Source: an uncultured Desulfovibrio sp.
GTDB taxonomy: Bacteria; Desulfobacterota; Desulfovibrionia; Desulfovibrionales; Desulfovibrionaceae
Direction: 5' to 3'
NCBI GenBank assembly: GCA_934546745.1
Contig: CAKTDV010000009.1
Coordinates: 16,070 to 80,069 of the forward strand
DNA length: 64,000 nucleotides
Both the position numbers and the translations under genes were made by a program. How positions within the stretch are numbered: the stretch's first letter is position 1; the number at the start of each line of letters is the position of its first letter. Under the pieces are notes generated by a model that made no database searches, was not told the DNA's origin, and saw nothing but the letters and a program-made list of their open reading frames with translations. Of the stretch, positions 1 through 64,000 are shown one piece after another.

Positions 1-1
1 C

Positions 2-76
2 AAGCCCGGACCTGTGGCCCCTCTGTTACGGGAGGAAATGCTGCGCGCCATGCTCCGTGAGGGAGCCTCTTTCTGA
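2..76 (+). CDS. 3' end of an upstream ORF (partial, function unknown)
   Basis: The open frame entering the window reads ...KPGPVAPLLREEMLRAMLREGASF*. Its TGA (74-76) overlaps the next ATG (76-78) as TGATG, which suggests translational coupling. Too short to assign a function. Confidence 0.3.
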   Translation, partial: KPGPVAPLLREEMLRAMLREGASF

Positions 77-1308
77 TGCGCTGTCTGCTGCTGGCCCTGG
101 AAAATACGGAAGCGAGTCTTCTGGAGCGACGCATGGAGGCGCGTATGGCGTTGAACATAGCGCGCGTCATGCGGGACGGCGGCCGTATGGCTCCCTTCGT
201 TGTGTGCTCAAAAGGCGGTTTCCTGGACGCCGCCCTGCGTGAACAGAAAATACCCGGGATGGCGCTGGGAAGGGGGGGGGCGGCGGAGGTGCTGGCCGCC
301 CTGCGTCTGCGCTGGCACTGCCGCCACTGGCGAGGTGTGCTGATCCAGACCTTCGGCCAGGCTTCCGTCTCGCTCGGTACGGCAGTCCGCCGCCTACGTC
401 CAAAGGAAACAACGCTTCTGGCGCATGCCTTCCTTATGGCCCCTCCTTCTCGTACCCTCCTCCAGGGGCGCTGGCGGCGCAATCTTGCCGCGGCGGATTG
501 CATTTTCTGCGGTTCCGGGCACGTGCGGGAACGTCTTGCGGAACACAGCCTTGATGGGCCGACGCCGCAAGGGCCGGGAGAGCGCCGCCTGATCCCTCTG
601 CCGCCCGCCGTAGACAGTGAAAGCGCAAGCCTGTTGCGGAACGTCCCTGCCGTTGCGGAAGAAGGGCGGCGCTTTATCTTCTGTATGCGGGAAAGCCTGC
701 TTCCCCGTTCAGGGGCCGCGCTTGTGACACGCGCCATGGCCGCCCTATGGCAGCGTATGGATTTGCCGCCGTGGGAAGTGCGCCTCTACGGCGGTGGCGA
801 TCGCCTTATGGAGATTCTTGAAAAAGCGCGCTCTCTCGGCGTTGCGTCACGGCTTTCTCTGCTGGGAGAGCAGCATGACGACGTCATGGACGAGGCCCTG
901 CGGCGGGCGCATGCCTGGCTTGTGCCCGGCAGCTCGCCGGAGGAAGCGCCGGTGACGCTCTGGGCCGGACTGGCGGCCGGTATGCCGGCCATCGTCAGCC
1001 AGGGTGCGCTTCATGAGGAACGGTTGCGGGATTGTGGGGACGCCGTGCTGTTTTTTGAGGAGGGCAATCCGCAGGATCTGGCGGGAGCCATGATCAGGAT
1101 CATGCAGGATGCCTCCCTGCGGCGCGCGCTTTCCGGGCGTGGGCGCGAGGCGGTTCTGCGCCGCCTGCCGGACGACGCCGCCCGTGAGCTGTGCGTCTTT
1201 TTTGAAAAATGGTATACCCGGCGGGGCTGGGTCGCGCATCCTGAACAGAGCTCCGCCGTCCGGGAAAAAACGGGTGACGGCGATGAACGCGCCTCCTCTG
1301 GCGGTTAG
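76..1308 (+). CDS. Glycosyltransferase, GT1/GT4-like (Glycos_transf_1 C-terminal domain)
   Basis: 410-aa ORF. The C-terminal half has a GT-B pattern (...LLGEQHDDVMDEALRRAHAWLVPGSSPEEAPVTLWAGLAAGMPAIVS...), with an E-x7-E-like region. It contains a G9 tract at 272-280. Confidence 0.75.
   Translation: MRCLLLALENTEASLLERRMEARMALNIARVMRDGGRMAPFVVCSKGGFLDAALREQKIPGMALGRGGAAEVLAALRLRWHCRHWRGVLIQTFGQASVSLGTAVRRLRPKETTLLAHAFLMAPPSRTLLQGRWRRNLAAADCIFCGSGHVRERLAEHSLDGPTPQGPGERRLIPLPPAVDSESASLLRNVPAVAEEGRRFIFCMRESLLPRSGAALVTRAMAALWQRMDLPPWEVRLYGGGDRLMEILEKARSLGVASRLSLLGEQHDDVMDEALRRAHAWLVPGSSPEEAPVTLWAGLAAGMPAIVSQGALHEERLRDCGDAVLFFEEGNPQDLAGAMIRIMQDASLRRALSGRGREAVLRRLPDDAARELCVFFEKWYTRRGWVAHPEQSSAVREKTGDGDERASSGG
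272..280 (+). repeat. Homopolymeric G9 tract inside the glycosyltransferase CDS
   Basis: Read directly: a-ggggggggg-c, encoding ...GRGGA... This is the longest homopolymer I found in the window. Confidence 0.9.
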
Positions 1309-1576
1309 CCTTTCGTTGCGGCCACATCTTCGCGGTGAAGCCGCGCCCATTTTTTGAACACGACCGTTTCGGTCAAACCTCCCGTCGCGAGTCTTCATGT
1401 TTCCATCCTCAGTCGCCCCATCCGTCGACTGACACCGCACCCGACGGTGAGAGGTCGTGCGGCTTGCCTCTCCCTGAAGGGAGAGGCTGCGTAAAAGGTT
1501 TTTACCGGATTGACCAGTGTGTCAAGAAGCGCTTTTCCCCTGAAGGGGAAGGTTTCAGACCACAAAGGAAATTTTG

Positions 1577-2488
1577 ATGAAGTGCAAGATTTGTAAAGAA
1601 ACCGCTGTGGTCGCTCTCCGTAGTCATAATACGGCGTTCTGTGCCAGGTGTTACCTGGATTTTTTTGCGCGCCAGGTGGAGCGCGGTATCGAAAGCCAGA
1701 AGCTGTTTACCCGTGAGGAAAAGATCCTCGTGGCGCTTTCCGGCGGCAAGGATTCGCTGGGGCTCATGCTTGAGCTGGCGCGTCAGGGCTACAACGTGAC
1801 TGGTCTGCATATCGATTTGGGCATTCCCGGCTCTTCTCCGGCGGCGCGGGGTGTCGTGGAGCGTTTTTGCGCCCGGCACAATCTGAAACTCATGGTGAAG
1901 GAGATGGCGGCGGAAGGTCTGGCCATTCCCCAGGTCAAGGCGCGTCTCAGACGCCCCGTATGTTCGGTCTGCGGCAAGATCAAGCGGCATTTCTTCAACA
2001 GGGCGGCTCTGGACGGCGGTTTTGACGCGCTGGCGACAGGACATAATCTGGATGACGAGGCAGCCCGTCTTTTCAGCAATACGCTTCGCTGGGATACGGC
2101 CTACCTCTCGGATCAGGGACCCCGCCTGGACGGCGAAGATGGCTTTGCCCGCAAGGTCAAGCCGCTGTGGCGCCTGACGGAATTTGAAACGGCCAACTAT
2201 GCCTTTCTCATGGGGATTGAACATCACTACGCGCCGTGCCCCTACAGCCCCGGCGCGAGTTTCACTACCCTCAAGGGGCTGTTGCAACGTCTTGAAGCCG
2301 CCATGCCAGGGCGTAAACTGGACTTTTATCAGGGCTTTCTCAAGCGTGGGCGGCCTGTCTTCGCCCGTCGGGAGGCGGAGGAGGGAGAAACGCTTTCGCC
2401 CTGTCTGTCCTGCGGGTATCCCACGTCTTCAGGTGATATCTGCGGCGTATGCCGTATCCGTGAAGCCCTGAAGGAGATGGGCGCGTGA
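1577..2488 (+). CDS. PP-loop ATP pyrophosphatase, TtuA/Ncs6-like tRNA 2-thiolation enzyme
   Basis: N-terminal Zn-ribbon CKIC...CARC, PP-loop SGGKDS, central CSVCGK and C-terminal CLSC...CGVC. The ATG at 1577 lies 6 nt after AAAGGAA. The track ORF starts one codon earlier, at TTG 1574. Confidence 0.8.
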   Translation: MKCKICKETAVVALRSHNTAFCARCYLDFFARQVERGIESQKLFTREEKILVALSGGKDSLGLMLELARQGYNVTGLHIDLGIPGSSPAARGVVERFCARHNLKLMVKEMAAEGLAIPQVKARLRRPVCSVCGKIKRHFFNRAALDGGFDALATGHNLDDEAARLFSNTLRWDTAYLSDQGPRLDGEDGFARKVKPLWRLTEFETANYAFLMGIEHHYAPCPYSPGASFTTLKGLLQRLEAAMPGRKLDFYQGFLKRGRPVFARREAEEGETLSPCLSCGYPTSSGDICGVCRIREALKEMGA

Positions 2489-3159
2489 ATCTGTGGCAAA
2501 AAATTCTGCGTTGCGGCGGTCTGACGCCGGGCAACGTTATTTCCTACCTCTCTCTGCAACATATGTATTTCTGGGGGAAGGTGCTGGGTACGCTGCGTCT
2601 GCGTTGCAAAGCCGTGCTGCTGGGGGTGCGCCTCGGCCAGGGGGTGCGAGCGCATGGCCCCGTCGGGCTGCTGCGCTGGCCCGGCAGCCACATTGAAATA
2701 GGCGATGGCGTCAGCATCATTTCCTCGTGGCGGCGATCGACTGCCTGCACGTTGGCGGCTCCTACGCGCCTGCGTACCTTTGGCCCAAAGGCAGTCATCA
2801 GCATCGGGGCCGCCTGTGAATTGTCAGGAACCTCCATTGCTGTGCGTTCCACCGCGGTCACATTGGGACGGCAGGTGCTGGTAGGCCCTCATTGTGTTAT
2901 TACGGATGCGGATTTTCATGCGCCGTGGCCTCCCGAAGATCGGGCGGTATCCCCCGGCATGGATCGTGATCGCCCCGTGTGCATCGATGACTACGTTTGG
3001 ATTGGCATGAACTGTCAGATACTCAAGGGCGTTCATATCGGGCGCGGCGCCATTATTGGCGCGGGCAGCGTGGTAACGCGCGATGTCCCTCCCTTCTGCC
3101 TGGCGGCAGGGAATCCCGCACGTGTTATTCGAGTACTGGAAGGTAAAGAGGAAAGATAG
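2485..3159 (+). CDS. Left-handed beta-helix (hexapeptide-repeat) acetyl/acyltransferase
   Basis: Hexapeptide repeats (...VWIGMNCQILKGVHIGRGAIIGAGSVVTRDVPPFCLAAGNPARVIR). The GTG start overlaps the upstream stop (GTGA), and AAGGAG lies 8 nt upstream. Confidence 0.8.
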   Translation: MNLWQKILRCGGLTPGNVISYLSLQHMYFWGKVLGTLRLRCKAVLLGVRLGQGVRAHGPVGLLRWPGSHIEIGDGVSIISSWRRSTACTLAAPTRLRTFGPKAVISIGAACELSGTSIAVRSTAVTLGRQVLVGPHCVITDADFHAPWPPEDRAVSPGMDRDRPVCIDDYVWIGMNCQILKGVHIGRGAIIGAGSVVTRDVPPFCLAAGNPARVIRVLEGKEER

Positions 3160-3202
3160 ATCCTTGGGGTGAATGTTTCCCGTGGAACAATTGAATACAA
3201 TG

Positions 3203-3259
3203 AAAAGAGCCCCTCTTTTTTGCCGTTAAACGCGCGGGGAAAGAGAGGCTCTTTTTTTT
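3203..3259. terminator. Bidirectional hairpin terminator between convergent genes
   Basis: AAAAGAGCCCCTCTTTT ... AAAGAGAGGCTCTTTTTTTT. An imperfect inverted repeat with T-runs on both strands, lying between the acetyltransferase stop and the thrC stop. Confidence 0.5.
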
Positions 3260-3262
3260 ATC

Positions 3263-4708
3263 CTATTTTTTGTGCAGGCCCAGTTGCGCGACAACGGCTT
3301 CCGCCCCGATGCGGGCGTATTCCGCAATGTCTTTGCCTTCACGGGCATTGTCCGGGAGGAGCAGTACAGGTGTGTTGGCAAGTTCCGGACGGGGATGTAC
3401 GCCATAGGCCGCGGGGAACGTATTATGGAAATACATGTCCTGGAAGCCGGAGAATTTCAGGCTGTGGGCTGTGGCATCCAGTACCGCATGTTCGTTGGCG
3501 TCAATAAGCTTGAGGGCCTTGGCGTTGCGCAGGCCCGCAAGGCATTCCCCACCCTGCGTGCAGGCAATATGGCCGTGACGGTTGGCTTCGATCATGGCGT
3601 CCATAATTTGCTGTTCCGTCACCTGAACAACCTGGAAGGCGCGCTCACCGCCCGCCTCGATGAAGCGTTGGGCAAGTGCCTTGACGCGAGGGAAGGAAAC
3701 GGGATTTCCAATCATGGCGGCCTGCGCCACACTTGGTGTGACGCTTACGGGAGCCCATGTGCGTTGATTCGCCGGAGCGGCATAATAGCGGTAGACGGGG
3801 TCGGCATGTTCGCTCTGGACGCCGAAGATGCGCGGCAGGCTGGTGATAATGTCCAAATCCAGCATCTTGAGGAAACCGCACATGATGGCGGTAATATTGC
3901 CCGCATTGCCTATGGGCACAAAAAGACAAAGATCCGACGCGTCCCAGCCGTACCACTGTGCGACTTCATAGGCGTAGGATTCCTGTCCGAGAATGCGCCA
4001 GCTGTTTTTGGAGTTGAGCAGCGCCACGCGGTAATGTTCGGCCAGATGCTCCACGACCTTCATGCAGTCGTCAAAGACGCCGGGCAGTTCCAGCACTTTT
4101 GCGCCGCTGCCCAGAGGCTGTGAAAGCTGTTGCGGCGTCACCTTGCCATGCGGCAGCAGCACTACGGATGTGAGCGGCGCGCCGACATAGGACGCATAGA
4201 GCGCGGCGGCGGCGGAGGTGTCGCCGGTGGAGGCGCAGACCGTCAGTATTTCTTCCCAGTTGTGGCGGCGGCAGAGCCATTTCAGGTAGCTGAAGGCGCA
4301 GGCCATGCCTCTGTCCTTGAATGAGGCGCTGGGATTCTGGCCGTCGTTCTTGTAGGCAAAGGGGATGCCGATCTGATCCCGAAGCGCGGGGGCGGCTTCG
4401 ATGATGGGGGTGAGCCCTTCGCCCAGATAGACGATATCTTCCTCGTCCATCAGCGGTGCCAGCAATTCATAGTAGCGGAAAATGCCGCGCAGCGCCGTGG
4501 AGCGCGTTGCCGCGCGACCGTCGAACAGGGCGCGCCACTGTTCTCCACTGGTGGCGCGCAACGCGTCAAACCGGGTGTTTTCCAGCAGGAAGACACCCCC
4601 GCAATCAGGGCAGGTATAGAGCAGGCTGTCTCCGGGGCGGCGTGTGCCGCAGCCGAGGCAGACATATTCCATGTTGCCCCTGTAGGACGGAAAATCATGG
4701 TGGTTCAC
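3263..4708 (-). CDS. thrC: Threonine synthase (long form with N-terminal Zn-ribbon)
   Basis: CLGCG...CPDCGG ribbon and a PLP-lysine motif SFKDRG. 481 aa counted from the GTG. An alternative ATG start (MEYVCLGCG) at 4672 is possible. Confidence 0.9.
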   Translation of the reverse strand: MNHHDFPSYRGNMEYVCLGCGTRRPGDSLLYTCPDCGGVFLLENTRFDALRATSGEQWRALFDGRAATRSTALRGIFRYYELLAPLMDEEDIVYLGEGLTPIIEAAPALRDQIGIPFAYKNDGQNPSASFKDRGMACAFSYLKWLCRRHNWEEILTVCASTGDTSAAAALYASYVGAPLTSVVLLPHGKVTPQQLSQPLGSGAKVLELPGVFDDCMKVVEHLAEHYRVALLNSKNSWRILGQESYAYEVAQWYGWDASDLCLFVPIGNAGNITAIMCGFLKMLDLDIITSLPRIFGVQSEHADPVYRYYAAPANQRTWAPVSVTPSVAQAAMIGNPVSFPRVKALAQRFIEAGGERAFQVVQVTEQQIMDAMIEANRHGHIACTQGGECLAGLRNAKALKLIDANEHAVLDATAHSLKFSGFQDMYFHNTFPAAYGVHPRPELANTPVLLLPDNAREGKDIAEYARIGAEAVVAQLGLHKK

Positions 4709-4779
4709 AGAACAAAACTCCTTGCCCTCCGGAAATGCCTGGCAACGCCCGTTGCCAGCTCTCGAAGGGCCTTCCGGGA

Positions 4780-7092
4780 TTAGTGGCGGTTATAGAAGTT
4801 GATCAGGCAGCCATCAAGGATAATCTGCCGCTCATCGTCCGTCAGCCCGCTGAGGGTAAAGTTCAGCGGCTGTGCGGATGCGCCGCCGGCGGGCAGCAGC
4901 CAGCCCTGGATGCGTTCCTGTTTTTCCGCAATCGCCTTGCGGATATGCGGCAGGGCGATGACGTCGTCCACATGCAGGCGTTGCGCCAGATCGGCATCCG
5001 CAATGAGGGGCAGCATTCCCCAGTTGATAAGGTTGGAGCGGTAGCGCTTGGTGGCGTATTCCGCGGCAAGGTTGGCCCAGCCGCCCAGAACCTTCTGGCA
5101 GGAGGCGGCCTGTTCGCGGGCGGATCCGTCGCCCGGCTTCAGGGCGAAGATGGTGGAACCGATGCCCGTATCCGCGAGGGAGGAACCGCAGAGGGCGGCA
5201 TAGGCGGCGGCATCGGCGCTGTTGAGGGCCGCGCACAGAGCCCGCACATTGTCCAGCAGGGCGGCGTCGGCGGCATTGGCAAGGCGGGCCGTTTCCAGCG
5301 CCTGGGTCGCCTTCGCGCGGCCCACATACGCCGGATCCTTGCGGGACAGCGTGAATTCAGAGAGGCGCAGCGGGTTGGAGCGCAGGGACGAGGTTTCGCC
5401 AGAGGGAATCAGTTCGTCCGTTGTCGTGACGGGATCGGTAATGACGGAAGCCACCTTGAGCAGCAGGTGTTCTGTCAGCGGACTCATATGCGGCCAGTCG
5501 GTGATGTTGGGGCCGAATTGGAGTTCTGTTTCCGGCTTTGGCTGATTGTAGCCGTTATAGACGCGGCGGGCATAGAGGTTTGCGTCAAAATCATACGTCA
5601 GATCGGGGTTGAGGCGGGGATCCGTCCAGTCAAGATCGGTGGCGGGAGTGAGCCTGCCCCCGTTGGCCGCTGTGGCCGCGATGGAACGGGCGTCCATGAG
5701 CGCGACGGCGCTGGCCTGTCCGTTGCCGGGCTTGGAGCCTTCGCGGTTGGGAAAGTTGCGCGTGGAGTGGCGGATGGACAGCGCGCCGTGCGCGGGCGTA
5801 TCCCCCGCGCCGAAGCAGGGGCCGCAGAAGGCGTTCTTGATGATGGCGCCCGCCGCCATGAGTTTCGCCGCGGCGCCGTTACGGACAAGAGCGAGGGACT
5901 GCGGTTCGCTGGCCGGGTAGACGGAGAGAGAGAACGCGCCGTTGCCCGTGCTTTGGCCGTCGAGGATGGCGGAGGCCAGCATGCAGTTTTCAAAGGAGCC
6001 CCCCGCGCAACCGGCGATGACGCCCTGATCCGTCCAGACGCCGCCGTCGTGCATCTTGGCGCGCAGGCGCAATCCTTCGCCCGCCTTTCCGAATTGCCTG
6101 TGTGCCTCCTCTTCCGCCGTGGCCAGCAGATCGCCGGCATGGCGGAGGAATTCCGCAATGGGGTAAGCGTTGCTGGGGTGGAAGGGAAGGGCGATCATGG
6201 GTTGTACGGCGGCAAGATCGATGCGGATCAGACGGTCGTAGCAGGCGGGGGCTTCGAGCTTCAGCTCCGTATAGTCTCCCGCGCGGCCGTGCAGGGTCAG
6301 ATAGTCGCGTACCTTGCCATCCGTGCGCCAGATGGAGGAGAGACAGGTCGTTTCCGTCGTCATGACATCAATACCGCAGCGGTACTCCACAGAAAGTCCG
6401 TCCACGCCGGGGCCGGCAAATTCCATGACGCGATTTTTGACGAAACCGTTTTTGAAGACGGCGCGGATGATGGCCAGGGCCACATCCTGCGGGCCGACGC
6501 CGGGCTGCGGCGTATTTTCCAGCCAGACGAGGACGACTTCCGGGGCGCTCACGTCGTAGGTCTTGCCGAGGAGCTGTTTGACCAGTTCGGGGCCGCCTTC
6601 GCCGATGGCCATGGAGCCCAGCGCGCCGTAGCGGGTGTGGCTGTCCGAACCGAGAATCATTTTGCCGCAACCGGCCAGCATTTCACGGGCATACTGATGG
6701 ATGACGGCCATATGTGGCGGAACGAAGATGCCGCCGTATTTCTGGGCGGCTGTGAGCCCGAACAGATGGTCGTCCTCATTGATGGTGCCGCCTACGGCGC
6801 ACAGGCTGTTATGGCAGTTGGTGAGGGCGTAGGGCATGGGGAAGCGCTCAAGACCGCTGGCGCGGGCCGTCTGTATGATGCCCACATAGGTGATGTCGTG
6901 CGAGGCCAGCGCGTCGAAACGCAGGCGCAGGGTACCGTCCCGCGCTGTGGAGGTGTCGTGTGCGGCAAGGATGCGGTGCGCAAGCGTGTTGTTGCGGGCC
7001 TGCGCGGTATCGATGCCGCGCGCGGCGGCCTCGCCGGAGGAAAGCAGGGCGTCGCCGTCAACGATGACGGCATTGTCGTCAAGCTGGATCAT
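4780..7092 (-). CDS. Aconitase-family hydratase (putative aconitate hydratase, ~770 aa type)
   Basis: Motifs GSDSHT, CGPCFG and IRHSTRNFPNREG, plus a C-terminal swivel domain (...PGDGSAREQAA...). It lies next to icd and a citrate-synthase-like gene. Confidence 0.85.
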   Translation of the reverse strand: MIQLDDNAVIVDGDALLSSGEAAARGIDTAQARNNTLAHRILAAHDTSTARDGTLRLRFDALASHDITYVGIIQTARASGLERFPMPYALTNCHNSLCAVGGTINEDDHLFGLTAAQKYGGIFVPPHMAVIHQYAREMLAGCGKMILGSDSHTRYGALGSMAIGEGGPELVKQLLGKTYDVSAPEVVLVWLENTPQPGVGPQDVALAIIRAVFKNGFVKNRVMEFAGPGVDGLSVEYRCGIDVMTTETTCLSSIWRTDGKVRDYLTLHGRAGDYTELKLEAPACYDRLIRIDLAAVQPMIALPFHPSNAYPIAEFLRHAGDLLATAEEEAHRQFGKAGEGLRLRAKMHDGGVWTDQGVIAGCAGGSFENCMLASAILDGQSTGNGAFSLSVYPASEPQSLALVRNGAAAKLMAAGAIIKNAFCGPCFGAGDTPAHGALSIRHSTRNFPNREGSKPGNGQASAVALMDARSIAATAANGGRLTPATDLDWTDPRLNPDLTYDFDANLYARRVYNGYNQPKPETELQFGPNITDWPHMSPLTEHLLLKVASVITDPVTTTDELIPSGETSSLRSNPLRLSEFTLSRKDPAYVGRAKATQALETARLANAADAALLDNVRALCAALNSADAAAYAALCGSSLADTGIGSTIFALKPGDGSAREQAASCQKVLGGWANLAAEYATKRYRSNLINWGMLPLIADADLAQRLHVDDVIALPHIRKAIAEKQERIQGWLLPAGGASAQPLNFTLSGLTDDERQIILDGCLINFYNRH

Positions 7093-7131
7093 GGGGAAAT
7101 CCTTTGCGGAAAAGGGTTGCGCGGGGACACA

Positions 7132-7782
7132 TCAGCAGTGCCTGCCCGCGTGGAAGAAAAACAGCAGCGCCGCGCACAGCAGGAACACGCAGCCCGCGCC
7201 CAGATGCAGCCGCCGCTGAAAGAGGGGACTCGAAAAGACGCGGCGAAGCCGGGAGAGCAGCCATGCCAGCGTACTGAACCAGATCAGGCAGAGCAGAGAC
7301 AGTGTGCCGCCCAGCGCCAGAAACTGCGGCCAGAGGGGTGCCGTATGCGTCATGAACTGCGGCAGCAGCGTCAGGAAGGAAAGAACGGCCTTGGGATTCA
7401 GCGCGTTGGTCAGAAAGCCCTGCCGGAACGCCGCGCCGCGCGTCATGAGGGGGGCGGGCGGAGGCGTGCCGTCGTGGGTGTGGGCGACAGTGCCGGCCAT
7501 GCGCAGCCCGTGTCGGAGGGAGGCGAGGCCGATCCAGACAAGATAGGCCATGCCCGCGTATGTCAGAAGGCCGAAGAGCGAAGGTGAGGCGGCAATGATG
7601 GCGGAAAGCCCGATCATGGCGGCGCAGGTGTGCAGAAGAATACCGCAGGCCACGCCCAGCGCGGCGGCCTGTCCGCGTGCGCGGCCCTCGGCAAGCGCTA
7701 TGCGCAGGATCAGAACGAAGTCCGGCCCGGGCAGAACGACCATCAGGGCCGCTACGGGAACAAAGAGAATAAGCGCGTCCAT
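7132..7782 (-). CDS. LysE/RhtB-family amino-acid exporter
   Basis: 216 aa with about 6 TM segments. The N-terminus ...VVLPGPDFVLIL... is typical of the LysE family. Confidence 0.8.
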   Translation of the reverse strand: MDALILFVPVAALMVVLPGPDFVLILRIALAEGRARGQAAALGVACGILLHTCAAMIGLSAIIAASPSLFGLLTYAGMAYLVWIGLASLRHGLRMAGTVAHTHDGTPPPAPLMTRGAAFRQGFLTNALNPKAVLSFLTLLPQFMTHTAPLWPQFLALGGTLSLLCLIWFSTLAWLLSRLRRVFSSPLFQRRLHLGAGCVFLLCAALLFFFHAGRHC

Positions 7783-7830
7783 CTGCGGGGAAAAAGCGGG
7801 GGGAGCGCCGGAAGCTTCCCCCGTCTTCCA

Positions 7831-8970
7831 CTAGAGGTTTTCGCCGATGATGTCGCCAAAAGCGCGGCAGCCCACGACCTTGGCCCCATCCACCTGCGCG
7901 GCGAGATCCACGGTCACGGCCCCGTTGCCAATGGCCTTTGCCACCGCATTGCGGATGCGTTCGGCCGCCTTCGGCACGCCGATATGCTCCAGCATGAGCG
8001 CACCGCAGAGGATGACGCTGCCGGGATTGGCCTTGTCCTGTCCGGCAATGGTGGGGGCTGTGCCGTGCGTGGCCTCATAGAAGGCCAGGGTATCGGACAT
8101 GTTGACGCCGGGAGCAAGGCCGAGGCCCCCCACCTGGGCGGCCAGCGCGTCGGAGAGGTAGTCGCCGTTGAGGTTTGGCGTGGCGATGACGGAATACTGT
8201 TCGGGGCGCAGCAGCGCCTCCTGGAACATGGCGTCCGCAATGCGATCCTTGACGACGAGTTTTCCGGGCGCGGCGTCCTTTTCCGTGCAGGTGCTGTCGC
8301 CGAATTCCTCGGCGGCCAGATCGTAGCCCCACTGGCGGAAAGCCCCCTCGGTGAACTTCATGATATTGCCCTTGTGGACAAGGGTCAGGCTGGAGCGGCC
8401 CGTATCCAGCGCAAAGCGCAGGGCCCGGCGCACAAGGCGTTTTGAACCCTGTTCCGTCATGGGTTTGATGCCCACGGCGGCGGTATCGCCGATTTTCGTC
8501 ACGCCCAGCTCGTCGCGCAGAAAGGCGATGAGCTTTCTGGCTTCGGGCGTGTTGGCCTGATACTCGATGCCGGCGTAGACGTCTTCCGTATTTTCACGGA
8601 AAATGACCATATCCACTTTTTCAGGGTGCTTGACCGGTGTCTGCAATCCTTCGAAATGACGCACGGGGCGGATGCAGGCATAGAGATCCAGCGTATGCCG
8701 CAGGGCCACGTTCAGGCTGCGCATACCGGTACCCACGGGAGTACCGAGGGGGCCCTTCATGGCCACAGCCGCGCCGCGCAGTGTCTGGACGGTTTCCTCA
8801 GGCAGAGGGTTGCCCGTTTCCTTCAGGGCCTTTTCCCCGGCCAGCAGCTCCACCCACTCGATGCGCATGTCGCTTTCCCTGGCCAGCGCGGCGTCAATGA
8901 CGGGCCGGGCGGCGTTCCAGATTTCCGGCCCGATGCCGTCGCCTTCGATCCAGTAGACAGTTTTTTTCAT
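7831..8970 (-). CDS. icd: NADP-isocitrate dehydrogenase
   Basis: YWIEGDGIGPEIW..., NLNGDYLSD and GTAP motifs. The start was moved to the second ATG (MKKT), which has AAGGA 7 nt upstream. Confidence 0.9.
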   Translation of the reverse strand: MKKTVYWIEGDGIGPEIWNAARPVIDAALARESDMRIEWVELLAGEKALKETGNPLPEETVQTLRGAAVAMKGPLGTPVGTGMRSLNVALRHTLDLYACIRPVRHFEGLQTPVKHPEKVDMVIFRENTEDVYAGIEYQANTPEARKLIAFLRDELGVTKIGDTAAVGIKPMTEQGSKRLVRRALRFALDTGRSSLTLVHKGNIMKFTEGAFRQWGYDLAAEEFGDSTCTEKDAAPGKLVVKDRIADAMFQEALLRPEQYSVIATPNLNGDYLSDALAAQVGGLGLAPGVNMSDTLAFYEATHGTAPTIAGQDKANPGSVILCGALMLEHIGVPKAAERIRNAVAKAIGNGAVTVDLAAQVDGAKVVGCRAFGDIIGENL

Positions 8971-9026
8971 CAACATATCCTTTATGGGTTGAAACCACCC
9001 CTCGCGGGGGCATGGGCGTCACCGCG

Positions 9027-10850
9027 CTAATCGTCAGCCTGCCGCGCTTCCTGGCGCAGGGCCTGTGCCCGCTTGAGGAGCTGTTCAAGCTGGATGTCCA
9101 CGCCGAGCACACCCACGATATTGTCCTTTTCGTCCGTGACGGCGCAGGAGACGGTGATAATCAGTTTGCCCGTGAAATGGGACTGGTAGACATCCATGAT
9201 GTGCAGGTCGCCGGTTCGCATGGGCATCCTGAACCATTCGCGCTGCGAAAAGTCGTAGCCTATGGGCAGGGCCTGATACGTTTCCTTGTAGGCGGGATCC
9301 GTGATGGTCGCGCACTTGAGGCTGCCGCTGGTGTCCGTCAGGTAGAGGTACTGGATGAAGGGGTACTCGGCGGCGAAGGAGTCCAGGCGGGCGCAGGCCT
9401 GTTTGCCGAAGTCGCGAAGTTCCTCTCTGGAGGCCAGCTTGACAATGAGATGCGCGGCCAGATCTCCGGCCAGCTGCTTCATCTTGTCGAATTCGGTGGT
9501 AAAGAGTTCGGGCATGAAACGCTGCACCAGCGCCTGCATCTCGTCATGCGACATGTGGGTCGTGCGGCCGTTTTCATACAGTTCCTCGATGGCGTCATAG
9601 ATATGGCCCACGGCCGGATGCTTCTTGGAGACCTGCCGTTCTCCGGACAGACGGAGGTTGTTGTTGATCCAGTAGGCGATGCCCGCACGGCCGGTCTTGT
9701 CCGTGATGATGATGGGAACGGAACGGCCGAGAAGGCGGCGCGTATCGAAGATGTTGTATATTTCCTCGTTCTTTGCCAGTCCGTCGGCATGCACGCCCGC
9801 GCTGGTGGCGTTGAAGTCCCGGCCCACAAAGGGGTAGTTGTGGGGAATGCGGTAATCCAGCTCTTTTTCAAAGAAGTCCGCAACCTCGCTGAGAATGGCC
9901 GTATCCGCCGCTCCGTCGTCGCCGGTCAGGGAAATGTACTCAATGATCAGCGCTTCCAGCGGCGTGTTCCCCGTGCGTTCGCCAAAGCCGAACAGCGTAC
10001 TGTTGACGGCGCCGCAGCCGTAGAGCCATGCCGTGACGCCGTTGACCAGCACCTTGTGGAAATCGTTATGGCCGTGCCATTCCAGCCATTCGCCGGGCAC
10101 GCCGGCCTCGTCGGTAAAGGCGCGCACCACGCGTTGCACGGAACGCGGCAGGGCCGCGCCGGGATAGGGGACGCCATAGCCCATGGTGTCACAGAGGCGG
10201 ATCTTGACGGGCATGCCGCTCTGCTGGGAAAGCTGCATGAGGCGCTGCGCCAGCGGCAGGCAGAAGCCGTAAATATCGGCGCGTGTCACGTCCTCGAAAT
10301 GGCAGCGCGGAATGATGCCCCATTCCAGCGCCTTTTCGGCAAGGCCCACGTACATGTCCAGAGCCTGCTGTCGCGTTTTGCCCAGCTTGAGGAAAATATG
10401 GTAGTCCGACACGCTGGTCAGCATGCCCGTCTCATCAAATTCCATGTCGCGCGCCAGCCGGAGATCCTCCTTGTTGGCGCGAATCCACGCGGTGACACGG
10501 GGGAAGCGGTAGCCCCGCGCGCGGCAGATGTCGACGCACCTGCGATCGCGGGCGGAGTAAAGAAAAAACTCCGAGGCCGAGATCAGACCCGACTTGCCGC
10601 CGAGACGGTGCAGGAAGTCGAACATCCTGGCCACCTGCTTGACGGTGTAGGGCGGGCGGGCCTGCTGGCCGTCGCGAAAGGTCGTATCGGTGATGCGCAT
10701 TTGTTCCGCCGGACGCGGCGCAAGCAGGGTTTCGTCGAACGTGGTCCGGCAAATGCTGGTATACGGAAAAATTTCGCGGTACAGCTGCGGTTCGTCGCAA
10801 TTCTGCAACTGCAGGGGACGGCTGCTGCCCGTATGGTGAAGTACGCTCAT
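9027..10850 (-). CDS. HMGL-like (homocitrate/isopropylmalate-synthase fold) enzyme, probable Re-citrate synthase, with a C-terminal Cache-like sensor domain
   Basis: ITDTTFRDGQQ and HGHNDF motifs. The C-terminal ~150 aa (...YLYLTDTSGSLK...GYDFSQREWF...ITVSCAVTDEKDNIVGVLGVDI) resemble a single Cache fold. The start is set at MSVLHH (ATG 10850); the upstream track extension is implausible. Confidence 0.75.
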   Translation of the reverse strand: MSVLHHTGSSRPLQLQNCDEPQLYREIFPYTSICRTTFDETLLAPRPAEQMRITDTTFRDGQQARPPYTVKQVARMFDFLHRLGGKSGLISASEFFLYSARDRRCVDICRARGYRFPRVTAWIRANKEDLRLARDMEFDETGMLTSVSDYHIFLKLGKTRQQALDMYVGLAEKALEWGIIPRCHFEDVTRADIYGFCLPLAQRLMQLSQQSGMPVKIRLCDTMGYGVPYPGAALPRSVQRVVRAFTDEAGVPGEWLEWHGHNDFHKVLVNGVTAWLYGCGAVNSTLFGFGERTGNTPLEALIIEYISLTGDDGAADTAILSEVADFFEKELDYRIPHNYPFVGRDFNATSAGVHADGLAKNEEIYNIFDTRRLLGRSVPIIITDKTGRAGIAYWINNNLRLSGERQVSKKHPAVGHIYDAIEELYENGRTTHMSHDEMQALVQRFMPELFTTEFDKMKQLAGDLAAHLIVKLASREELRDFGKQACARLDSFAAEYPFIQYLYLTDTSGSLKCATITDPAYKETYQALPIGYDFSQREWFRMPMRTGDLHIMDVYQSHFTGKLIITVSCAVTDEKDNIVGVLGVDIQLEQLLKRAQALRQEARQADD

Positions 10851-11007
10851 GGTGAACCGCCTGTGCGCCCTCAGCGGGCGAAAGAGACATTGTGAAGCGG
10901 ATAATATACGGATATTTGCGCGTAGCGTCAAAGCCCTTCCCCGAAGGGTCTCCCGTCCTCTTGCCAGCGGCGGAAAAATGCCCGATTGTATGCCGCAAGG
11001 AGTGACT

Positions 11008-13116
11008 ATGTCGGCACTGGTGCAGTATCCCTCCGCCGGATGCGTGGTGGAGTATTTGGAAGGCAATGCGGTTCAAATCGCTCTTGTCATGGAAGAAAAC
11101 GGAGGCAAGTTGCGGCTGTTGCTGCCCAACAGGCGGGAAACACGCCTGGCAGGCGCGCGCCTGCTGCCCTGGGCCGGGCCGGTTCTTGAGGGGTCGCCGG
11201 GCAAGGACGCCTGCGTCAGGGCGCTGGAAGCCTGTCGCCGCAAACGTGAGGAAGCGGCCGATGCCGTGCCCGTACTGGATATATGGGAAATGGCGCAGGG
11301 CGAGGTTCCCGAGGCATCGGCTTCCTGGTTCGCTGAGCTGGCCGGTCTTCCGGCGGATGCCGACGGGGTGGCGGCCTGCGGCAGGGCCCTGCTGGCCTGC
11401 AAAAGCCATTTTCGTTTTCAGCCGCCCCTGTTTCAGGTTTTTGACGCGGAGACGGTGGAAAAGCGCCTGAACGAGCAGCGCGAGCGCGAGGAACGCGAGA
11501 ACCTCATTGCGGGCGGCGCGGCGTTTCTGCGTGCGCTGCTGGAGAGCGCCGGAAGACGGGGGGGCCAGACGGCGGGTGATGCCGTTCCGCCTCCCGCGCC
11601 GGAAGTGGCGGCGCGTTTGCGTGGGATTCTCTTCACGCGCATGGCCGACCCCGAGACGCAGGAGGACGAAGCTCTGTGGCGTATGCTCTCCAAGGGATTG
11701 CCCGATGTGCCGCATCTGCCGTACCAGCTGCTGGCGGCCTGGGGAGAGATTCCGCCCCATTACAATTTCTGGCTGGATCGCGCGGGCTATGCGCCCGGCG
11801 ATGTCTGGTGGCATGGGTACCGTGAGGAGGTGGAACGCCTGCTGGCCGAAAGCGCCGCTGTGGAGCTGCCGTCCTGCGATCTGCCCTTTGTCAGCATTGA
11901 CAGCGCCAGCACGCGTGATGTGGACGATGCCTTTTTTGTGGAGGAGCTTCCCGAAGGCGGCTGGCGTCTGACGCTGGCGCTGGCCTGCCCAGCCCTGTGC
12001 TGGCCCTTTGGCGGCGCGTTTGACAAGGCCGTGCTGCGGCGCGGCACAAGTATCTATCTGCCGGAAGGCAACTGCCATATGCTGCCGGAATGTCTGGGCA
12101 CCGATCTGCTTTCGCTTGCGGCCGGGCGGCGTCTTCCGGCGTTGTGCGTGCGCGTGGATATCCGTCCGGACGGCACGTTCGGCGGCTGCGTCCTGAGCCT
12201 TGCCCGCGTCCGTCTGGAGGCGAATCTGACCTATACGGACTGTCAGGAGGTTCTGGACGCCGGGGACGAAAACCGCGCTCCCGACGCGGACAATCCCGCA
12301 ACGCCCTTCGCCGGGCAGCTGCGTCTTGGCAGGGCGCTTGCCCGGGCGCGGCAGAATGCGCGCATTGCGGACGGGGCCGTCGTCATGGAGCGCCCCGATC
12401 CTTCGGTGACGCTGGTGGGCGAGGGCGCGGACGTGCGTGTTTATGTGGCCCAGGACAAACCCTGCCCGGATACGCAGGCCATGATTGCGGAAATGATGAT
12501 TCTTGCCAGCGCTGCCGTGGCCGACTGGGGAGCGGAGCGATCCCTGCCCCTGCTGCACCGGACACAGGATGTGGCCCTGCCCCGCGAATATGCGGGCGTC
12601 TGGTCCGAGCCGCAGGACATGGCGCGCATCATGCGCGCGCTCATTCCCTCAAGCCTTGAGGTGCAGGCGCGTCCGCACGCCGCGTTGGGCCTGGCCCGCT
12701 ACGCGCCCATGACGTCTCCCCTGCGCCGCTATTCCGACCTCGTCAATGAGGCGCAGTTGACGCATATGCTGCTTCACGGCACGCCGCGCTGGACCGCGGA
12801 AGAGCTGCAACCGCTGCTCACCTCCGTCAATGTCGCGCTGGAGGCCGCGGGACAGGTGCAGCGTTTCCGCCCCCGTTACTGGAAGCTGCTCTATTTCCGC
12901 CAGCAGGGGGACAGAGTCTGGTGGGATGGCGTCATTACGGAAGAAAACGATCTTGTTGTCAGCGTGAGCCTTCCGGAAGAAGGGCTTTTTGTGCGCGGGC
13001 GGCGGCGGCTCTTTGACGAACGCGCCTGCCCCGGCATGGCCGTGCGGGTACGCATCGGCAAGGTCAATCCGCTGTATAATGAAATTTCCATCGTGGAAGC
13101 CGTGACGAGTGAATAA
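11008..13116 (+). CDS. RNase II/RNase R-family 3'-5' exoribonuclease (RNB domain)
   Basis: [14 protein letters not shown] and [13 protein letters not shown] are RNB motifs, and there is a C-terminal S1-like tail. The ATG at 11008 is preceded by AAGGAG. Confidence 0.85.
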
Positions 13117-13139
13117 CCGCCATAACGAAGGGGAGACAC

Positions 13140-13736
13140 ATGGGGATCTTATGTCTGTTGCTGGCCTATGTCGCGGGCTCTGTGCCCTGGGGCCTGGTCA
13201 TCGCGCGCGTTTTCTGCGGGATTGATCCGCGGCTGGGCGGCAGTCGCAATACCGGCGCAACCAACGTCGCCCGTCTCTGCGGTTTTGGCTGGGGGGTGCT
13301 GACGCTGCTGTGCGATCTGGGCAAAGGCGCGTTGCCTGTGGCGCTGGCCCTGTGGGCGGATTTGCCGACGGTGTGGGTTTCCCTCACCGGTCTTGCCGCG
13401 GTTCTGGGGCACGTCTTTTCCTGCTTCATGCACTTTCGCGGGGGCAAGGCCGTGGCGACAAGCATCGGCGTTTTCCTGCCCATTGCCTTCTGGCCCCTCC
13501 TTGCGGCCTGTCTCTGCTGCGTGGCGGTCATCTGGCGGAGCGGTTTCGTTTCCGCGGGTTCCCTGACGCTGGTGGGCGTCCTGCCCGTGGCGCTCGTGGC
13601 GGCAGGCATGACGGCGTGGCTCCCCCTTGCCCTGTGCGTCGCCGCCATTGTCGTCTGGAAGCACAGGGAAAACATCGGCCGTCTTCTTGATGGCACGGAA
13701 AAACCCTGGCTCAGAAGCGGGCGGAAGTCCGCATAG
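13140..13736 (+). CDS. plsY: Glycerol-3-phosphate acyltransferase PlsY
   Basis: GSVPWG...[10 protein letters not shown]...DLGKG motifs in a polytopic 198-aa protein. Confidence 0.9.
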
Positions 13737-13866
13737 GGCCGGGGAAGCGGTTCCGCCCGCGCACAGCGGGAAAAAGAGGGTTTTTCCCTGTGCGTGGGCG
13801 CCTGTGTCCGCTCCTGTCTCCGTCAGAGCGAGGACGGCCAAAAAAAGCACGTAAGATATTATGTAA

Positions 13867-13896
13867 CGGAGGGGGCTTTTTCAAGATCCCCCTCCG
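13867..13896. terminator. Hairpin between convergent plsY and adh
   Basis: CGGAGGGGG-12 nt-CCCCCTCCG, a perfect 9-bp stem. Confidence 0.45.
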
Positions 13897-13949
13897 TCGT
13901 TTGATCCAGAGGCGGAGGCGCCGCCAACGGCTCCGGGAGCGTTACCGGA

Positions 13950-15005
13950 CTACAGCACCACAACGGGCTTGATCATGTCGCGCGGCTTGTCCTTCATCAT
14001 GAGAAGGGCCTTTTCAATATGCTCAAATCCCTGGAAGCGGTGCGTCAGCAGCGGGGCCACATCCAGACGTTTCGTCACCAGCAGGCTGGCCAGTTTTTCC
14101 ATACGCAGCCGGCCGCCGGGCATGAGGCCACCCGCCACGGTCTTGTGGCCCATGCCGCATCCCCATTCCACACGGGGGATTTTGACGAAATCGCCCGAAC
14201 CGAGGTAGTTGACGTTGCCGATGCGGCCTCCCGGTTTGAGTACGCGGATGACCTCGGCGAAGGTATCGACGTCGCCGCCCGCGATAATGGCCTTGTCAAC
14301 GCCCTTGCCGCCGGTCTTTTCCATAACCTGCGTCACGATATCGCCATCGCGGTAGTTGATGATGTCCGTCGCGCCGTAGCGGCGCGCCGTCTCGATGCAG
14401 ACAGGCCGAGACCCTACGGCAAAAATCTCACCCGCGCCCCGTAAGGCGGCTCCGGCCACACCCATAAGGCCCACGGGGCCGATGCCCACCACAAGGACGG
14501 AATCGCCGTACTGTACGTCGGCCAGCTCCGATCCGTGCAGGCCGGTGGGCACCATGTCGCTGAGCATGACGGCCTCGGCGGGGTCAATGCCTTCCGGCAG
14601 GTGCGCCAGATTGCCGTCAGCGTCGTTCACATGAAACACCTCGGCAAAGACGCCGTCCTTGAAGTTGGAAAATTTCCACCCGGCAAGCATGCCCCCGGAG
14701 TGCATGGAAAATCCGGCCTGAGCCTCAAGGGAATTCCAGTCCGGCGTAATGGCGGGGACAATGACCTTGTCGCCGGGTTTGAAATCGCGTACAACCGCGC
14801 CGGTTTCCACGACTTCGCCCACAGCCTCGTGCCCCAGAATCATATCGTGCCGGTCTCCCAGGGCGCCTTCCCAGACGGTGTGGACATCCGAGGTACAAGG
14901 TGAGATGGCAATGGGGCGCACCAGCGCATCCAGAGGCCCGCACTGGGGCTTTTCCTTTTCAATCCAACCAACCTTGTTCAGGGACAACATGGCGAAACCT
15001 TTCAT
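13950..15005 (-). CDS. Zn-dependent NADP alcohol dehydrogenase (TbADH-like, 351 aa)
   Basis: MKGFAML...CTSDVH...GHEAVGEVVE...VVGIGPVGLMG. Start set at MKGF (ATG 15005). Confidence 0.85.
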   Translation of the reverse strand: MKGFAMLSLNKVGWIEKEKPQCGPLDALVRPIAISPCTSDVHTVWEGALGDRHDMILGHEAVGEVVETGAVVRDFKPGDKVIVPAITPDWNSLEAQAGFSMHSGGMLAGWKFSNFKDGVFAEVFHVNDADGNLAHLPEGIDPAEAVMLSDMVPTGLHGSELADVQYGDSVLVVGIGPVGLMGVAGAALRGAGEIFAVGSRPVCIETARRYGATDIINYRDGDIVTQVMEKTGGKGVDKAIIAGGDVDTFAEVIRVLKPGGRIGNVNYLGSGDFVKIPRVEWGCGMGHKTVAGGLMPGGRLRMEKLASLLVTKRLDVAPLLTHRFQGFEHIEKALLMMKDKPRDMIKPVVVL

Positions 15006-15182
15006 GTGAGGCTCCTTGTGGTGTTGTTGCATATGCGTGCGGGGGAGGGGGCTCCCCAACGTGTCGTAAAAAACAGTGCCACAGAATTTTTTTATCGTGT
15101 CCACAACGAAAAGTCAATTTTTCACAAGCGTGTTTCGGGGAGGTGGGCGGGGCGGCGGGAGTGTGCGTCGAAGCAAGGAAGA

Positions 15183-15221
15183 GGGGGAGAATCCTTCCCT
15201 TGCGTGGAAAGATTCTCCCCC
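15183..15221. terminator. Strong hairpin downstream of nrfA
   Basis: GGGGGAGAATC...GATTCTCCCCC inverted repeat, 30 nt after the nrfA stop. The better T-run is on the plus strand, so the orientation is ambiguous. Confidence 0.4.
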
Positions 15222-15252
15222 GTTTTTCGGCGTTTTCAGTTTTTTTACAGGC

Positions 15253-16830
15253 TTACTTGGCGGCGGCGACCTTCTCCTGGCCGTCCCAGACCTTGTCGGC
15301 CTTGGGAAGCACGGGCAGGAGCTTCAGCCACGGGTTGCTTTCCAGAACGGCGGGATCCTGCTGCATCTTGCGGCTGAATTCCAGAATGGGCGGCACGATG
15401 CTCTTGATATCGCCGGCCAGCGCGGGGCTGATGCGGTACTTTGTGGCCTGCTGTGCGAGATCGACGGCCTTCTGGCTGCATTCCGCGGAGGTCATGAGCG
15501 TTGTGAGCGTTTTGGCGGGATTATGGAAGCCGACGCTGTTTTCCGCGGACACGTAATCCCAGAAAAGCTGGCCCTTGCGCACCATTTCGCGGGCTTCGGC
15601 CATGAGTTCCTTGTATTGCGGATGCAGGTTGCCGGGGTTGGCGGCGATATCCGCATTGGCAAGGCGAATGGCCTCGTGGGCCTTGACGGAGATTTCCTGT
15701 GCCTTGAGGAGCTGATCAAAGCTCTTCTTCTGGGTGTAGAGGACGCGATCGCGCAGGTAATCGGCGGTCTTGTCGGCATGGCACTGGCGGCAGGCGCGCA
15801 GTTCGGGATCCTTGAGCGGCGAGGTCATCCAGTGGCTGGAGACCTTTTTGCCGTCCACGCGCTGATAGGGCATGTGGCAGTCGGCGCAGGAGACGCCCGC
15901 CGCGCCGTGCGGACCGTCCTGGAAGGTCTCGAATTCGGGATGCTGCATCTTGATCATGGGCACCTTGGAGGCGGCATGTACCCAGTCCGCGAAGGGGCCG
16001 GGCTTGCCGTCGGCACCCTTGGGGCCGTGTCCCTTGTAATATTGATAGATGTCTTCGGGATCAAAGCCGTTGTCCCACGGGAAGACCGGGCGGCCGGCGG
16101 GGCCGTTGTCCTTGTGGGTGAAATAGTATTCCACATGGCACTGCGCACAGACATAGGTACGCTTCTCATTGCGGCTCAGGGTGTTCCAGTCCTTGCCGCT
16201 GCGCTTGAGCCAGTCCTTGAGAGGCTCGGAGTAGGGGCGCAGCTCCATGGTCCTGGGATCGTGGCAGTTGGCGCAGCCGATGGTCTCGTCCTTGCCGTCG
16301 ATGGCGTCCTTGCCGCGGAAGGTGTTGACGTCCTTGCTCCAGAAGCCGTCGCCGTACTGCTTGACCCAGGTCATCATCTTGGGGGTTTTGCAGTTCCAGC
16401 ACGTGGCGGGAAGGACGCCCTTCTCGCCATAGCGGTTGATGCGGTCGATGTTGACAAAATCCTCTATGGCATAGGTATGGCCGCGCGCCTCATTGTATTC
16501 GTACATGAAGGGGTAGCCCAGCCAGAGGTTCTTGAGATAGGGCTGCGCGTGCTTCCAGCCCTTGGGGAGCGGGTTGACGTTGTCGTTTTTGTGAAAGGGA
16601 ACGGAACCCTTGTACTCCGTCATCGCGCTGCTTTCGTTGTTTTTCATGTAGGAGGCGTATTGCAGCGGGAAGTCTTTGGCGAAGTCGGAAAGGCGCGTGG
16701 CATCTTCCTTGATGGAGGTGGAATAGACGGGGGGCTTGAGTTCCGTGCTGACGTCGTTGCAGCCGCTGACAGCCGCAACGCCCAGCAGTGCCAGCGTTGC
16801 GAACGCGGAGTGGAGAAGCTTGCTATTCAT
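15253..16830 (-). CDS. nrfA: Pentahaem cytochrome c nitrite reductase NrfA
   Basis: CWNCK active-site haem motif plus CANCH, CAQCH, CADCH and CRQCH. A signal/lipobox-like N-terminus (LLGVAAVSGC) follows the ATG at 16830. Confidence 0.95.
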   Translation of the reverse strand: MNSKLLHSAFATLALLGVAAVSGCNDVSTELKPPVYSTSIKEDATRLSDFAKDFPLQYASYMKNNESSAMTEYKGSVPFHKNDNVNPLPKGWKHAQPYLKNLWLGYPFMYEYNEARGHTYAIEDFVNIDRINRYGEKGVLPATCWNCKTPKMMTWVKQYGDGFWSKDVNTFRGKDAIDGKDETIGCANCHDPRTMELRPYSEPLKDWLKRSGKDWNTLSRNEKRTYVCAQCHVEYYFTHKDNGPAGRPVFPWDNGFDPEDIYQYYKGHGPKGADGKPGPFADWVHAASKVPMIKMQHPEFETFQDGPHGAAGVSCADCHMPYQRVDGKKVSSHWMTSPLKDPELRACRQCHADKTADYLRDRVLYTQKKSFDQLLKAQEISVKAHEAIRLANADIAANPGNLHPQYKELMAEAREMVRKGQLFWDYVSAENSVGFHNPAKTLTTLMTSAECSQKAVDLAQQATKYRISPALAGDIKSIVPPILEFSRKMQQDPAVLESNPWLKLLPVLPKADKVWDGQEKVAAAK

Positions 16831-17290
16831 AGGCGACGATCCTCGTGCTGATGGGCTTGTGCCGCATGTGCGCCACATTGCGGTGGCAGTCGACGCAGTA
16901 CGGCTTGACGTTCATGCTGGCCACATCGGTATTGGTGGCGGTGTGGCAGGCAATGCAGTTGGCGTTGACGGCGGCGCGCGTCGTATCGCCGGGACAGGGC
17001 GGCACGTCCTTGCCCTGTACGTTGGCAAGGAAATCCCGTAGTCCTTCCTTTGCCTTGAAGGGCAGTTTTGCCATCAGGTTGTGGGGGGCGTGGCAGTCGT
17101 TGCAGGAAAGGTTGGCGTGCGTCGACAGCTTATGCGTGACGGCCGCCTCCTGCATGATGTGACAGCCGGCGCAGAACGGGCGCGAGTCGCTGACGCGCAT
17201 GCCGTAGGCCAGGGCCGCCACGACCACCACGCCGGCCACAAGGCCGCCCAGAACGAGCTTGAGCCATGGGCCGTTGTGGGGTGCATCCAT
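16823..17290 (-). CDS. nrfH: Tetrahaem NapC/NirT-family quinol dehydrogenase NrfH
   Basis: TM helix plus CAGCH, CNDCH, CIACH and CVDCH. It overlaps nrfA by 8 nt, and AAGGAGG lies upstream. Confidence 0.95.
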   Translation of the reverse strand: MDAPHNGPWLKLVLGGLVAGVVVVAALAYGMRVSDSRPFCAGCHIMQEAAVTHKLSTHANLSCNDCHAPHNLMAKLPFKAKEGLRDFLANVQGKDVPPCPGDTTRAAVNANCIACHTATNTDVASMNVKPYCVDCHRNVAHMRHKPISTRIVAYE

Positions 17291-17382
17291 AAAACAACTC
17301 CTCCTTGTGCTTGTGGCAGGCGTGCAGAACCTCGGGCCGCCCGCACAATCATACTCGGATCAAGCATAGCGGGAAAAGATGC

Positions 17383-17398
17383 TGTGATGCAAGTCACA
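17383..17398. promoter_or_regulatory. CRP/FNR-family (HcpR-like) palindrome TGTGA-N6-TCACA
   Basis: cTGTGAtgcaagTCACAa, with perfect half-sites. The centre is ~100 nt upstream of the nrfH ATG, in the nrfH/napC divergent region. Confidence 0.45.
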
Positions 17399-17481
17399 AA
17401 GGACCTGCGGCGTGCGTTATGGAGAAATTTCCTCCCTTTTGCGCGGGACGTCGCAAGCGGACTGGAATAAAAATGCCGATC

Positions 17482-17497
17482 CGTGATTTGAATCACA
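17482..17497. promoter_or_regulatory. Second CRP/FNR-type palindrome (cGTGAtttgaaTCACa; core TGAT-N4-ATCA)
   Basis: Read directly. The centre is ~127 nt upstream of the napC ATG. Confidence 0.4.
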
Positions 17498-17616
17498 GTT
17501 AAGTTTCAGAAGTCGTGATATGCTGAAAAAAGAAAATTAATGCGGCAAAGAGATGTGCTTTTTTTCACAGCTTTGCCGGCCGGGTTCGCCGCCCGGGGAC
17601 AAACAAGGAGCGGAGG

Positions 17617-18192
17617 ATGAGGCATAGCAAAAAGCTGGTCGTGCTGGCGGCGGGGGCCGTCATCGGCATCACGGCCGTTGCCGCCACGGTGCGTTACATG
17701 TCGGGGACGGAATTTTGCCTTTCCTGCCACGAAATGCGCGTCTACGCGGAAGAAATGAAATTTTCGTCGCACGCCCGGGACGCGGAGGGCAGGCCCATAG
17801 GCTGCGCACAATGCCATATTCCCGGCGGCAATATCGTGCGCATGCTGGCGGCCAAGATGTGGATGGGGTCCAAGGATATCTGGGTTCATGCCGTGGACGG
17901 GGGAACGGCGCTGGATCGCGCCGCCATGCAGCCCCGGGCCCGGAGGTTCATCGACGACGCAAACTGTCTGGCCTGTCATCAGGACCTCGGCAGGAACGCC
18001 AAAGGCGACGGGCCGGTTTCGGCGGAAGGGCGTCTGGCGCACGACAGTTACCTCGGCAAGAACGGTCGTTCCCGCAACGGCTGCGCGGGCTGTCATGCGA
18101 ATCTGGCCCACTTGCCGCCCTTTGACGCCCGTATTCCCAGAAATCACGCATTTGCCGAGAAGCTGAAGGAGGCGGATCTTGCAAAGCCCTAA
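17617..18192 (+). CDS. napC: Tetrahaem NapC/NirT-family quinol dehydrogenase NapC
   Basis: N-terminal TM helix plus CLSCH, CAQCH, CLACH and CAGCH. AAGGAG lies 7 nt upstream. Confidence 0.9.
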   Translation: MRHSKKLVVLAAGAVIGITAVAATVRYMSGTEFCLSCHEMRVYAEEMKFSSHARDAEGRPIGCAQCHIPGGNIVRMLAAKMWMGSKDIWVHAVDGGTALDRAAMQPRARRFIDDANCLACHQDLGRNAKGDGPVSAEGRLAHDSYLGKNGRSRNGCAGCHANLAHLPPFDARIPRNHAFAEKLKEADLAKP

Positions 18193-18652
18193 GAAATGGT
18201 TGATCGCGGGCCTGGCGGGCCTGGCAGTGGTCGGCGGCTATTTCGCCTATATGGCGTGGGCCTTCCCCGACGTGCGGTGCGAGGGAAAGCATCTGACCGC
18301 CCCGGACTCCATGCAGGGAGACTGCTACGGCTGTCATGTCAAGGCGACCCCGCGCGTGGCGCAGGAATGGTACGAAAGCAAGCACGGCGTCATGCTGGTA
18401 CGCTGTCAGACCTGTCACGGCCTGCCGGACGGATCGGGCTCCATTCCGTTCAGCGCCGCGCCGGGCAAGGAAATCTGCGCCCGCTGCCATTCCGCCGCCA
18501 TTGAAAGGATGGAGGCCAAGTTCGGCCGCCGCGACGATTGCAGCACCTGTCACCCGCACCATCAGAGCCCCATGCACGGCGATGCCTACACCTACCGGCA
18601 GCCCAGCGGCATCACCGCCTTTGACGCGCAGGGCAAGCCCGTCATGCGTTAG
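18179..18652 (+). CDS. napM: Small tetrahaem c-type cytochrome NapM
   Basis: Signal/TM segment plus CYGCH, CQTCH, CARCH and CSTCH. TTG start with GAAGGAGG 6 nt upstream, overlapping napC by 14 nt. The position matches the napCMADGH order known from D. desulfuricans. Confidence 0.8.
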   Translation: MQSPKKWLIAGLAGLAVVGGYFAYMAWAFPDVRCEGKHLTAPDSMQGDCYGCHVKATPRVAQEWYESKHGVMLVRCQTCHGLPDGSGSIPFSAAPGKEICARCHSAAIERMEAKFGRRDDCSTCHPHHQSPMHGDAYTYRQPSGITAFDAQGKPVMR

Positions 18653-18748
18653 AGCAATGTCAGTTTGAAACGCTGTGCCGTCGCCTCGCGTTTTATCTTT
18701 TCAAGGATGAAACGCTCCAGGCATCCGGCATCGGGAAAAGGAGAGAGT

Positions 18749-21019
18749 ATGAAAGCTTCACGACGCGAATTCCTGCGCGGCATGGCCATGACGGCGGCCA
18801 TGGCGGCGGCTTCCGGTACGGGGCTTGCCGGGCGCGCCCTGGCGGCCGGAGACGATACGACCCCGGAAAAGTGGGTCAAGGGCGTCTGCCGCTACTGCGG
18901 CACGGGCTGCGGGGTCCTGATCGGCGTGCGCAACGGCAAGGCCGTCGCCATCAAGGGCGATCCCAACAATCATAATGCGGGGCTCCTGTGCCTCAAGGGC
19001 TCCCTGCTGATTCCCGTGCTCAACAGCGCGGAGCGCATCACCTCACCCATGGTGCGCCGCAGCAAGGGCGGCCCCTTGGAGCCTGTTTCCTGGGACGAGG
19101 CCATGTCGCTGATGGCCTCCCGCTTCCGCGCCAGCATCGACAAGTACGGGCCGGATTCCGTGGCCTGGTACGGCTCCGGCCAGTGCCTGACGGAGGAAAG
19201 CTACGCGGCCAACAAGATGTTCAAGGGGGGCTTCGGCACCAACAACGTGGACGGCAATCCCCGTTTGTGCATGGCGTCGGCCGTGGGCGGCTATACGACG
19301 ACCTTCGGCAAGGACGAGCCCATGGGCTGCTATGCGGACATAGATTCGGCCACCTGCTTTTTCATCATCGGCTCGAATACCTCCGAAGCGCATCCCGTGC
19401 TTTTCCGCCGCATTGCGCGGCGCAAGCAGGTCGATCCCGGCGTGCGGATCATCGTGGCCGATCCGCGGCGGACCAATACGTCGCGGATTGCGGATTTGCA
19501 TATTGCGTTCCGCCCGGGGACGGACCTTGCGCTCATGCACGCCATGGCTTGGGTCATCATCAACGAGGAACTGGACGATCCGCGTTTCTGGCAGCGGCAT
19601 GCCTGTTTCAAGCTGTCGGACGGCACGCCTTCGGATTTCGAGGGCTACAAGGCCTTTCTGGAGCAGTACCGGCCGGATATCGTCGCGGGCATCTGCCGCA
19701 TTCCCGAAGAGCAGATACGCGCGGCCGCGCGGCTTTTTGCCGAATCGGCGGCCACCATGTCGCTGTGGTGCATGGGCATCAATCAGCGGATACAGGGCGT
19801 CTTTGCCAACAACCTTATCCATAACCTGCATCTGCTGACGGGACAGATCGGCCGTCCCGGGGCGACGCCCTTTTCCCTGACGGGACAGCCCAACGCCTGC
19901 GGCGGCGTGCGGGACGGAGGCGCGCTGTCGCACCTGCTGCCCGCCGGGCGCGCCATTCCCAATCCCCGGCATCGCGCGGAAATGGAAGCCCTGTGGGGCC
20001 TGCCGCCCGGCCGCATCAAGGACAAGCCCGGCCCGCATACCGTGGCCATGTTCGAGGCGCTGGGACGCGGGGACATCAAGTGCATGATCATTTGCGAAAC
20101 CAATCCGGCGCACACGCTCCCCAATCTGAACAAGATGCACAAGTGCATGTCCAATCCCGACAGTTTCATTGTCTGCATCGAGGCGTTCCCCGATGCCGAG
20201 ACGCTGAAATATGCCGATCTTGTGCTGGCGCCTGCCTTCTGGTGCGAGCGCGACGGGGTCTACGGTTGCGGCGAACGGCGCTACAGTCTGACGGAAAAGG
20301 CCGTGGAGCCGCCCGCCGGTTGCCGCCCCACCATTGAAACGCTGGGCGAGTTCGCCCGCCGCATGGGACTTCCGGCGTCCTTCAGCTTCCCCGACGCGTC
20401 CGCGGCTTGGGATGAATGGCGTAAGGTCGCCCGGGGAACCACCTATGACTTCTACGGCATGACGCGCGAACGCTTGCGCAGGGAATCCGGCATTCTCTGG
20501 CCCTGTCCCTCGGAAGATCATCCGGGCACGCTGCGCCGCTTCGTGCGGGGAGAAGATCCGCTTGTGCCCGCCGATCATCCGCACCGCATGTTCTTCTACG
20601 GCATGCCGGACGGCAGGGCCGTCATCTGGATGCGTCCCTACAAGGGGGCCGCGGAGGAGCCCGACGCCGACTATCCCCTGTATCTGACGTCCATGCGGGT
20701 CATCGATCACTGGCATACGGCCACCATGACGGGCAAGGTCCCCGAATTGCGCCGGGCCAATCCCGCGGCCTTTGTGGAAATCAATCCGCAGGACGCGGAA
20801 AAGGCGGGTATCCGGCACGGCGACAATGTCGTTGTGGAGACGCGCCGCGACGCGCTGGTGCTTCCGGCCCGCGTCAGCGACGTGTGCCGCCCCGGACTGA
20901 TCGCCGTGCCGTTTTTCGACAAGGAAAAGCTCGTCAACAAGCTGTTTCTTGACGCCACGGACCCCGCGTCGCGCGAACCGGAATATAAAATCTGCGCGGC
21001 GCGCATCCGCAAGGCCTAG
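18749..21019 (+). CDS. napA: Periplasmic nitrate reductase catalytic subunit NapA (Mo-bisMGD, 4Fe-4S)
   Basis: Tat signal SRREFLRGMAMTAA...ALAA and the N-terminal Fe-S motif CRYCGTGCG...C. 756 aa from ATG 18749, with a GGAGAG RBS. Confidence 0.95.
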   Translation: MKASRREFLRGMAMTAAMAAASGTGLAGRALAAGDDTTPEKWVKGVCRYCGTGCGVLIGVRNGKAVAIKGDPNNHNAGLLCLKGSLLIPVLNSAERITSPMVRRSKGGPLEPVSWDEAMSLMASRFRASIDKYGPDSVAWYGSGQCLTEESYAANKMFKGGFGTNNVDGNPRLCMASAVGGYTTTFGKDEPMGCYADIDSATCFFIIGSNTSEAHPVLFRRIARRKQVDPGVRIIVADPRRTNTSRIADLHIAFRPGTDLALMHAMAWVIINEELDDPRFWQRHACFKLSDGTPSDFEGYKAFLEQYRPDIVAGICRIPEEQIRAAARLFAESAATMSLWCMGINQRIQGVFANNLIHNLHLLTGQIGRPGATPFSLTGQPNACGGVRDGGALSHLLPAGRAIPNPRHRAEMEALWGLPPGRIKDKPGPHTVAMFEALGRGDIKCMIICETNPAHTLPNLNKMHKCMSNPDSFIVCIEAFPDAETLKYADLVLAPAFWCERDGVYGCGERRYSLTEKAVEPPAGCRPTIETLGEFARRMGLPASFSFPDASAAWDEWRKVARGTTYDFYGMTRERLRRESGILWPCPSEDHPGTLRRFVRGEDPLVPADHPHRMFFYGMPDGRAVIWMRPYKGAAEEPDADYPLYLTSMRVIDHWHTATMTGKVPELRRANPAAFVEINPQDAEKAGIRHGDNVVVETRRDALVLPARVSDVCRPGLIAVPFFDKEKLVNKLFLDATDPASREPEYKICAARIRKA

Positions 21020-21020
21020 A

Positions 21021-21228
21021 GCGTGTTAACGCTATTTTTCTATTTATTCAAAATAAATAGAAAATATAGGCGATACATAACCTTTGAAAGGACTTGCCGT
21101 ATGGCCTGTACCCCCTCTGAAAAAGCGCGTTGGGGGAAGGATGGGGGGCCTGGGGGGAAGGGAACACCCTTGTGCGCTAGCCAAGGGGGTTCCCTTCCCC
21201 CCGGAAGAACGATTTAGTGTTAACACGC
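21021..21228. mobile_element. ~208-bp inverted-repeat-bounded insert (MITE-like) between napA and napD
   Basis: The ends are GCGTGTTAACGC (21021-32) and GTGTTAACACGC (21217-28), which match 11/12 as an inverted repeat. The flanks are CCTAGA and CCTGGA. The interior carries an AT-rich palindrome TCTATTTAT-N5-ATAAATAGA (21039-61) and a GC hairpin GGGGAAGGGAAC...GTTCCCTTCCCC (21154-21200). Confidence 0.4.
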
Positions 21229-21326
21229 CCTGGACCGGAATCGTGGGGGGAAAGCGACGCCTCACAGGCCGGAGCATTCCACACACCCGGGGGAAGGACG
21301 CCCCTTTTGCAGAGGAGAAGAGCAAG

Positions 21327-21614
21327 ATGGCCGTGGTCGGACTGGTACTGATTCCGCTGCCCGGGCGGGAAGACGCGCTTGCCGCCGCGCTGGACGGGTT
21401 TCCGGGCGTGGTGGAGCGTCGGGACGCGGAGGCGGGGCGTCTCGTCGTCGTGCTGGAATGCTCCTCGCGCGATATCCGTGACAGGCTGGAGGCGCTGGCG
21501 TCTCTGGAGCCTGTGCTGGAGCTGTCCGTCGCCTATGCGGACTATGAGGATGATCTTGACGCCGACGGGCATATGCCGTGCCCGCCGCATAGGAAACGGA
21601 GGGATCGGGCATGA
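21327..21614 (+). CDS. napD: NapD, NapA-specific chaperone
   Basis: 95 aa, beginning MAVVGLVLIPLPGREDALAAALDGFPGVV...RLVVVLE... (ferredoxin-like NapD pattern). AGAGGAG RBS. The stop overlaps the napG ATG (ATGA). Confidence 0.75.
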   Translation: MAVVGLVLIPLPGREDALAAALDGFPGVVERRDAEAGRLVVVLECSSRDIRDRLEALASLEPVLELSVAYADYEDDLDADGHMPCPPHRKRRDRA

Positions 21615-22171
21615 GCGCCGCCTTGCCGTTTGCTCCCGCCTTGCGGCCTCCGGGCGCGGTCAGGGAACACGACTTTGCCGTCCGCTGTATTCGTTGCGGG
21701 CGATGCGTGGAGATATGTCCGCACGACACGCTCTTTTTCAGGGGCGGCTTCGGCAGGGACAGGCACACGCCCATGTTCGATCCGAAGAAAAAGCCGTGCC
21801 TGCTCTGCATGAAATGCCCTCCGGTCTGTCCTTCCGGCGCGCTGGACGCGACGCTGACCGATATGCGCCGGGCGCATATGGGGCGCGCCTATATCTTACG
21901 CAATGCGTGCCATAATTATACCGGCGCGACCATGTGCATGACATGCTATGATCGCTGTCCCCTGCGGGCTTCCGCCGTGGTGCTGGTCGACGGACTGACG
22001 CCCGCGATTACGTCCGCCTGCGTGGGATGCGGCGTTTGCGCCCATGTCTGCCCGGTGGGGGCCGTGGTCGTCCTGCCGCGAGAATCCCGCTGGATACCCG
22101 GCGACGCGGTTCCCACACGGCCCGCCGAGGGCGAAAGCATGCCGCCGTATCACGGCGGGGAGAAAGAATAG
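21611..22171 (+). CDS. napG: NapG, poly-ferredoxin (4x 4Fe-4S)
   Basis: Cys clusters CIRCGRCVEICP, CLLCMKCPPVCP, CMTCYDRCP and CVGCGVCAHVCP. Confidence 0.85.
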   Translation: MSAALPFAPALRPPGAVREHDFAVRCIRCGRCVEICPHDTLFFRGGFGRDRHTPMFDPKKKPCLLCMKCPPVCPSGALDATLTDMRRAHMGRAYILRNACHNYTGATMCMTCYDRCPLRASAVVLVDGLTPAITSACVGCGVCAHVCPVGAVVVLPRESRWIPGDAVPTRPAEGESMPPYHGGEKE

Positions 22172-23010
22172 TGCACATCAGGCTTTCGTTTTTGCGGGGG
22201 CTTTCCCGACTGGGAACGGCCGTCGCTTTCTGCGTCCTGCCGTGGCTGAACGCCGCCGGGATGCACGGCGTCAGCGGTTCGCTTTTTTCCCTGGACGTCT
22301 TCGGCTGGCCGTTCGGCGATCCGGCGGCGCTGGTGCAGACGCTGGCAGGCGGAGGAAGGCCGGGAGCGCATTTCCTTCTCGGCGTGGGGTCCTCGCTGGC
22401 GCTGGCGTTTCTGCTGGGCCGCGTCTTTTGCGGCTGGCTGTGCCCTTACGGATTGCTTTCCGAAGCGGCGGCGACGCTGGGGGGAAGGTTGCGCGCAAGG
22501 CCGCGCGCGTGGAAGGTTCCGGCCCGTTGGGAGCTTGCCTGCCGGGCGGTCGTACTGGCGGCGGGAACGGGGCTGGCGGCGTGCGGTATCCCCGCCCTGA
22601 CGCGGCTTTCCTTTCCCGGCACGCTTTCCCTTGCGCCCCAGATTGCCTGTTACAACGGTTTCGACGGGGTGTTCTTCGGGCTTCTTGCGGCTCCGGTCAC
22701 GGCGCTGCTGCTGGAATTCCTGACCGGAGAACGCCTCTGGTGCCGCTTTGTCTGCCCGCAGGGACTGCTGCTCGGCTGTGCCGCCCGGTTGCGCTCATGG
22801 TGCGAGCGGTGGAGCCGCCTGCCCCTGCCCGCCGTGCGCTGGGAGGCGTCCTGCTGTTCCTGCAAGGGCGAAACGCCGTGCGCCGCCGCGTGTACGCTTG
22901 GCGTGCAGCCGCGCCGCAAGGACGGGCCGGATGCCTTGCGCTGTTCGATCTGCGGCGAATGCGTGAGCGTCTGCGCCCGCAAGGGCAGGGCTCTCCGCTG
23001 GAAGGTCTGA
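22171..23010 (+). CDS. napH: NapH, membrane-bound Fe-S protein
   Basis: The GTG start overlaps the napG stop (TAGTG). TM segments with CxxC motifs (CGWLCPYG, CRFVCPQG) and C-terminal ferredoxin Cys clusters. The exact start is uncertain. Confidence 0.8.
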   Translation: MHIRLSFLRGLSRLGTAVAFCVLPWLNAAGMHGVSGSLFSLDVFGWPFGDPAALVQTLAGGGRPGAHFLLGVGSSLALAFLLGRVFCGWLCPYGLLSEAAATLGGRLRARPRAWKVPARWELACRAVVLAAGTGLAACGIPALTRLSFPGTLSLAPQIACYNGFDGVFFGLLAAPVTALLLEFLTGERLWCRFVCPQGLLLGCAARLRSWCERWSRLPLPAVRWEASCCSCKGETPCAAACTLGVQPRRKDGPDALRCSICGECVSVCARKGRALRWKV

Positions 23011-23202
23011 CGCGACGCGCGCGGGCGGGCCTGACGACCGTTTTTGCGGCGCGGCCCTTGCGTGGAAAATCCAAAAAAGCTATACGTCCTAGGGTCGGTC
23101 CCCGTTAAACGTCCGTTGCGATACCGCCGTTTTTTCCGGCGGTCTTGCCGGAAAGAACTTCAGTTCGCACTATGATGATGCAGCCTTGCTCGGTTTTCCC
23201 TT

Positions 23203-23240
23203 GCCGCCCGAAAAAGTTGCTTTTTTGCGGGCGGCGTTTT
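23203..23240 (+). terminator. Hairpin plus T-run downstream of the nap operon
   Basis: GCCGCCCG-17 nt-CGGGCGGC followed by GTTTT. Confidence 0.35.
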
Positions 23241-23345
23241 CGTGGGGCGACTTCGGAAGCCGGGCTTGCCGGAGGCGGCGGGGGGGTGTCCCTTTCGCGG
23301 CCTGTTCAGGAACAGCAGACGATTTCACGCCAGAAGAGTAGAGTC

Positions 23346-23600
23346 ATGAGCAATCTGATAACCATCAAGGGGTATGTGACGCCCGTTCCCCGGGCAGCCG
23401 ATCCGCGTCAGGCCCGTGTGGCCGTACGTCAGCAGGACGATGAGGAATACCGCATTGTGCCGCGCGGCGCTGGCGTTGATCTTGACGACGAGGTCAGTGT
23501 GCCTGTGGAAGTGACAGGCCTTGTAGATGAACTGGACGGGGTGCGTTATCTGACGGTGCGCGGCTACAAGGTTTTGGAAGACGATACCTGGCTCGACTGA
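23346..23600 (+). CDS. Small acidic hypothetical protein (84 aa)
   Basis: ORF with coding-like codon usage (MSNLITIKGYVTPVP...VRGYKVLEDDTWLD). No motif recognised. Confidence 0.5.
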   Translation: MSNLITIKGYVTPVPRAADPRQARVAVRQQDDEEYRIVPRGAGVDLDDEVSVPVEVTGLVDELDGVRYLTVRGYKVLEDDTWLD

Positions 23601-23845
23601 TGCTGTGATTTTTTTGAAAAAAAGCACGCTCTGGCTTGGTTGCCTGTATAGCGCGGGTTCGCGATACCTCATTTCCCTGTGAAGAGGAGCGGCGCGACGG
23701 CACACAAACCTTTTATTGGGGGGCTGAGGGACTATGGGCTTCCTAGCGTTGCTTTGGGTAATACTGGGGGCGGACTTTGCGATTGCGAAGTCCGCCTTTT
23801 TATATCTGTATGCGAAAAAATGGGAGGTAACAGTGCGCCTTTTGC

Positions 23846-26800
23846 TCACAGCAGGGAGATCGGCCGCTGTTCGCGCCGCGTATGGGGCTTGAGCACGGTA
23901 ACGCGGCAGTATTCCTGTACAAGAGGAAGAAACGGGGAAGGCGGCAGATGCCATTCCTTCCCGTAGAGGCGGCGGCGTTTGCAGTAACTGGCAAAGACGC
24001 CGCGGGCGGCGCGTGTGAGTCCGACATAGAGGAGGCGGCGCTCTTCTTCCAGAGACGCATCGCCGTTATCTGCTCGCATTCCCAGCGCCGATCTCCGGAG
24101 CGGCAGAAGCCCTTCTTCCAGGCCGGGCAGAAAGACCGCCCTGAATTCCAGCCCCTTGGAGGCATGGAGCGTCATCAGCTGGACGTGTTCCGCCTTGCCG
24201 CGCACAAGATCCCGATCCTGCAAAAGCGCAATGCGCTCCAGAAGTGGTGGCCAGCTCCCGCACTCCTTCCAGAGGCGGCACATCTCCTGCCAGGGGCCGC
24301 CGGAAAGAAGGGCCGGATCCACGCTGGCGTGCTCCGCAAGCCAGACGGCAAGATCGGCGGGTAGCGGCAGAGTACCCTTGTGGCGAGGGAGCGGCGGAAG
24401 ACAGCGCGTTTCCCCTGACAGTTCTGAAGCCCGCGGCAGTTCACAAAGATCCCGCAGCACGGCGGCGCACAGGGGATCCTGCCAGAAGGGGGCCTCTTCC
24501 GGCGCGGCGCAGGGAACCCCCGCATGTTCCAGTGCCGCACGGAGTGGGGGGATCTGTGCGCGGAGGCGCACCAGGACGGCAATATCGCCCGGTGAAAGGG
24601 CGGCATCCAATGCCGTCTGTCGCGAGGTGTCAAGCAGGCTGTGGGAGGTCGCGCCGATCAGCGCGGCGGCATGGCGGGCAATCCAACGGGCTTCGCTCTG
24701 TTCGTCCGGCGCGGCAAAAAGATGGAGAAAGGCCGCCTGCGGATGCGCTGCCGTCAGAGAACCGCAATGCCCATGTCCCTGAAGCAGGTTTTGCGCCATA
24801 TCAAGGACGGCCTGACTGGCCCGATAGCTGACACCAAGCCGCAACACCTGAAGCGCCGGCCAGTATTGCCGGAAGGTTTTTTCATTCTGGCCTTCCGCCC
24901 CACGAAAGCCATAGATGGCCTGATCCGGGTCGCCGATACCGAAGAAGCCGTCCCCGTTGGGCGGCAGTAGAGCCCGAATGAGCGAAAGCTGTACCGGCGA
25001 GAGATCCTGCGCCTCGTCCACAAGGACGTGCGCCGGTACGGCGTCGTAAGTTGTGCGGGCGGCCTCTCTCAGGCGGGGCGGCAACCAGGAGGCGGCGGCT
25101 TCCGCCGCCTCCGCCGTATGGGGGGCGGCGCGATGCAGGAGCAGCCAGGCGGGCAGATCGGCATAATCCACACGCAGGTGATGATCCCGCTCCTTGGACG
25201 CCATGTAGCGGGAGGCAGCTTCCCTTGTCTCCCGCGGCAGGGCGTCCAGATGCCGGCCCTGTTCCCTTTCGAGCTGTATGACATCCCAGAGACGGCGGCA
25301 TTCCTCGGAGGAAAGCGCGGGATTCGCGGCGGCAAAAAGGCTGCGCGCGGCGTTGTCGGGAAGCAGCGTGCACTCCGGAAGCGCCTTGTGGAGCAGGCTC
25401 CAGGCGTAGCCGTGCAGAGTATCACAGCGGGGAAGAGGGGCCTCCGCCGTATCTCCCGCAAGACGATCGCGCATTTCCGCAGCGGCACGGCGGGTAAACG
25501 TCAGTGCCAGCAGGTGTTCCGGAGCTGTCCCTTGGGAGAGCAGACGCCGCAGCCGGCCTACGAGGACGCGTGTCTTGCCAGCGCCCGGACCAGCCAGCAC
25601 AAGAACGGGGTGCGGCCCGGCATCCAGAGCGATTTGCTGTTCCGCAGAAAAGGTAGGCGAGGCCGGTTCCGGTGTGGGCGTGTCCCGTGTCGCCGTAATG
25701 GCGCGGGCCGGAGAAGGCTGTGGGTGAGATCGGGACGACGTGGTCTTTCTGGATGGCAGCAGTGATGCCCGTTTGGGCGCGCCTCCCAGTTCCGCCTGTT
25801 CCTCAGGGCTGAAGACGCGCACGACGCCGTATTCGCCGTCATAGCCTCCCTGACGGATGACATCGCCGCGCCGCATCCGCGCAATGGCCTCGCCGAGAAC
25901 ATCCCATGAGGCGCGAATCCGTTCGATGGGCATACGGCAGAGAATATCAAGATCCGGCCCAAGATCCCGGAGTAAGGCGGCATAGCGTTGCTGCACCTTA
26001 CGCGAACCGCTGCCCACGCCAAGAATTTCGCCAAGCAGTTCCGGCAGGGGAATCAGGGGGCGGGCTTCCGGTTCGGCAGGCAGGGCGGGAGCTTCCCTGC
26101 GGTCGGCAAGTTCCCAGACCCTGTGCAGGACACCGATGGTCAGGGGTTTGCCGCAGACGGGGCAGATGCCGTTGAGCCGGTGTGCTTCCTCAGGTTCGAG
26201 AACAACGCCGCAGGCACGGTGCCCGTCAAGATGATATTTACCCTCTTCGGGGTAAAATTCCATCGTGCCGAGAAAACGACAGTCGGGAGACGCCTCCGGT
26301 GTGCGCCGTGCGGCGGCACGAAGTGAGGCAAAGAGGGTGCGGTAGGTAACATGGCCGTCAAAGAGGTTGGCTTCCCTGCCGAGGTTGGCCCCTGAATGGG
26401 CATCGGAATTGGAAACAAGCGCATACCCGTCCAGTGCGCTGACAAGGCGATTCATGGCGGGATCGGAGGAAAGTCCTGTTTCCAGAGCAAAGATATGCGG
26501 GGAAAGATCTGCAAAGCACTCTTCTATGGTATCAAATCCAGATTTTGAACCAAAAAGAGAAAACCACGGCGTCCAGATATGGGCGGGAATAAGAGCGGCG
26601 TCAGGAGATGTCTCCAGAACAATCTCCAGAAGGTCGTGGGAGTCAAGTCCGAGAATGGGGCGGCCATCGGAGGCGAGATTGCCAATATGCGCCAGACGTT
26701 GGGAGAGTTTTTCCGCATCTTCCAGCGTCGGCATAAAGACAAGATTGTGAACCTTGCGTGTTTTTCCAGCGCGTTTATAAATAGAACTGATTTCTGTCTG

Positions 26801-27076
26801 TAGGCAGAAAAGAGGGGTGCTTTGTTCGTTGCGAGATCCGTCGTGCATGAAATCCAGTGTTTCATGTGGAACATTGAGTTTGTAGAAGCCGCTTTCTTCG
26901 TCAAAAAGAAGCTGCTCCTTGAGCTCTTGTCGCCATTGCGGATGGGTGAAATCTCCAGTGCCAAGGATGTTAATGCCTTTGCATTGCGCCCACGCGGCAA
27001 GGTGGCGTGGTGTAAGCTGTTTGCTGGTGGCGCGTGAAAAACGGGAATGGATGTGCAGATCGGCAATAACACTCAT
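23846..27076 (-). CDS. Fusion protein: N-terminal PHP/EndoQ-like nuclease domain plus C-terminal UvrD/REP superfamily-1 helicase
   Basis: The N-terminus ADLHIHSRFSRATS...GTGDFTHP has PHP metal ligands. A Zn-finger CPVCGKPLTIGVLHRV follows. The helicase part has Walker A AGPGAGKTR and DEAQD (VLVDEAQDLS). 1076 aa. The ATG overlaps the upstream methyltransferase stop (ATGA). Confidence 0.85.
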   Translation of the reverse strand: MSVIADLHIHSRFSRATSKQLTPRHLAAWAQCKGINILGTGDFTHPQWRQELKEQLLFDEESGFYKLNVPHETLDFMHDGSRNEQSTPLFCLQTEISSIYKRAGKTRKVHNLVFMPTLEDAEKLSQRLAHIGNLASDGRPILGLDSHDLLEIVLETSPDAALIPAHIWTPWFSLFGSKSGFDTIEECFADLSPHIFALETGLSSDPAMNRLVSALDGYALVSNSDAHSGANLGREANLFDGHVTYRTLFASLRAAARRTPEASPDCRFLGTMEFYPEEGKYHLDGHRACGVVLEPEEAHRLNGICPVCGKPLTIGVLHRVWELADRREAPALPAEPEARPLIPLPELLGEILGVGSGSRKVQQRYAALLRDLGPDLDILCRMPIERIRASWDVLGEAIARMRRGDVIRQGGYDGEYGVVRVFSPEEQAELGGAPKRASLLPSRKTTSSRSHPQPSPARAITATRDTPTPEPASPTFSAEQQIALDAGPHPVLVLAGPGAGKTRVLVGRLRRLLSQGTAPEHLLALTFTRRAAAEMRDRLAGDTAEAPLPRCDTLHGYAWSLLHKALPECTLLPDNAARSLFAAANPALSSEECRRLWDVIQLEREQGRHLDALPRETREAASRYMASKERDHHLRVDYADLPAWLLLHRAAPHTAEAAEAAASWLPPRLREAARTTYDAVPAHVLVDEAQDLSPVQLSLIRALLPPNGDGFFGIGDPDQAIYGFRGAEGQNEKTFRQYWPALQVLRLGVSYRASQAVLDMAQNLLQGHGHCGSLTAAHPQAAFLHLFAAPDEQSEARWIARHAAALIGATSHSLLDTSRQTALDAALSPGDIAVLVRLRAQIPPLRAALEHAGVPCAAPEEAPFWQDPLCAAVLRDLCELPRASELSGETRCLPPLPRHKGTLPLPADLAVWLAEHASVDPALLSGGPWQEMCRLWKECGSWPPLLERIALLQDRDLVRGKAEHVQLMTLHASKGLEFRAVFLPGLEEGLLPLRRSALGMRADNGDASLEEERRLLYVGLTRAARGVFASYCKRRRLYGKEWHLPPSPFLPLVQEYCRVTVLKPHTRREQRPISLL

Positions 27077-27873
27077 GGCGAACCCTCAAGAAAGGGGCAG
27101 AAGGAAAGCGCCTGTGCTGTCCAGCGTGTCCCTGTGTCATGGTCTGAAGGATGCAGGTAAAGAGCTTCTTCCAGTGCGATGTCATGGCTGGCGTCCCGGC
27201 GTGCTTCCAGAAGAATCCGCCTTGCCGGTGTTCCGATGCGAGGATGCACCGGTAGAAGACGGCGAATACCCAGATGATTCTCTGAGCATGCCTTGAAAAG
27301 ACGCGGGAGGACGCGGGCATCATAGATGCAGCAAAAAAAGCCTTTGTGGCATAATACTCTTGTGGCGCTGAAACAGAAATCGTGCAACGTTCCGTCACTG
27401 CCGCGCCGGGCCATATCCGCAAGAGCGCTGGAGGAAGCCCTTCCATCGCCTTCTTCCCCGTAGGGGGGATTGGCAAGAACAAGACTTGCGCCCTTTCTTC
27501 CCTGCGGATACGTCGCCAGAAGCTCCCGGCACCGCCGGAGGGTTTCGCGTTCTGGAAGGAAGCCATCCAGAATAGTCAGGCGATCCGTCAGCTCCAGGTG
27601 GAGCGCATTCTCCCGTGCCGCGTTTGTGAGAGGCGGGGCCTGCTCCACGCCCACTCCGTAACTGTCTTCCTGGAGCAGGGCGACAGCCAGCAGGGCCGCG
27701 CCGGCGCCACAGCCAAGCTCCAGAAAAGGGCCGCGCTTTGGCGGAGGGAGCCCGCGCAGCGTATGCGCCGCAAAGGCTGCCAGCAGGAGGGCATCCACAC
27801 TGAAACGGGCGCAGCCCACGGGTTGTGTCAGGCCAGCAGGGAAGCGTTGGCGGGCATTGCGGCGTTCCGTCAT
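27073..27873 (-). CDS. SAM-dependent N6-adenine-type methyltransferase (NPPY motif; TrmN6/YfiC-like)
   Basis: ELGCGAGA SAM motif and LVLANPPYG catalytic motif. Confidence 0.8.
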   Translation of the reverse strand: MTERRNARQRFPAGLTQPVGCARFSVDALLLAAFAAHTLRGLPPPKRGPFLELGCGAGAALLAVALLQEDSYGVGVEQAPPLTNAARENALHLELTDRLTILDGFLPERETLRRCRELLATYPQGRKGASLVLANPPYGEEGDGRASSSALADMARRGSDGTLHDFCFSATRVLCHKGFFCCIYDARVLPRLFKACSENHLGIRRLLPVHPRIGTPARRILLEARRDASHDIALEEALYLHPSDHDTGTRWTAQALSFCPFLEGSP

Positions 27874-27902
27874 GGTATCTGTCCGGTTGCGAAAGGCGCG
27901 TA

Positions 27903-30089
27903 TCAGAGAAGCGCGCCTTCCCAGTTGAACAGGCTTTGGCGGCGGGTTTCGGGGAGAGTCTGCGGGGGATATTCCTCAAAATGCGCAAAGAAACTGTACC
28001 CTGCGGCGGTAAGCTCCTGACGTTTGGCGGTCAGATCCAGCGGCCAGCCGGGATACAGCCAGACGTTGCCGCCATAGGTCCTTGCCCAGAAGACTTCCCC
28101 TTTGGGGCTGACAAACGGCTCGTTGCTCTTGATTCCCAGCAGACCGAAGCGGCTTATACCGACGGGCCAGAAGCCGGACAGAACCATTCCCAGGGGGAGG
28201 GGGCTTTGCCCTGGCAGGGCAAGAATATCCCCGGCGGCCAGTTCCGGGCTGATGAAGGCGCCCGAAAAGCCCATGCGCGCCAGCATACCCAGCGCGGGCG
28301 CATTGGCGATATTGCAGAAGGGGCCAGCCAGCAGATCCAGCATCCCCTTGTCGCCGTGGATATCGTCTTTTTGCGTGGCGTGCAGGTTTTCCAGCAGAGG
28401 CGCGGGGAAAAGATCGCGCTGCCAGGGAGCGTTGCAGACGAAATGCCGCGCCCCTTCCCGGCAGAGGCGGGCAATGGCGCGGCGCAGCCCATCCTCTTCC
28501 TCTGGCCAGAGGACGGGCGGCAGCCACCAGCATATTCTGGGAGCAACAGTGCGGGAGATCGCCGCCGTGCGCGGGGATAGCCACAAGGCCATGAACTGGT
28601 TGCGGCTGCCGCGCGTCTCCCTGCCTTGCGGCAGGCCGGGGCGAACAACCATATCCGGGCGCGGGCGCGGCCTGGCGGTCATGGGACGGGGGAGGCGCGG
28701 GGCTTCCTCGACCATGCGCGATGTCCGGACGGGCATGCTTTCCAGCCGTGCCTGCCAGTCTCGCAGCAGATGCAGCAGTTCCGGTTCGCGGCGATCAATG
28801 AGAAAGACAGGCGTACCCGTCTTGGGAGTTTTGTGCCTGGGGAGGCGTAATTGCAGGGTTCCCGCCTTGGGAATGCGGCGGGTGACGGGCAGGGTCGCGT
28901 GCCATCGTTCGTCCTCGACGCCGATGCGCAGATAATCCCGCGGCAGCAGCTCAAAGTGCGGTTTGAGGATGACCTGGCCTTCAGGCGTGATTTTGATTTT
29001 GCCCGCCAGCAGACCTGAGCTTGTCTGCCCGGAAGGATCCGTGGGAACCGTCTGTCTCCCCTGCGGCAGGAAGCGCGCCCGGCTGCTGGGACGGCCCAGA
29101 GCCATTTGCAGAATGGCTTCCGCATCTTTGCGGGCACGCGGTTCATGAGAGTGATCGCGCAGCATCCGGTAGGCCGTGACGACATGATAGACGTAGTGCG
29201 GTCCTTTTTTGCGGCCTTCGATTTTCCATGAGGCCAGATGCGGAATGCCGCGCAGCGTTCTTGCCAGCACGTCCAGCGACAGATCCAGACAGGAGAAGAA
29301 GCGCCCGTCGCGTCCCTTGCCCGTTTTTTGCGGACGGCGGTTGCGCTCCCGCGTGGTGTGTCCGTGGCGTCTGTCTTCGGGGTTCCCCTGATGCGCGTTG
29401 CGTTCCGCCTGACGTTGCAAGGTCTGTACGGCGGATCCTCCCTGATGATAGACGCGGCGGCAGGGCTGCACGCAGCGTCCGCGCAGGCCGCTCTTGCCTC
29501 CCATATAACTGGACCAGTAGCAGCGCCCGGAAACGCAATAGCACAATGCGCCGTGAACGAAGCATTCCAGATCCAGCCCGGAGGGGCAGGCTTCGCCCAT
29601 GAGGCGGATTTCGTCGATGGACAGTTCGCGCGGCAGAATGACGCGGTCCGCGCCCAACGATCGGGCCGTCAGAAGCGCCTGCGGATGGGTAAGATTTGCC
29701 AGCGTGGAGAGAAAAAGCCCCCCGGTGAAACCTGCCTGCCGGGCAATGTCCAGAAAGGCGATGTCCTGTACGATGAGGCCGTCAGGAGCGACCTGCCGGG
29801 CCAGGCGCGCAATCATGCGGTAGGCCGCGGCGGGTTCGCCGGGTTTGAGCAGCGTATTCATGGCGACATAGACCCGCGCGTTCTCGGCGTGGGCCAGATC
29901 TGTCAGGCGGGACAGTTCCGCAAGACCAAAATTTTCAGCCTGCATACGGGCGGAAAAATGTTTCAGTCCGAGATAGACGGCATCCGCGCCCGCGGCAAGC
30001 GCCGCCAGAAAGGAGGGGGTATCGCCCGCGGGTGCAAGAATTTCCGGGAGGGTTTCCGCGATGTCGGCGGGAACAGCGTGATCAGGCAT
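27903..30089 (-). CDS. Peptidase U32-family protein (long, 728 aa)
   Basis: The N-terminus EILAPAGD...GADAVYLG...FSAR is the U32 signature region. There is an internal basic low-complexity insert. Confidence 0.85.
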   Translation of the reverse strand: MPDHAVPADIAETLPEILAPAGDTPSFLAALAAGADAVYLGLKHFSARMQAENFGLAELSRLTDLAHAENARVYVAMNTLLKPGEPAAAYRMIARLARQVAPDGLIVQDIAFLDIARQAGFTGGLFLSTLANLTHPQALLTARSLGADRVILPRELSIDEIRLMGEACPSGLDLECFVHGALCYCVSGRCYWSSYMGGKSGLRGRCVQPCRRVYHQGGSAVQTLQRQAERNAHQGNPEDRRHGHTTRERNRRPQKTGKGRDGRFFSCLDLSLDVLARTLRGIPHLASWKIEGRKKGPHYVYHVVTAYRMLRDHSHEPRARKDAEAILQMALGRPSSRARFLPQGRQTVPTDPSGQTSSGLLAGKIKITPEGQVILKPHFELLPRDYLRIGVEDERWHATLPVTRRIPKAGTLQLRLPRHKTPKTGTPVFLIDRREPELLHLLRDWQARLESMPVRTSRMVEEAPRLPRPMTARPRPRPDMVVRPGLPQGRETRGSRNQFMALWLSPRTAAISRTVAPRICWWLPPVLWPEEEDGLRRAIARLCREGARHFVCNAPWQRDLFPAPLLENLHATQKDDIHGDKGMLDLLAGPFCNIANAPALGMLARMGFSGAFISPELAAGDILALPGQSPLPLGMVLSGFWPVGISRFGLLGIKSNEPFVSPKGEVFWARTYGGNVWLYPGWPLDLTAKRQELTAAGYSFFAHFEEYPPQTLPETRRQSLFNWEGALL

Positions 30090-31092
30090 AGCGGTAGTAT
30101 TCCTTGAACCACCTTACGAAGCGGGCGATCCCTTCGGCCAGGGGCGTCACCGGCGCAAAGCCGGTGAGCGAGGCCAGCGCGTCGATGCTGGCCCAGGTGG
30201 CTTCCACATCGCCCGGTTGCATGGGCAGCAGATGCCGTTTGGCCTTTTTGCCCAGCGCGTCTTCCAGGGTGGCGATAAAGTCGTTGAGCGCGACAGTCTG
30301 ATTGTTGCCGATATTGAAAATACGCCACGGAGCGGCACTGGAGGCCGGATCGGGGTGCCCGGCGTCCCAGTCCGGCGTGCGCGCTGGCGGCAGGAGGAGC
30401 AGGCGCGCCACGCCTTCCACAATATCGTCAATATAGGTAAAATCGCGGCGCATATGCCCATTGTTGAAAACCTTGATGGGCTCGCCGCGCATGATGGCAT
30501 GGGCGAAGAGCTGCAGCGCCATGTCCGGACGCCCCCACGGGCCATAGACGGTAAAGAAGCGCAGCCCCGTGCAGGGAAGGTTGAACAGATGGCTGTAGGC
30601 ATGCGCCATGAGCTCGTTGCTTTTCTTGGAAGCCGCATAGAGGCTTACCGGATGATCCACGTTGTCATGTTCCGAAAAGGGCTGATGCGCGTTCAGGCCA
30701 TAGACGGAAGAGGAGGAGGCAAACACCAGATGCCGCACGCCGGTCTGGCGGCAGCCCTCAAGGATATTGCCAAAGCCGACAAGGTTGGAGGAAATATAGG
30801 AGGCGGGGTTGATCAGGCTGTAGCGGACGCCCGCCTGCGCGGCCAGATTGACGGCATGGCTGAAGCCTTCCCGCCGGAACAGATCCGCCATGCCCGCACC
30901 GTCGGCCAGATCCAGCTTTTCGAAGCGGAAGTTTCCATTGTCCGCCAGCCGGGCGAGCCTGTCCTGTTTCAGACGGACATCGTAATAGTCGTTGAGATTG
31001 TCGATACCAACAACGGTATGTCCGTCCGCCGTCAGACGGCGGGAGAGATGGAAGCCGATAAAACCGGCCGCGCCGGTAACAAGCACATGCAT
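30082..31092 (-). CDS. NAD-dependent nucleotide-sugar epimerase (UDP-glucuronate 4-epimerase-like SDR)
   Basis: MHVLVTGAAGFIGFHL, YAASK catalytic motif, 336 aa. The stop overlaps the U32 start by 8 nt. Confidence 0.85.
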   Translation of the reverse strand: MHVLVTGAAGFIGFHLSRRLTADGHTVVGIDNLNDYYDVRLKQDRLARLADNGNFRFEKLDLADGAGMADLFRREGFSHAVNLAAQAGVRYSLINPASYISSNLVGFGNILEGCRQTGVRHLVFASSSSVYGLNAHQPFSEHDNVDHPVSLYAASKKSNELMAHAYSHLFNLPCTGLRFFTVYGPWGRPDMALQLFAHAIMRGEPIKVFNNGHMRRDFTYIDDIVEGVARLLLLPPARTPDWDAGHPDPASSAAPWRIFNIGNNQTVALNDFIATLEDALGKKAKRHLLPMQPGDVEATWASIDALASLTGFAPVTPLAEGIARFVRWFKEYYRYA

Positions 31093-31454
31093 GGCGATCT
31101 CCTTCTGCGTCATGAACGGGGCCGCGACTGGCGGCGTTGCCCGCGCGCGGCGGAAAAAACGCGCTTCTCTCTGTGTGCGGGCGCGGTTCTCCATTTCCCA
31201 TCGTCCGCCAGAGCGGTCGCGTTTTCAACGTGAAACCGCTCCAAGAAGGTACGTCAGAAGGCGGGCGCGGGCAAGAGGGCTTGTGAGGCCCGTGCAAGGC
31301 GGCTATCATGGAGCATATGTGTCCATCACTTTTTTGCGAGGGTAGCAGTTTGGATAGACATTCCCTGCCGTCTCACGGTATGCGCGCCGATGCGGGCTGG
31401 ACTTTCGCTCGTCCGGCCTCCCGTCTCTATCGTTCCGATCCCGGAAAGGATGCC

Positions 31455-32201
31455 ATGTGGTATATGTTTATTGCGGTCGTGCTGCTGGAGCTGGCCGTGG
31501 CTGTGGTCGCCATGCTCTGCGGCATCATGGGGGCGGAACCGGCGGTTCCCGGAGGGGCGCCTGTTGTGCGGTTTCCCTGGCTGGGCTGGGGGGTCGGCGC
31601 GGTTGTCGCGCCCGTGGCGCTTTTTCTTCTGCTGCAGCTTTCCAGCCTTGTGTTGACCAAGGCCCTGGACGGTTCCGTGGAGGCCGCGCCAGAGGCGCCG
31701 GACGCCAACCTTGTCCCGCAACGTGTGCGCCGCTTCTATGCCTGTGTGCGCCATGCGCCGGTGGTTGTTCTGCTGGTCTGTCTGCTGTTGCTGGGCGCGG
31801 CCATGATCTTCCTTGGCGATTTCTGGGAAGCCGTACGCCTTGCGGGCGGCGCGCTGACGCCCTATGTGCCGTGGTTTGTGGGTGGCGCGGCCGCCTTTTT
31901 GGCTGTGGGCTATCTGGGGCGTCTGTTTTTCGTCTTTCGCCATCGCCAGATGGAGCAGGAGTACGCCTTTCGGCGTGAGGTTCTGGAAAAGACGGGCATC
32001 GTCCTCGTCAGCAAGAACAGTGTGCCGCTGGCCCCCGCGGGACAGGGGATCGAAGCCTTGCCCGGCGGGGGGTATCAGATGACGGATTCCCCGGCGCTTC
32101 CTCCCGCCGTCTCACCGGAAAGTCCGGTGGCTCCCGATGTCGCCGATACCGGCGATGTGGTCGATGTGGACGACGGGGATGTGCGCCCTGCAAGGAACTA
32201 A
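31455..32201 (+). CDS. Hypothetical membrane protein with acidic Pro-rich tail
   Basis: About 4 TM helices, then ...SPALPPAVSPESPVAPDVADTGDVVDVDDGD. No family recognised. Confidence 0.55.
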   Translation: MWYMFIAVVLLELAVAVVAMLCGIMGAEPAVPGGAPVVRFPWLGWGVGAVVAPVALFLLLQLSSLVLTKALDGSVEAAPEAPDANLVPQRVRRFYACVRHAPVVVLLVCLLLLGAAMIFLGDFWEAVRLAGGALTPYVPWFVGGAAAFLAVGYLGRLFFVFRHRQMEQEYAFRREVLEKTGIVLVSKNSVPLAPAGQGIEALPGGGYQMTDSPALPPAVSPESPVAPDVADTGDVVDVDDGDVRPARN

Positions 32202-32255
32202 GCGCCTGGTATGGGGACGGAAGCCTTCCCGGGAAGGCTTCCGTCCCCCGGACGG

Positions 32256-34082
32256 TTATTCCACGGTAACGCTCTTGGCCAGATTCCGCGGCTGATCGAC
32301 ATCTTTGCCAAGATAGTCGGCGGTTTCGTAGCTGAAGAGCTGGAGAGCGGGCAGCGCCATGAAGGAAGAGAAGGGCGCGGGCATGGCGGGAATTTCCCAG
32401 ATGTCGTCCGCATCCAGCGCAGCGCCGGGATTGGTCAGCGCGATGACCTTGCCCTGTCTGGCCTGCACCTCCACAATATTGGAACGCACCTTGGGAAAGA
32501 GCCTGTCGTCAAGAGCCAGCGCGAACGTGGGGAAGGAGGGATCAATCAGCGCGATGGGGCCGTGCTTCATTTCTCCGGAGGCGTAGCCTTCGGCGTGGAT
32601 ATAGGAAAGCTCCTTGAGCTTGAGCGCCCCTTCCAGCGCCAGGGCATGGCAGAGGCCGCGTCCCAGATAGAAAAAGTTACGGGCCTGCGCATAGCGGCGG
32701 GAAAGTTCGCGCGCCCGCTCGTGCATGGCGGGAAGCGCGGCTTCCAGCGCGGCGGGCAGGACATTGAGCTGGCGGATATGGGTGGCTGCCCTGTCTGCGG
32801 AGAGACGCTGCCGCCGTTGCCCCCAGAAGAGCGCGATGAGCGTCAGCGCCAGCATCTGGCTGCACATGGCCTTGGTGGAGGCGACGCTGATTTCCGGCCC
32901 GGCCTGCGTGTAGAAGACGGCCGACGCCTCGCGGGCGATGCTCGATCCGACGGCATTGCAGAGTCCCAGCACGGAGATGCCCCTGGTACGGGCGATGCGC
33001 AGGGCGGCGAGAGTGTCCGCTGTTTCGCCGCTCTGGCTGATGACCAGCGCCATGTCGTTCCGGGCCAGCGGCAGATGATCGCGGTAGCGGAATTCCGACG
33101 CTATCTCCACCTGGGTGGGGATGCCCGCCCAGGATTCCAGAAGCTGTCGCGCCCAGAGCCCCGCATGGTAGGAAGTACCGCAGGCAACGATATGCAGGCG
33201 TTCGGGCACGGGAAGCCCCTCCAGCTCCGCAAGGGCAATGCCGTTGCCGTTTTCATTGACGCGTCCTGTCAGTCCGTCGCGAAGCACACGGGGCTGCTCG
33301 AAGATTTCCTTGAGCATGAAGTGCCGGTAGCCGCCTTTCCGCGCCGCCTGCATGTCCCACTGTATGGTCTGGAGCGCGCGCGCCACAGGCGACAGATCCT
33401 CAATCCGCATGATGGCATGGTCTGTGGCCGTTGCGCGGATAAGTTCCCCGTCCTCAAGAAAGAGGACCTCGCGCGTGTAGGGGAGAAAGGCGGGAATATC
33501 GGAAGCGATGAAATTCTCACCCGCGCCCGCGCCGAAAACAAGAGGGGCGGACATACGCGCCGCATAGAGCGTATTGGGTTCGTCCATGCTCAGAAGGCAG
33601 ACGGCGTAGGCGCCGTGAACCTGACGCAGGGCGGCGGCAAAGGCATGGAGGATGTCCGGCGCCGTTTTGCGGCATTCCTCAATCAGATTGACGAGGACTT
33701 CCGTATCGGTTTCAGAGTGAAAGACATAGCCTTTGGTCAGCAGGTCTTCCTTGATCTGCTGGTAGTTTTCAATGATGCCGTTGTGGACAAGGGCAATGTT
33801 GCCGCTGTTGGAGAGATGCGGATGCGCGTTGCGCTCGGCGGGAACGCCGTGCGTTGCCCAGCGCGTGTGCCCCATGGCCGTTGTCGCCATGGTGACGGGG
33901 CGCTGGGCCAGTTTGTCTTCCAGCGCGGACAGCTTTCCCGGCGCGCGCGCGATGTGCAGTTTGCCGCACTGGGTGTAGGCAATGCCCGCGGAATCATAGC
34001 CGCGGTACTCCAGACGGCGCAGGCCTTCGACGACAACAGGAACAGCCGGACGGTGTCCGGTATAACCGATAATGCCGCACAT
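32256..34082 (-). CDS. glmS: Glutamine--fructose-6-phosphate aminotransferase
   Basis: MCGIIGY N-terminal nucleophile, two SIS domains and the C-terminal ...NLAKSVTVE. Start set at MCG (ATG 34082). Confidence 0.95.
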   Translation of the reverse strand: MCGIIGYTGHRPAVPVVVEGLRRLEYRGYDSAGIAYTQCGKLHIARAPGKLSALEDKLAQRPVTMATTAMGHTRWATHGVPAERNAHPHLSNSGNIALVHNGIIENYQQIKEDLLTKGYVFHSETDTEVLVNLIEECRKTAPDILHAFAAALRQVHGAYAVCLLSMDEPNTLYAARMSAPLVFGAGAGENFIASDIPAFLPYTREVLFLEDGELIRATATDHAIMRIEDLSPVARALQTIQWDMQAARKGGYRHFMLKEIFEQPRVLRDGLTGRVNENGNGIALAELEGLPVPERLHIVACGTSYHAGLWARQLLESWAGIPTQVEIASEFRYRDHLPLARNDMALVISQSGETADTLAALRIARTRGISVLGLCNAVGSSIAREASAVFYTQAGPEISVASTKAMCSQMLALTLIALFWGQRRQRLSADRAATHIRQLNVLPAALEAALPAMHERARELSRRYAQARNFFYLGRGLCHALALEGALKLKELSYIHAEGYASGEMKHGPIALIDPSFPTFALALDDRLFPKVRSNIVEVQARQGKVIALTNPGAALDADDIWEIPAMPAPFSSFMALPALQLFSYETADYLGKDVDQPRNLAKSVTVE

Positions 34083-34132
34083 GGTATGATCTCCTTGGCA
34101 GGGGTAATCTGATGACGCATCCGCGTAGCGCG

Positions 34133-36031
34133 CTAGCCCGCCTTGCGGGCCACGATGTCGGGATGCAGCACGGTAATGTCGGCGTTTTTGAGAAGATCGC
34201 GCATGAAGATGGAGAAGATTGCCTGGGCGCGCTGTCCTGTGGCGACCTGTTGCATGATATTCCGCATGCTGTTCCATTCGGTCTCGTCCGGCTGCAACGC
34301 CGCGTCAATCCGGCAGAGTAGCGCGCCCTGTCCCCGCGTCTCGCTGCGGGCGGCGACGGGATTGGTCCACTGGCCGGTTTCGGTTGTGAAAATGGCGTTG
34401 CTCACGGCGGCGGAAGGCTCGAAGCCGGGGAGCGCGCCGCCGCGATCGACAGTCGCCTTGCTCAGGGGGGAGGACGCCTGTGTGGAGGCTTCCAGCGCCG
34501 AGCGCTGTCCCGCGGCCTTTTCCAGCACCGTTCGCAGCGCGGTTTCCTCTTGGAGCGCTTTTTCCAGATCGCCCCGTACGGCGGCCAGATCCGGCGTATG
34601 GGCTTCTTCCACGGCGGCGGCGCGGCAGACAAGGTACCCGTCGCCGGCGGCCAGCGGCGTATCCAGCGGCATGTTGGCGGAAAGCCGCATCAGCGGCGCG
34701 ACGGCTTCGGCAGTCACGCCCAGGGCTTCGGCCAGGGCTGCCTGCGTCAGCGGGGCGGTTTTTTCCGCCTTGAGATGGAAGGTGGCGGCGGTCTTGTCCA
34801 GCGGAGTTCCAAGGATGGCCGCCTCCAGCAGCGCGTCCAGCGCTTCGTTCAGGCGGGCCGCGCCCTGTTCTTTGGCGATAGTGGCGCGGATTTCATCCCT
34901 GACGCTGTCCAGGGGGGCGCGTCCGGCGGTCTTTCGATCCTCCACCTTGATAAGGTGCAGGCCGAACTGGCTTCGCACCACATCGGATATGGCGCCGGGT
35001 TTCAGGGCAAAGGCGGCGTCGGCAAAGGGTTTGACGAGCTTGTCGCGTTCCACCCAGCCCAGCTCTCCGCCCGGCCCTGCGGCCCGCGGGCCGTTGTGGG
35101 CGTCGGCGACGGCCGCGAAACTTTTGCCGCCGTCCAGTTCCCTGCGGATGGCAGCCATGGCTGCCTCGGCTTTTTTGGCGTCGGCTTCCCCGGCATCGGG
35201 AGCCAGCGGCACGAGGATATGCGCGGCCTTGACCTGTTCGGGAGTCGCAAAGCTGCGGGGGTGCCCGTCATACCAGCGGCGCACGTCGTCGTCGCCGACG
35301 CTTTCGGCTGGCGCCAGCGCTTCCGGGGAAACCCGTACAAACTCAACGGCTACCCGGCGCGGAATGGCAAGGCTTTGCCTGCGGGCTTCGTAGGCGTCCT
35401 GAATATCTTTCTCCGAAGGAGGAGCGGCCTTGACGCCTGAGGCGGGCAGGAACAGACAGCTTACCTGGCGTTTTTGGCGCAGATAGTCGTAATGCCGTTT
35501 TGCGGCGGCGGGATCCGTCCATGCGGCATCCTGGAGGATGGACAGAATCTTGTCCCGGCGGATTTGGTTGGCAAGATCCCGCTCGAATTCGGCCATGCCC
35601 ATGTGCCGGCTGTTCAGGACCTGCTCATAGCGGGCGGGGTCAAAGCGCCCCTGTTCGTTCTGAAAGGCGGGGATACCTTCCGCAAGCTGACGCATTTCCA
35701 GCGGCGTCGCATCCAGACCAAGGCGGACGGCCGTCTGTTGCAGCAGGAGCTGCTGGACGAGATCCCTGAGCACATTTTCACCAAGGCCGGAAGCCGCAAG
35801 CTGTTCGCGCGTCAGGGAGGGGTTGCGTGTGACAGCCTCGGATTCCGCCTGCTGATAGGCTCGTTCGAACTCGTTGACCGTAATGGGTTCGCCGTTGACC
35901 GTAGCGACGACGTTACCGGCGCTGCGATCCGTAAAACTGCCCACTCCCCAGCCGATGAAGACCAGAATAATCAGACCGAAAATACATTTGACGCCGAAAG
36001 ATTGGGCGTTGGAGCGAAAATAGTCAAGCAT
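34133..36031 (-). CDS. ppiD: Periplasmic chaperone / parvulin-type PPIase PpiD
   Basis: N-terminal anchor MLDYFRSNAQSFGVKCIFGLIILVFIGWG and a parvulin domain ...AAHILV...GGELGWV...SQFGLHLIKVEDR. Confidence 0.85.
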   Translation of the reverse strand: MLDYFRSNAQSFGVKCIFGLIILVFIGWGVGSFTDRSAGNVVATVNGEPITVNEFERAYQQAESEAVTRNPSLTREQLAASGLGENVLRDLVQQLLLQQTAVRLGLDATPLEMRQLAEGIPAFQNEQGRFDPARYEQVLNSRHMGMAEFERDLANQIRRDKILSILQDAAWTDPAAAKRHYDYLRQKRQVSCLFLPASGVKAAPPSEKDIQDAYEARRQSLAIPRRVAVEFVRVSPEALAPAESVGDDDVRRWYDGHPRSFATPEQVKAAHILVPLAPDAGEADAKKAEAAMAAIRRELDGGKSFAAVADAHNGPRAAGPGGELGWVERDKLVKPFADAAFALKPGAISDVVRSQFGLHLIKVEDRKTAGRAPLDSVRDEIRATIAKEQGAARLNEALDALLEAAILGTPLDKTAATFHLKAEKTAPLTQAALAEALGVTAEAVAPLMRLSANMPLDTPLAAGDGYLVCRAAAVEEAHTPDLAAVRGDLEKALQEETALRTVLEKAAGQRSALEASTQASSPLSKATVDRGGALPGFEPSAAVSNAIFTTETGQWTNPVAARSETRGQGALLCRIDAALQPDETEWNSMRNIMQQVATGQRAQAIFSIFMRDLLKNADITVLHPDIVARKAG

Positions 36032-36110
36032 GCCTTCTCCGGAGAAACGGATTTTGCCTTGCGGTGGGAGTCCACAAGACAGCGTATCATATGCAGGATT
36101 TTCCGCAAAC

Positions 36111-38033
36111 TCAAGATTGCCGGTCGTGCGTCCGCGGTCGCGGTAGGCCCAGCAGCGTTCGCCAGCGGGGCAGGGCGGGATCCAGACGCAGGAAGTCCGG
36201 ATCCAGGTGGGGAACCGGAGGGACGCCGCTGACAAGCGCCTGACGGACGTCCTCAAGCGTTCCGGTACGGACAAGTCCGGAGACGTTTTGCAGCGGGCAG
36301 AGATCAAAGTCGCCGCTGGGCCGCATGACCATGAGCGGCAGGGCGCGCAACGCCGCTTCCAGGGCGACGGTTGTGGAGTTGGAGGCCCAGACGGCCGTTC
36401 CGGGAAGAAGCTGTTCCGCAATGGCGCCGTCGGCAATGGCAAGGCGTTGGGCATCGCCGCCAAGGAGCTTGCGGAAAAGATCCTCCACAGGCAGGTAGGG
36501 ATGTGGTTTGACCACAATCTCAAAGCGATCCAGGAGTCCCTCGCGCAGGCTGCGCGCCAGCAGGGAGACATGCGCGCGTGTCTCGTCGGCAAAGAAGCTT
36601 GTTACCACCAGCAGGCGTGGACGGTGTGCGGCGTGAGCGGAGGTGGGCATCCACTTCAGGTAGAGGTAGCGTAGCGCTTCGACTTCCCCCAGACGATCGG
36701 CGGGGACGCCGGCACTCCGCCATTGCGTGAGGGCGTTGTTGCCGTTGGCTAGAATGCGATCTGGCTGGAAGGTTCGCGGCGTTCCTTCAGTGAAGGTACG
36801 GGGATCGTCAAAATAGCGGAAATCCGTGGGGCGGATGGTGGAATGCTGCGCGCCGTAGACGGGACCGTCCCCTTTACGGATCGTATGCACGGCGTGCGTG
36901 AGCATCCGTTCCCACGGGCAGTTTTCCAGGGGAAAGACATACCAGCGCTGGGGGCCGATTCTCCGGATGTAATTGGCGATGCCACGCTGTTGCAGGCAGC
37001 GTTCGAGGCCGCGCCAGCCGGAGAAGCTTTCCCGCCAGTCTGCGGCCATGTATTCCCAGAAAACCATATGCGAACCACGAAAGCGGAAGGCGTCGCGCAG
37101 TGATGCTTCCAGCCTGCGGGCATGACGCGCAATGCGGCAGTGACGCTTCCAGGCGGCACAGAGATCACGGGGGGCAAGAAACTCTTCCACATAATCAAAG
37201 GAAAGCCCGTCTTTGCCCGATGCCCGGAAAGCGTCCCGCCAGCGCAGGCATTGATCGAGATTCCCCTGGGGCGAGGGAAAGCGCAGGAAAAGCCAGCGGA
37301 CGCCGGGAGCGCCCTCTTCAGCCAGCGCGCCGTGCAGATTTTCCCAGTAGCGGGAGTGAAACTGTCCCTTTGCGGCGGGCGCGGTATCAATATTGGGAAA
37401 ATACGTTGCAATGACACCCGTCGTACCCCCGCCGTGCGGTACGCCGCTGATCTCCGCCAAGGGCGCGTCGCCAACGAAGGGGAGGTGCCGGCGCACAGTC
37501 CACCACCAATGCGCGAAGCGCAGCAGGCTCCGTGGGAGGGGAGGGCAGGCGTTATACAGACGCCGTTTCACGGAACACGTTTCTCTGGTGCGGACGCCTT
37601 CGCAGGAAAAGCGTCGTCCGGTCAGCTCGCAAAATTGCTTCAACGTACCGCGTAACAGCCTGTCGCCCCCAACAAGGCAGAGTTCCTGGACATCATCACG
37701 GGTAGCCAGCCAGAGTTCCAGCGCGCGTAATTTATACACGGGATAGAGGCAGGGACTCATTTTGGGATGACGCTCATAGAGCAGGGAACACCACCATGAG
37801 GACAACGATTCGCCGCATTGAAGCCAACGTTCCACGGGTTGTCCATCAATGTGGACAGAGGCCATTTCATAGGCCCAAGCGGTATGTTCAGTCCGGATTT
37901 GGAGAAGATATTTCTGAAGCAAGGCGGGGATGGCAGTATGTCCCGCTGGAGTATCCCACGCTTCCCAGTGGAGGATGTCTCCGTCCGTAGGGTAGCTTTG
38001 CGTTGCTGTTGTGTAGATGTAAGCTTTTTTCAT
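36111..38033 (-). CDS. Large hypothetical protein (640 aa), possibly a surface-carbohydrate-related transferase
   Basis: Long ORF with coding-like composition. I see only a vague resemblance to uncharacterised O-antigen-region transferase families, and I could confirm no motif. Confidence 0.55.
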   Translation of the reverse strand: MKKAYIYTTATQSYPTDGDILHWEAWDTPAGHTAIPALLQKYLLQIRTEHTAWAYEMASVHIDGQPVERWLQCGESLSSWWCSLLYERHPKMSPCLYPVYKLRALELWLATRDDVQELCLVGGDRLLRGTLKQFCELTGRRFSCEGVRTRETCSVKRRLYNACPPLPRSLLRFAHWWWTVRRHLPFVGDAPLAEISGVPHGGGTTGVIATYFPNIDTAPAAKGQFHSRYWENLHGALAEEGAPGVRWLFLRFPSPQGNLDQCLRWRDAFRASGKDGLSFDYVEEFLAPRDLCAAWKRHCRIARHARRLEASLRDAFRFRGSHMVFWEYMAADWRESFSGWRGLERCLQQRGIANYIRRIGPQRWYVFPLENCPWERMLTHAVHTIRKGDGPVYGAQHSTIRPTDFRYFDDPRTFTEGTPRTFQPDRILANGNNALTQWRSAGVPADRLGEVEALRYLYLKWMPTSAHAAHRPRLLVVTSFFADETRAHVSLLARSLREGLLDRFEIVVKPHPYLPVEDLFRKLLGGDAQRLAIADGAIAEQLLPGTAVWASNSTTVALEAALRALPLMVMRPSGDFDLCPLQNVSGLVRTGTLEDVRQALVSGVPPVPHLDPDFLRLDPALPRWRTLLGLPRPRTHDRQS

Positions 38034-38046
38034 GGCGGCAGTGTGC

Positions 38047-38068
38047 CGGTGTTTCATATGAAACACCG
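38047..38068. promoter_or_regulatory. Perfect 22-bp palindrome CGGTGTTTCAT|ATGAAACACCG
   Basis: Read directly. It lies 8 nt after the mtnA stop and 14 nt before the ATG of the 640-aa ORF. Confidence 0.4.
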
Positions 38069-38075
38069 ACTGCTT

Positions 38076-39131
38076 TTATTGTTTGGAGGCGGCTTTGAGG
38101 AAAGCGGCGGCTATGCTGTCCGCGTAAGGTTGTCGTAAGACGCCTTGCTCTGTGATGATGCCGGTGATGAGGTGTGCCGGAGTTACGTCAAAAGCAAAGT
38201 TGTAGGCGGGGACATCCTCTGGACAGAGGCGAAGACCGTTGAGTGTGGCGACTTCGTCATAGGGGCGTTCCTCAATGGGGATCTCGGCGCCTGATGGTGT
38301 GGCCGTGTCAATGGTGGATAGAGGGGCGGCAATATAAAAGGGGATGCCGAAATACTGTGCCAGAACAGCAACGCCAAACGTGCCGATTTTGTTGGCGCTG
38401 TCGCCGTTGGCCGCAATGCGGTCCGCGCCTGTGACCACACAGTCCACCATCCCCTTTCGCATGAGAAGCGCGCAGGCGTTGTCGCAGGCGACGGTAACGT
38501 CAATGCCGTCCCGCTTCAATTCCCAGGCTGTCAGGCGCGCCCCCTGAAGAAAGGGGCGCGTTTCATCGGCAATGACGCGGACATGTTTGCCCTGTTCCCG
38601 TGCCGCGCGGATAACGCCCAACGCCGTTCCGTATCCCGCCGTTGCCAGTGCGCCCGCATTGCAGTGCGTCAGAACTGTGCTGTTGTCGGGGATACAGTCC
38701 GCCCCCGCCCGGCCAAGAGCCTTGCAGATGGCGATGTCCTGTTGCTGGATGGCGCGCGCTTCCCGTTCGAGGCGGAGCGGAAGTTCTTCCGCGCTTTCCT
38801 GAAAGCCCGCCCGCACAGCCCGCATCCGTTCCACGGCCCAGCGCAGGTTGACTGCCGTCGGGCGCGCCTGGGCCAGGCGATCCAGCGCCGTGTTGAAAGC
38901 CGTTGTCCAGGATTTCCCCCCTTCCGCCAGCGCTTCCCGGAGTGCCAGAACGCACCCCCAGGCGGCCGTGACGCCGATGGCGGGCGCGCCGCGCACGACC
39001 ATGCTTTGCAGCGCCTTGATGACGTCGTCCACGGTACGGCAGGCGACATGCGCTTCCCTGTTGGGCAGGAGGCGTTGATCCAAAAGAAAGAGGGTATGTC
39101 CGGCGGTGTCGAAACGAATGTGATCTTCCAT
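38076..39131 (-). CDS. mtnA: S-methyl-5-thioribose-1-phosphate isomerase (eIF-2B alpha/beta/delta family)
   Basis: ...LLDQRLLP...[10 protein letters not shown]...CNAGALAT...[10 protein letters not shown]... Confidence 0.85.
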
Positions 39132-39316
39132 AGTGTTTGCGCAAGGGGTTGAGGTGTTTGAGCGGATGTGCGCGCTCTTTGTCCGTGGAAAAAGGATCTC
39201 CGTGGCGGAAGCTTACGGGCAAGGCTGGATGTTTGCAAAGATTTCTTTACAAGGCGGCGCGCGACTGGCACTCTGGAAATCTCCCTTCCTTGTATTTTTT
39301 TTCAGGAGATGTCGCT

Positions 39317-40525
39317 ATGGAAGAGTTTTCCCGCATTCAACGCCTTCCCCCCTATGTCTTTGCCGTCGTCGGCGAACTGAAAATGCGTCTGCGCCGCCAG
39401 AACATCGATGTCGTCGATTTCAGCATGGGTAACCCCGATATACCTACGCCGCCACAGATTGTGGACAAGCTCGTTGAGGCCGCCCAGAAGCCCGTCAACC
39501 ACCGCTATTCCCTCTCTCGCGGCATTCCCCATTTGCGCGAGGCCGTATGCCGGCGGTATGAACGCCTTTACGGCGTATCGCTGGATCCCGAAAGCGAGGC
39601 CATCGTGACGATGGGCTCCAAAGAGGGTCTGGCACATCTTTCCCTGGCCATGCTTTCCCCAGGCGACGTGGTGCTGGCTCCCGATCCTACCTATCCCATC
39701 CATAAATATGCCCCCATCATTGCCGGGGCGGATGTTCGCAGCGTCCCCATCGGGCCGGGGAGGGATTTTTTTGAGGATCTGACGGCCGCCACGCGCGAGG
39801 CTTGGCCCAGGCCGAAAGTGCTGTTCCTCTGTTATCCCCATAACCCCACAACCGAAGTCACCAGCCTTGAGTTTTTTGAAAAGGTGGTTGATTTCGCCAA
39901 GGACAACAAACTGTGGGTCATCCATGATCTGGCCTATGCCGATCTTGTCTTTGACGGCTATAAAGCCCCCAGCTTCCTGCAGGCCAAGGGCGCCAAGGAT
40001 GTTGGCGTGGAATTCTACACCCTTTCCAAGAGCTATTCCATGCCCGGCTGGCGCGTGGGCTTCTGCCTTGGCAACAAGCAGTTGGTGCACTCCCTGGCGC
40101 GCATCAAGAGCTATCTGGATTACGGCATTTTCCAACCTATCCAGATTGCGGCAACGGTGGCGCTCAAGGGCCCGGACGACGATGTGCAGCGTATCTGCGA
40201 TATGTACAGGCAGCGCCGCGACTGGCTGATCGAGGGTCTTGGCCGCATTGGCTGGAATGTCCCCAGCCCCAGGGCGACCATGTTCGTCTGGGCGCAGATT
40301 CCCGAGGAATTCCGCAAGATGGGTTCCGTGGAGTTCTCCAAGTGGCTTCTGCGGGAAGCCCATGTCGCCGTGTCGCCGGGGCTCGGCTTTGGCGCCTACG
40401 GAGACGATCACGTCCGTTTTGCTCTCATTGAAAACGACCATCGCACACGGCAGGCCATCCGCAGTATGCGCCGCCTGTTTACCGGAAACAACGACCCCCA
40501 TGATGATGACGACGAAAACGAATAA
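39317..40525 (+). CDS. Class I/II PLP aminotransferase (AlaC/aspartate aminotransferase-like)
   Basis: RLPPYVFA...FSMGNPD...YPHNPT...[12 protein letters not shown] (PLP Lys). ATG 39317 follows CAGGAGA. Confidence 0.85.
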
Positions 40526-41825
40526 ACCTCTGTATATTGGCCTGGCCGGATTCGGCACTGTGGGCGGCGGCCTTGCCCGCCTTCTTGTGGAAAACGCGGA
40601 TCTTGTCCGGCGTCGTGCCGGGCGGGATATTGTCATAAAAAAGGTGCTGGTGCGCAATTTGAGCAAGGGCCGTGCCGTGCCGCTGCCTGAGACGGCCGAA
40701 CTGACGGACAAGCCTGATGCCCTGCTGAACGACCCTGACATCGAGGTGCTGGTGGAGCTGATGGGCGGTATCGATGCCCCGCGCGCGCTTATTGACGCCG
40801 CCCTGGACAGGGGGATGCATATTGTCACCGCCAACAAGGCGCTGCTGGCCGAGGAGGGCGGCGAACTCTTCCGCAAGGCGGCGCGGGAAGGCCGCATTCT
40901 GCGCTATGAGGCCAGTGTTGCCGGGGCCATTCCCATTGTGGAAAGTCTGAAGGAAAGCTTTGCGGGCAACCGCATCTCCTCGCTGGTGGGTATCCTCAAC
41001 GGCACAAGCAACTATATCTTGTCGGAAATGACGACCAACGGTCTCGATTTTGACATCGCGTTGCGTCAGGCCCAGGAGCTGGGCTATGCCGAAGCCGATC
41101 CTACGCTGGATATCGACGGCCATGACGCCGCGCACAAACTGACCCTTCTCATCCGTCTGGCCTATGGCGTACAGTATCCGTATACCGCCATGCCCGTGCG
41201 CGGCATTCGCGGCCTTTCCGCCATGGACATATGCTTTGCGCGGGAATTCGGGTATCGTGTCAAGCTCATTGCCCAGGTGCGTGAACGGGGCGAGGGCGGC
41301 GGCGCCCGGCTGGAAGCGGGCGTGTTCCCCGCGTTGGTGCATCATACGCTGCTGCTGGCGCGTGTGGGTGGCGTGTACAATGCCGTGCGTGTGGATGGCA
41401 ATGCGTCCGGTTCGCTCTTTTTCCACGGACGCGGCGCGGGAGATTTGCCCACAGCCGGGGCTGTGCTGGCCGATCTGGTTGCCGTGGCCAGGGAATCCTC
41501 GCCCAACAATACCGGCTTCGCGGCGGCGGAACTGCCGCGCGCGTCCCTTATGCCGCCTGAGGAGTGGCGTTCCCGTTACTATGTGCGCCTGATGGTGCGC
41601 GATGCGCCGGGCGTTTTGCGCGATGTGGCTGGCTGCATGGCGGATGAGGGCGTCAGTCTGGCGCAGGTGATGCAGAAAAGCGATGAGGAAGGCAAAGGAG
41701 TGCCCTTTGTTTTCATGACCCATGAAACGACCGAACAGGCTATGCGCGCGGCCCTGCAACACACCGTCGATGCGGGTATGCTGCTGGAACCGGCTGTCTA
41801 TTTCCGCGTCCTTGGCGGGGAATAG
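40500..41825 (+). CDS. hom: Homoserine dehydrogenase (with C-terminal ACT domain)
   Basis: [12 protein letters not shown] Rossmann motif, TANKALLA and [11 protein letters not shown]. It overlaps the aminotransferase by 26 nt. Confidence 0.9.
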
Positions 41826-42003
41826 GGCGCGAGGCACACGGATCGGGAACGGATCTGTGAACGTGCGGCGGGGCGGGGGCTGGGGCCTGTGCGCTTTTCT
41901 TCCCCCGGCCCCTGACGTTTCCTGTAACATGCATGCCGGAGGCCGTGACGGCGGGATCGAGACACGGCCTTGACCGTACTTCTCCGGCGCAAAGGGGGGA
42001 GCT

Positions 42004-42444
42004 GTGCTTGCGCTTTCCTTTTCCACGCGGGCGCGTTGTGAATTCCGTGATATTACGCCGGAAGTGCGTTCCCTTGTGGCGCGCTGGGCGGAGGAGCAAC
42101 AGCGTCGTGACGGTGCGTTGCTGCTGTTCAGTCCGCACACGACCTGCGGTCTGACCGTCAATGAGGGGGCGGATCCCGATGTCCGGCGTGATATGCTGGC
42201 TTTCTTTGAGCGTCTTGTTCCCCAGTTTCCCGAACGATCCGGCGCGCCCGCCTTTGCCCATGCGGAAGGGAACAGCGATGCCCACATGAGGACATCCCTT
42301 TTCGGGCCGCACCTGCTGTTGCCGGTGAGCGGCGGGCGGCTCTGTCTCGGGCGCTGGCAGGCGGTGTATCTCTGTGAGGCCGACGGGCCCCGATGCCGTT
42401 CGCTCTGGGCGCAATGGCTGCAAGGCGGCGTTGACGGCGCCTAG
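42004..42444 (+). CDS. yjbQ: YjbQ/UPF0047-family protein (secondary thiamine-phosphate synthase-like)
   Basis: ...LLLFSPHTTCGLTVNEGADPDV...GNSDAHMRTSLFG...LGRWQAVYLCE. GTG start after an AAAGGGGGGAG RBS. Confidence 0.8.
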   Translation: MLALSFSTRARCEFRDITPEVRSLVARWAEEQQRRDGALLLFSPHTTCGLTVNEGADPDVRRDMLAFFERLVPQFPERSGAPAFAHAEGNSDAHMRTSLFGPHLLLPVSGGRLCLGRWQAVYLCEADGPRCRSLWAQWLQGGVDGA

Positions 42445-42483
42445 CCCCAGTGCCGCTTCCCTGCCGTGTATGATGCCGTGCCC

Positions 42484-43713
42484 ATGATTTTGCACCTGGA
42501 CATGGACGCCTTCTTTGCGTCGGTGGAACAGATGGATACTCCGTCGTTGCGGGGCAGGCCCGTCATTGTCGGCGGCTGTGGCAATCGCGGCGTGGTCTCC
42601 ACGGCGTCCTACGAAGCGCGGCGTTTTGGCATCCATTCGGCCATGCCCATAGTTGTGGCGCGCAGGCTCTGTCCGCACGGTATCTTTCTGCCGGGACGCC
42701 GGGCACGGTATGCGGAACTTTCCCGCCGGGTCATGGGGGCGCTGGGGGACTTCTCTCCTCTGGTGGAGCAGGCGAGCATTGACGAGGCCTATCTTGACGT
42801 AACGGGGACGGAACGCCTCTTTGGCGATGTGGACAGTCTGGTGGCGCGGATCAAGGCGGACGTCCGCAGGGTGACCGGGGGCCTGACCTGCTCGGTAGGC
42901 GTTGCCCCTGTCAAATTCCTTGCCAAGATATGTTCCGACATCAACAAACCGGACGGCGTGTACATTCTGCGGCCGGAGGCGGTGGACGCTTTTCTCCGCG
43001 CCCTGCCTGTACGCCGGTTGCCGGGCGTCGGTAACCGCATGGCCGCCCGCCTTGGCGCCTTGGGCATTGTCCGTGTGGAGCAGGTGCGCCGCATGAGCGC
43101 TGAGAGCCTGTATGCCCATTTTGGCAAGTGGGGCGTGGTGCTGCATGAGCGGGCCTTTGGACGCGATGCCCGGCCTGTGACGCCGGATCGGGATCCACAG
43201 AGCGAAAGCGCCGAAACGACCTTTGAGCACGATACCCGCGACAGGCGTTTTCTGGAGCGGGCGCTTATGGCCCATGCCGAGCGTGTGGGGGCCTCGCTGC
43301 GGGCGCGGGGTATCCGCGGGCGGACAGTGACGCTCAAGATGAAGTTTGCCGATTTCCGGCTGATTACCCGTTCGCGGACGCTCCCCGTGCCCGTTGCCTC
43401 CACGCAGACTCTGTTTGATACCGCTTGCCGCCTGCTGTGGGCGGAAGCGTTGCCACTGGCCGTGCGCCTGATTGGCCTTGGTGTTTCCGGCTTTGACGGC
43501 GCGCCCGCGCAACTGGTTCTGCCAGGCGTTTTTTGTGGTGGCGGCGATCAGGATCCGGTGGAGGAGAGTCGGCGACGGCGGCTGGACGCCGCGCTGGATG
43601 CCGTGCGGGCGCGTTTTGGCAAAGCCGCCGTGCAGCGGGGGCGCTTGTTTGCCGTGAAAAAGAACGACGCGCCGGACAGCGCGTGGAACGGCGATCCTGA
43701 AAAAGACTTCTGA
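42484..43713 (+). CDS. dinB: DNA polymerase IV (Y-family)
   Basis: MILHLDMDAFFASVE...SIDEAYLDVT... An alternative GTG start lies 18 nt upstream. Confidence 0.9.
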   Translation: MILHLDMDAFFASVEQMDTPSLRGRPVIVGGCGNRGVVSTASYEARRFGIHSAMPIVVARRLCPHGIFLPGRRARYAELSRRVMGALGDFSPLVEQASIDEAYLDVTGTERLFGDVDSLVARIKADVRRVTGGLTCSVGVAPVKFLAKICSDINKPDGVYILRPEAVDAFLRALPVRRLPGVGNRMAARLGALGIVRVEQVRRMSAESLYAHFGKWGVVLHERAFGRDARPVTPDRDPQSESAETTFEHDTRDRRFLERALMAHAERVGASLRARGIRGRTVTLKMKFADFRLITRSRTLPVPVASTQTLFDTACRLLWAEALPLAVRLIGLGVSGFDGAPAQLVLPGVFCGGGDQDPVEESRRRRLDAALDAVRARFGKAAVQRGRLFAVKKNDAPDSAWNGDPEKDF

Positions 43714-43735
43714 TATGATGCCGACCAGAGCAGAG

Positions 43736-44041
43736 TTATTTCCTGAAGATTTCAGCGTGTGAACCAAGGCGGGCGATTCTCAAAAGGGCCGCCATCATTT
43801 CAGCTACCGAGTCAAACTTTTCCCCCTTCCCGGCTTCGAGCTCCTCAATGGCCCGGCGCGTCGCCGCATTGGGCGCTTTTATCTCAAAAGGCAAGCGGCG
43901 TTCATGAGCCACTCTTACCAGGAGCAGGCGGATAGCGTCCGAGATGGACAGGCCCATGCCGGCCAGCGCAGCGCTGGCCCGTTCTTTTATGGCTGTTTCA
44001 ATCCGCGCCCGAACGACGGAATCGTGTGTTTGAACCTGCAT
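43736..44041 (-). CDS. RelB/DinJ-family type II antitoxin (no partner toxin ORF present)
   Basis: ARIETAIKERASAALAGMGLSISDAIRLLLVRVAHERRLPFE is the RHH antitoxin pattern. Only 22 nt separate its stop from the convergent dinB stop. Local GC is lower than the surroundings. Confidence 0.7.
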   Translation of the reverse strand: MQVQTHDSVVRARIETAIKERASAALAGMGLSISDAIRLLLVRVAHERRLPFEIKAPNAATRRAIEELEAGKGEKFDSVAEMMAALLRIARLGSHAEIFRK

Positions 44042-44063
44042 ATAGGTCACCTCTTGGGAAATT

Positions 44064-44082
44064 GTAGCTACAAAGTAGCTAC
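44064..44082. promoter_or_regulatory. Two copies of the palindrome GTAGCTAC spaced 11 bp (putative antitoxin operator)
   Basis: ttGTAGCTACaaaGTAGCTACaag, 23-41 nt upstream of the antitoxin ATG. Confidence 0.45.
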
Positions 44083-44191
44083 AAGACAAGCGTGAAACCA
44101 AGTAGGCTAGGCCAGGAGCAAGGAAAAACAGGATGTAGACAGCGCCGTTTGACATTGGCAAATTTCAAACGACGCAGCTCTGGAAAAAAGG

Positions 44192-44241
44192 TTGAGGGCT
44201 TCCCTCCTCTCTGAACAGACAGAGCGGAGGGAAGCCCTCAA
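44192..44241 (-). terminator. Rho-independent terminator of the SprA-related gene
   Basis: 16-bp stem TTGAGGGCTTCCCTCC / GGAGGGAAGCCCTCAA, followed on the minus strand by CCTTTTTTCC. Confidence 0.6.
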
Positions 44242-44259
44242 AAAACAAGTATCCCGGCG

Positions 44260-45051
44260 CTACACCTGGAGAGAGAGTCCGATACCAAAGGGGGCAAGCT
44301 GTGTGGGCATGATGCCCTGCATGGCTGAAACGGCGTAGGCACGCAGCGCGCGTCCTATGCCGGAGAGGGGATTGCCGCCGGAGGCGGCGGTGTCATTGGC
44401 GGTGTTGACAGAGCCGTAGGTACTGCCTACGGGACCCACCCCGTTGGCATCGGCAAAGAAACTGCCCACGCTGGCATAGCTGCTGGCGGCCCGCTGGGAT
44501 GTCGCGGCGGAAACGCCCTGTCCGTCTTCTTCCGGATCGGCGCGTTGTTCCGTGCGGGCCTCGGCGGACATGCGCGCCGCCTGTGCGGCTATCTGCGTGT
44601 CCTGTGCGGAGGGTTCCGCCGGGGCGAGCGCCGCGCGGCGAATCTGTTCTGCCTTGCGTTCCGTTTCCTCGGGATCGCCGGGAACAGCGGATACGTCAAT
44701 GGAGACATGACCGCCGATGGCGTAGAGCTGTCCGTCAGGACCCTTCTGGTGCTGGTAGTGCGCGCCGCCCGCGGCATGCTGTCCAGCGGTGGCCAAATGG
44801 GCCGATTCGTGGGAGCGGACTTCCTGATCGCGCTGTTGCAGCTTGCGCAGTTGCGCCTGTGCCTCAGGACTGAGCCGCAATTCGTCGGTGCGGTTTTCCA
44901 GCTCGCGGGAGAAGGCGGAGGCGGGTTGCCGCTGTTGTTGCGGCGTGACGGCGCTTTGCTGGCCGATATTTTGTACGCGCTGGATCAGCGCGTCATAGGC
45001 GGCGGATTCTTCCGCGCCATAGGTGGGGACTCGTTCGATGGATTGGGACAT
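44260..45051 (-). CDS. SprA-related family protein (putative metalloprotease)
   Basis: ...LQQRDQEVRSHESAHLATAGQHAAGGAHYQHQKGPDGQLYAIGGHVSIDVS..., matching my recollection of the SprA-related signature. Confidence 0.6.
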   Translation of the reverse strand: MSQSIERVPTYGAEESAAYDALIQRVQNIGQQSAVTPQQQRQPASAFSRELENRTDELRLSPEAQAQLRKLQQRDQEVRSHESAHLATAGQHAAGGAHYQHQKGPDGQLYAIGGHVSIDVSAVPGDPEETERKAEQIRRAALAPAEPSAQDTQIAAQAARMSAEARTEQRADPEEDGQGVSAATSQRAASSYASVGSFFADANGVGPVGSTYGSVNTANDTAASGGNPLSGIGRALRAYAVSAMQGIMPTQLAPFGIGLSLQV

Positions 45052-45156
45052 GGTTGGCCTCGTTTTGGGGACTGGCGCTCCGTGCCTGCGCCGTTCGTCC
45101 TCTCCGATTCCCTATCGACCGAAACAGCCAAAGGTTAAGGGGAAAACGCAATTTTT

Positions 45157-45978
45157 TCAGTAGAGCGTGTTCAGAATATCCTCATCCATGCCGTATCCGT
45201 GTTCCGGGCCGGGGAAGGTTCCGGCGCGCACCTCGTTGGCATAGACCGCGAACGCCTCGCGCATGGCGTCGCCTACGGGGGCGAAGCGCTTGACAAATTT
45301 GGGGGAAAGCCGTTCGGTGATGCCCAGCATGTCCTGCCAGACGAGCACCTGCCCGTCGCACTCCGGCCCTGCGCCGATGCCGATGGTGGGGATGGCAACG
45401 GTCTCCGTGATGCGGGCGGCCAGAGGTGTGGGAACGCATTCCAGCACAAGGGCGAAGGCGCCGGCCTTCTCAAGGGCGCGCGCGTCGTCCAGCATTGTTT
45501 GCGCGGCTTCCGCGCTTTTGCCCTGAACCCGGTAGCCGCCGAGACTGTGCAGGGATTGCGGCGTCAGCCCGATATGTCCCATGACCGGAATGGACGCCTG
45601 GACAATGGCTTCCACATGCGGCGCGAAATGGGCGCCACCCTCCAGTTTGACGGCCTGCGCCAGGCCTTCCCGTACCAGACGCCCCGCGTTTTCACAGGCC
45701 TGCCGCGGTGAAACCTGATAGCTCATGAACGGCATGTCGCAGACCACCAGCGCCTTACTCGCCGCGCGGGACACGGCGGCGCAGTGGTGGATCATGTGCT
45801 CCATGCCGACGCCCAGCGTGTCCTCAAGGCCCATCATGACCATGCCGAGAGAATCCCCGACAAGGAGGGCATCCGCCGCATCGTCCATGAGGCGGGCGAC
45901 GCTGTAGTCATAGGCCGTGATCATGACCAGTTTGTGATCGCCTTTGGCGGCGCGAAAGGTGACGGCAGTCTGTTTCAT
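45157..45978 (-). CDS. panB: 3-methyl-2-oxobutanoate hydroxymethyltransferase
   Basis: MITAYDY...LLVGDSLGMV..., KLEGG. Start at MKQT (ATG 45978). Confidence 0.9.
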   Translation of the reverse strand: MKQTAVTFRAAKGDHKLVMITAYDYSVARLMDDAADALLVGDSLGMVMMGLEDTLGVGMEHMIHHCAAVSRAASKALVVCDMPFMSYQVSPRQACENAGRLVREGLAQAVKLEGGAHFAPHVEAIVQASIPVMGHIGLTPQSLHSLGGYRVQGKSAEAAQTMLDDARALEKAGAFALVLECVPTPLAARITETVAIPTIGIGAGPECDGQVLVWQDMLGITERLSPKFVKRFAPVGDAMREAFAVYANEVRAGTFPGPEHGYGMDEDILNTLY

Positions 45979-45988
45979 GGGGTGGCTC

Positions 45989-46870
45989 CTATATTGGGGC
46001 GGCGTTGGCGCGCTGGGCAAAGCCCATGAGGGCATGCGTCAGCTTTGCCGCTGTGAAGTCCGCGTGATGGAGGCCGGGCAGGGGAGCCAGTTCCACCACG
46101 TCCATGCCGACGACGCGGCGGCCCCGGCAACAGCGCTCGATGAGCCGCAAGGCATCGTACCAGAACAGACCGCCCGGAGAGGGCGTACCCGTAGCGGGCA
46201 TGAGCGAGGCGTCCAGTCCGTCCACATCAAAGGTAATGTAGATATGGGAAGGAAAGCCGGCGGGCAGGGGCTGTTCCGGGATGCCTCTGTCGTGGAGGGC
46301 GGCCGCGTCGATCGCCGTAATCTGAAAACGGCGCCGGATGGCGGCTTCCTCGCGGCAGTAGTCGCGTATGGCGAATTGCGCCAGCGGCAGCTCCAAATCC
46401 GCTACGGCGCGATACATGACGCTGGCATGGGAGAGCGGGTTGCCCTCATAGCTGGGGCGCAGATCCGCATGGGCGTCAATCTGGACGACGCCGAAGGGGG
46501 TCTCGTTGCGCCGCGCCTCCCGCGCCAGCGCCCGGAGGGCCCCCAGGGTGACGGTATGCTCGCCGCCCAGCAGCACGGGCAGGGCCTTGTGGGCCAGCGC
46601 TGTTGCGACGGCCTGTTCAATGCCTGTCAGCGCCTCCTCGCTGGTGGCGCAGGTGACGGCGGGAGCGGTGTAGACCCCCCCCTCGCAGGGGGCGCTGATG
46701 CCGTCCCAGGCCTCCAGCTGCTGGGAGGCCGCCAGAATGGCGGCCGGTCCCCGCGCCGTGCCGCCGCCGTAGGAGGTACTTTGTTCCAGCGGGGCCGGGA
46801 TAACGTGGAAGGCCGCCGCCTCGGGGGCGGCGGGGGCATATTCCGAGGCCAGAAAGTCGTGATGGCGCAT
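45989..46870 (-). CDS. speB: Agmatinase/arginase-family ureohydrolase
   Basis: GGEHTVT, QIDAHADLR and FDVDGLD are Mn-ligand motifs. Start at MRHHDF (ATG 46870). Confidence 0.8.
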   Translation of the reverse strand: MRHHDFLASEYAPAAPEAAAFHVIPAPLEQSTSYGGGTARGPAAILAASQQLEAWDGISAPCEGGVYTAPAVTCATSEEALTGIEQAVATALAHKALPVLLGGEHTVTLGALRALAREARRNETPFGVVQIDAHADLRPSYEGNPLSHASVMYRAVADLELPLAQFAIRDYCREEAAIRRRFQITAIDAAALHDRGIPEQPLPAGFPSHIYITFDVDGLDASLMPATGTPSPGGLFWYDALRLIERCCRGRRVVGMDVVELAPLPGLHHADFTAAKLTHALMGFAQRANAAPI

Positions 46871-46961
46871 GGCTCCCTCGTGGAGAAGAGGCGTGATACG
46901 GGAGGAAGTATGCCAGAGAAAAGCGGGATAATCCAGCCTCTGCGGAGGCGGCGGAAAACAA

Positions 46962-46988
46962 AAGGGCCCGCTGGGGAAGCGGGCCCTT
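46962..46988 (-). terminator. Hairpin plus T-run in the speB 5' leader (attenuator or sRNA terminator candidate)
   Basis: AAGGGCCCGC-7 nt-GCGGGCCCTT, followed on the minus strand by TTGTTTTCC, 92 nt upstream of the speB ATG. Confidence 0.4.
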
Positions 46989-47127
46989 GCTACTGAAAGC
47001 GTTGTCAGCAAAGAAAGGAGGATGCTCTGAACAAGCAATAACAATGCCAACATGATGAATCGCTAACATGGCGATATGACAGGGATATTGTGGTGCGCCC
47101 GTGCCCTGCCAGGGTGAAAAAATTGTA

Positions 47128-47146
47128 CTTCCTTGCGGAAAGGAAG
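47128..47146 (-). terminator. Second hairpin plus T6 downstream of tRNA-Ala
   Basis: CTTCCTT-5 nt-AAGGAAG, followed on the minus strand by TACAATTTTTTC. Confidence 0.4.
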
Positions 47147-47195
47147 GGAGGGCGGCGTTGTCGTGTAAAAATTTTTGTCTGGAAAAAAAGAAAAA

Positions 47196-47214
47196 GGGTT
47201 CGCCTTGCGAACCC
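47196..47214 (-). terminator. Rho-independent terminator of tRNA-Ala
   Basis: GGGTTCGC-CTT-GCGAACCC, followed on the minus strand by TTTTTCTTTTTTTCC. Confidence 0.6.
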
Positions 47215-47221
47215 TGAAATC

Positions 47222-47297
<76 letters not shown>

Positions 47298-47439
47298 ATA
47301 ACGGAGCTATATTTACCCGTCATCGTGAGAGGCGTCAAGATTTTTTTGCCGGAATTTTCCTCTCGACCTGCGGCCCTGACTTTGGCATGCTGGGCGCGTT
47401 GCTGTTTCAGGGGGAGCGCGGGCCCCAAGGATTGTCAGG

Positions 47440-48405
47440 ATGTTTACGCCGCTTCTGCTCATGCTTTCCGGGATTGTCTCCGGCTATCTGGGGCGTTGCG
47501 CCGCTCGCCGGTGGCGCTGGCCCGCGCTGTGTCTGCGTCTTTGCGCCCAGGCCATACCGCCCGCGGTGCTTTTTCTGCTGTTTCTGCTGGGGGCGGGCGT
47601 AGGCGGTGACGCCGCATTGCTGCGCATGTTGCCGCGACTGGGCGGCGTGGCCCTCTGGCTGACCCTGTGCGGTCTGGCAGGCAGCTTTGTCTGTGTGCGG
47701 TTGATACGGGCATACCTGCCCCCGGTTCCCGACGCGCCCGCCAGCGTACCCCCATCTCGCGGCGAGGCCGCGCGGGAACCGGGGGCGCGCCGCCTGATGG
47801 CTATGGCGACGGGCAGCGTAGGCATCATCACCTTTTTCTGTCTGGGGCTTGTGCTGGCCCGGGCCGCTGTGCTGCCGCCCGCGCTGACATCGCACATGCC
47901 GGCCCTGTACGCGCTCTATGCGCTGATGGCGCTGGTGGGCGTTTCTCTGGGCAGGGATGAGCGTCTGGGCGATATTCTGCGGACACTGCGCCCCCGGACG
48001 CTGCTGTTGCCGTTGGCGACGGGGTGCGGCACGCTGCTGGGATCCGCGCTGGCCAGCCTGGCCGTGAGCTACGGTCTGGCGGACTGTCTGGCTGTGGGAT
48101 CGGGCTTTGTCTATTACTCGCTCTCGTCCGTCATCATCAGCATGAGCAAGGGGCCCGAGCTGGGCGCCATCGCACTTATGGCCAATATCGCGCGGGAACT
48201 GCTGACCTTCGTGGCCGCGCCGCTGATTGTGCGCCTTCTGGGGCCGGAATGCCTTATTTCCTGCGGCGGCGCCTCCACCATGGACAGCACGCTGCCGACC
48301 GTGGCGCGCCATGCCGGGGTGCAGTGGACGTTTGTTTCCATCGTCCACGCCATGCCGCTGGATTTCAGCGTTCCTTTTCTGGTGCCGTTCTTCTGTTCGC
48401 TATAG
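47440..48405 (+). CDS. LysO/YbjE (DUF340) family membrane exporter
   Basis: 321-aa polytopic protein with an internally duplicated architecture (...GFVYYSLSSVIIS...GGASTMDSTLP...). Family recognised from memory only. Confidence 0.65.
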   Translation: MFTPLLLMLSGIVSGYLGRCAARRWRWPALCLRLCAQAIPPAVLFLLFLLGAGVGGDAALLRMLPRLGGVALWLTLCGLAGSFVCVRLIRAYLPPVPDAPASVPPSRGEAAREPGARRLMAMATGSVGIITFFCLGLVLARAAVLPPALTSHMPALYALYALMALVGVSLGRDERLGDILRTLRPRTLLLPLATGCGTLLGSALASLAVSYGLADCLAVGSGFVYYSLSSVIISMSKGPELGAIALMANIARELLTFVAAPLIVRLLGPECLISCGGASTMDSTLPTVARHAGVQWTFVSIVHAMPLDFSVPFLVPFFCSL

Positions 48406-48575
48406 GGGAACGCCGCGCCAGGCGCGCTTTGCCGCGTGGAAAAACTTGTGCTTGTCCTTCGATTCCTATACCCTTGTCACCATTCAGATTGCGTGGCGTG
48501 TGGCGGTTGCATGCGCGTGTGCTGTTTCCGCGGAAGACGCCGCGCGTAAAATGTTCTTGGGAAAGAGACAAGGGT

Positions 48576-49739
48576 ATGTTTACCACATTACATAATGTCC
48601 GCGTGGCAGCCATACGATCGGCCGTACCGTCCCAGGAGATTCGTCTGGACGATGAGCTGGAATTTTATGGCGGCAGCGCCAGAAAAGTTGCCCGGCTCAA
48701 GACCACCCTTGGCATGGACAGACGCAGGGTATGCCCGGATGGCGTGACAGCTTCCGATTTGTGCGCGCATGCGGCGGAAGCGCTTTTCCATGCGTACTCC
48801 GATGCGCGGGGCGCTGTGGATGCGTTGATTTTCGTGAGCCAGTCCCCGGACTGGCGATCTCCGGCTACGGCATGTGAGCTGCAGCACCGCCTGGGTCTGC
48901 CGAAAAGCTGCGCCGCCCTTGATGTCAACCAGGGGTGCGCCGGGTATGTCTATGGTCTGTGGCTGGGCAGCGGTCTCGTTGCGTCCGGCGCGGCGCGGCG
49001 CGTGCTGCTTCTGGTTGGCGATGCCCATCCTTACGGGCGGGATGTGCGCAACCGCATTACCGCCTCCGTCTTCGGCGACGGCGGAAGCGCCACCCTGCTG
49101 GAGCGGGACGGGAACGCGGAACCCATGCGGTTCGGCCTCGGTACGGACGGCAGCGGCTTTGAAACGATTATCGTTCCCGCTGGGCAGGCCAGGCTCCCCT
49201 TTATCCGCGATGCGGCGAAAAATGAGCCGCTGGTCAGATCCACCCTTGATCCGGGCGGCAACCCCTGGCAGATGTGCGAAACATTCATGGACGGCGGCGC
49301 CGTCTTCAATTTCACGATGGATGTTGTCCCCGCGCATATGACGGAGCTGCTCGCGTATGCCGGTATGTCTTCCGGGGATATTGACTGGCTTCTGCTGCAT
49401 CAGGCCAACAGGCAGATTGTGGAGAACCTTGCCTCCAAGAGCGGTTTTCCTCTGGCAAAGGCTCCCGCCGAATCGTTTGGCAGGTACGGCAATACGGCGT
49501 CGGCATCCATTCCCATTGCGATATGCGATCGGTTCGGCAGCGGCGATGCTCTTTCCGGGAGGGTTCTTTTGTGTGGCTATGGCGTGGGATTGTCCTGGGC
49601 TTCCTGTCTGTGCCGCATGGACACTGTCAATTGCGCGCCTGTTCTTGATGTTGAGGCTGATCCCGCCCGCCCGTCCAGGGAAGATTTGATCAGGCGGTGG
49701 GAGCGAATCTTTAAGGGAGAGGAGAAACCTCATGACTAA
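48576..49739 (+). CDS. FabH-like beta-ketoacyl-ACP synthase III
   Basis: Cys-His-Asn triad contexts NQGCAGYVYG, LLHQANRQI and GNTASASIP. A 40-aa C-terminal extension is present. Confidence 0.8.
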   Translation: MFTTLHNVRVAAIRSAVPSQEIRLDDELEFYGGSARKVARLKTTLGMDRRRVCPDGVTASDLCAHAAEALFHAYSDARGAVDALIFVSQSPDWRSPATACELQHRLGLPKSCAALDVNQGCAGYVYGLWLGSGLVASGAARRVLLLVGDAHPYGRDVRNRITASVFGDGGSATLLERDGNAEPMRFGLGTDGSGFETIIVPAGQARLPFIRDAAKNEPLVRSTLDPGGNPWQMCETFMDGGAVFNFTMDVVPAHMTELLAYAGMSSGDIDWLLLHQANRQIVENLASKSGFPLAKAPAESFGRYGNTASASIPIAICDRFGSGDALSGRVLLCGYGVGLSWASCLCRMDTVNCAPVLDVEADPARPSREDLIRRWERIFKGEEKPHD

Positions 49740-49959
49740 ACAGGAATTTTTGGCGCTTCTTCAGGATATGCTGCAGTGTGATCGGGAGCTGGATGCGCAA
49801 ACGCCGCTGACGGATATGGAAGAGTGGGATTCGCTGGCCTTTATGGTGCTGATTTCCTTTTTTGACAAAAATTTTGGCCAGCGGATTACGTTCGATATGC
49901 TGAAGACGTGCCGGACGCCGGAAGATCTGGCGATGCTGAGCAACGGGGGCATCTCGTAA
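49732..49959 (+). CDS. Acyl carrier protein-like (75 aa)
   Basis: EEWDSLAFMVL phosphopantetheine Ser motif. The ATG overlaps the fabH-like stop, and a GGGAGAGGAG RBS is present. Confidence 0.75.
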   Translation: MTKQEFLALLQDMLQCDRELDAQTPLTDMEEWDSLAFMVLISFFDKNFGQRITFDMLKTCRTPEDLAMLSNGGIS

Positions 49960-49960
49960 G

Positions 49961-50704
49961 ATGTTTACCGCGCAACAGCGGATACTGGTTACGGGCGCCA
50001 GCTCCGGCATAGGGCGGGCCATAGCCCTGCGCTGCAATGCCCTTGGCGCGACGGTGCTGGCCAGCGGCCGCAATGCGGATCGTCTGGCTGAGGGGCGGCG
50101 CCAGGCTGTGGAGCCGTCCCGCTGGGTGTCCATTGAACGCGACCTGCTGGAAGATATGGAAACCTTGCCCGGCTGGGTTCGGGGCCTTGCCCGCGAGCAT
50201 GGCAAACTCTGGGGCTTGGCGCATGCCGCCGGGGACGGTTTGATGGACAGCCTGAGAACCTACGGGCTGGCGGAGGCGCGACGCCATTTCGATCTTGGGT
50301 TTCATATGCCGGTGCTGCTTGCGCAGGGCTTTTGCGACAGGCGCAGCAGCGAGGCGGGAGGCGCGCTTCTCTTTCTGACGTCGGCATCAGCCGTTTTTGC
50401 GGAAAAGGGCCATATGGTTTATGGCGCGGCCAAAGCGGCCGTGGCTGCCGCCGCCAAGGCCATAAGCCAGGAAGTGGCCCCGCGCCTGCGTGTGCATTGT
50501 CTGGCCCCCGGCATTGTGGATACGCCGCTGGAAGAGCGCGCCGAAGCCTATATGGGTTCCTCCTACAGGGAGGAGCAGCTGCGGGGCTACCCTTTCGGTT
50601 TCGGGCAGCCTGAGGATGTCGCGCACATGGCGGCCTTTCTGCTTTCAGATCAGGCCCGCTGGATTACGGGGCAGAACTTTGTTCTTGCCGGAGGGCGTTA
50701 CTGA
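49961..50704 (+). CDS. SDR-family oxidoreductase (FabG-like ketoreductase)
   Basis: TGASSGIGRA and YGAAKAA catalytic motifs. Confidence 0.85.
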   Translation: MFTAQQRILVTGASSGIGRAIALRCNALGATVLASGRNADRLAEGRRQAVEPSRWVSIERDLLEDMETLPGWVRGLAREHGKLWGLAHAAGDGLMDSLRTYGLAEARRHFDLGFHMPVLLAQGFCDRRSSEAGGALLFLTSASAVFAEKGHMVYGAAKAAVAAAAKAISQEVAPRLRVHCLAPGIVDTPLEERAEAYMGSSYREEQLRGYPFGFGQPEDVAHMAAFLLSDQARWITGQNFVLAGGRY

Positions 50705-51399
50705 TGCCCCATGTCGTCATTATCGGCAATGCCGGGGCCGCGCGGGAGTGCTACTGGATTTTTCAGGACATGCTGAACAGCTCGGTGGGATTGCGCTGCT
50801 ACTATACGTTCAGAGGCTTTCTGGACTGGCGGGGCCATGCGGGCGATCTCAAGGAGTTCAGCGCGTTGCATTTGGGAACCGCCGGGGAATACGTCATACA
50901 GCCTGACGATCTCTTTGTCATCGGGGTAGGGCATCCCCGGCTCCGCAAGGCAATTTTTGAAGACTTCAAGGCGCGCGGCGGCACGTTCATGAACCTGATT
51001 CATCCTTGGACGGATATCTGCCCGTCCGCCGTCCTTGGCGAGGGGAATGTCTTTCAGCGCGGCTGTACCGTCTACTGCAACGCCAGAATTGGGAATGCCA
51101 ATTACATCAACGGGGCCGTCAATCTTTCGCATGATGCGGAAATCGGCGATTTCAACTTTCTTGCGCCGTACTCGCTTGTGCTGGGAGGGGCAAAACTGGG
51201 CTCCTGCAATCATCTGGGGCCCCATGCCGTCATTCTTGATCATGCCCATGCGGGCGATGGCAACGTCTTTGCCGCGGCAAGCTGTCTTTACCGGGGCTGC
51301 CGCGATGATTGCCTCATGTCCGGCAATCCGGCCTTGAGGGTGGGGAAGGCGGCGGATGTGAACCTGCTGGGTGCTGTGCCGCCATCCAGCGCATCCTAG
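50704..51399 (+). CDS. NeuD/PglD-type hexapeptide sugar N-acyltransferase
   Basis: N-terminal VVIIGNAGAARE Rossmann-like lobe plus a C-terminal LbH. The start overlaps the SDR stop (ATGA-type overlap). Confidence 0.75.
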   Translation: MPHVVIIGNAGAARECYWIFQDMLNSSVGLRCYYTFRGFLDWRGHAGDLKEFSALHLGTAGEYVIQPDDLFVIGVGHPRLRKAIFEDFKARGGTFMNLIHPWTDICPSAVLGEGNVFQRGCTVYCNARIGNANYINGAVNLSHDAEIGDFNFLAPYSLVLGGAKLGSCNHLGPHAVILDHAHAGDGNVFAAASCLYRGCRDDCLMSGNPALRVGKAADVNLLGAVPPSSAS

Positions 51400-51421
51400 G
51401 CACACGCGGTGTGCGGGTATG

Positions 51422-51458
51422 ACAGGCCTCCGGGAGTTTTCCCGGGGGCCTGTGTTTT
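51422..51458 (+). terminator. Hairpin plus T-run after the acylation cassette
   Basis: ACAGGCCTCCGGGA-GTTT-TCCCGGGGGCCTGT followed by GTTTT. Confidence 0.45.
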
Positions 51459-52981
51459 CAGGCGAGTGTCCTGAGGGAGGTGTTCTGTTCCGCAAGCTGG
51501 GCCAGCTGGCGCAGGAGCGCCGCGGTGTTGTCGCGCCTGTCCGCCTCAGCCTGAAGGGAATCCGCCGCCTCATGGTAGAGCCGCGCGATGTCCGTGGACG
51601 CCATATCCCCGTAACGGCGCGTTTCCTCCCCGTCTGGGAGACCGGCAAGACGTTGCAGCCAGGGGGGGAGGACAAGTTCCGGCGCGCGCCGCGCATGAAG
51701 GTGTATGGCAAAGACGGCCAGCGGACGGCTTTGAAAGTAGTAGGCGTAGTCATGGGCGTGCCCGAGGTGGAAGTGTCTCTCTTCCCGCAGAATGGCCATG
51801 ATAACCTTTGCCGCGGAAGCTCCCGGGCTGTTGCCGTCTCTGCGGATGACGAGCCAGTCCGGGTGCGGCCTGCCCGCGATGAAGTCCGCCAGATCATTGG
51901 CAAGGTCTTCCAGGGCGTGTGTAAAAGGAAGGTAGCCGAGGCTATTGATGAAGGCTTCCTTTTCCTGTTCGCTCCACAGGGGGGAATGCGCCAGCGCGTG
52001 TTTGGCAGCCAGCGTCAGTTTGGAAAAGGAATTTGCGGTGTAGAAAAGTCCCTCCCGGCGCAGACCGTTTGCCGTAATCCAGGGCTGGAAGTAGACGGCG
52101 GGCCTGTGGGTAATGGCGCTGAAGGTGCTTGCGATATGCGCAAAGTCCGTAATCATGACCTGCGCCCTGACGAAGGTCTCGAGGTAGCTTGTCTGTGTGT
52201 CGACGGCGAGGCGCGGCTCATGGGCGAAAGCGTCGATGATGTCCCTGACTGTCTCTTCTTCCCTGTTTATTGGTGTGGGTCTGAAAATGATAGTGTGGTC
52301 AGGAAAAGCGGCCAGCAGGGAACGCAGAATCCGTTTGCCATGTTTCTGGAGACGGTTCCCGCCATACTGAAGCGCATGGTGTATTTCCGTTGGCGCGTAG
52401 CAGATGCATTCCGCTTGGAGGCCTTCCCGTTGCTTCGCAAGGAATCGTCGCCGCACCAGACAGAGCTTGGGATAGCCGTAACCCATGAGATAAAAATTCA
52501 TTGCCGGGCGCAGGAGTCTTGCCGGGGGGGAAAAATTGTCCCAGAGCGCCTTGATTTCCTTTCTGCGCTGTTCAAAGGGAAAGCCTACGATAAGGCCGTC
52601 AAAGCTGAAGGACGTTATTGCTCCCTGCAGATAAGCCTGCGGATCTTGAGCCGAGGTACAGCTGTGCGTCATCGCCAGCACCCGCGAGGACGTGGGATAG
52701 CGCACAAATGATTCAAAGTCTGTCGCAATGAAGCAGGCGATACTGTCAAGCGTCTCCACCTCTTCGGGGCGCACCTGAAAGACATGACCAAGACCGTCAA
52801 GGTTCATGACGCCGATGGCCTCGCCCGCCAGGAGGCCGACGGTGCCGTATCCCCGCTCTTGCAGCTCCTTGCCGAGCGCTACCATCCATTCGTCGGGAAC
52901 GACATTGGTGTGCCCGATGTAAAAAGCGACGATTCTTTTTCCGGGAAAAAGATTGCCAATAGTGGTGCTGAGATCCGACAT
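51458..52981 (-). CDS. Paralogue A1 of a ~508-aa transferase family (TagF/glycerophosphotransferase-like C-terminal pattern; candidate phospho-group transferase)
   Basis: 507 aa. ...FRPTPINREEETVRDIIDAF...VMITDFAHIASTFSAITHRPAVYFQPW... About 75-80% identical to A2 by eye. Confidence 0.7.
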   Translation of the reverse strand: MSDLSTTIGNLFPGKRIVAFYIGHTNVVPDEWMVALGKELQERGYGTVGLLAGEAIGVMNLDGLGHVFQVRPEEVETLDSIACFIATDFESFVRYPTSSRVLAMTHSCTSAQDPQAYLQGAITSFSFDGLIVGFPFEQRRKEIKALWDNFSPPARLLRPAMNFYLMGYGYPKLCLVRRRFLAKQREGLQAECICYAPTEIHHALQYGGNRLQKHGKRILRSLLAAFPDHTIIFRPTPINREEETVRDIIDAFAHEPRLAVDTQTSYLETFVRAQVMITDFAHIASTFSAITHRPAVYFQPWITANGLRREGLFYTANSFSKLTLAAKHALAHSPLWSEQEKEAFINSLGYLPFTHALEDLANDLADFIAGRPHPDWLVIRRDGNSPGASAAKVIMAILREERHFHLGHAHDYAYYFQSRPLAVFAIHLHARRAPELVLPPWLQRLAGLPDGEETRRYGDMASTDIARLYHEAADSLQAEADRRDNTAALLRQLAQLAEQNTSLRTLA

Positions 52982-53013
52982 GGCGGCTATTCCTGTTCCT
53001 TGCAGCGGCGCGG

Positions 53014-54540
53014 TTAGAGAGGGGTATTGTCCTCAACGAGCTTTGCCATTCGCCGTAGCAATGCGGCGGTCTCTTCGTTGGAGACATTTTTTTCCGCCCG
53101 CAATGCTGTTGCGGCTTGCCCGTACAGGTGGACAAGCTCCTGTGCGGATACGTCGCCAAACGTCACATGGCTTTCTGTCATCCCTGAAAGTGTTTTGATA
53201 TGTGGGGGGATAGGGATGTCTGGCGATCGCTGGCGATAGAGATGTGTGGCAAAGACGGCCAGCGGACGGCTTTGAAAATAGTCCGCGTAAAGCACGGCAT
53301 GATAGAGTTGAACACCCTTGTATTCTTGCAGGATGGTTTCCATTATTTTTGCGGCGGAGGCCCCCGGGCTGTTGGTGTCTCTGCGGATGACAAGCCAGTC
53401 CGGGCGCGGCCTGCCGTCGATGAAGCTGGCCAGATCATTGGCAAGGTCTTCCAGGGCATGTGTAAAAGGAAGGTAGCCGCTGGAGATGAGAAAGCGTTCC
53501 ATCTCTTCTTCCGCATACGTATGTGCCATGGCGTGCTTGATGGCGGAGATCAGTTCTGAAAACGTTGTTACCGTAGAGAGCGGGGAATTTCCATGGGGGT
53601 TGGAAGCCGTCATCCAGGGCTGGAAGTAGATGGCGGGCCTGTGGGTGACGGCGCAGAACGTGCCGGCGATATGCGCAAGGTCCGTAATCATGACCTGCGT
53701 CCTGACGAAGGTGTCGAGGTAGCTTGTCCGCGTGTCGACGGCGAGGCGCGGCTCATGGGCGAAAGCGTCGATGATGTCCCTGACGGTATCTTCATCCCTG
53801 TTTATTGGCGCGGGCCGGAAAATGACGGTATGCTCAGGAAAGGCGGCCAGTAGGGAACGCAGAATCCGTTTGCCATGTTTCTGGAGACGCTTTCCGCCCA
53901 AATAGGGGGTATACTGAATTCCCATTGGCGCGTAGCAGATGCATTCCGCCCTGACGGCTTCCCGCCGTTTCGCAAGGAATCGTCGCCGCATCAGGCAGAG
54001 TTTGGGGTAGCCGTAGCCCATGAGATAAAAGTCCGCCGATGGGCGCAGGAGTCTTGCCGGGGGGGAAAAATTATCCCAGAGATCCTTGATTTCTCCTTCG
54101 CGGGGCGCAAAGGGGAAGCCCACGATAAGGCCATCGAAGCTGCGGGTACTTATTGCGCCTTGCAGAAAAGCCCCCGGATCTCCGGGTGAACAGCTGTGCA
54201 CGATCGCCAGAACCCGTGATGTCTTTGGGTAGCGCATAGGCTTTTCAAAATTGGTATTATCAATGAAGCCTTCACAATCTGTCACAATGAAGCAGGCGAT
54301 ACTGTCAAGTGTCTCCACCTCTTCGGGGCGCACCTGAAAGACATGACCAAGACCGTCAAGGTTCATGACGCCGATGGCCTCGCCCGCCAGGAGGCCGACG
54401 GTGCCGTATCCCCGCTCTTGCAGCTCCTTGCCGAGGGCGACCATCCATTCGTCGGGAACGACATCCGTGTGACAGATATAGAAGGCGACCACGGTTTTGC
54501 CGTTGAAAAGTTCACGGATGCGGGCGTTGAGTTCTGACAC
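53014..54540 (-). CDS. Paralogue A2 of the same transferase family
   Basis: 508 aa from GTG 54540, with AAGGAGG 7 nt upstream and aligned to the A1 start. The longer track ORF adds 32 implausible residues. Confidence 0.7.
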   Translation of the reverse strand: MSELNARIRELFNGKTVVAFYICHTDVVPDEWMVALGKELQERGYGTVGLLAGEAIGVMNLDGLGHVFQVRPEEVETLDSIACFIVTDCEGFIDNTNFEKPMRYPKTSRVLAIVHSCSPGDPGAFLQGAISTRSFDGLIVGFPFAPREGEIKDLWDNFSPPARLLRPSADFYLMGYGYPKLCLMRRRFLAKRREAVRAECICYAPMGIQYTPYLGGKRLQKHGKRILRSLLAAFPEHTVIFRPAPINRDEDTVRDIIDAFAHEPRLAVDTRTSYLDTFVRTQVMITDLAHIAGTFCAVTHRPAIYFQPWMTASNPHGNSPLSTVTTFSELISAIKHAMAHTYAEEEMERFLISSGYLPFTHALEDLANDLASFIDGRPRPDWLVIRRDTNSPGASAAKIMETILQEYKGVQLYHAVLYADYFQSRPLAVFATHLYRQRSPDIPIPPHIKTLSGMTESHVTFGDVSAQELVHLYGQAATALRAEKNVSNEETAALLRRMAKLVEDNTPL

Positions 54541-54671
54541 GGAGTCCTCCTTGTGTTTCTTTTGCGGTAGATACGGAAAGAGCACTGTACAGACGATCGG
54601 GCGGGGTGTCAAGCCGACATCCGTTTTTTGGAACAATATTTGCTTTAGATGCTTCCAAGGGGGGAAATTTC

Positions 54672-55346
54672 ATGATTTTGACACGCCGCACAGGCATCAC
54701 CATGCGCGTCGTCCGTTCCGACTATGGAGAGACACGGGATGCGCTGGCGCGCGACTGGCCGGTGCTGCTGGAACGGCTGGGGCACGTTTATGGTTTTGCG
54801 CCGGAGTGGTTCCCGCTGCCCAATATGGGCGAGGACAGCGTTGCCCTTGCGCGCCGCTACGGCGTCCGGGCCTTGCTCCTGACTGGCGGCGACGACAGAG
54901 GCGCTACGCCGGATCGTGACCTTACGGAAGAGGCACTCCTGCGCTGGGCCGCCGGGGAGCGTCTGCCGGTGCTCGGTGTCTGCCGGGGCGCGCAGATGCT
55001 GGCCCGGCAGGCCGGGGCGGCGCTCATCGCCGTACACCCCGGTAGGCATGTGGCCGCGCGGCATCGCATTGTCTGGAATACGGACGGGAACGGCGGGCCC
55101 TTCTGGAACAGCGCGCTTGCCGCGCGGGATACGGAAGAGGTCAACTCCTTCCACCGGTGGGGGCTTTCCGGCACGGCGCTTCCGGCGAACCTCCATGCCG
55201 TTGCCGTCTGTCCCGAAGACGGAAGCGTCGAGGCGTTCTGTCATGTCTCCCTGCCGTGGATGGGCGTTTTCTGGCATCCCGAACGGGAGGCAACACCCCG
55301 CGAGAGCGATATGGCGATCCTGCGCCATCTCTTTGCGGAGGCCTGA
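54672..55346 (+). CDS. Class-I glutamine-amidotransferase-like / peptidase C26 hydrolase (cj1417-like)
   Basis: Nucleophile elbow LGVCRGAQML and His-Glu motif VFWHPE. 224 aa. Confidence 0.75.
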   Translation: MILTRRTGITMRVVRSDYGETRDALARDWPVLLERLGHVYGFAPEWFPLPNMGEDSVALARRYGVRALLLTGGDDRGATPDRDLTEEALLRWAAGERLPVLGVCRGAQMLARQAGAALIAVHPGRHVAARHRIVWNTDGNGGPFWNSALAARDTEEVNSFHRWGLSGTALPANLHAVAVCPEDGSVEAFCHVSLPWMGVFWHPEREATPRESDMAILRHLFAEA

Positions 55347-55437
55347 AAAAGCGTTTCGTGGCGTCGTCCGTTGGCGCAGGCCGCCGGTCTTCCCCGCACA
55401 GGGCGGGGGGGAAAAGATTTCCAGAAAGGGAGTTCGC

Positions 55438-57855
55438 GTGAGTGAGGATAAGAAAGAAAGAAGCAAATCCGGAACCAAGGCGGAAACGCTGGAGCTTCTG
55501 CTCCGTCACGGTTTTCCCGTGCCGCCGTTGCGCTATGTTACCAAAGAGCGCTGGGACGCCGTACCGGATGCCGTGCTCGCCGAAATACGCGCCGCGTTTC
55601 CGCAAACGCCGCTGGCCGTGCGTTCCTCGGCATGTCAGGAGGACGGTTGCGCCGCCTCGCTGGCCGGAGCCTTTGACAGTGTGCTGCATGTGCCGTCGCA
55701 GGATGCGGCGGCATTGCGGGCCGCCATCGTCAAAGTGGCGTCCCGCTACGGCAGCGCGGCGGATCAGATTCTGATCCAGCCCATGATACCTCATGTGGCC
55801 CTGAGCGGCGTCGTCATGACGCGCACGCTGGAGGACGGTTCCCCCTACTACGTCATCAACTACGACGATGTTTCCGGGCGGACGGATACCGTTACCGGCG
55901 GCAGCGGCATCAGCAAGACGGTGTGCGTCTACCGGGGAGCCAGGGCGGAATATTTCGACTCGCCGCGCCTGCGGGCGGTGCTGGATCTGGTGCGCCGGCT
56001 TGAGGACTTCTTTTCAGGATTGCCGCTGGACATTGAGTTTGTCGTGGATGCGCGCGGCGCCACGCATCTGTTGCAGGCGCGTCCCATTGCCGCCGCGCGG
56101 CACTGGCGTTCGCAGGTGGCGGAGGATGTCTCCCGGCACATCCGGCACGTGGAGACCTACGCGCGCGACATCATGGCGGAACGTCCCGGCCTGCCGGGCA
56201 GGCGCAGTCTGCTTGGCGTCATGCCGGACTGGAACCCGGCGGAGATTATCGGCGTCACGCCGCGTCCGCTGGCCCTGAGCCTGTACCGGGACATCATCAC
56301 CCGCCGTGTCTGGCGGGTGGCCCGGCAGCACATGGGCTATCGCGCCCTGCCGCCGGTGGAACTGATGGTCTCGCTTGCGGGGCGGCCCTATATCGACGTG
56401 CGCGCAAGCTTCAGCTCCTTTCTTCCCGAAGGCGTTTCCCGGCAGACGGCGGCCCTGCTCACGGACGCCTGGCTTGATCGCCTTGACACGCATCCCGAAC
56501 TGCATGATAAGGTGGAGTTCGCCATTGTGCCCACCGTGCTGGATTTTGACTTTGACGCCACCTTCCGGGAGCGCTATGGGGATGTGCTCCCCCCGGCGGA
56601 ACGGCTGCGGTACAAGGCCGCCCTGCGCCGCCTGACAAACCGGGCCTTGCGTGTTTCCGGCATGTGCCCCGCAGAGGGAAGCCTGGAAAAGGCCATGAAC
56701 GACGCGCAATTGCTGGAACTGCGGCAACGCGCGCTCATGCCGCCCGTCATGCCGTCCGATTCGCGGGAAGGCACGCCGTTCTCGCTGGTGGCCCGGCTGA
56801 GCACCCTGCTGGAGGAATGCAGGGAATGGGGAACGCTGCCTTTCTCCATTGCCGCGCGCCATGCCTTCATGGCGGAAAGCCTGCTGCGATCCGCCGTGCG
56901 GCGCGGCGCGGTGCGGGAGGAGCGCCTTGCGGCCTTCAAGCGTTCCGTGCGCACCGTTTCCGGCGAATTGTCGCGGGACTTTGCCGAAGCTGTCCGCAAC
57001 CCGGCGATGCGGGGGGATTTCATGGCGCGCTACGGGCACTTGCGGCCCGGCACGTATGACATCCTGACGCCCTGCTATGCGCAACGCGATCTGTTCAGCC
57101 ATGTGGCGGCCCCCCAGGAAGCGCCACCGGTGGCGGCATTCAGCCTCACCGCGCGGGAAAGCGACGATCTTTCCCGGCTTCTGGATGAGGCCGGGCTGGA
57201 CTGCGCGCCGCGACGCCTGCTGGACTATGCGCGGCGCGCCATTGCCGGAAGGGAATGGATCAAGTTTGTTTTTACGCGCCATGTGTGCGCCATTCTTGAG
57301 ACCGTGGCCGCATGGGGGCAGTGTCAGGGGCTTGATCGCGAGGACTGCGCCATGCTGCCGCTGGAAGTCATGACGGGCAGTCTGAACGCGCCGTTGCCCG
57401 ACGAGGCGCGGGCGTACTACGGGGCCGTTATCGAGGAACAGCGCCGCCAGCACGATCTGGCCCGCTCCCTGCGGCTTGCGCCCCTGATCCGTTCCGTGCG
57501 CGACGTCTATGTGGCGGCGCAGCAGCGCAGCGAGCCTAATTTCATCACCGACAGGCATATTGAGGCGCCGGTGGCCGCGCTGGACGGCCACGCCATGCCA
57601 GAATCGCTTCAGGGACGCATCGTGTGCATCGAAAGCGCGGATCCCGGCTATGACTGGCTCTTTACCCGCGACATCGCCGGGCTGGTCACCCGCTACGGCG
57701 GCGTCAATTCCCATATGGCCATCCGCTGCGCGGAATACGGCCTGCCCGCGGCCATCGGTTGCGGCGGCATTCTCTACGAGCGGGCCAGCCGCGCCACAAG
57801 GCTGTTGCTGGATTGCGCGGGAAAACGTATAACCCCGCTGGGGGCGGAGGTGTAA
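55438..57855 (+). CDS. PEP-utilising/PPDK-like three-domain phosphotransferase (cj1418 L-glutamine-kinase-like)
   Basis: N-terminal ATP-grasp-type PPDK_N region (KAETLELL...VRSSACQEDG...SLAGAFDSV). The C-terminal swivel carries the phospho-His context RYGGVNSHMAIRCAEYGLPA. GTG start after GAAAGGGAG. 805 aa. Confidence 0.75.
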   Translation: MSEDKKERSKSGTKAETLELLLRHGFPVPPLRYVTKERWDAVPDAVLAEIRAAFPQTPLAVRSSACQEDGCAASLAGAFDSVLHVPSQDAAALRAAIVKVASRYGSAADQILIQPMIPHVALSGVVMTRTLEDGSPYYVINYDDVSGRTDTVTGGSGISKTVCVYRGARAEYFDSPRLRAVLDLVRRLEDFFSGLPLDIEFVVDARGATHLLQARPIAAARHWRSQVAEDVSRHIRHVETYARDIMAERPGLPGRRSLLGVMPDWNPAEIIGVTPRPLALSLYRDIITRRVWRVARQHMGYRALPPVELMVSLAGRPYIDVRASFSSFLPEGVSRQTAALLTDAWLDRLDTHPELHDKVEFAIVPTVLDFDFDATFRERYGDVLPPAERLRYKAALRRLTNRALRVSGMCPAEGSLEKAMNDAQLLELRQRALMPPVMPSDSREGTPFSLVARLSTLLEECREWGTLPFSIAARHAFMAESLLRSAVRRGAVREERLAAFKRSVRTVSGELSRDFAEAVRNPAMRGDFMARYGHLRPGTYDILTPCYAQRDLFSHVAAPQEAPPVAAFSLTARESDDLSRLLDEAGLDCAPRRLLDYARRAIAGREWIKFVFTRHVCAILETVAAWGQCQGLDREDCAMLPLEVMTGSLNAPLPDEARAYYGAVIEEQRRQHDLARSLRLAPLIRSVRDVYVAAQQRSEPNFITDRHIEAPVAALDGHAMPESLQGRIVCIESADPGYDWLFTRDIAGLVTRYGGVNSHMAIRCAEYGLPAAIGCGGILYERASRATRLLLDCAGKRITPLGAEV

Positions 57856-57859
57856 GCCC

Positions 57860-58648
57860 ATGATTGCGTTGATTCTTGCGGCGGGACGCGGATCCCGCCT
57901 CCGGGAACTGACCGACGGCAGGCCCAAATGTCTGGTACCCCTCGCGGGAAAACCTCTGCTGCGCTGGCAGTGCGACGCCCTGCGGAACGCGGGTGCACGG
58001 CGTCTGCTGGTCGTGCGCGGCTATCTGGCGGATCGCCTTGTGCCGGAGGCGGCGGGCCTGCCCGCGGGCGCCTTTGAAACCGCCCTCAATCCGCAATGGG
58101 AACACAGCAACATGCTTTCGTCCCTGCTCTGTGCCGGGCCGTGGCTGGAGGCGGCCTTTGCCGCCGGGGAAAGGGAGGCGGTCATCAGCTATGCGGATAT
58201 CGTCTATCCGGCGGATCATGTCCGTACCCTGTGCGCCTTGGGCGGCGATGCGCCCCTTGCCATTACCTATGATACGCAATGGGAGGCGCTCTGGCGCGTC
58301 CGCTTTGCCGATCCCCTGTCGGACGCCGAAAGTTTCGCCTGCAGGGACGGCGAGTTGATCGACATTGGCCGCGCTCCGCGCCGTCTGGAGGATGTGCAGG
58401 GGCAGTATATGGGGCTTCTGCGGGTGACGCCGCGGGGGTGGGAGGCCGTGGCCGCCGCCTGTCGCGATCTTGGCGCGGCGGTCGCCCGTACCGATATGAC
58501 GGGCTTTTTGCGCCTCCTGCTGGAACGGCGCGTGCCCATCGCCACGGCGGCGGTGGCGGGGCGCTGGTGCGAGGTGGACAGCCAGGACGATTTGCGCGCC
58601 TATGAGGCGAAGCTGCGACAGGGCGGCTGGAGCCATGACTGGCGGTAG
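57860..58648 (+). CDS. Nucleotidyltransferase (cj1416 cytidylyltransferase-like)
   Basis: MIALILAAGRGSRLRELTDGRPKCLVPLAG is the signature NTP-transferase loop. Confidence 0.8.
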   Translation: MIALILAAGRGSRLRELTDGRPKCLVPLAGKPLLRWQCDALRNAGARRLLVVRGYLADRLVPEAAGLPAGAFETALNPQWEHSNMLSSLLCAGPWLEAAFAAGEREAVISYADIVYPADHVRTLCALGGDAPLAITYDTQWEALWRVRFADPLSDAESFACRDGELIDIGRAPRRLEDVQGQYMGLLRVTPRGWEAVAAACRDLGAAVARTDMTGFLRLLLERRVPIATAAVAGRWCEVDSQDDLRAYEAKLRQGGWSHDWR

Positions 58649-58689
58649 GCCGGTTGTGTGCGCACAATGCAAAAGAAAAAGGAGATGAC

Positions 58690-59442
58690 ATGAAAACGGA
58701 ATGGGATTATACGACGCTGGCGCAGGGGTATCTGAAACGCCCTGAATATGCGCCGGATGCCCTGAGGCAGATTTTTCAGATTGCCGGACTGCATCCTGGG
58801 GATACGGTGTGCGATATTGGCGCGGGTGTGGCGCATCTGACTCTTCCTCTGGCGGCATTTGGCTGCCGCGTGGACGCCGTGGAACCCAACGACGCCATGA
58901 GGGAACTGGGGAAACGGCGTACCGCCAACCTTGACGGTGTCCAATGGTTTGAGGGAACCGGGGAGGATACCGGACGTCCCTCCGGGATATATGACTTCGT
59001 TTCGTTCGGTTCCTCCTTCAACGTGTGTGATCGCGCCAAATCTCTTGTGGAAACGCACCGTCTGCTCAAGCCCGGCAAATGGTTCGTCTGCCTGTGGAAC
59101 CACAGGAATCTGGAGGATCCTGTGCAGCGGGCCATAGAAGGCATCATCAGGGAGGCCATTCCCGACTATGCCTACGGTACGCGGCGGGAGGATCAGACAG
59201 AGGTGATCACGGCGTCCGGTCTGTTTACGGATATCACGCCCGTACAGGGAGCGGTGCGGCACCGGCAGACACCGGAGGATATTGTGGAGGCATGGCGCTC
59301 CCATTCCACCCTGCACCGTCAGGCCTGTGAAAAATTCGACGCCATTGTTGCCCGGATTGAGAAGTATGTTACCGGGCTTGGTCAGGCGGAGATTGAGATC
59401 CCCTATACGACGCACGCCTGGGTTGCGCGCCGCGCGGGCTAG
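58690..59442 (+). CDS. Class I SAM-dependent methyltransferase
   Basis: VCDIGAGVAHL motif I. ATG 58690 follows AAAGGAG; the track ORF starts at an upstream TTG. Confidence 0.8.
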   Translation: MKTEWDYTTLAQGYLKRPEYAPDALRQIFQIAGLHPGDTVCDIGAGVAHLTLPLAAFGCRVDAVEPNDAMRELGKRRTANLDGVQWFEGTGEDTGRPSGIYDFVSFGSSFNVCDRAKSLVETHRLLKPGKWFVCLWNHRNLEDPVQRAIEGIIREAIPDYAYGTRREDQTEVITASGLFTDITPVQGAVRHRQTPEDIVEAWRSHSTLHRQACEKFDAIVARIEKYVTGLGQAEIEIPYTTHAWVARRAG

Positions 59443-59446
59443 CGCC

Positions 59447-59986
59447 ATGACGCCAGACGCGCATAACGGACGGGTGATCTGGATTACCGGCCTTTCCGGC
59501 GCGGGAAAGAGCACCCTTGCCCGCGCCCTGATGGAACATCTGCCGGGGGCTCTGCTGCTGGACGGCGACGATCTGCGGGCCGTGCTGGGCGCGACGGCCT
59601 CCGGTTTTGACCGTGCCGGACGTCTGGCGCTGGCCCAGACCTACGCCCGTCTCTGCAGGCTGCTGGCGGAACAGGGGCACACCGTCGTCATGGCGACCAT
59701 CTCCCTGTTTCACGAAATCCATGCGTGGAACAGGGAGAACCTGCCCGGCTATCTGGAAGTCTTTCTGGACGTGCCCGAAGCCGTGCGCAGGGAACGCGAT
59801 CCCAAGGGGCTTTATGCCGCGGCAACGGCGGGAACGCTGCGTCATATGGCCGGGGCGGAAACCGCGGTCGATGTGCCGCAAGCACCGGATCTGGTATTGC
59901 CAACAGCCGAAATGACGCTGGAAGAATGCGTGGCCGCCGTGCGGGAACGTCTTGGGGCAGTGGCGGCCGGCCTTCCGCGACGCTGA
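59447..59986 (+). CDS. Adenylylsulfate-kinase-fold P-loop kinase (cj1415 cytidine-diphosphoramidate-kinase-like)
   Basis: VIWITGLSGAGKSTLA, LDGDDLR. 179 aa. No cysD/N/H partners are nearby. Confidence 0.8.
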   Translation: MTPDAHNGRVIWITGLSGAGKSTLARALMEHLPGALLLDGDDLRAVLGATASGFDRAGRLALAQTYARLCRLLAEQGHTVVMATISLFHEIHAWNRENLPGYLEVFLDVPEAVRRERDPKGLYAAATAGTLRHMAGAETAVDVPQAPDLVLPTAEMTLEECVAAVRERLGAVAAGLPRR

Positions 59987-60027
59987 CGGGAGTTTCTCCC
60001 ACCACGTGGGAAATGCGACAGCTCCAC

Positions 60028-60079
60028 AAAACAGAGAAGCCGTTTGCCGTACTTTTCCGGCAAACGGCTTCTCTGTTTT
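60028..60079. terminator. Bidirectional terminator (22-bp perfect stem) between convergent operons
   Basis: AAAACAGAGAAGCCGTTTGCCG-8 nt-CGGCAAACGGCTTCTCTGTTTT. Confidence 0.7.
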
Positions 60080-60092
60080 GCGCGGGGAAGCC

Positions 60093-61619
60093 TTATGGCG
60101 TTTCTGCCGTTTCCGCCGGAGAGAGAATGTCGCCGTATGCCTGTTCCACGACGGCGGCCAGCGCATGGCAAAAAACCGTCCTGTCCCTGTCCGGTAGCAG
60201 GATATGGCGGGACGGCTGTTTTTTCTGTTCCGTGCGGCACAGGGATTCGTGTTGCCGGATAAATGTCTGCGTTTCTGGGCAGTAATCGCTTATGGGTGCT
60301 GGGCGAAAAAAGGGCGAAAGTGTTGTTTCAGGCAGCATGAGGCGGGTACGCCCCTCCTGTGTACTGACGGACAGCAGCAGCGGTTTTTTCCAGTAGAAGC
60401 GAATACTCATGTGCTTATAGAAATTGTTCAGCGCTTGGAAGAGGGGAAAACGGCATAGGGGTTCATAATACAAATCAGGACGGCAGGCGCGCAGGGTGCG
60501 CAGGAAAAAGCCAACTTCCTCCGCCGGAGTGGTAAGCTCCATGTCTCCTATGTAGTCGCAGGGGAGCGCAACGGCGTCGCTGGGGACGGCGCCGGAAAGA
60601 ATCTGTGCCAGATAGTGGAAAAAAAGCTCCCGGCTGTGCCCGGGGCGGAAGATGAGCTTTTCCCGCAGGGCGGCGAGTTCCGGGTGATCGCCGTTTTTCC
60701 AGGCAAGGCTGGACTGGAGGGCCAGAAGCATGTCCTCAGGGGTGCGCACGGGAGAAAAGAGATCGTTCGCATCCCATGCTCTGGGCATGTTTCGGCTGGG
60801 GAGGAAGACGGCGGGCTGTCCTGTGGCCAGCGCAAAGAGTTGTCCTGTTGTGGAGGTGTGATCGCAGAGCAGGGCGATCGCGGAAGCCATGTGGCGCAGT
60901 GTGCTGCGGCTGCTGTCCATACGAAAGCGTTTTGTCGTGCGGAAGGCCGTTGCCAGAGGTTCGTAGCGGGGGCGTTCGCCGGGGAAGGGGCGCAACACGA
61001 AATCGTACTGTGGGAAATGGGTCAGGCACGCATCGATGAAGGCTTTGCGTTCCTCCATGAGGAGCGGAACGCCATGCGCGCTGTGGCCGCAGGTATACAG
61101 AATCGTTGCCCTGTGTGGTTCCGCAAGCCAGCGCCGGCGGAGTTCGTCAAGCTTGAGGCAGCCAAACGGCAGCAGATAAAGCTCCTCCCGGCGGCGTCCT
61201 GATGTCAGGCGTGGAAAGGACGGGGGAACGGCGCCCCCGTCCTGCGTCAGATAATAGTCCGCATTGCCGACATAGGACGGATAAATTTGGAGCATATGTT
61301 CCGTATGCGGCGGGGGAAACCAGAACGCATGGGGCAGGGCAAGCAGTGGTACTTCAGGGGGAACGAGATTTATGGGCGCGGACTGATCCAAGGTAAAAGC
61401 CGCCCGCACGTGCTCTTTTTCAAAAAAGTCCGGGGGCAGCGTTGCCGGAGAAAAATCTCCAGTAGCTGGTCGTGGCGTCATATCCGTATAGACGCGGGTG
61501 ATCCGCCCGCCGCGTTCTTCCAGCAGAGGGCGGATGCTTTCGTCGAGGCGGTGCATATAGACGGAATTTGCAAGGAAGACATAGCTTCCGGAAAAGTCGA
61601 AGGCATCAGTGGCGATCAT
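60093..61619 (-). CDS. Paralogue B1 of a second ~508-aa transferase group (distantly similar to A1/A2)
   Basis: 508 aa. ...FVLRPFPGERPRYEPLATAF...ALLCDHTSTTGQLFALATGQPAVFLP... AAGGAG RBS. Confidence 0.7.
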   Translation of the reverse strand: MIATDAFDFSGSYVFLANSVYMHRLDESIRPLLEERGGRITRVYTDMTPRPATGDFSPATLPPDFFEKEHVRAAFTLDQSAPINLVPPEVPLLALPHAFWFPPPHTEHMLQIYPSYVGNADYYLTQDGGAVPPSFPRLTSGRRREELYLLPFGCLKLDELRRRWLAEPHRATILYTCGHSAHGVPLLMEERKAFIDACLTHFPQYDFVLRPFPGERPRYEPLATAFRTTKRFRMDSSRSTLRHMASAIALLCDHTSTTGQLFALATGQPAVFLPSRNMPRAWDANDLFSPVRTPEDMLLALQSSLAWKNGDHPELAALREKLIFRPGHSRELFFHYLAQILSGAVPSDAVALPCDYIGDMELTTPAEEVGFFLRTLRACRPDLYYEPLCRFPLFQALNNFYKHMSIRFYWKKPLLLSVSTQEGRTRLMLPETTLSPFFRPAPISDYCPETQTFIRQHESLCRTEQKKQPSRHILLPDRDRTVFCHALAAVVEQAYGDILSPAETAETP

Positions 61620-61644
61620 GGGGGAATCTCCTTATCCAAGAATG

Positions 61645-63171
61645 TTATGGCGTCTTCGCCGTTTCCGCCGGAGCGAGAATGTCGCCGAATGCCTGTTCCA
61701 CGACGGCGGCCAGCGCATGACAGAAAACCGTTTTGTCCCTGTCCGGCAACAGGATATGGCGGGATGGCTCTCTTTCCTGTTCCGTGCGGCACAGGGATTC
61801 GTGTTGCCGGATAAATGTCTGCGTTTCTGGGGAGTAATCGCTCATGGGCGCGGGGCGGAAAAAGGGCGAAAGCGTTGTTTCAGGCAGCATGAGGCGGGTC
61901 TGTCCGTCCTCTTTGCTGATGGACAGCAGCAGCGGTTTGTGCTGTTGGAAGCGAGTATTGAGCTGCTGGTAGAAATTGGCCAGCGCCTGGTAGAGGGGAA
62001 AGCGCCGCAGCGGCTCATAATAGCAGTCAGGACGGTTGGCGCGCAAGGTGCGCAGGAAAAAGCCAACTTCCTCCGCCGGAGTGGTAAGCTCCATGTCTCC
62101 TATGTAGTCGCAGGGGAGCGCAACGGCGTCGCTGGGGACGGCGCCGGAAAGAATCTGTGCCAGATAGTGGAAAAAAAGCTCCCGGCTGTGCCCGGGGCGG
62201 AAGATGAGCTTTTCCCGCAGGGCGGCGAGTTCCGGGTGATCGCCGTTTTTCCAGGCAAGGCTGGACTGGAGGGCCAGAAGCATGTCCTCAGGGGTGCGCA
62301 CGGGAGAAAAGAGATCGTTCGCATCCCATGCTCTGGGCATGTTTCGGCTGGGGAGGAAGACGGCGGGCTGTCCTGTGGCCAGCGCAAAGAGTTGTCCTGT
62401 TGTGGAGGTGTGATCGCAGAGCAGGGCGATCGCGGAAGCCATGTGGCGCAGTGTGCTGCGGCTGCTGTCCATACGAAAGCGTTTTGTCGTGCGGAAGGCC
62501 GTTGCCAGAGGTTCGTAGCGGGGGCGTTCGCCGGGGAAGGGGCGCAACACGAAATCGTACTGTGGGAAATGGGTCAGGCACGCATCGATGAAGGCTTTGC
62601 GTTCCTCCATGAGGAGCGGAACGCCATGCGCGCTGTGGCCGCAGGTATACAGAATCGTTGCCCTGTGTGGTTCCGCAAGCCAGCGCCGGCGGAGTTCGTC
62701 AAGCTTGAGGCAGCCAAACGGCAGCAGATAAAGCTCCTCCCGGCGGCGTCCTGATGTCAGGCGTGGAAAGGACGGGGGAACGGCGCCCCCGTCCTGCGTC
62801 AGATAATAGTCCGCATTGCCGACATAGGACGGATAAATTTGGAGCATATGTTCCGTATGCGGCGGGGGAAACCAGAACGCATGGGGCAGGGCAAGCAGTG
62901 GTACTTCAGGGGGAACGAGATTTATGGGCGCGGACTGATCCAAGGTAAAAGCCGCCCGCACGTGCTCTTTTTCAAAAAAGTCCGGGGGCAGCGTTGCCGG
63001 AGAAAAATCTCCAGTAGCTGGTCGTGGCGTCATATCCGTATAGACGCGGGTGATCCGCCCGCCGCGTTCTTCCAGCAGAGGGCGGATGCTTTCGTCGAGG
63101 CGGTGCATATAGACGGAATTTGCAAGGAAGACATAGCGTCCGGAAAAGTCGAAGGCAGTGGCGGCGATCAT
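61645..63171 (-). CDS. Paralogue B2, identical to B1 over residues ~12-375 with a divergent C-terminal ~135 aa
   Basis: Start set at MIAATAFDF (ATG 63171) by alignment with B1. The track ORF's extra 108 N-terminal residues look non-coding for this gene. Confidence 0.7.
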   Translation of the reverse strand: MIAATAFDFSGRYVFLANSVYMHRLDESIRPLLEERGGRITRVYTDMTPRPATGDFSPATLPPDFFEKEHVRAAFTLDQSAPINLVPPEVPLLALPHAFWFPPPHTEHMLQIYPSYVGNADYYLTQDGGAVPPSFPRLTSGRRREELYLLPFGCLKLDELRRRWLAEPHRATILYTCGHSAHGVPLLMEERKAFIDACLTHFPQYDFVLRPFPGERPRYEPLATAFRTTKRFRMDSSRSTLRHMASAIALLCDHTSTTGQLFALATGQPAVFLPSRNMPRAWDANDLFSPVRTPEDMLLALQSSLAWKNGDHPELAALREKLIFRPGHSRELFFHYLAQILSGAVPSDAVALPCDYIGDMELTTPAEEVGFFLRTLRANRPDCYYEPLRRFPLYQALANFYQQLNTRFQQHKPLLLSISKEDGQTRLMLPETTLSPFFRPAPMSDYSPETQTFIRQHESLCRTEQEREPSRHILLPDRDKTVFCHALAAVVEQAFGDILAPAETAKTP

Positions 63172-63194
63172 GGAGTAACCCTCTGGATCTGGGT

Positions 63195-64000
63195 TCAGGT
63201 GGGCGGATTGACATCCAGGAACCACATATACGCCCGTCCGTTCGTATTGGGTCCGTATTGTCGGAGCTGCTGAAGCTGAGTTGGCCGTCCCAGCAAAGGT
63301 AGCGGCCTTCTCCGGCGGCGGCGATGGCTTCCCGAGGCGCGGAGGCAAAGGGGAGCCATTCGCCATCCTCCATGAGGCGCACCCTCCAGGGGGCGACATC
63401 CGCGGGAAGCGGCAGCGGGCAGGCATACGTATGGCCGGAGACATGCTCAAACGGTTTTTCCAGAGGCGTATGTTGCCTGGCTGAGAGGATGGCATCCCAG
63501 AAATCGCCTGCCGCGCTCCGTTCCTCGCCGTTCTTCTGGCGTTGGTGCGCCGCTCAGGGAATAGTTGAGGTAGTTCGTATAACTGTAGAGGGCAAGATAC
63601 AGCAACCTGTTGGCTTTGCAGGGCAGTGTGGCGTTGTGGACAGCCCTTGCCATATTCCCGGTATGGTGCAGCACCCCCCAGGAATAGACGATGTCCACAG
63701 GCGGCAGGCTCCGCAGAAAATCTTCGTTGAGGGCGTCTCCCCGCAGGATGGTCCAGTTTTTGGGGGAGCCTGCCTGACGGTGGAGTTCCTGCGTCGCGGC
63801 TACGGAATGGGGATCGTAGTCAAAGCTGACGATGGGGCCGGCCCCGGCGCGCCACGCCGCCAGCGAACTCAGGCCGCTGCCGCAGCCGATGTCCAGAAAG
63901 CTGAGCCCGGCAAGCGAGAGATCCTCCCGTCCGAGAAAGCGGCAAAGGTCCCTCCGGGACTGCCGTATTGTTTCCTCATTGAGATGGTGGCGGATAAACG
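63195..64000 (-). pseudogene. Class I SAM methyltransferase with C-terminal extension, apparently disrupted by frameshift(s); 5' end outside the window
   Basis: Frame 1 reads ...LDIGCGSGLSSLAAW...VYSWGVLHHTGN... and stops at 63447. Protein-like sequence continues in another frame with no start codon (GDFWDAILSARQHTPLEKPFEHVSGHTYACPL...GRYLCWDGQLSFSSSDNTDPIRTDGR). A third frame (NTNGRAYMWFLDVNPPT*) stops at 63195, 23 nt before the B2 start. Confidence 0.5.

Follow-up and report, generated by a model that had tools for sequence, protein, structure and literature searches.

The roles of Cj1415-Cj1418 and of Cj1421/Cj1422 in the O-methyl-phosphoramidate (MeOPN) pathway of Campylobacter jejuni are summarised in PMC11800397 and PMC3907429, and reviews still describe P-N chemistry as Campylobacter-specific. 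In C. jejuni, O-methyl phosphoramidate is a rare P-N modification of the capsule. For Desulfovibrio, no chemical evidence of a P-N glycan was found. Cj1416/1417/1418-like trios outside Campylobacter are reported from Borg elements (bioRxiv 10.1101/2024.11.05.622173) and were also seen on giant-virus MAG contigs, where the assignment is by structure prediction only and the host context is unlike that of Desulfovibrio.

An intact operon that appears, with good support from its sequence, to hold counterparts of the MeOPN donor pathway is located at positions 54672-59986 of the window, i.e. the whole 64-kb stretch of DNA that was analysed. The host is a human-gut Desulfovibrio of the D. piger group, and the initial annotation had read the genus correctly. 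The features of the locus are:

48585-49739, plus strand: FabH-like ketoacyl-ACP synthase III (Pfam ACP_syn_III, ACP_syn_III_C), left edge of the island
49732-49959, plus strand: acyl carrier protein, 75 aa (Pfam PP-binding)
49961-50704, plus strand: short-chain dehydrogenase/ketoreductase (Pfam adh_short_C2)
50704-51399, plus strand: NeuD/PglD-like sugar N-acyltransferase (TIGR03570 at 118.7 bits, below the cut-off of 160.8; Hexapep, PglD_N)
51458-52981, minus strand: A1, 507 aa, 508-aa family, candidate phosphoramidate transferase
53014-54540, minus strand: A2, 508 aa, candidate phosphoramidate transferase, homologous to pair B
54541-54671, no strand: 131-nt intergenic gap from which A2 and the operon diverge
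54672-55346, plus strand: GATase, Cj1417-like hydrolase, 224 aa (Pfam Peptidase_C26/GATase)
55438-57855, plus strand: PPDK-like enzyme, Cj1418-like, 805 aa (Pfam PPDK_N and PEP-utilizers)
57860-58648, plus strand: nucleotidyltransferase, Cj1416-like, 262 aa (Pfam NTP_transf_3)
58690-59442, plus strand: SAM methyltransferase, Cj1419-type, 250 aa (Pfam Methyltransf_11)
59447-59986, plus strand: APS-kinase-like, Cj1415-like kinase, 179 aa (Pfam APS_kinase)
60027-60080, no strand: bidirectional intrinsic-terminator hairpin on which the kinase and B1 genes converge, 23-bp perfect stem
60093-61619, minus strand: B1, GT-B fold (AF2 and Foldseek), candidate phosphoramidate transferase
61645-63171, minus strand: B2, tandem copy of B1 (94% aa identity)
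63207-63998, minus strand: fragmented remains of a gene for a 394-aa methyltransferase (tblastn pieces), running past the window end

The five consecutive plus-strand genes named in the initial annotation are all present as ORFs with Pfam-confirmed domains, and the motifs quoted for them (GVCRG, FWHPE, GGVNSHMAIRCAEYGLPA, LILAAGRGSRL and ITGLSGAGKST) were all recovered. The genes are separated by gaps of 91, 4, 41 and 4 nt. The hairpin at the operon end (-42.3 kcal/mol, z -9.6) has A and U runs on either side and is also kept in the sister strain L079, whose gene calls give identical lengths for the five core genes. The cassette shows a dN/dS of 0-0.21 against a sister strain, and the donor-cassette genes are under purifying selection here. 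A promoter-like site is located in the gap between A2 and the operon (54612-54584, minus strand), in a region whose count of such sites is no better than that of shuffles.

For direct comparison by BLASTP, the C. jejuni capsule locus L082 (assembly GCA_032998785.1) was used. Each of Cj1415-Cj1419 matches one gene only in the 64-kb window, which gives five full-length matches at 27-40% identity. The best NCBIfam models common to the window and Cj proteins are NF004508, NF045546 and NF004041. Together with the catalytic residues and a cassette that recurs across phyla, these results uphold the earlier proposal that the core set corresponds to cj1415-cj1419. Chance cannot account for five neighbouring genes that correspond one by one to different members of a single pathway. 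The donor-pathway reading is well supported because the full-length Cj matches are accompanied by the recurring cassette, by gene fusions and by purifying selection. With identities of only 27-40%, the enzymes could have changed in substrate specificity.

The hydrolase is 27% identical to Cj1417 over 224 aa (E 1e-23), and the Cys of the G(V/I)CRGAQ motif and the WHxERE motif (His-x-Glu) are kept between the two. Its best NCBIfam model is NF045546, at 80 bits and thus far under the equivalog cut-off of 250. A class-I amidotransferase-fold gamma-glutamyl-CDP-amidate hydrolase is predicted. The nucleotidyltransferase matches Cj1416 with 33% identity over 254 aa (E 2e-51) and is predicted to be a CTP:phosphoglutamine cytidylyltransferase; its best solved structure is LicC, matching residues 3-59 only.

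The 805-aa enzyme is 33% identical to Cj1418 over 806 aa (E 3e-146) and reaches 857 bits with NF004508 (cut-off 501; Cj1418 1172 bits). In the alignment, its His759 is paired with a His at position 737 of Cj1418, within a near-identical motif. An N-terminal ATP-grasp domain (PPDK_N) and a C-terminal phosphohistidine swivel are common to this protein and to PEP synthase, PPDK and rifampicin phosphotransferase (RPH). The NCBIfam models of these enzymes give at most 51 bits (cut-offs 598-1700) as opposed to 857 for NF004508. Solved RPH and PEP synthase structures match with 34 bits over short stretches only, and the central ~500 residues are alignable to the Cj1418 family alone. The protein is predicted to be a Cj1418-like L-glutamine kinase. 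Homologues have a very wide distribution, with about 1,500 clusters at 50% identity, and are common in public Desulfovibrionaceae genomes, mostly labelled 'PEP-utilizing enzyme'; one JGI record already carries the name 'glutamine kinase', so the rarity implied by the initial annotation was overstated.

The methyltransferase gene has a GC content of 0.59, its neighbours 0.66-0.68. The encoded protein matches Cj1419 with 40% identity (E 4e-62) and Cj1420 with 34.5%, and is 70% identical to the Cj1419-type methyltransferase of the L095 cassette, which like C. jejuni holds both a Cj1419-type and a Cj1420-type enzyme. It is predicted to O-methylate the phosphoramidate. The 'second methyltransferase' reported in the flank is a degraded remnant that is not related to Cj1419 or Cj1420. 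In tblastn, the 394-aa methyltransferase of the sister strain matches it in different frames (aa 14-144, 297-385 and 380-394); nucleotide identity to L079 is only 71%, and a GT2 gene present in the sister strain is missing.

The last gene of the operon is 34% identical to Cj1415 over 169 aa (E 6e-36). It scores 162 bits with NF004041 (cut-off 127), the subfamily that holds Cj1415, and 118.8 bits with the apsK model TIGR00455, under the cut-off of 138.7; the same pattern is seen for Cj1415. A genuine APS kinase (CysC), in a cluster serving sulfation via PAPS rather than phosphoramidate formation, is very improbable. The Pfam APS_kinase match is strong (105 bits), APS kinases are the best solved relatives (89.7 bits), and the tree split from APS kinases is weakly supported, the NJ tree grouping the protein with Cj1415 at 42% bootstrap only. 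In phmmer, it is no closer to Cj1415 (98.8 bits) than Cj1415 is to archaeal APS kinases (106 bits). Against this, the window kinase carries ISLF...WNR in place of the ISPY...AR of the three APS kinases compared; all compared cassette kinases do likewise, with IS[LM]F...[WY]NR as the common signature. The gene is moreover operonic with the Cj1416-Cj1418 counterparts, and its homologue is fused to a glutamine kinase in one representative (P0209, 54% identity). As initially annotated, sulfate-assimilation partners are missing: the scan of window ORFs showed no sulfate-activation gene and no sulfate adenylyltransferase. The PAPS pathway (CysC and sulfotransferases) has the kinase fold and the logic of a 3'-phosphorylated nucleotide donor in common with the route proposed here, and a sulfotransferase-fold protein precedes the Nitratidesulfovibrio-like cassette. 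It differs from the window, where the kinase falls within the Cj1415 subfamily, ATP sulfurylase is not nearby and no sulfotransferase-fold gene is present. A cytidine diphosphoramidate 3'-kinase is predicted.

In the pathway proposed on the model of the characterised Campylobacter enzymes, the 805-aa enzyme would use ATP to turn L-Gln into L-glutamine phosphate, which the nucleotidyltransferase would couple with CTP to CDP-L-glutamine. The C26-type hydrolase would then strip glutamate to yield cytidine diphosphoramidate, and the APS-kinase-fold enzyme would phosphorylate the 3'-OH, giving 3'-phospho-cytidine-5'-diphosphoramidate as a PAPS-like activated donor. The Cj1419-type methyltransferase would methylate the phosphoramidate either before or after its transfer onto a sugar of the glycan that the surrounding island makes. 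The data show homology, operon structure, catalytic residues, gene fusions, cassette conservation and purifying selection; from these we infer the enzyme activities, the product and the acceptor, and most of all what the 508-aa proteins do.

The island around the operon appears to be strain-variable and to make a glycan. Left of 48585, housekeeping genes (LysO, arginase, panB) are found. The N-acyltransferase, whose 90% cluster contains 'transferase [Desulfovibrio piger]', and the three genes before it suggest an N-acylated amino sugar. As judged from gene position, the organism may produce a surface glycan with as many as four P-N-bearing positions, as initially proposed.

The GlnK-GATase-NTase-kinase cassette is also present in other gut Desulfovibrionaceae and in Nitratidesulfovibrio-like, Fibrobacterota and Alphaproteobacteria loci, always within sugar-modification loci. 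In at least 29 of the 37 long representatives of the family, a homologue of the window nucleotidyltransferase is fused to the N-terminus. That the enzymes, although homologous to Cj1415-Cj1418, have diverged in substrate, towards another CDP-/NDP-activated phospho-compound or a P-N group on a protein glycan or small molecule rather than on capsule or LPS, seems unlikely. The modest identities and the sub-threshold hydrolase score would fit such a divergence, as would the Nitratidesulfovibrio-like cassette, which sits in a NeuB/DegT/formyltransferase locus of the kind that usually goes with nonulosonic-acid glycans, and the Fibrobacterota cassette, which contains two extra genes of no known function. 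However, the four donor enzymes occur together across phyla, also as fusions, the catalytic motifs match those of Cj1418 almost exactly, and the local neighbours are sugar-modifying enzymes.

The flanking ORFs of about 508 aa were placed correctly by the initial annotation, but they form two distantly related pairs and not four equal paralogues. A1 and A2 are 67% identical and B1 and B2 94%, while pair A matches pair B with 27% identity over 191 aa only (E 6e-8; hhalign 96.8% probability, 231 columns). Nucleotides 151-1050 of B1 and B2 are 100% identical, the 3' third 82-92%. The family is tiny and unannotated. For B1, no more than 28 relatives were found; Pfam and NCBIfam give no match for A1, and the 508-aa proteins match neither Pfam Glyphos_transf nor any other family even at E up to 10. 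No long homopolymer tracts suggesting phase variation are found in these genes (longest G7). The AF2 model of B1 (pLDDT 86, pTM 0.82) shows a two-Rossmann GT-B fold, for which Foldseek returns UDP-GlcNAc 2-epimerases, MurG, TagF and WaaA (TM 0.3-0.5). The A2 model is poor (pLDDT 58), and its top matches, Bcs3 (CMP complex) and TagF, are weak evidence.

The four GT-B-fold proteins are the best local transferase candidates, and the operon probably encodes a phosphoramidate donor route, with local transfer by them as the proposed last step. They border the operon on both sides, and the window has no other transferase-like gene next to it. In Fibrobacterota, a 1326-aa protein with two 508-family domains (A1 HMM E 1e-23, A2 HMM E 7e-18; 40% identity to A1 over 89 aa, E 2.5e-15) overlaps the stop codon of the cassette kinase. 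A phosphoramidate-transferase role is therefore plausible. A serious possibility, if somewhat on the doubtful side, is that the operon makes the donor and the 508-aa proteins are ordinary glycosyl- or alditol-phosphate transferases for the backbone, the true transferase being elsewhere or of another family. The generic nature of the Foldseek matches points this way, as do pair-B relatives (40-45% identity) that stand alone elsewhere on the chromosome and lack a cassette within 10 kb. Other cassettes adjoin a Sulfotransfer_3 protein (32 bits, cut-off 27), DUF3179 or a weak DUF2972-like ORF, and a sulfotransferase fold would, in our view, be a more natural fit for a 3'-phosphorylated donor than GT-B. 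The MeOPN transferases of C. jejuni, the only ones genetically proven, show no detectable similarity to the 508-aa proteins (BLASTP E>1, hhalign 0.2%; NF058596 and DUF2972 unmatched). The flanks thus do not mirror cj1420-cj1422 as first suggested. A CJJ1420-like gene was, however, found neither in the 64-kb window by BLASTP nor among the Pfam families recorded for 21.5 kb of sister-strain DNA around the locus, and the two-domain relative is translationally coupled to a cassette kinase in a different phylum.

TagF moves a phosphoryl-linked group from a CDP-X donor with release of CMP, which is the chemistry that a CDP-amidate donor needs. Under local transfer, the 508-aa proteins would act TagF-like on the terminal phosphorus of the CDP-linked donor, and their diverged C-terminal domains would select different acceptors. 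The CDP-alditol phosphotransferases TagF, TarL and Bcs3 have the GT-B fold in common with the pair-B model; TagF ranks with the matches of highest TM-score for that model (0.40/0.48), and Bcs3 and TagF are top for the low-confidence pair-A model. They differ in Glyphos_transf, which the 508-aa proteins lack, and UDP-GlcNAc 2-epimerases and MurG match equally well.

Compared with the known MeOPN systems, the operon has a kinase that was not found within 10 kb on two giant-virus contigs. Its gene order is 1417-1418-1416-1419-1415, in contrast to 1420-1419-1418-1417-1416-1415 in C. jejuni, and it contains one methyltransferase instead of two. In place of the CJJ1420-family (DUF8374 and DUF2972) transferase, this locus has unrelated GT-B-fold proteins, and no KpsC/KpsS capsule-export genes are adjacent, unlike in C. 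jejuni. The four donor enzymes and the Cj1419-type methyltransferase of cj1415-cj1422 are nevertheless paralleled in a single operon. Each locus is embedded in a region for glycan biosynthesis, and each has transferase candidates that occur in several copies and vary more than the donor genes.

The initial annotation had placed five consecutive plus-strand genes at 54672-59986, and ORF listing and Pfam searches returned all five there, together with every motif it had quoted. The genes are separated, in order, by 91, 4, 41 and 4 nt and are followed by a hairpin:

Features of the donor operon (genes from ORF listing and Pfam)
54672-55346, plus strand, Peptidase_C26/GATase protein
55438-57855, plus strand, PPDK_N + PEP-utilizers protein of 805 aa
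57860-58648, plus strand, NTP_transf_3 protein
58690-59442, plus strand, Methyltransf_11 protein
59447-59986, plus strand, APS_kinase-fold protein
60027-60080, operon-end hairpin with a 23-bp perfect stem and flanking A and U runs (-42.3 kcal/mol, z -9.6)

Exact matches of window proteins occur in NCBI, ENA and Logan assemblies, and the 90% clusters are named 'Desulfovibrio sp.' and 'Desulfovibrio piger'. In the following, the term cassette refers to the four donor genes, i.e. those for the glutamine kinase (805 aa), the GATase/hydrolase, the nucleotidyltransferase and the Cj1415-like kinase.

Structures of Cj1415-Cj1418 were not found by a PDB sequence search, and PCR primers from PMC3907429 were used as a route to the Campylobacter jejuni locus. 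An exact scan of genome contigs with the cj1420 primer of that study gave no match. A degenerate scan of genome contigs for the peptide DKPEADLV gave 72 matches, all by chance and none (0/72) encoding a cassette protein, and the primer lists in PMC8437040 yielded peptides of 11-13 aa only. Primer CS-351 matches one metagenome stretch of 26.6% GC; the encoded 558-aa fragment is 32% identical to the 805-aa enzyme of the window and led to a 779-aa protein named Campylobacter jejuni (P0304, Cj1418) in a cluster of 4,885 sequences. The contig of this protein (L082, GCA_032998785.1) has the gene order transferase (619 aa) - Cj1420 - Cj1419 - Cj1418 - Cj1417 - Cj1416 - Cj1415 - KpsC - KpsS, where the names are fixed because primer CS-1247 (cj1420) falls within the gene of a 257-aa methyltransferase. 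The operon had been equated with cj1415-cj1419, and BLASTP bears this out: each of the five proteins has its own counterpart (E 1e-23 to 3e-146), and in the reverse comparison each Cj protein matches its counterpart alone within the 64-kb window.

The 805-aa enzyme is 33% identical to Cj1418 over 806 aa (E 3e-146, BLASTP), with the domain architecture PPDK_N ... PEP-utilizers. It scores 857 bits with the curated model NF004508 (Cj1418, 1172 bits; cut-off, 501 bits), and its matches in the PDB are confined to short stretches. His759 aligns with His737 of Cj1418, which we take to be the phosphorylated residue (the catalytic histidine of the swivel domain), inside the nearly invariant motif IAGL(I/V)T.YGG.NSHMAIR..E.G.PA.IG. 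The initial annotation had held that a grouping of this enzyme with PEP synthase or antibiotic phosphotransferases would speak against its reading. Curated models for PEP synthase, PPDK and rifampicin phosphotransferase reach at most 51 bits with cut-offs of 598-1700, and these identities are rejected. By its family membership, the enzyme is a predicted L-glutamine kinase of the Cj1418 family.

The nucleotidyltransferase is 33% identical to Cj1416 over 254 aa (E 2e-51, BLASTP). Other nucleotidyltransferases align with about residues 1-60 only of the window protein. The homology to Cj1416 is thus full-length, extending past the generic N-terminal NTP-binding motif, and the protein is a predicted CTP:phosphoglutamine cytidylyltransferase. 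The GATase, a predicted gamma-glutamyl-CDP-amidate hydrolase, shares 27% identity with Cj1417 over 224 aa (E 1e-23, BLASTP). Its best-scoring family is the curated Cj1417 model NF045546, yet the score is sub-threshold (80 bits, E 2e-22; Cj1417, 329 bits; cut-off, 250 bits), so that an equivalog-level match to this model is not reached. The class-I amidotransferase Cys and His-x-Glu are kept, with G(V/I)CRGAQ and WHxERE shared with Cj1417, and the gene adjoins those of the glutamine kinase and the cytidylyltransferase in the operon.

The assignment of the APS-kinase-like protein, as a putative cytidine diphosphoramidate kinase, is the weakest of the five. It is 34% identical to Cj1415 over 169 aa (E 6e-36, BLASTP) and scores 162 bits with NF004041 (Cj1415, 291 bits; cut-off, 127 bits). 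With the apsK model, the window kinase (118.8 bits) and Cj1415 (127 bits) both stay under the cut-off of 138.7. Pairwise scores do not discriminate, with 98.8 bits between the kinase and Cj1415, 89.7 between the kinase and the best APS kinase, and 106 between Cj1415 and the best APS kinase; the neighbor-joining clade that joins the cassette kinases has 42% bootstrap. The motif IS[LM]F...[WY]NR is found in all five cassette-linked kinases compared (5/5), and three solved APS kinases have (I/V)SPY...AR instead. The context tips the balance toward a Cj1415-type kinase, namely the membership in the operon and the fusion of such a kinase domain (54% identity) to a glutamine kinase in one family representative, P0209. 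A CysC, under which the cluster would serve sulfation, was rejected as a reading.

The operon methyltransferase is closer to Cj1419 (40% over 250 aa, E 4e-62) than to Cj1420 (34.5%, E 3e-42) in BLASTP; its best solved structure scores 34 bits only. Its gene lies inside the cassette, and its homology to Cj1419/Cj1420 is specific. The types found with the cassette vary among the gut Desulfovibrionaceae loci compared:

Methyltransferase types found with the cassette
window 58690-59442, Cj1419-type only
L001:13195-13965, Cj1420-type only, 40% identical to Cj1420
L095:13673-15265, both types, adjacent to each other within the cassette as in C. jejuni

Cj1419 and Cj1420 are without assigned function, since single knock-outs left the capsule unchanged (PMC11800397). 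The distribution suggests that the two types are redundant O-methyl phosphoramidate (MeOPN) methyltransferases. Such redundancy could account for the unaltered capsule of mutants lacking only cj1419 or only cj1420.

Homologs of the glutamine kinase are numerous: an exhaustive HMMER search returned 1,502 clusters (50% identity) at E<=1e-30, mostly full length. Named relatives include Maridesulfovibrio, Nitratidesulfovibrio, Solidesulfovibrio and Desulfocurvus. Most are annotated 'PEP-utilizing enzyme', and one JGI record is already named 'glutamine kinase'. An N-terminal domain with homology to the entire window nucleotidyltransferase is present in at least 29 of 37 long representatives. The four donor genes are contiguous in five loci of gut Desulfovibrionaceae (L001-L004, L095), in a Nitratidesulfovibrio-like locus (L088) and in Alphaproteobacteria (L090); in the Fibrobacterota cassette (L089), the kinase gene is set apart from the nucleotidyltransferase gene by two extra genes coding for 185 and 257 aa. 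All of these cassettes sit within sugar-modification loci. The donor genes are widespread in sequence data and partly auto-annotated already.

The genes next to the cassette differ from locus to locus. Directly upstream of it, L088 encodes a sulfotransferase-fold protein (8503-9909; Sulfotransfer_3, 32 bits, cut-off 27), a natural candidate user of a PAPS-like 3'-phospho-CDP-amidate donor; NeuB, DegT and formyltransferase genes are also present at this locus. In L001 (8171-9280) and L095 (7804-9087), the gene immediately upstream of the cassette, and coupled to it, encodes a DUF3179 protein; the gene before that one encodes an NAD-dependent epimerase. Between the hydrolase and glutamine kinase genes, a 342-aa ORF is found in L002 (8882-9910) and a 280-aa ORF is inserted in L003 (8868-9710). 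The former has a weak, nearly full-length match (E 0.02) to DUF2972, the domain found at the C-terminus of C. jejuni MeOPN transferases.

Two AT-rich IMG/VR contigs labelled giant-virus MAGs (L091, L092) carry a GATase-nucleotidyltransferase-glutamine kinase trio at about 8567-12403. Its glutamine-kinase-like protein shares 37% identity with Cj1418 across 805 aa, and a Cj1415-like kinase is absent within 10 kb of the trio. A Borg preprint (bioRxiv 10.1101/2024.11.05.622173) describes MeOPN-like genes from structure predictions. One glutamine-kinase homolog, P0057 (51% identity), is annotated on a plasmid of 'Deltaproteobacteria bacterium Smac51', and by this location the cassette may be mobile in some lineages.

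In the window, the operon is part of an island whose first genes, from about 48.6 kb on, are FabH-like, ACP, ketoreductase and NeuD/PglD-like; taken together they suggest an N-acylated amino sugar. All window genes to the left of the island are housekeeping genes. In a sister strain (L079), the island goes on with a GT2 gene, methyltransferase genes, AsnB and two genes of GT4 type. The gene of a 394-aa methyltransferase, intact there, is broken into out-of-frame pieces in the window (63207-63998, minus strand), and the adjacent 687-aa GT2 gene of L079 is missing. The longest homopolymer of the window, a G9 tract at 272-280 inside an ORF at 76-1308, is a possible slipped-strand switch.

The five operon genes are 95-100% identical to those of L079 at the protein level, with dN/dS of 0-0.21, and the flanking genes 65-94%. 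Homology, residues, synteny and selection all stand behind the predicted donor pathway, which is well supported at this level. On both sides, the operon is flanked by two genes for 508-aa proteins:

Flanking 508-aa proteins
51458-52981, minus strand, A1 (pair A)
53014-54540, minus strand, A2 (pair A)
60093-61619, minus strand, B1 (pair B)
61645-63171, minus strand, B2 (pair B)

Divergence between the two strains is far greater in the 508-aa genes (dS 0.24-0.42) than in the operon (dS 0.005-0.13), yet the 508-aa genes are under purifying selection (dN/dS 0.27-0.31). The GC content across 51458-63171 is a mosaic of 0.66-0.68 in the donor genes, 0.59 in the methyltransferase gene and 0.56-0.60 in the 508-aa genes. 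Together with the divergence between strains, this makes the flanks look like exchangeable, serotype-like modules.

The flanks had been said to mirror cj1420-cj1422, which is wrong in homology. The C. jejuni transferase scores 747 bits with NF058596 ('O-methyl phosphoramidate transferase', the CJJ1420 family) and carries Pfam DUF2972 (family: DUF8374 + DUF2972). The 508-aa proteins align with it at BLASTP E>1 and an hhalign probability of 0.15-0.2%. None of the four is placed in a Pfam family, and none has an NCBIfam match, NF058596 included (E up to 0.01). For the two searched against Pfam at E up to 10, a single unrelated chance-level match was obtained, and PF04464 (Glyphos_transf) was absent. 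A tblastn search with the C. jejuni transferase gave no match in the whole 64-kb window. Homology of the 508-aa proteins to Cj1421/Cj1422 was rejected on these results.

Identity is 67% within pair A and 94% within pair B, and the relationship between the pairs is limited to a core of ~230 residues. A search of 5.8 billion proteins detected just 28 relatives of pair B. An invariant His of the family is His97 in pair B and His115 in pair A, and Arg, Lys and Asp residues are invariant as well. A family profile against PDB sequences gave noise only. The AF2 model of B1 (pLDDT 86, pTM 0.82) has a GT-B fold and matches 216 PDB chains at E<=0.001, and all 50 matches listed are GT-B enzymes; they include UDP-GlcNAc 2-epimerases, MurG, TagF and WaaA (E about 1e-7, TM 0.3-0.5). 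The pair-A model is poor (pLDDT 58), and its top matches, the H. influenzae Bcs3 multienzyme with CMP and TagF, are a hint only. The pair-B model thus has the GT-B fold in common with TagF-like CDP-glycerol glycerophosphotransferases, but the 508-aa proteins lack membership in Glyphos_transf by sequence.

The evidence for a link between the 508-aa family and the pathway is divided. In the Fibrobacterota locus (L089, CP064986.1), a 1326-aa protein without Pfam family (13612-17592) has the family core twice (A1 HMM, E 1e-23; A2 HMM, E 7e-18), and the start of its gene and the stop of the cassette kinase gene overlap. This protein counts for the link, and we infer a candidate transferase role. 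Counting against it are relatives at 40-45% identity that have no cassette in their vicinity and stand by themselves, with an HD-GYP regulator on one side and an MFS/ogt/BamA-TamB block on the other, as well as the other neighbors at other cassettes.

The B1 and B2 genes (60093-63171) are 100% identical at nt 151-1050 (900 nt) and 82-92% identical in the 3' third. This pattern agrees with a catalytic core that the two have in common and acceptor-binding ends that differ; alternatively, the identity could stem from recent gene conversion of the catalytic core or from a collapsed-repeat assembly artefact. Phase variation of these genes by homopolymers was rejected, since their tracts do not exceed G7 and G7 tracts also occur in other parts of the window.

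For the window system, the transfer step and the product are inferred. A tentative and, on balance, rather doubtful proposal is that the 508-aa GT-B-fold proteins are phosphoramidate transferases of separate evolutionary origin, a second class that resembles TagF and is unrelated to the CJJ1420 family. An abundant human-gut sulfate reducer would in that case carry MeOPN at several sites of a surface glycan that varies among strains. If so, MeOPN would no longer be a hallmark of Campylobacter but a widespread surface chemistry, which would also occur in Fibrobacterota, Alphaproteobacteria and perhaps giant viruses. The lone Cj1419-type methyltransferase would then pinpoint the MeOPN O-methyltransferase, long without an assigned gene, and the proposal would be relevant to recognition by phages, to resistance against complement and to whether MeOPN-directed antibodies from C. 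jejuni vaccines cross-react.

Reviews treat MeOPN sugars and the glutamine kinase as Campylobacter-specific, the sugars being 'only identified in Campylobacter' (PMC6429109). A literature search found nothing combining 'O-methyl phosphoramidate' with Desulfovibrio, and the one paper naming both 'phosphoramidate' and Desulfovibrio is unrelated. A complete predicted donor operon under selection in a common gut commensal alters this picture. In C. jejuni, MeOPN influences serum resistance and epithelial-cell invasion (PMC3907429), and a phage recognising MeOPN is reported in a paper cited by PMC9561416. P-N glycans may be a normal part of the gut glycome, which would be relevant to the host range of phages and to pre-existing immunity against MeOPN epitopes. 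For Campylobacter itself, two leads arise, namely which enzyme methylates MeOPN and whether the 3'-phospho-CDP-amidate donor can serve transferases that do not share a fold. Compared with the known MeOPN system, the donor enzymes of the window system are alike, but it has one methyltransferase and different candidate transferases.

Follow-up and report, generated by a model that had tools for sequence, protein, structure and literature searches.

B1 and B2, two tandem genes of a Desulfovibrio from the human gut that belongs to the D. piger group, appear to be an old pair of recombining paralogues that combine a TagF-like core with a module kept in two versions and that would transfer (O-methyl)phosphoramidate to two acceptor sites, a reading to which we give a probability of about 0.6. 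The pair was identified in the window, by which we mean the whole stretch of 64,000 nucleotides that was analysed.

The B1/B2 pair and its identical block

B1 and B2 are both intact ORFs of 508 codons on the minus strand (Table 1). Direct comparison bore out the repeat described in the original prediction, including its period and its extent over codons ~12–375: positions 60495–61585 are identical base for base to 62047–63137, giving a block of 1,091 bp at an offset of 1,552 that corresponds to nt 35–1125 of either gene (codons 12–375). This block was the longest exact run at that offset in a self-comparison of the window. Similarity at offset 1,552 extends from 60093/61645 (the stop codons) to ~61619/63171 (the start codons), and beyond these limits it is at the background level of ~25%. 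The two genes differ at 63 nt in total, 5 of them in gene nt 10–34 and 58 in nt 1126–1518. An identity of 75–80% had been predicted for the last ~135 codons; this holds for the protein (80% identical, 27/133 residues differing) and for the first 150 nt (75.3% in nt 1126–1275), but not for the whole 3' DNA, which is 85.5% identical (91.6% in nt 1276–1524). Under a uniform identity of 85.5%, the chance of a 1,091-bp identical run is ~1e-74. The longest homopolymer in the two genes is T7, and neither contains a G or C run of at least 6. The exact B2 protein recurs in NCBI/ENA assemblies and at locus L125.

A distance of 107 nt separates the end of B1 from the convergent Cj1415-like gene, and the hairpin just past the B1 stop codon sits between the two convergent operons; judged from its predicted fold it is likely a terminator and may act bidirectionally. 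The methyltransferase gene upstream of B2, compared by tblastn with a 394-aa orthologue from L001, lacks residues 145–296 and has a frame change, its former C-terminal half persisting out of frame at ~63208–63500.

Table 1. Features of the B1/B2 locus, in window coordinates
Feature	Position	Strand	Evidence
C-down, second gene of second pair, 507 aa	51458..52981	-	27% to B1 over residues 146-324
C-up, first gene of second pair, 508 aa, diverging from operon	53014..54540	-	24% to B1 over residues 146-306, E ~1e-7
Candidate Cj1417-like gamma-glutamyl-CDP-amidate hydrolase (GATase1/Peptidase_C26)	54672..55346	+	PF07722, PF00117; 27% to Cj1417, E 7e-24
Candidate Cj1418-like L-glutamine kinase, 805 aa	55438..57855	+	NF004508 855 bits (cut-off 501); 34% to Cj1418 full length, E 8e-148
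Candidate Cj1416-like CTP:phosphoglutamine cytidylyltransferase	57860..58648	+	Pfam NTP_transf_3; 33% to Cj1416, E 2e-50
SAM-dependent methyltransferase, Cj1419/Cj1420-like	58690..59442	+	Pfam methyltransferase domains; 39% and 33% to two C. jejuni methyltransferases
Candidate Cj1415-like cytidine diphosphoramidate 3'-kinase (APS-kinase fold)	59447..59986	+	NF004041 160.7 bits (cut-off 127); 35% to Cj1415, E 6e-40
Long hairpin and T-run on minus-strand transcript, just past B1 stop	60026..60081		RNA fold -50.8 kcal/mol, z = -8.1
B1, downstream paralogue, 508 aa, architecture as B2, type-1 module	60093..61619	-	ORF; AlphaFold; Foldseek; hhalign
Type-1 dimorphic module, B1 residues 379-411, ACRPDLYYEPLCRFPLFQALNNFYKHMSIRFYWKK	60387..60485	-	13 diagnostic sites; sister-lineage comparison
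1,091-bp block copy in B1	60495..61585		exact identity; 3 SNPs vs L004 in both copies
B2-B1 spacer, 25 nt, AGGAG ribosome-binding site before B1 ATG	61620..61644	-	read from sequence
B2, upstream paralogue, 508 aa, type-2 module	61645..63171	-	ORF; no Pfam/NCBIfam match; whole protein 94% identical to B1
Type-2 dimorphic module, B2 residues 379-411, ANRPDCYYEPLRRFPLYQALANFYQQLNTRFQQHK	61939..62037	-	13 diagnostic sites; sister-lineage comparison
1,091-bp block copy in B2, gene nt 35-1125, codons 12-375	62047..63137		exact identity to 60495-61585
Methyltransferase gene upstream of B2, cut by window end	63447..64000	-	Pfam methyltransferase domains

Concerted evolution around a dimorphic module

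Comparison across related strains showed that divergence is not uniform along the pair. In a sister lineage (L001–L003, ~90–94% nt identity to the window) the tandem copies are 100% identical only in alignment columns ~700–1200, a within-genome identity that may be inflated, as short-read assemblers can force repeat copies identical and a few real differences inside the block are possible; the related loci examined (L001–L004, L125) are short-read metagenome contigs with a coverage of 3–6x where stated. The block of the sister lineage differs from the window by 6–8% and between L001 and L003 by 1–4%, both copies being alike in each case, and stands alongside diverged 5' parts of 60–90% identity. 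Its 3' boundary lies at the same position as in the window, where the tract takes in the entire GT-B core (1,091 bp); in the sister lineage it covers ~500 bp. Just 3' of the boundary (columns 1201–1300), positional orthologues are 94–95% identical and paralogues 74–78%. Segment-wise identities among the window, L001 and L003 thus place paralogues closer than orthologues inside the tract and the reverse outside. Between L004 and the window there are 8 differing sites, 3 of which are changed in both copies at offset 1,552, and L125, from an independent Hadza assembly, is 100% identical to the window across 12.4 kb including the pair. A tandem pair is also present in a more distant relative (L131, 49–52%), where the two copies are 70% nt identical to each other and convergent to APS-kinase-like and methyltransferase genes.

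Because a tandem pair is found in this ~50% relative as well, the duplication is old: judged from the loci compared, B1 and B2 did not arise by recent duplication but have long stood in tandem. The original prediction had offered recent duplication or ongoing gene conversion; the blocks of L001–L003 and the shared SNPs of L004 support conversion as the explanation of the sharp identity boundary, and the pairs at ~50% identity speak against recent duplication. Under the mechanism that we propose, intragenomic recombination, by gene conversion and unequal crossing-over, would repeatedly overwrite one copy by the other, the conversion tract would stop at residues 379–411, of which two old conserved versions would be kept, and the tail behind them would be shuffled between copies. 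The same recombination would give rise to single-copy chimeric alleles in the population.

The two versions of the 33-codon module, types 1 and 2, differ at 13/33 residues, and every population variant carries the 13 diagnostic sites as one set, either all of type 1 or all of type 2. Between types, dS in the module stretch is ~0.41–0.44. Across lineages the module shows one amino-acid change in type 2 (residue 407, compared with the sister lineage's upstream copy) and three in type 1, for which residues 376–422 gave a dN of 0.06 versus a dS of 0.14. In population variants, the tail (residues 418–506) occurs in mixtures of the two types. In the sequences compared, the strictly dimorphic part is residues 379–411 only, and the claim that the C-terminal part is kept different stands for these residues but fails for the tail.

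The persistence of the module might have a purely mechanical cause, the two copies being functionally redundant and the segment surviving because its 25% divergence blocks conversion tracts, not for differing specificities. The tract does end exactly at the drop to 75% identity, the tails beyond the segment are freely shuffled and single-copy alleles occur with either module type; the boundary itself could be kept by divergence that blocks heteroduplex extension rather than by selection. We consider redundancy possible but unlikely, since each type has changed little between lineages (1 and 3 changes in 33 codons) while the types differ at 13/33, and since both lineages have type 2 in the upstream gene and type 1 in the downstream gene.

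Fold, family and the predicted phosphoramidate operon

Neither B1 nor B2 had a Pfam or NCBIfam match, and a PDB sequence search with them found nothing. For PF04464, the TagF/TarF family, there was no match for B1, C-up or C-down at E<=10 and none for B2 at E<=0.01. A profile search with the B family gave 9 representatives at E<1e-30 among 1.84 billion; distant matches cover residues ~145–350, and some of these carry PF04464 (for example, P0194, E 2e-12). Alignment with hhalign to PF04464-bearing proteins gave a probability of 99.3% (E 1.4e-20, 299 columns, residues 29–345), and the invariant H97 of the PHAFW motif, a candidate active-site histidine, aligns to the invariant His of that set, in an alignment that holds no solved TagF structure. 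The AlphaFold model of B1 (pLDDT 86, pTM 0.83) had GT-B proteins as its top Foldseek matches in the PDB, such as UDP-GlcNAc 2-epimerase, MurG and TreT (E ~3e-7). Domain modelling, which the original prediction had proposed, resolved a TagF-like GT-B core (residues ~1–345) and a family-specific alpha/beta C-terminal domain (~350–508, ~160 residues) with no match among solved structures (best E 0.74). By these profile comparisons and this model, B1 and B2 are divergent TagF-like GT-B enzymes. They share with TagF/TarF the profile-profile homology over ~300 residues, the two-Rossmann GT-B fold and probably an invariant His at the aligned position, and by analogy would be expected to use a CDP-linked donor to place a phospho-group on a sugar hydroxyl. 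They differ from TagF/TarF in lying below the Pfam threshold, in the extra C-terminal domain, in the tiny size of the family proper and in adjoining a phosphoramidate operon, with no glycerol-phosphate cytidylyltransferase in the parts of the locus examined.

One point speaks against the main reading: GT-B enzymes mostly bind their acceptor through the N-terminal domain. The identical block had been taken for the catalytic or donor-binding part of the protein; instead, it comprises the entire GT-B core, and with it the N-terminal Rossmann domain, the usual acceptor binder, which is identical in B1 and B2. The C-terminal domain may recognise the acceptor, as the original prediction had presumed.

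The MeOPN-type setting suggested for the pair was recovered in its neighbourhood. As in the C. jejuni MeOPN operon, Cj1415-, Cj1416-, Cj1417- and Cj1418-type enzymes and a methyltransferase are contiguous (54672–59986, 27–39% identity), with the kinase models above their curated cut-offs. Cj1415–Cj1418 make CDP-phosphoramidate 3'-phosphate, and based on homology to these enzymes, which were characterised in vitro (PMC11800397), we infer CDP-phosphoramidate as the operon product. The Desulfovibrio operon differs in its gene order (1417-1418-1416-MT-1415), in containing one methyltransferase, in its host, a deltaproteobacterial gut commensal, and in having a TagF-like pair, not DUF2972 genes, on either side. 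The second of these pairs, C-up and C-down, which the original prediction had missed, lies on the other side of the operon at 51458–54540 and consists of distant B1/B2 paralogues that are 67% identical to each other in a mosaic pattern, including a 125-nt identical run; C-up is also called as a 508-aa gene in L125.

In the literature examined, transfer of MeOPN to the capsule sugar in C. jejuni is assigned to Cj1421/Cj1422 by genetics only. The MeOPN transferases are adjacent paralogues with a similar N-terminal and a differing C-terminal part (PMC5808241, PMC3907429), residues 1–244 being common and the C-terminus differing by acceptor (PMC5808241), in agreement with the original prediction. 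Cj1421/Cj1422 (also CJJ81176_1420/1435 and HS1.07) resemble B1/B2 in adjoining phosphoramidate genes (cj1415–cj1420), in combining a shared N-terminus with a divergent C-terminus and in occurring as one or two copies per strain. The Campylobacter enzymes, however, are ~610–640 aa in size and contain a transmembrane segment between the N-terminal part and a C-terminal DUF2972 domain (PF11186) (PMC5808241), whereas B1/B2, of 508 aa, have neither and are built on a TagF-like GT-B core. The maximum 19-residue Kyte-Doolittle mean was 1.11 for B1 and 1.46 for B2 (usual cut-off 1.6), indicating no transmembrane-like segment as judged by hydropathy only. DUF2972 was not matched by B2 at E<=0.01 or by B1, C-up and C-down at E<=10; as a positive control, ORFs in the cj1421 position matched it in C. 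jejuni GP013 (L066, 3.5e-38), Campylobacter sp. (L061, 1.5e-29) and H. didelphidarum (L100, 2.9e-42). Membership of B1/B2 in the Cj1421/Cj1422 family was ruled out on this basis. The Campylobacter genes also switch by poly-G slippage, and B1/B2 vary by conversion and copy loss.

Given homology to CDP-glycerol glycerophosphotransferase-type proteins, B1/B2 might transfer another CDP-activated group (glycerol- or ribitol-phosphate) or polymerise a teichoic-acid-like chain, their adjacency to the operon being coincidental. The surrounding locus holds many other glycan genes, and the members of a 40–45% identical branch of the family (P0022, P0011, P0026) sit in another conserved gene context, where phosphoramidate genes are absent within 9 kb. 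The link to the pathway therefore does not extend to the entire family. We nevertheless regard another CDP donor as rather improbable. No glycerol- or ribitol-phosphate cytidylyltransferase was found among the genes examined (49961–64000 and, as seen in L125, 9 kb past the window end), the adjacency of the pair to phosphoramidate genes is kept in L001–L004, L125 and L131 from ~50% to 100% identity, a second, distant paralogue pair lies on the other side of the operon, and in the Helicobacter loci L099, L005 and L107 TagF-like ORFs are immediate neighbours of the glutamine-kinase gene.

Given their position convergent to a full Cj1415–Cj1418-type operon with a methyltransferase, B1 and B2 most likely decorate a surface glycan with (O-methyl)phosphoramidate taken from a CDP-linked donor. 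In this scheme the convergent operon would make the CDP-linked phosphoramidate donor through enzymes like Cj1418, Cj1416, Cj1417 and Cj1415, together with a Cj1419-like methyltransferase, and B1/B2 would pass the group to glycan hydroxyls with release of CMP or 3'-phospho-CMP, as in the use of CDP-glycerol by TagF. The acceptor glycan would be built by the surrounding glycosyltransferase cluster, and each of the two module types would guide the same reaction to its own acceptor site. More tentatively, B1/B2, and perhaps the C pair, may represent an unrecognised class of soluble TagF-like phosphoramidate transferases that stands in for the DUF2972 membrane enzymes of Campylobacter. A 33-residue cassette within the orphan C-terminal domain would set the acceptor site, and gut Desulfovibrio populations would alter the decoration of their surface by conversion and copy gain or loss, not by poly-G slippage.

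Population variants and significance

An assembly artefact, with a single gene or two alleles of a mixed population written as a tandem, or diverged copies made identical by repeat collapse, is very improbable. The contigs of L001–L004 and L125 are of low coverage, contigs of ~1.7 kb with 388–392-aa fragments resemble collapsed repeat units, and L132 has one copy with its junction inside the block. However, the unique junction at which the 3' end of B2, the spacer and the 5' end of B1 meet needs at least two copies, the same structure recurred in assemblies made independently in different studies and from different samples, L125 agrees with the window throughout its 12.4 kb, and the diverged 5' parts were resolved in L001–L003. 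The only residual doubt concerns the perfect identity of the block and the exact copy number of two. The expectation that recombination can use the repeat to change copy number or to form chimeras agrees with single-copy chimeric alleles on other contigs, L132 and L133; in L133 the crossover lies within an 18-nt identical stretch, and the protein is found on 5 contigs. A very recent tandem duplication, with the C-terminal 130 codons diverging fast under positive selection and no gene conversion, would fit zero differences over 1,091 bp as expected from a fresh copy, but its probability is close to nil given a dS of 0.23–0.44 in the diverged part versus 0 in the block, a conserved orthologue of each module type in the sister lineage, the diverged 5' parts beside that lineage's own identical block, and the tandem pairs in relatives at ~50% identity.

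Partial gene conversion with a preserved variable segment is familiar from tandem and dispersed paralogues for bacterial surface structures. B1/B2 share with these the tracts that are identical within a genome while orthologues differ, the sharp boundaries, the mosaic population alleles and the copy loss by unequal crossing-over, and as plain gene conversion between tandem paralogues the case is unsurprising. It differs in that B1/B2 are predicted glycan-decorating enzymes, not exposed proteins, and in that the preserved unit is 33 codons.

On the capsules of C. jejuni, O-methyl phosphoramidate serves phages as a receptor and is a determinant of immune evasion, and to our knowledge its transfer step has never been reconstituted. 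In a 2022 review, the glutamine kinase was still termed C. jejuni-specific (PMC9561416). If the proposed function holds, a complete pathway would be placed in a common human-gut sulfate reducer and paired with a different, apparently soluble transferase family, which may ease in vitro study and might show which donor is really used. For experiments on specificity, the dimorphic cassette and the naturally occurring chimeras would then provide a ready map, and the coexistence of one-copy and two-copy alleles would suggest recombination-based surface variation in a gut commensal.

Structure and family of the tandem genes

The stretch from 60093 to 63171 is a direct repeat (period 1,552 bp), whose two units encode the candidate TagF-like transferases B2 (upstream) and B1 (downstream), separated by a spacer of 25 nt containing an AGGAG ribosome-binding site. 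Positions 60495-61585 are identical to 62047-63137 over 1,091 bp, the maximal exact run at offset 1,552, which corresponds to nucleotides 35-1125 of both genes. Five differences were found in gene nucleotides 10-34 and 58 in nucleotides 1126-1518, with identities of 75.3% (dS 0.44) in nucleotides 1126-1275 and 91.6% (dS 0.23) in nucleotides 1276-1524. At the protein level, 30 amino acids differ, at residues 4, 5 and 12 and at 27 positions within 379-506. Given the divergence of the 3' part, an identical run of 1,091 bp has a probability of about 1e-74, and the identical 5' block followed by diverged 3' ends is as originally described. The feature is genuine and is well explained by concerted evolution of an old tandem pair, accompanied by a preserved dimorphic cassette of 33 codons and by copy-number polymorphism.

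No sigma-70-like promoter was detected in a scan of 59800-64000. RNA folding confirmed a long hairpin between B1 and the convergent operon (-50.8 kcal/mol, z -8.1) that the terminator scan had missed. The methyltransferase gene upstream of B2 is shorter than its 394-amino-acid orthologue in the related locus L001, with residues 145-296 absent and the old C-terminal part persisting out of frame; upstream of it lies a GT2 gene, and in the related loci L001-L003 a gene for a 687-amino-acid GT2 separates the methyltransferase gene from the first B gene.

Features of the window and of related loci
Feature	Location	Coordinates	Strand	Remarks
NrfA-type cytochrome c nitrite reductase	window	15253-16878
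NapA-like molybdoenzyme	window	18665-21019
TIGR04326 protein	window	36111-38066
C-down	window	51458-52981	minus	second tandem pair
C-up	window	53014-54540	minus	second tandem pair, divergent from operon
Convergent operon	window	54672-59986	plus	five enzyme types, beyond hairpin from B1
Cj1417-like Peptidase_C26/GATase	window	in 54672-59986	plus
Cj1418-like PEP-utilising kinase	window	55438-57855	plus	NF004508, 855 bits (cut-off 501)
Cj1416-like NTP transferase	window	in 54672-59986	plus
Methyltransferase	window	in 54672-59986	plus	39% identical to Cj1419-type methyltransferase
Cj1415-like APS-kinase-fold protein	window	in 54672-59986	plus	NF004041 above cut-off
B1	window	61619..60093	minus	intact 508-codon gene, downstream unit
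B2	window	63171..61645	minus	intact 508-codon gene, upstream unit
Shortened methyltransferase	window	63172-64000	minus	upstream of B2
Single B gene	L132	3109-4635
Single B gene	L133	4001-5527
Helicobacter partner ORFs	L099	1016-2632 and 6015-7151
Helicobacter partner ORF	L005	2-1528
Helicobacter partner ORF	L107	2916-4526
Helicobacter partner ORF	L100	2-1468

Neither B1 nor B2 had a Pfam or NCBIfam match (B1 none even at E<=10), and a PDB sequence search with the family returned nothing. The family is very small, with 28 clusters in an index of 5.8 billion proteins and nine representatives at E<1e-30 in a profile search of 1.84 billion; 305 weak matches of that search are confined to residues ~145-350, and PF04464 (TagF-like CDP-glycerol glycerophosphotransferases) is present in some of the matched proteins. 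When the profile was compared with that of proteins bearing PF04464, the probability was 99.3% (E 1.4e-20) over residues 29-345, and H97, invariant in the PHAFW motif, aligned with their invariant histidine. An AlphaFold model (pLDDT 86, pTM 0.83) had a GT-B fold in which residues ~1-140 and ~145-345 each form a Rossmann domain, and its top structural matches in the PDB were UDP-GlcNAc 2-epimerases, MurG and TreT. Residues ~350-508 form an additional alpha/beta domain (pLDDT 86 when modelled separately), for which a fold search among solved structures gave no match (best E 0.74). The acceptor of GT-B enzymes is usually bound by the N-terminal domain; as this domain is identical in B1 and B2, any difference in specificity would come from the C-terminal domain, or there may be none.

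Gene conversion and copy number

The GlmS encoded in the window is 88% identical to that of D. piger and 75-78% to other Desulfovibrio GlmS, a protein encoded nearby falls into a 90%-identity cluster (or closer) with a D. piger entry, and contigs identical or near-identical to the window came from Hadza human-gut metagenomes, which together place the source among the gut Desulfovibrio of the D. piger group.

The original prediction allowed for recent duplication or ongoing gene conversion, and only the latter agrees with the related loci. The same pair, encoding 507 and 533/534 amino acids, is present in L001-L003 (~90-94% identity to the window), where complete identity between the paralogues is limited to alignment columns ~700-1200 and identity in the 5' 700 nt is 60-90%. 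Within the identical block both copies are 6-8% removed from the window, and the 1-4% by which L001 and L003 diverge from each other there is the same for either copy. Divergence in these relatives is not uniform across the pair: their own identical block stops, at its 3' end, where that of the window does. Just 3' of that point, identity is 94-95% between positional orthologues and 74-78% between paralogues; what holds the edge of the converted tract in place may be a mechanical effect of divergence and not selection. The window block is itself a mosaic of two ancestral 5' parts, resembling the downstream gene of L001 in columns 201-300 and its upstream gene in columns 401-600. A strain 99.86% identical to the window (L004) differs at eight sites, three of which are present in both copies, 1,552 bp apart.

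Recent duplication was ruled out by the conversion pattern of L001-L003 and by L131, a locus of 49-52% identity that also has a tandem pair (70% DNA identity, convergent to APS-kinase-like and methyltransferase genes), so that the duplication must be old. An assembly artefact was dismissed because the unique junction segment of B2 tail, spacer and B1 head necessitates at least two copies and contig L125 matches the window exactly over 12.4 kb. Comparison of these sequences indicates that the pair is shaped by gene conversion, not by recent duplication or artefact. The related loci are low-coverage short-read metagenome assemblies, and short-read assemblers can make repeat copies look identical; that the block is perfectly identical, that SNPs are shared between the copies and that there are exactly two copies is therefore provisional.

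The repeat had also been regarded as a substrate for copy-number change and chimera formation, and such products were identified in contigs from other Hadza gut samples, L132 and L133, in which a single chimeric B gene replaces the pair. On L133, a contig of 63 kb, the gene lies between the methyltransferase and Cj1415-like genes and is B2-like to nucleotide 1233 and B1-like from nucleotide 1252, the crossover falling in the diverged 3' region within a run of 18 identical nucleotides, too short for k-mer collapse; its protein was found on five contigs. The L132 gene has the 5' end of B2 and the remainder of B1, with the crossover inside the identical block; recombination within the block would be expected to give this product, but an assembly collapse could do so as well. 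These single genes point to copy-number polymorphism in the population. Several assemblies also contained contigs of ~1.7 kb with B-gene fragments of 388-392 amino acids (P0316, P0319, P0321 and P0322), whose N-terminal stretch (PPPTNTTLNTFLSRL...) differs from the matching stretch of B1/B2; these could represent either collapsed repeat units or alleles whose N-terminal domain is different.

The proposal that the C-terminal part is kept different held for residues 379-411 and failed for sites in 418-506. When population variants in the 90% cluster were typed at all 30 sites separating B1 from B2, the 13 sites in residues 379-411 always travelled together as one of two module versions (type 1 or type 2), and sites in 418-424, 443-447 and 466-506 occurred in every combination with either, for example a type-2 module with a type-1 tail in the protein P0315 and the reverse in P0326 and P0322. 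In both lineages the upstream gene is of type 2 and the downstream gene of type 1, and between lineages one residue of the type-2 and three of the type-1 module have changed over 33 codons. For dN/dS, only type-1 orthologue values and protein alignments were used; the upstream gene of L001 has a one-codon tail deletion. In the model, the module corresponds to helices two (short) and three (long) of the C-terminal domain.

Candidate phosphoramidate operon and the likely role of the B proteins

Proteins of the convergent operon are 27-39% identical to those of C. jejuni GP013 (E down to 8e-148). A PDB sequence search with the Cj1418-like kinase gave generic PEP-synthase matches only. The Cj1418-type glutamine kinase has been called C. 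jejuni-specific in a 2022 review (PMC9561416); we found the family to be distributed very widely (5,404 clusters at E<=1e-20), with genome matches including Pelagibacteraceae, Helicobacter, Woesearchaeota, Methanosarcinales, Lachnospiraceae and Desulfovibrionaceae. A search of genome contigs with the degenerate pattern MxDWNPAE yielded 120 loci in fixed 8-kb chunks, including C. jejuni GP013, none of them close to the window (best kinase protein identity 45%). Past the window end, the identical contig L125 encodes a methyltransferase, GT2, DegT, WbqC, radical-SAM/SPASM, GT1, asparagine synthase and GT4, a gene content indicating a surface-glycan locus. The window also encodes a TIGR04326 surface-carbohydrate biosynthesis protein, which suggests that the glycan region reaches well upstream.

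On the other side of the operon, C-up and C-down (~507 amino acids, no Pfam match) share 67% identity, and their identity to B1 across the second Rossmann domain is 24-27%. Based on their mosaic DNA identity (40-100% per 75-nt window) and an identical run of 125 nt, this pair may also be subject to patchy conversion. A branch of the B family at 40-45% identity (P0022, P0011 and P0026 on L126, L128 and L129) has a conserved, non-glycan neighbourhood of HD-GYP response regulator, MFS, Ogt, TPR, DsrE and TamA/TamB genes, with phosphoramidate genes absent within 9 kb, and guilt by association was rejected for the family as a whole. On L129 the gene is again in a tandem pair (65% protein identity).

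The resemblance to the paralogous MeOPN transferases of C. jejuni, put forward in the original prediction, agrees with the literature: the adjacent Cj1421 and Cj1422 have N-termini in common (residues 1-244); a transmembrane segment comes next, then a C-terminal DUF2972, and their C-termini diverge with the acceptor (PMC5808241; PMC3907429). ORFs at the cj1421 position in C. jejuni GP013 (L066, gene incomplete, cut at the contig end), a Campylobacter MAG and H. didelphidarum contained DUF2972 (E 1e-29 to 1e-42), whereas it was absent from B1/B2 and the C pair; B1/B2 also lacked transmembrane-like segments and poly-G/C tracts. B1 and B2 are thus analogues of Cj1421/Cj1422, family membership being rejected on the basis of the DUF2972 test and the literature.

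In the Helicobacter loci L099, L005 and L107, which belong to H. valdiviensis and two Helicobacter MAGs, TagF-like ORFs lie directly upstream of the glutamine-kinase gene, suggesting that TagF-like enzymes are recurrent partners of the phosphoramidate pathway. In H. didelphidarum (L100) a DUF2972 ORF takes this place, in Campylobacter fashion, so two unrelated transferase types seem to alternate beside the same pathway. Judged from homology and neighbourhood only, B1 and B2 are likely to transfer the phosphoramidate group, a chemistry to which the TagF-like enzyme class had no earlier link.
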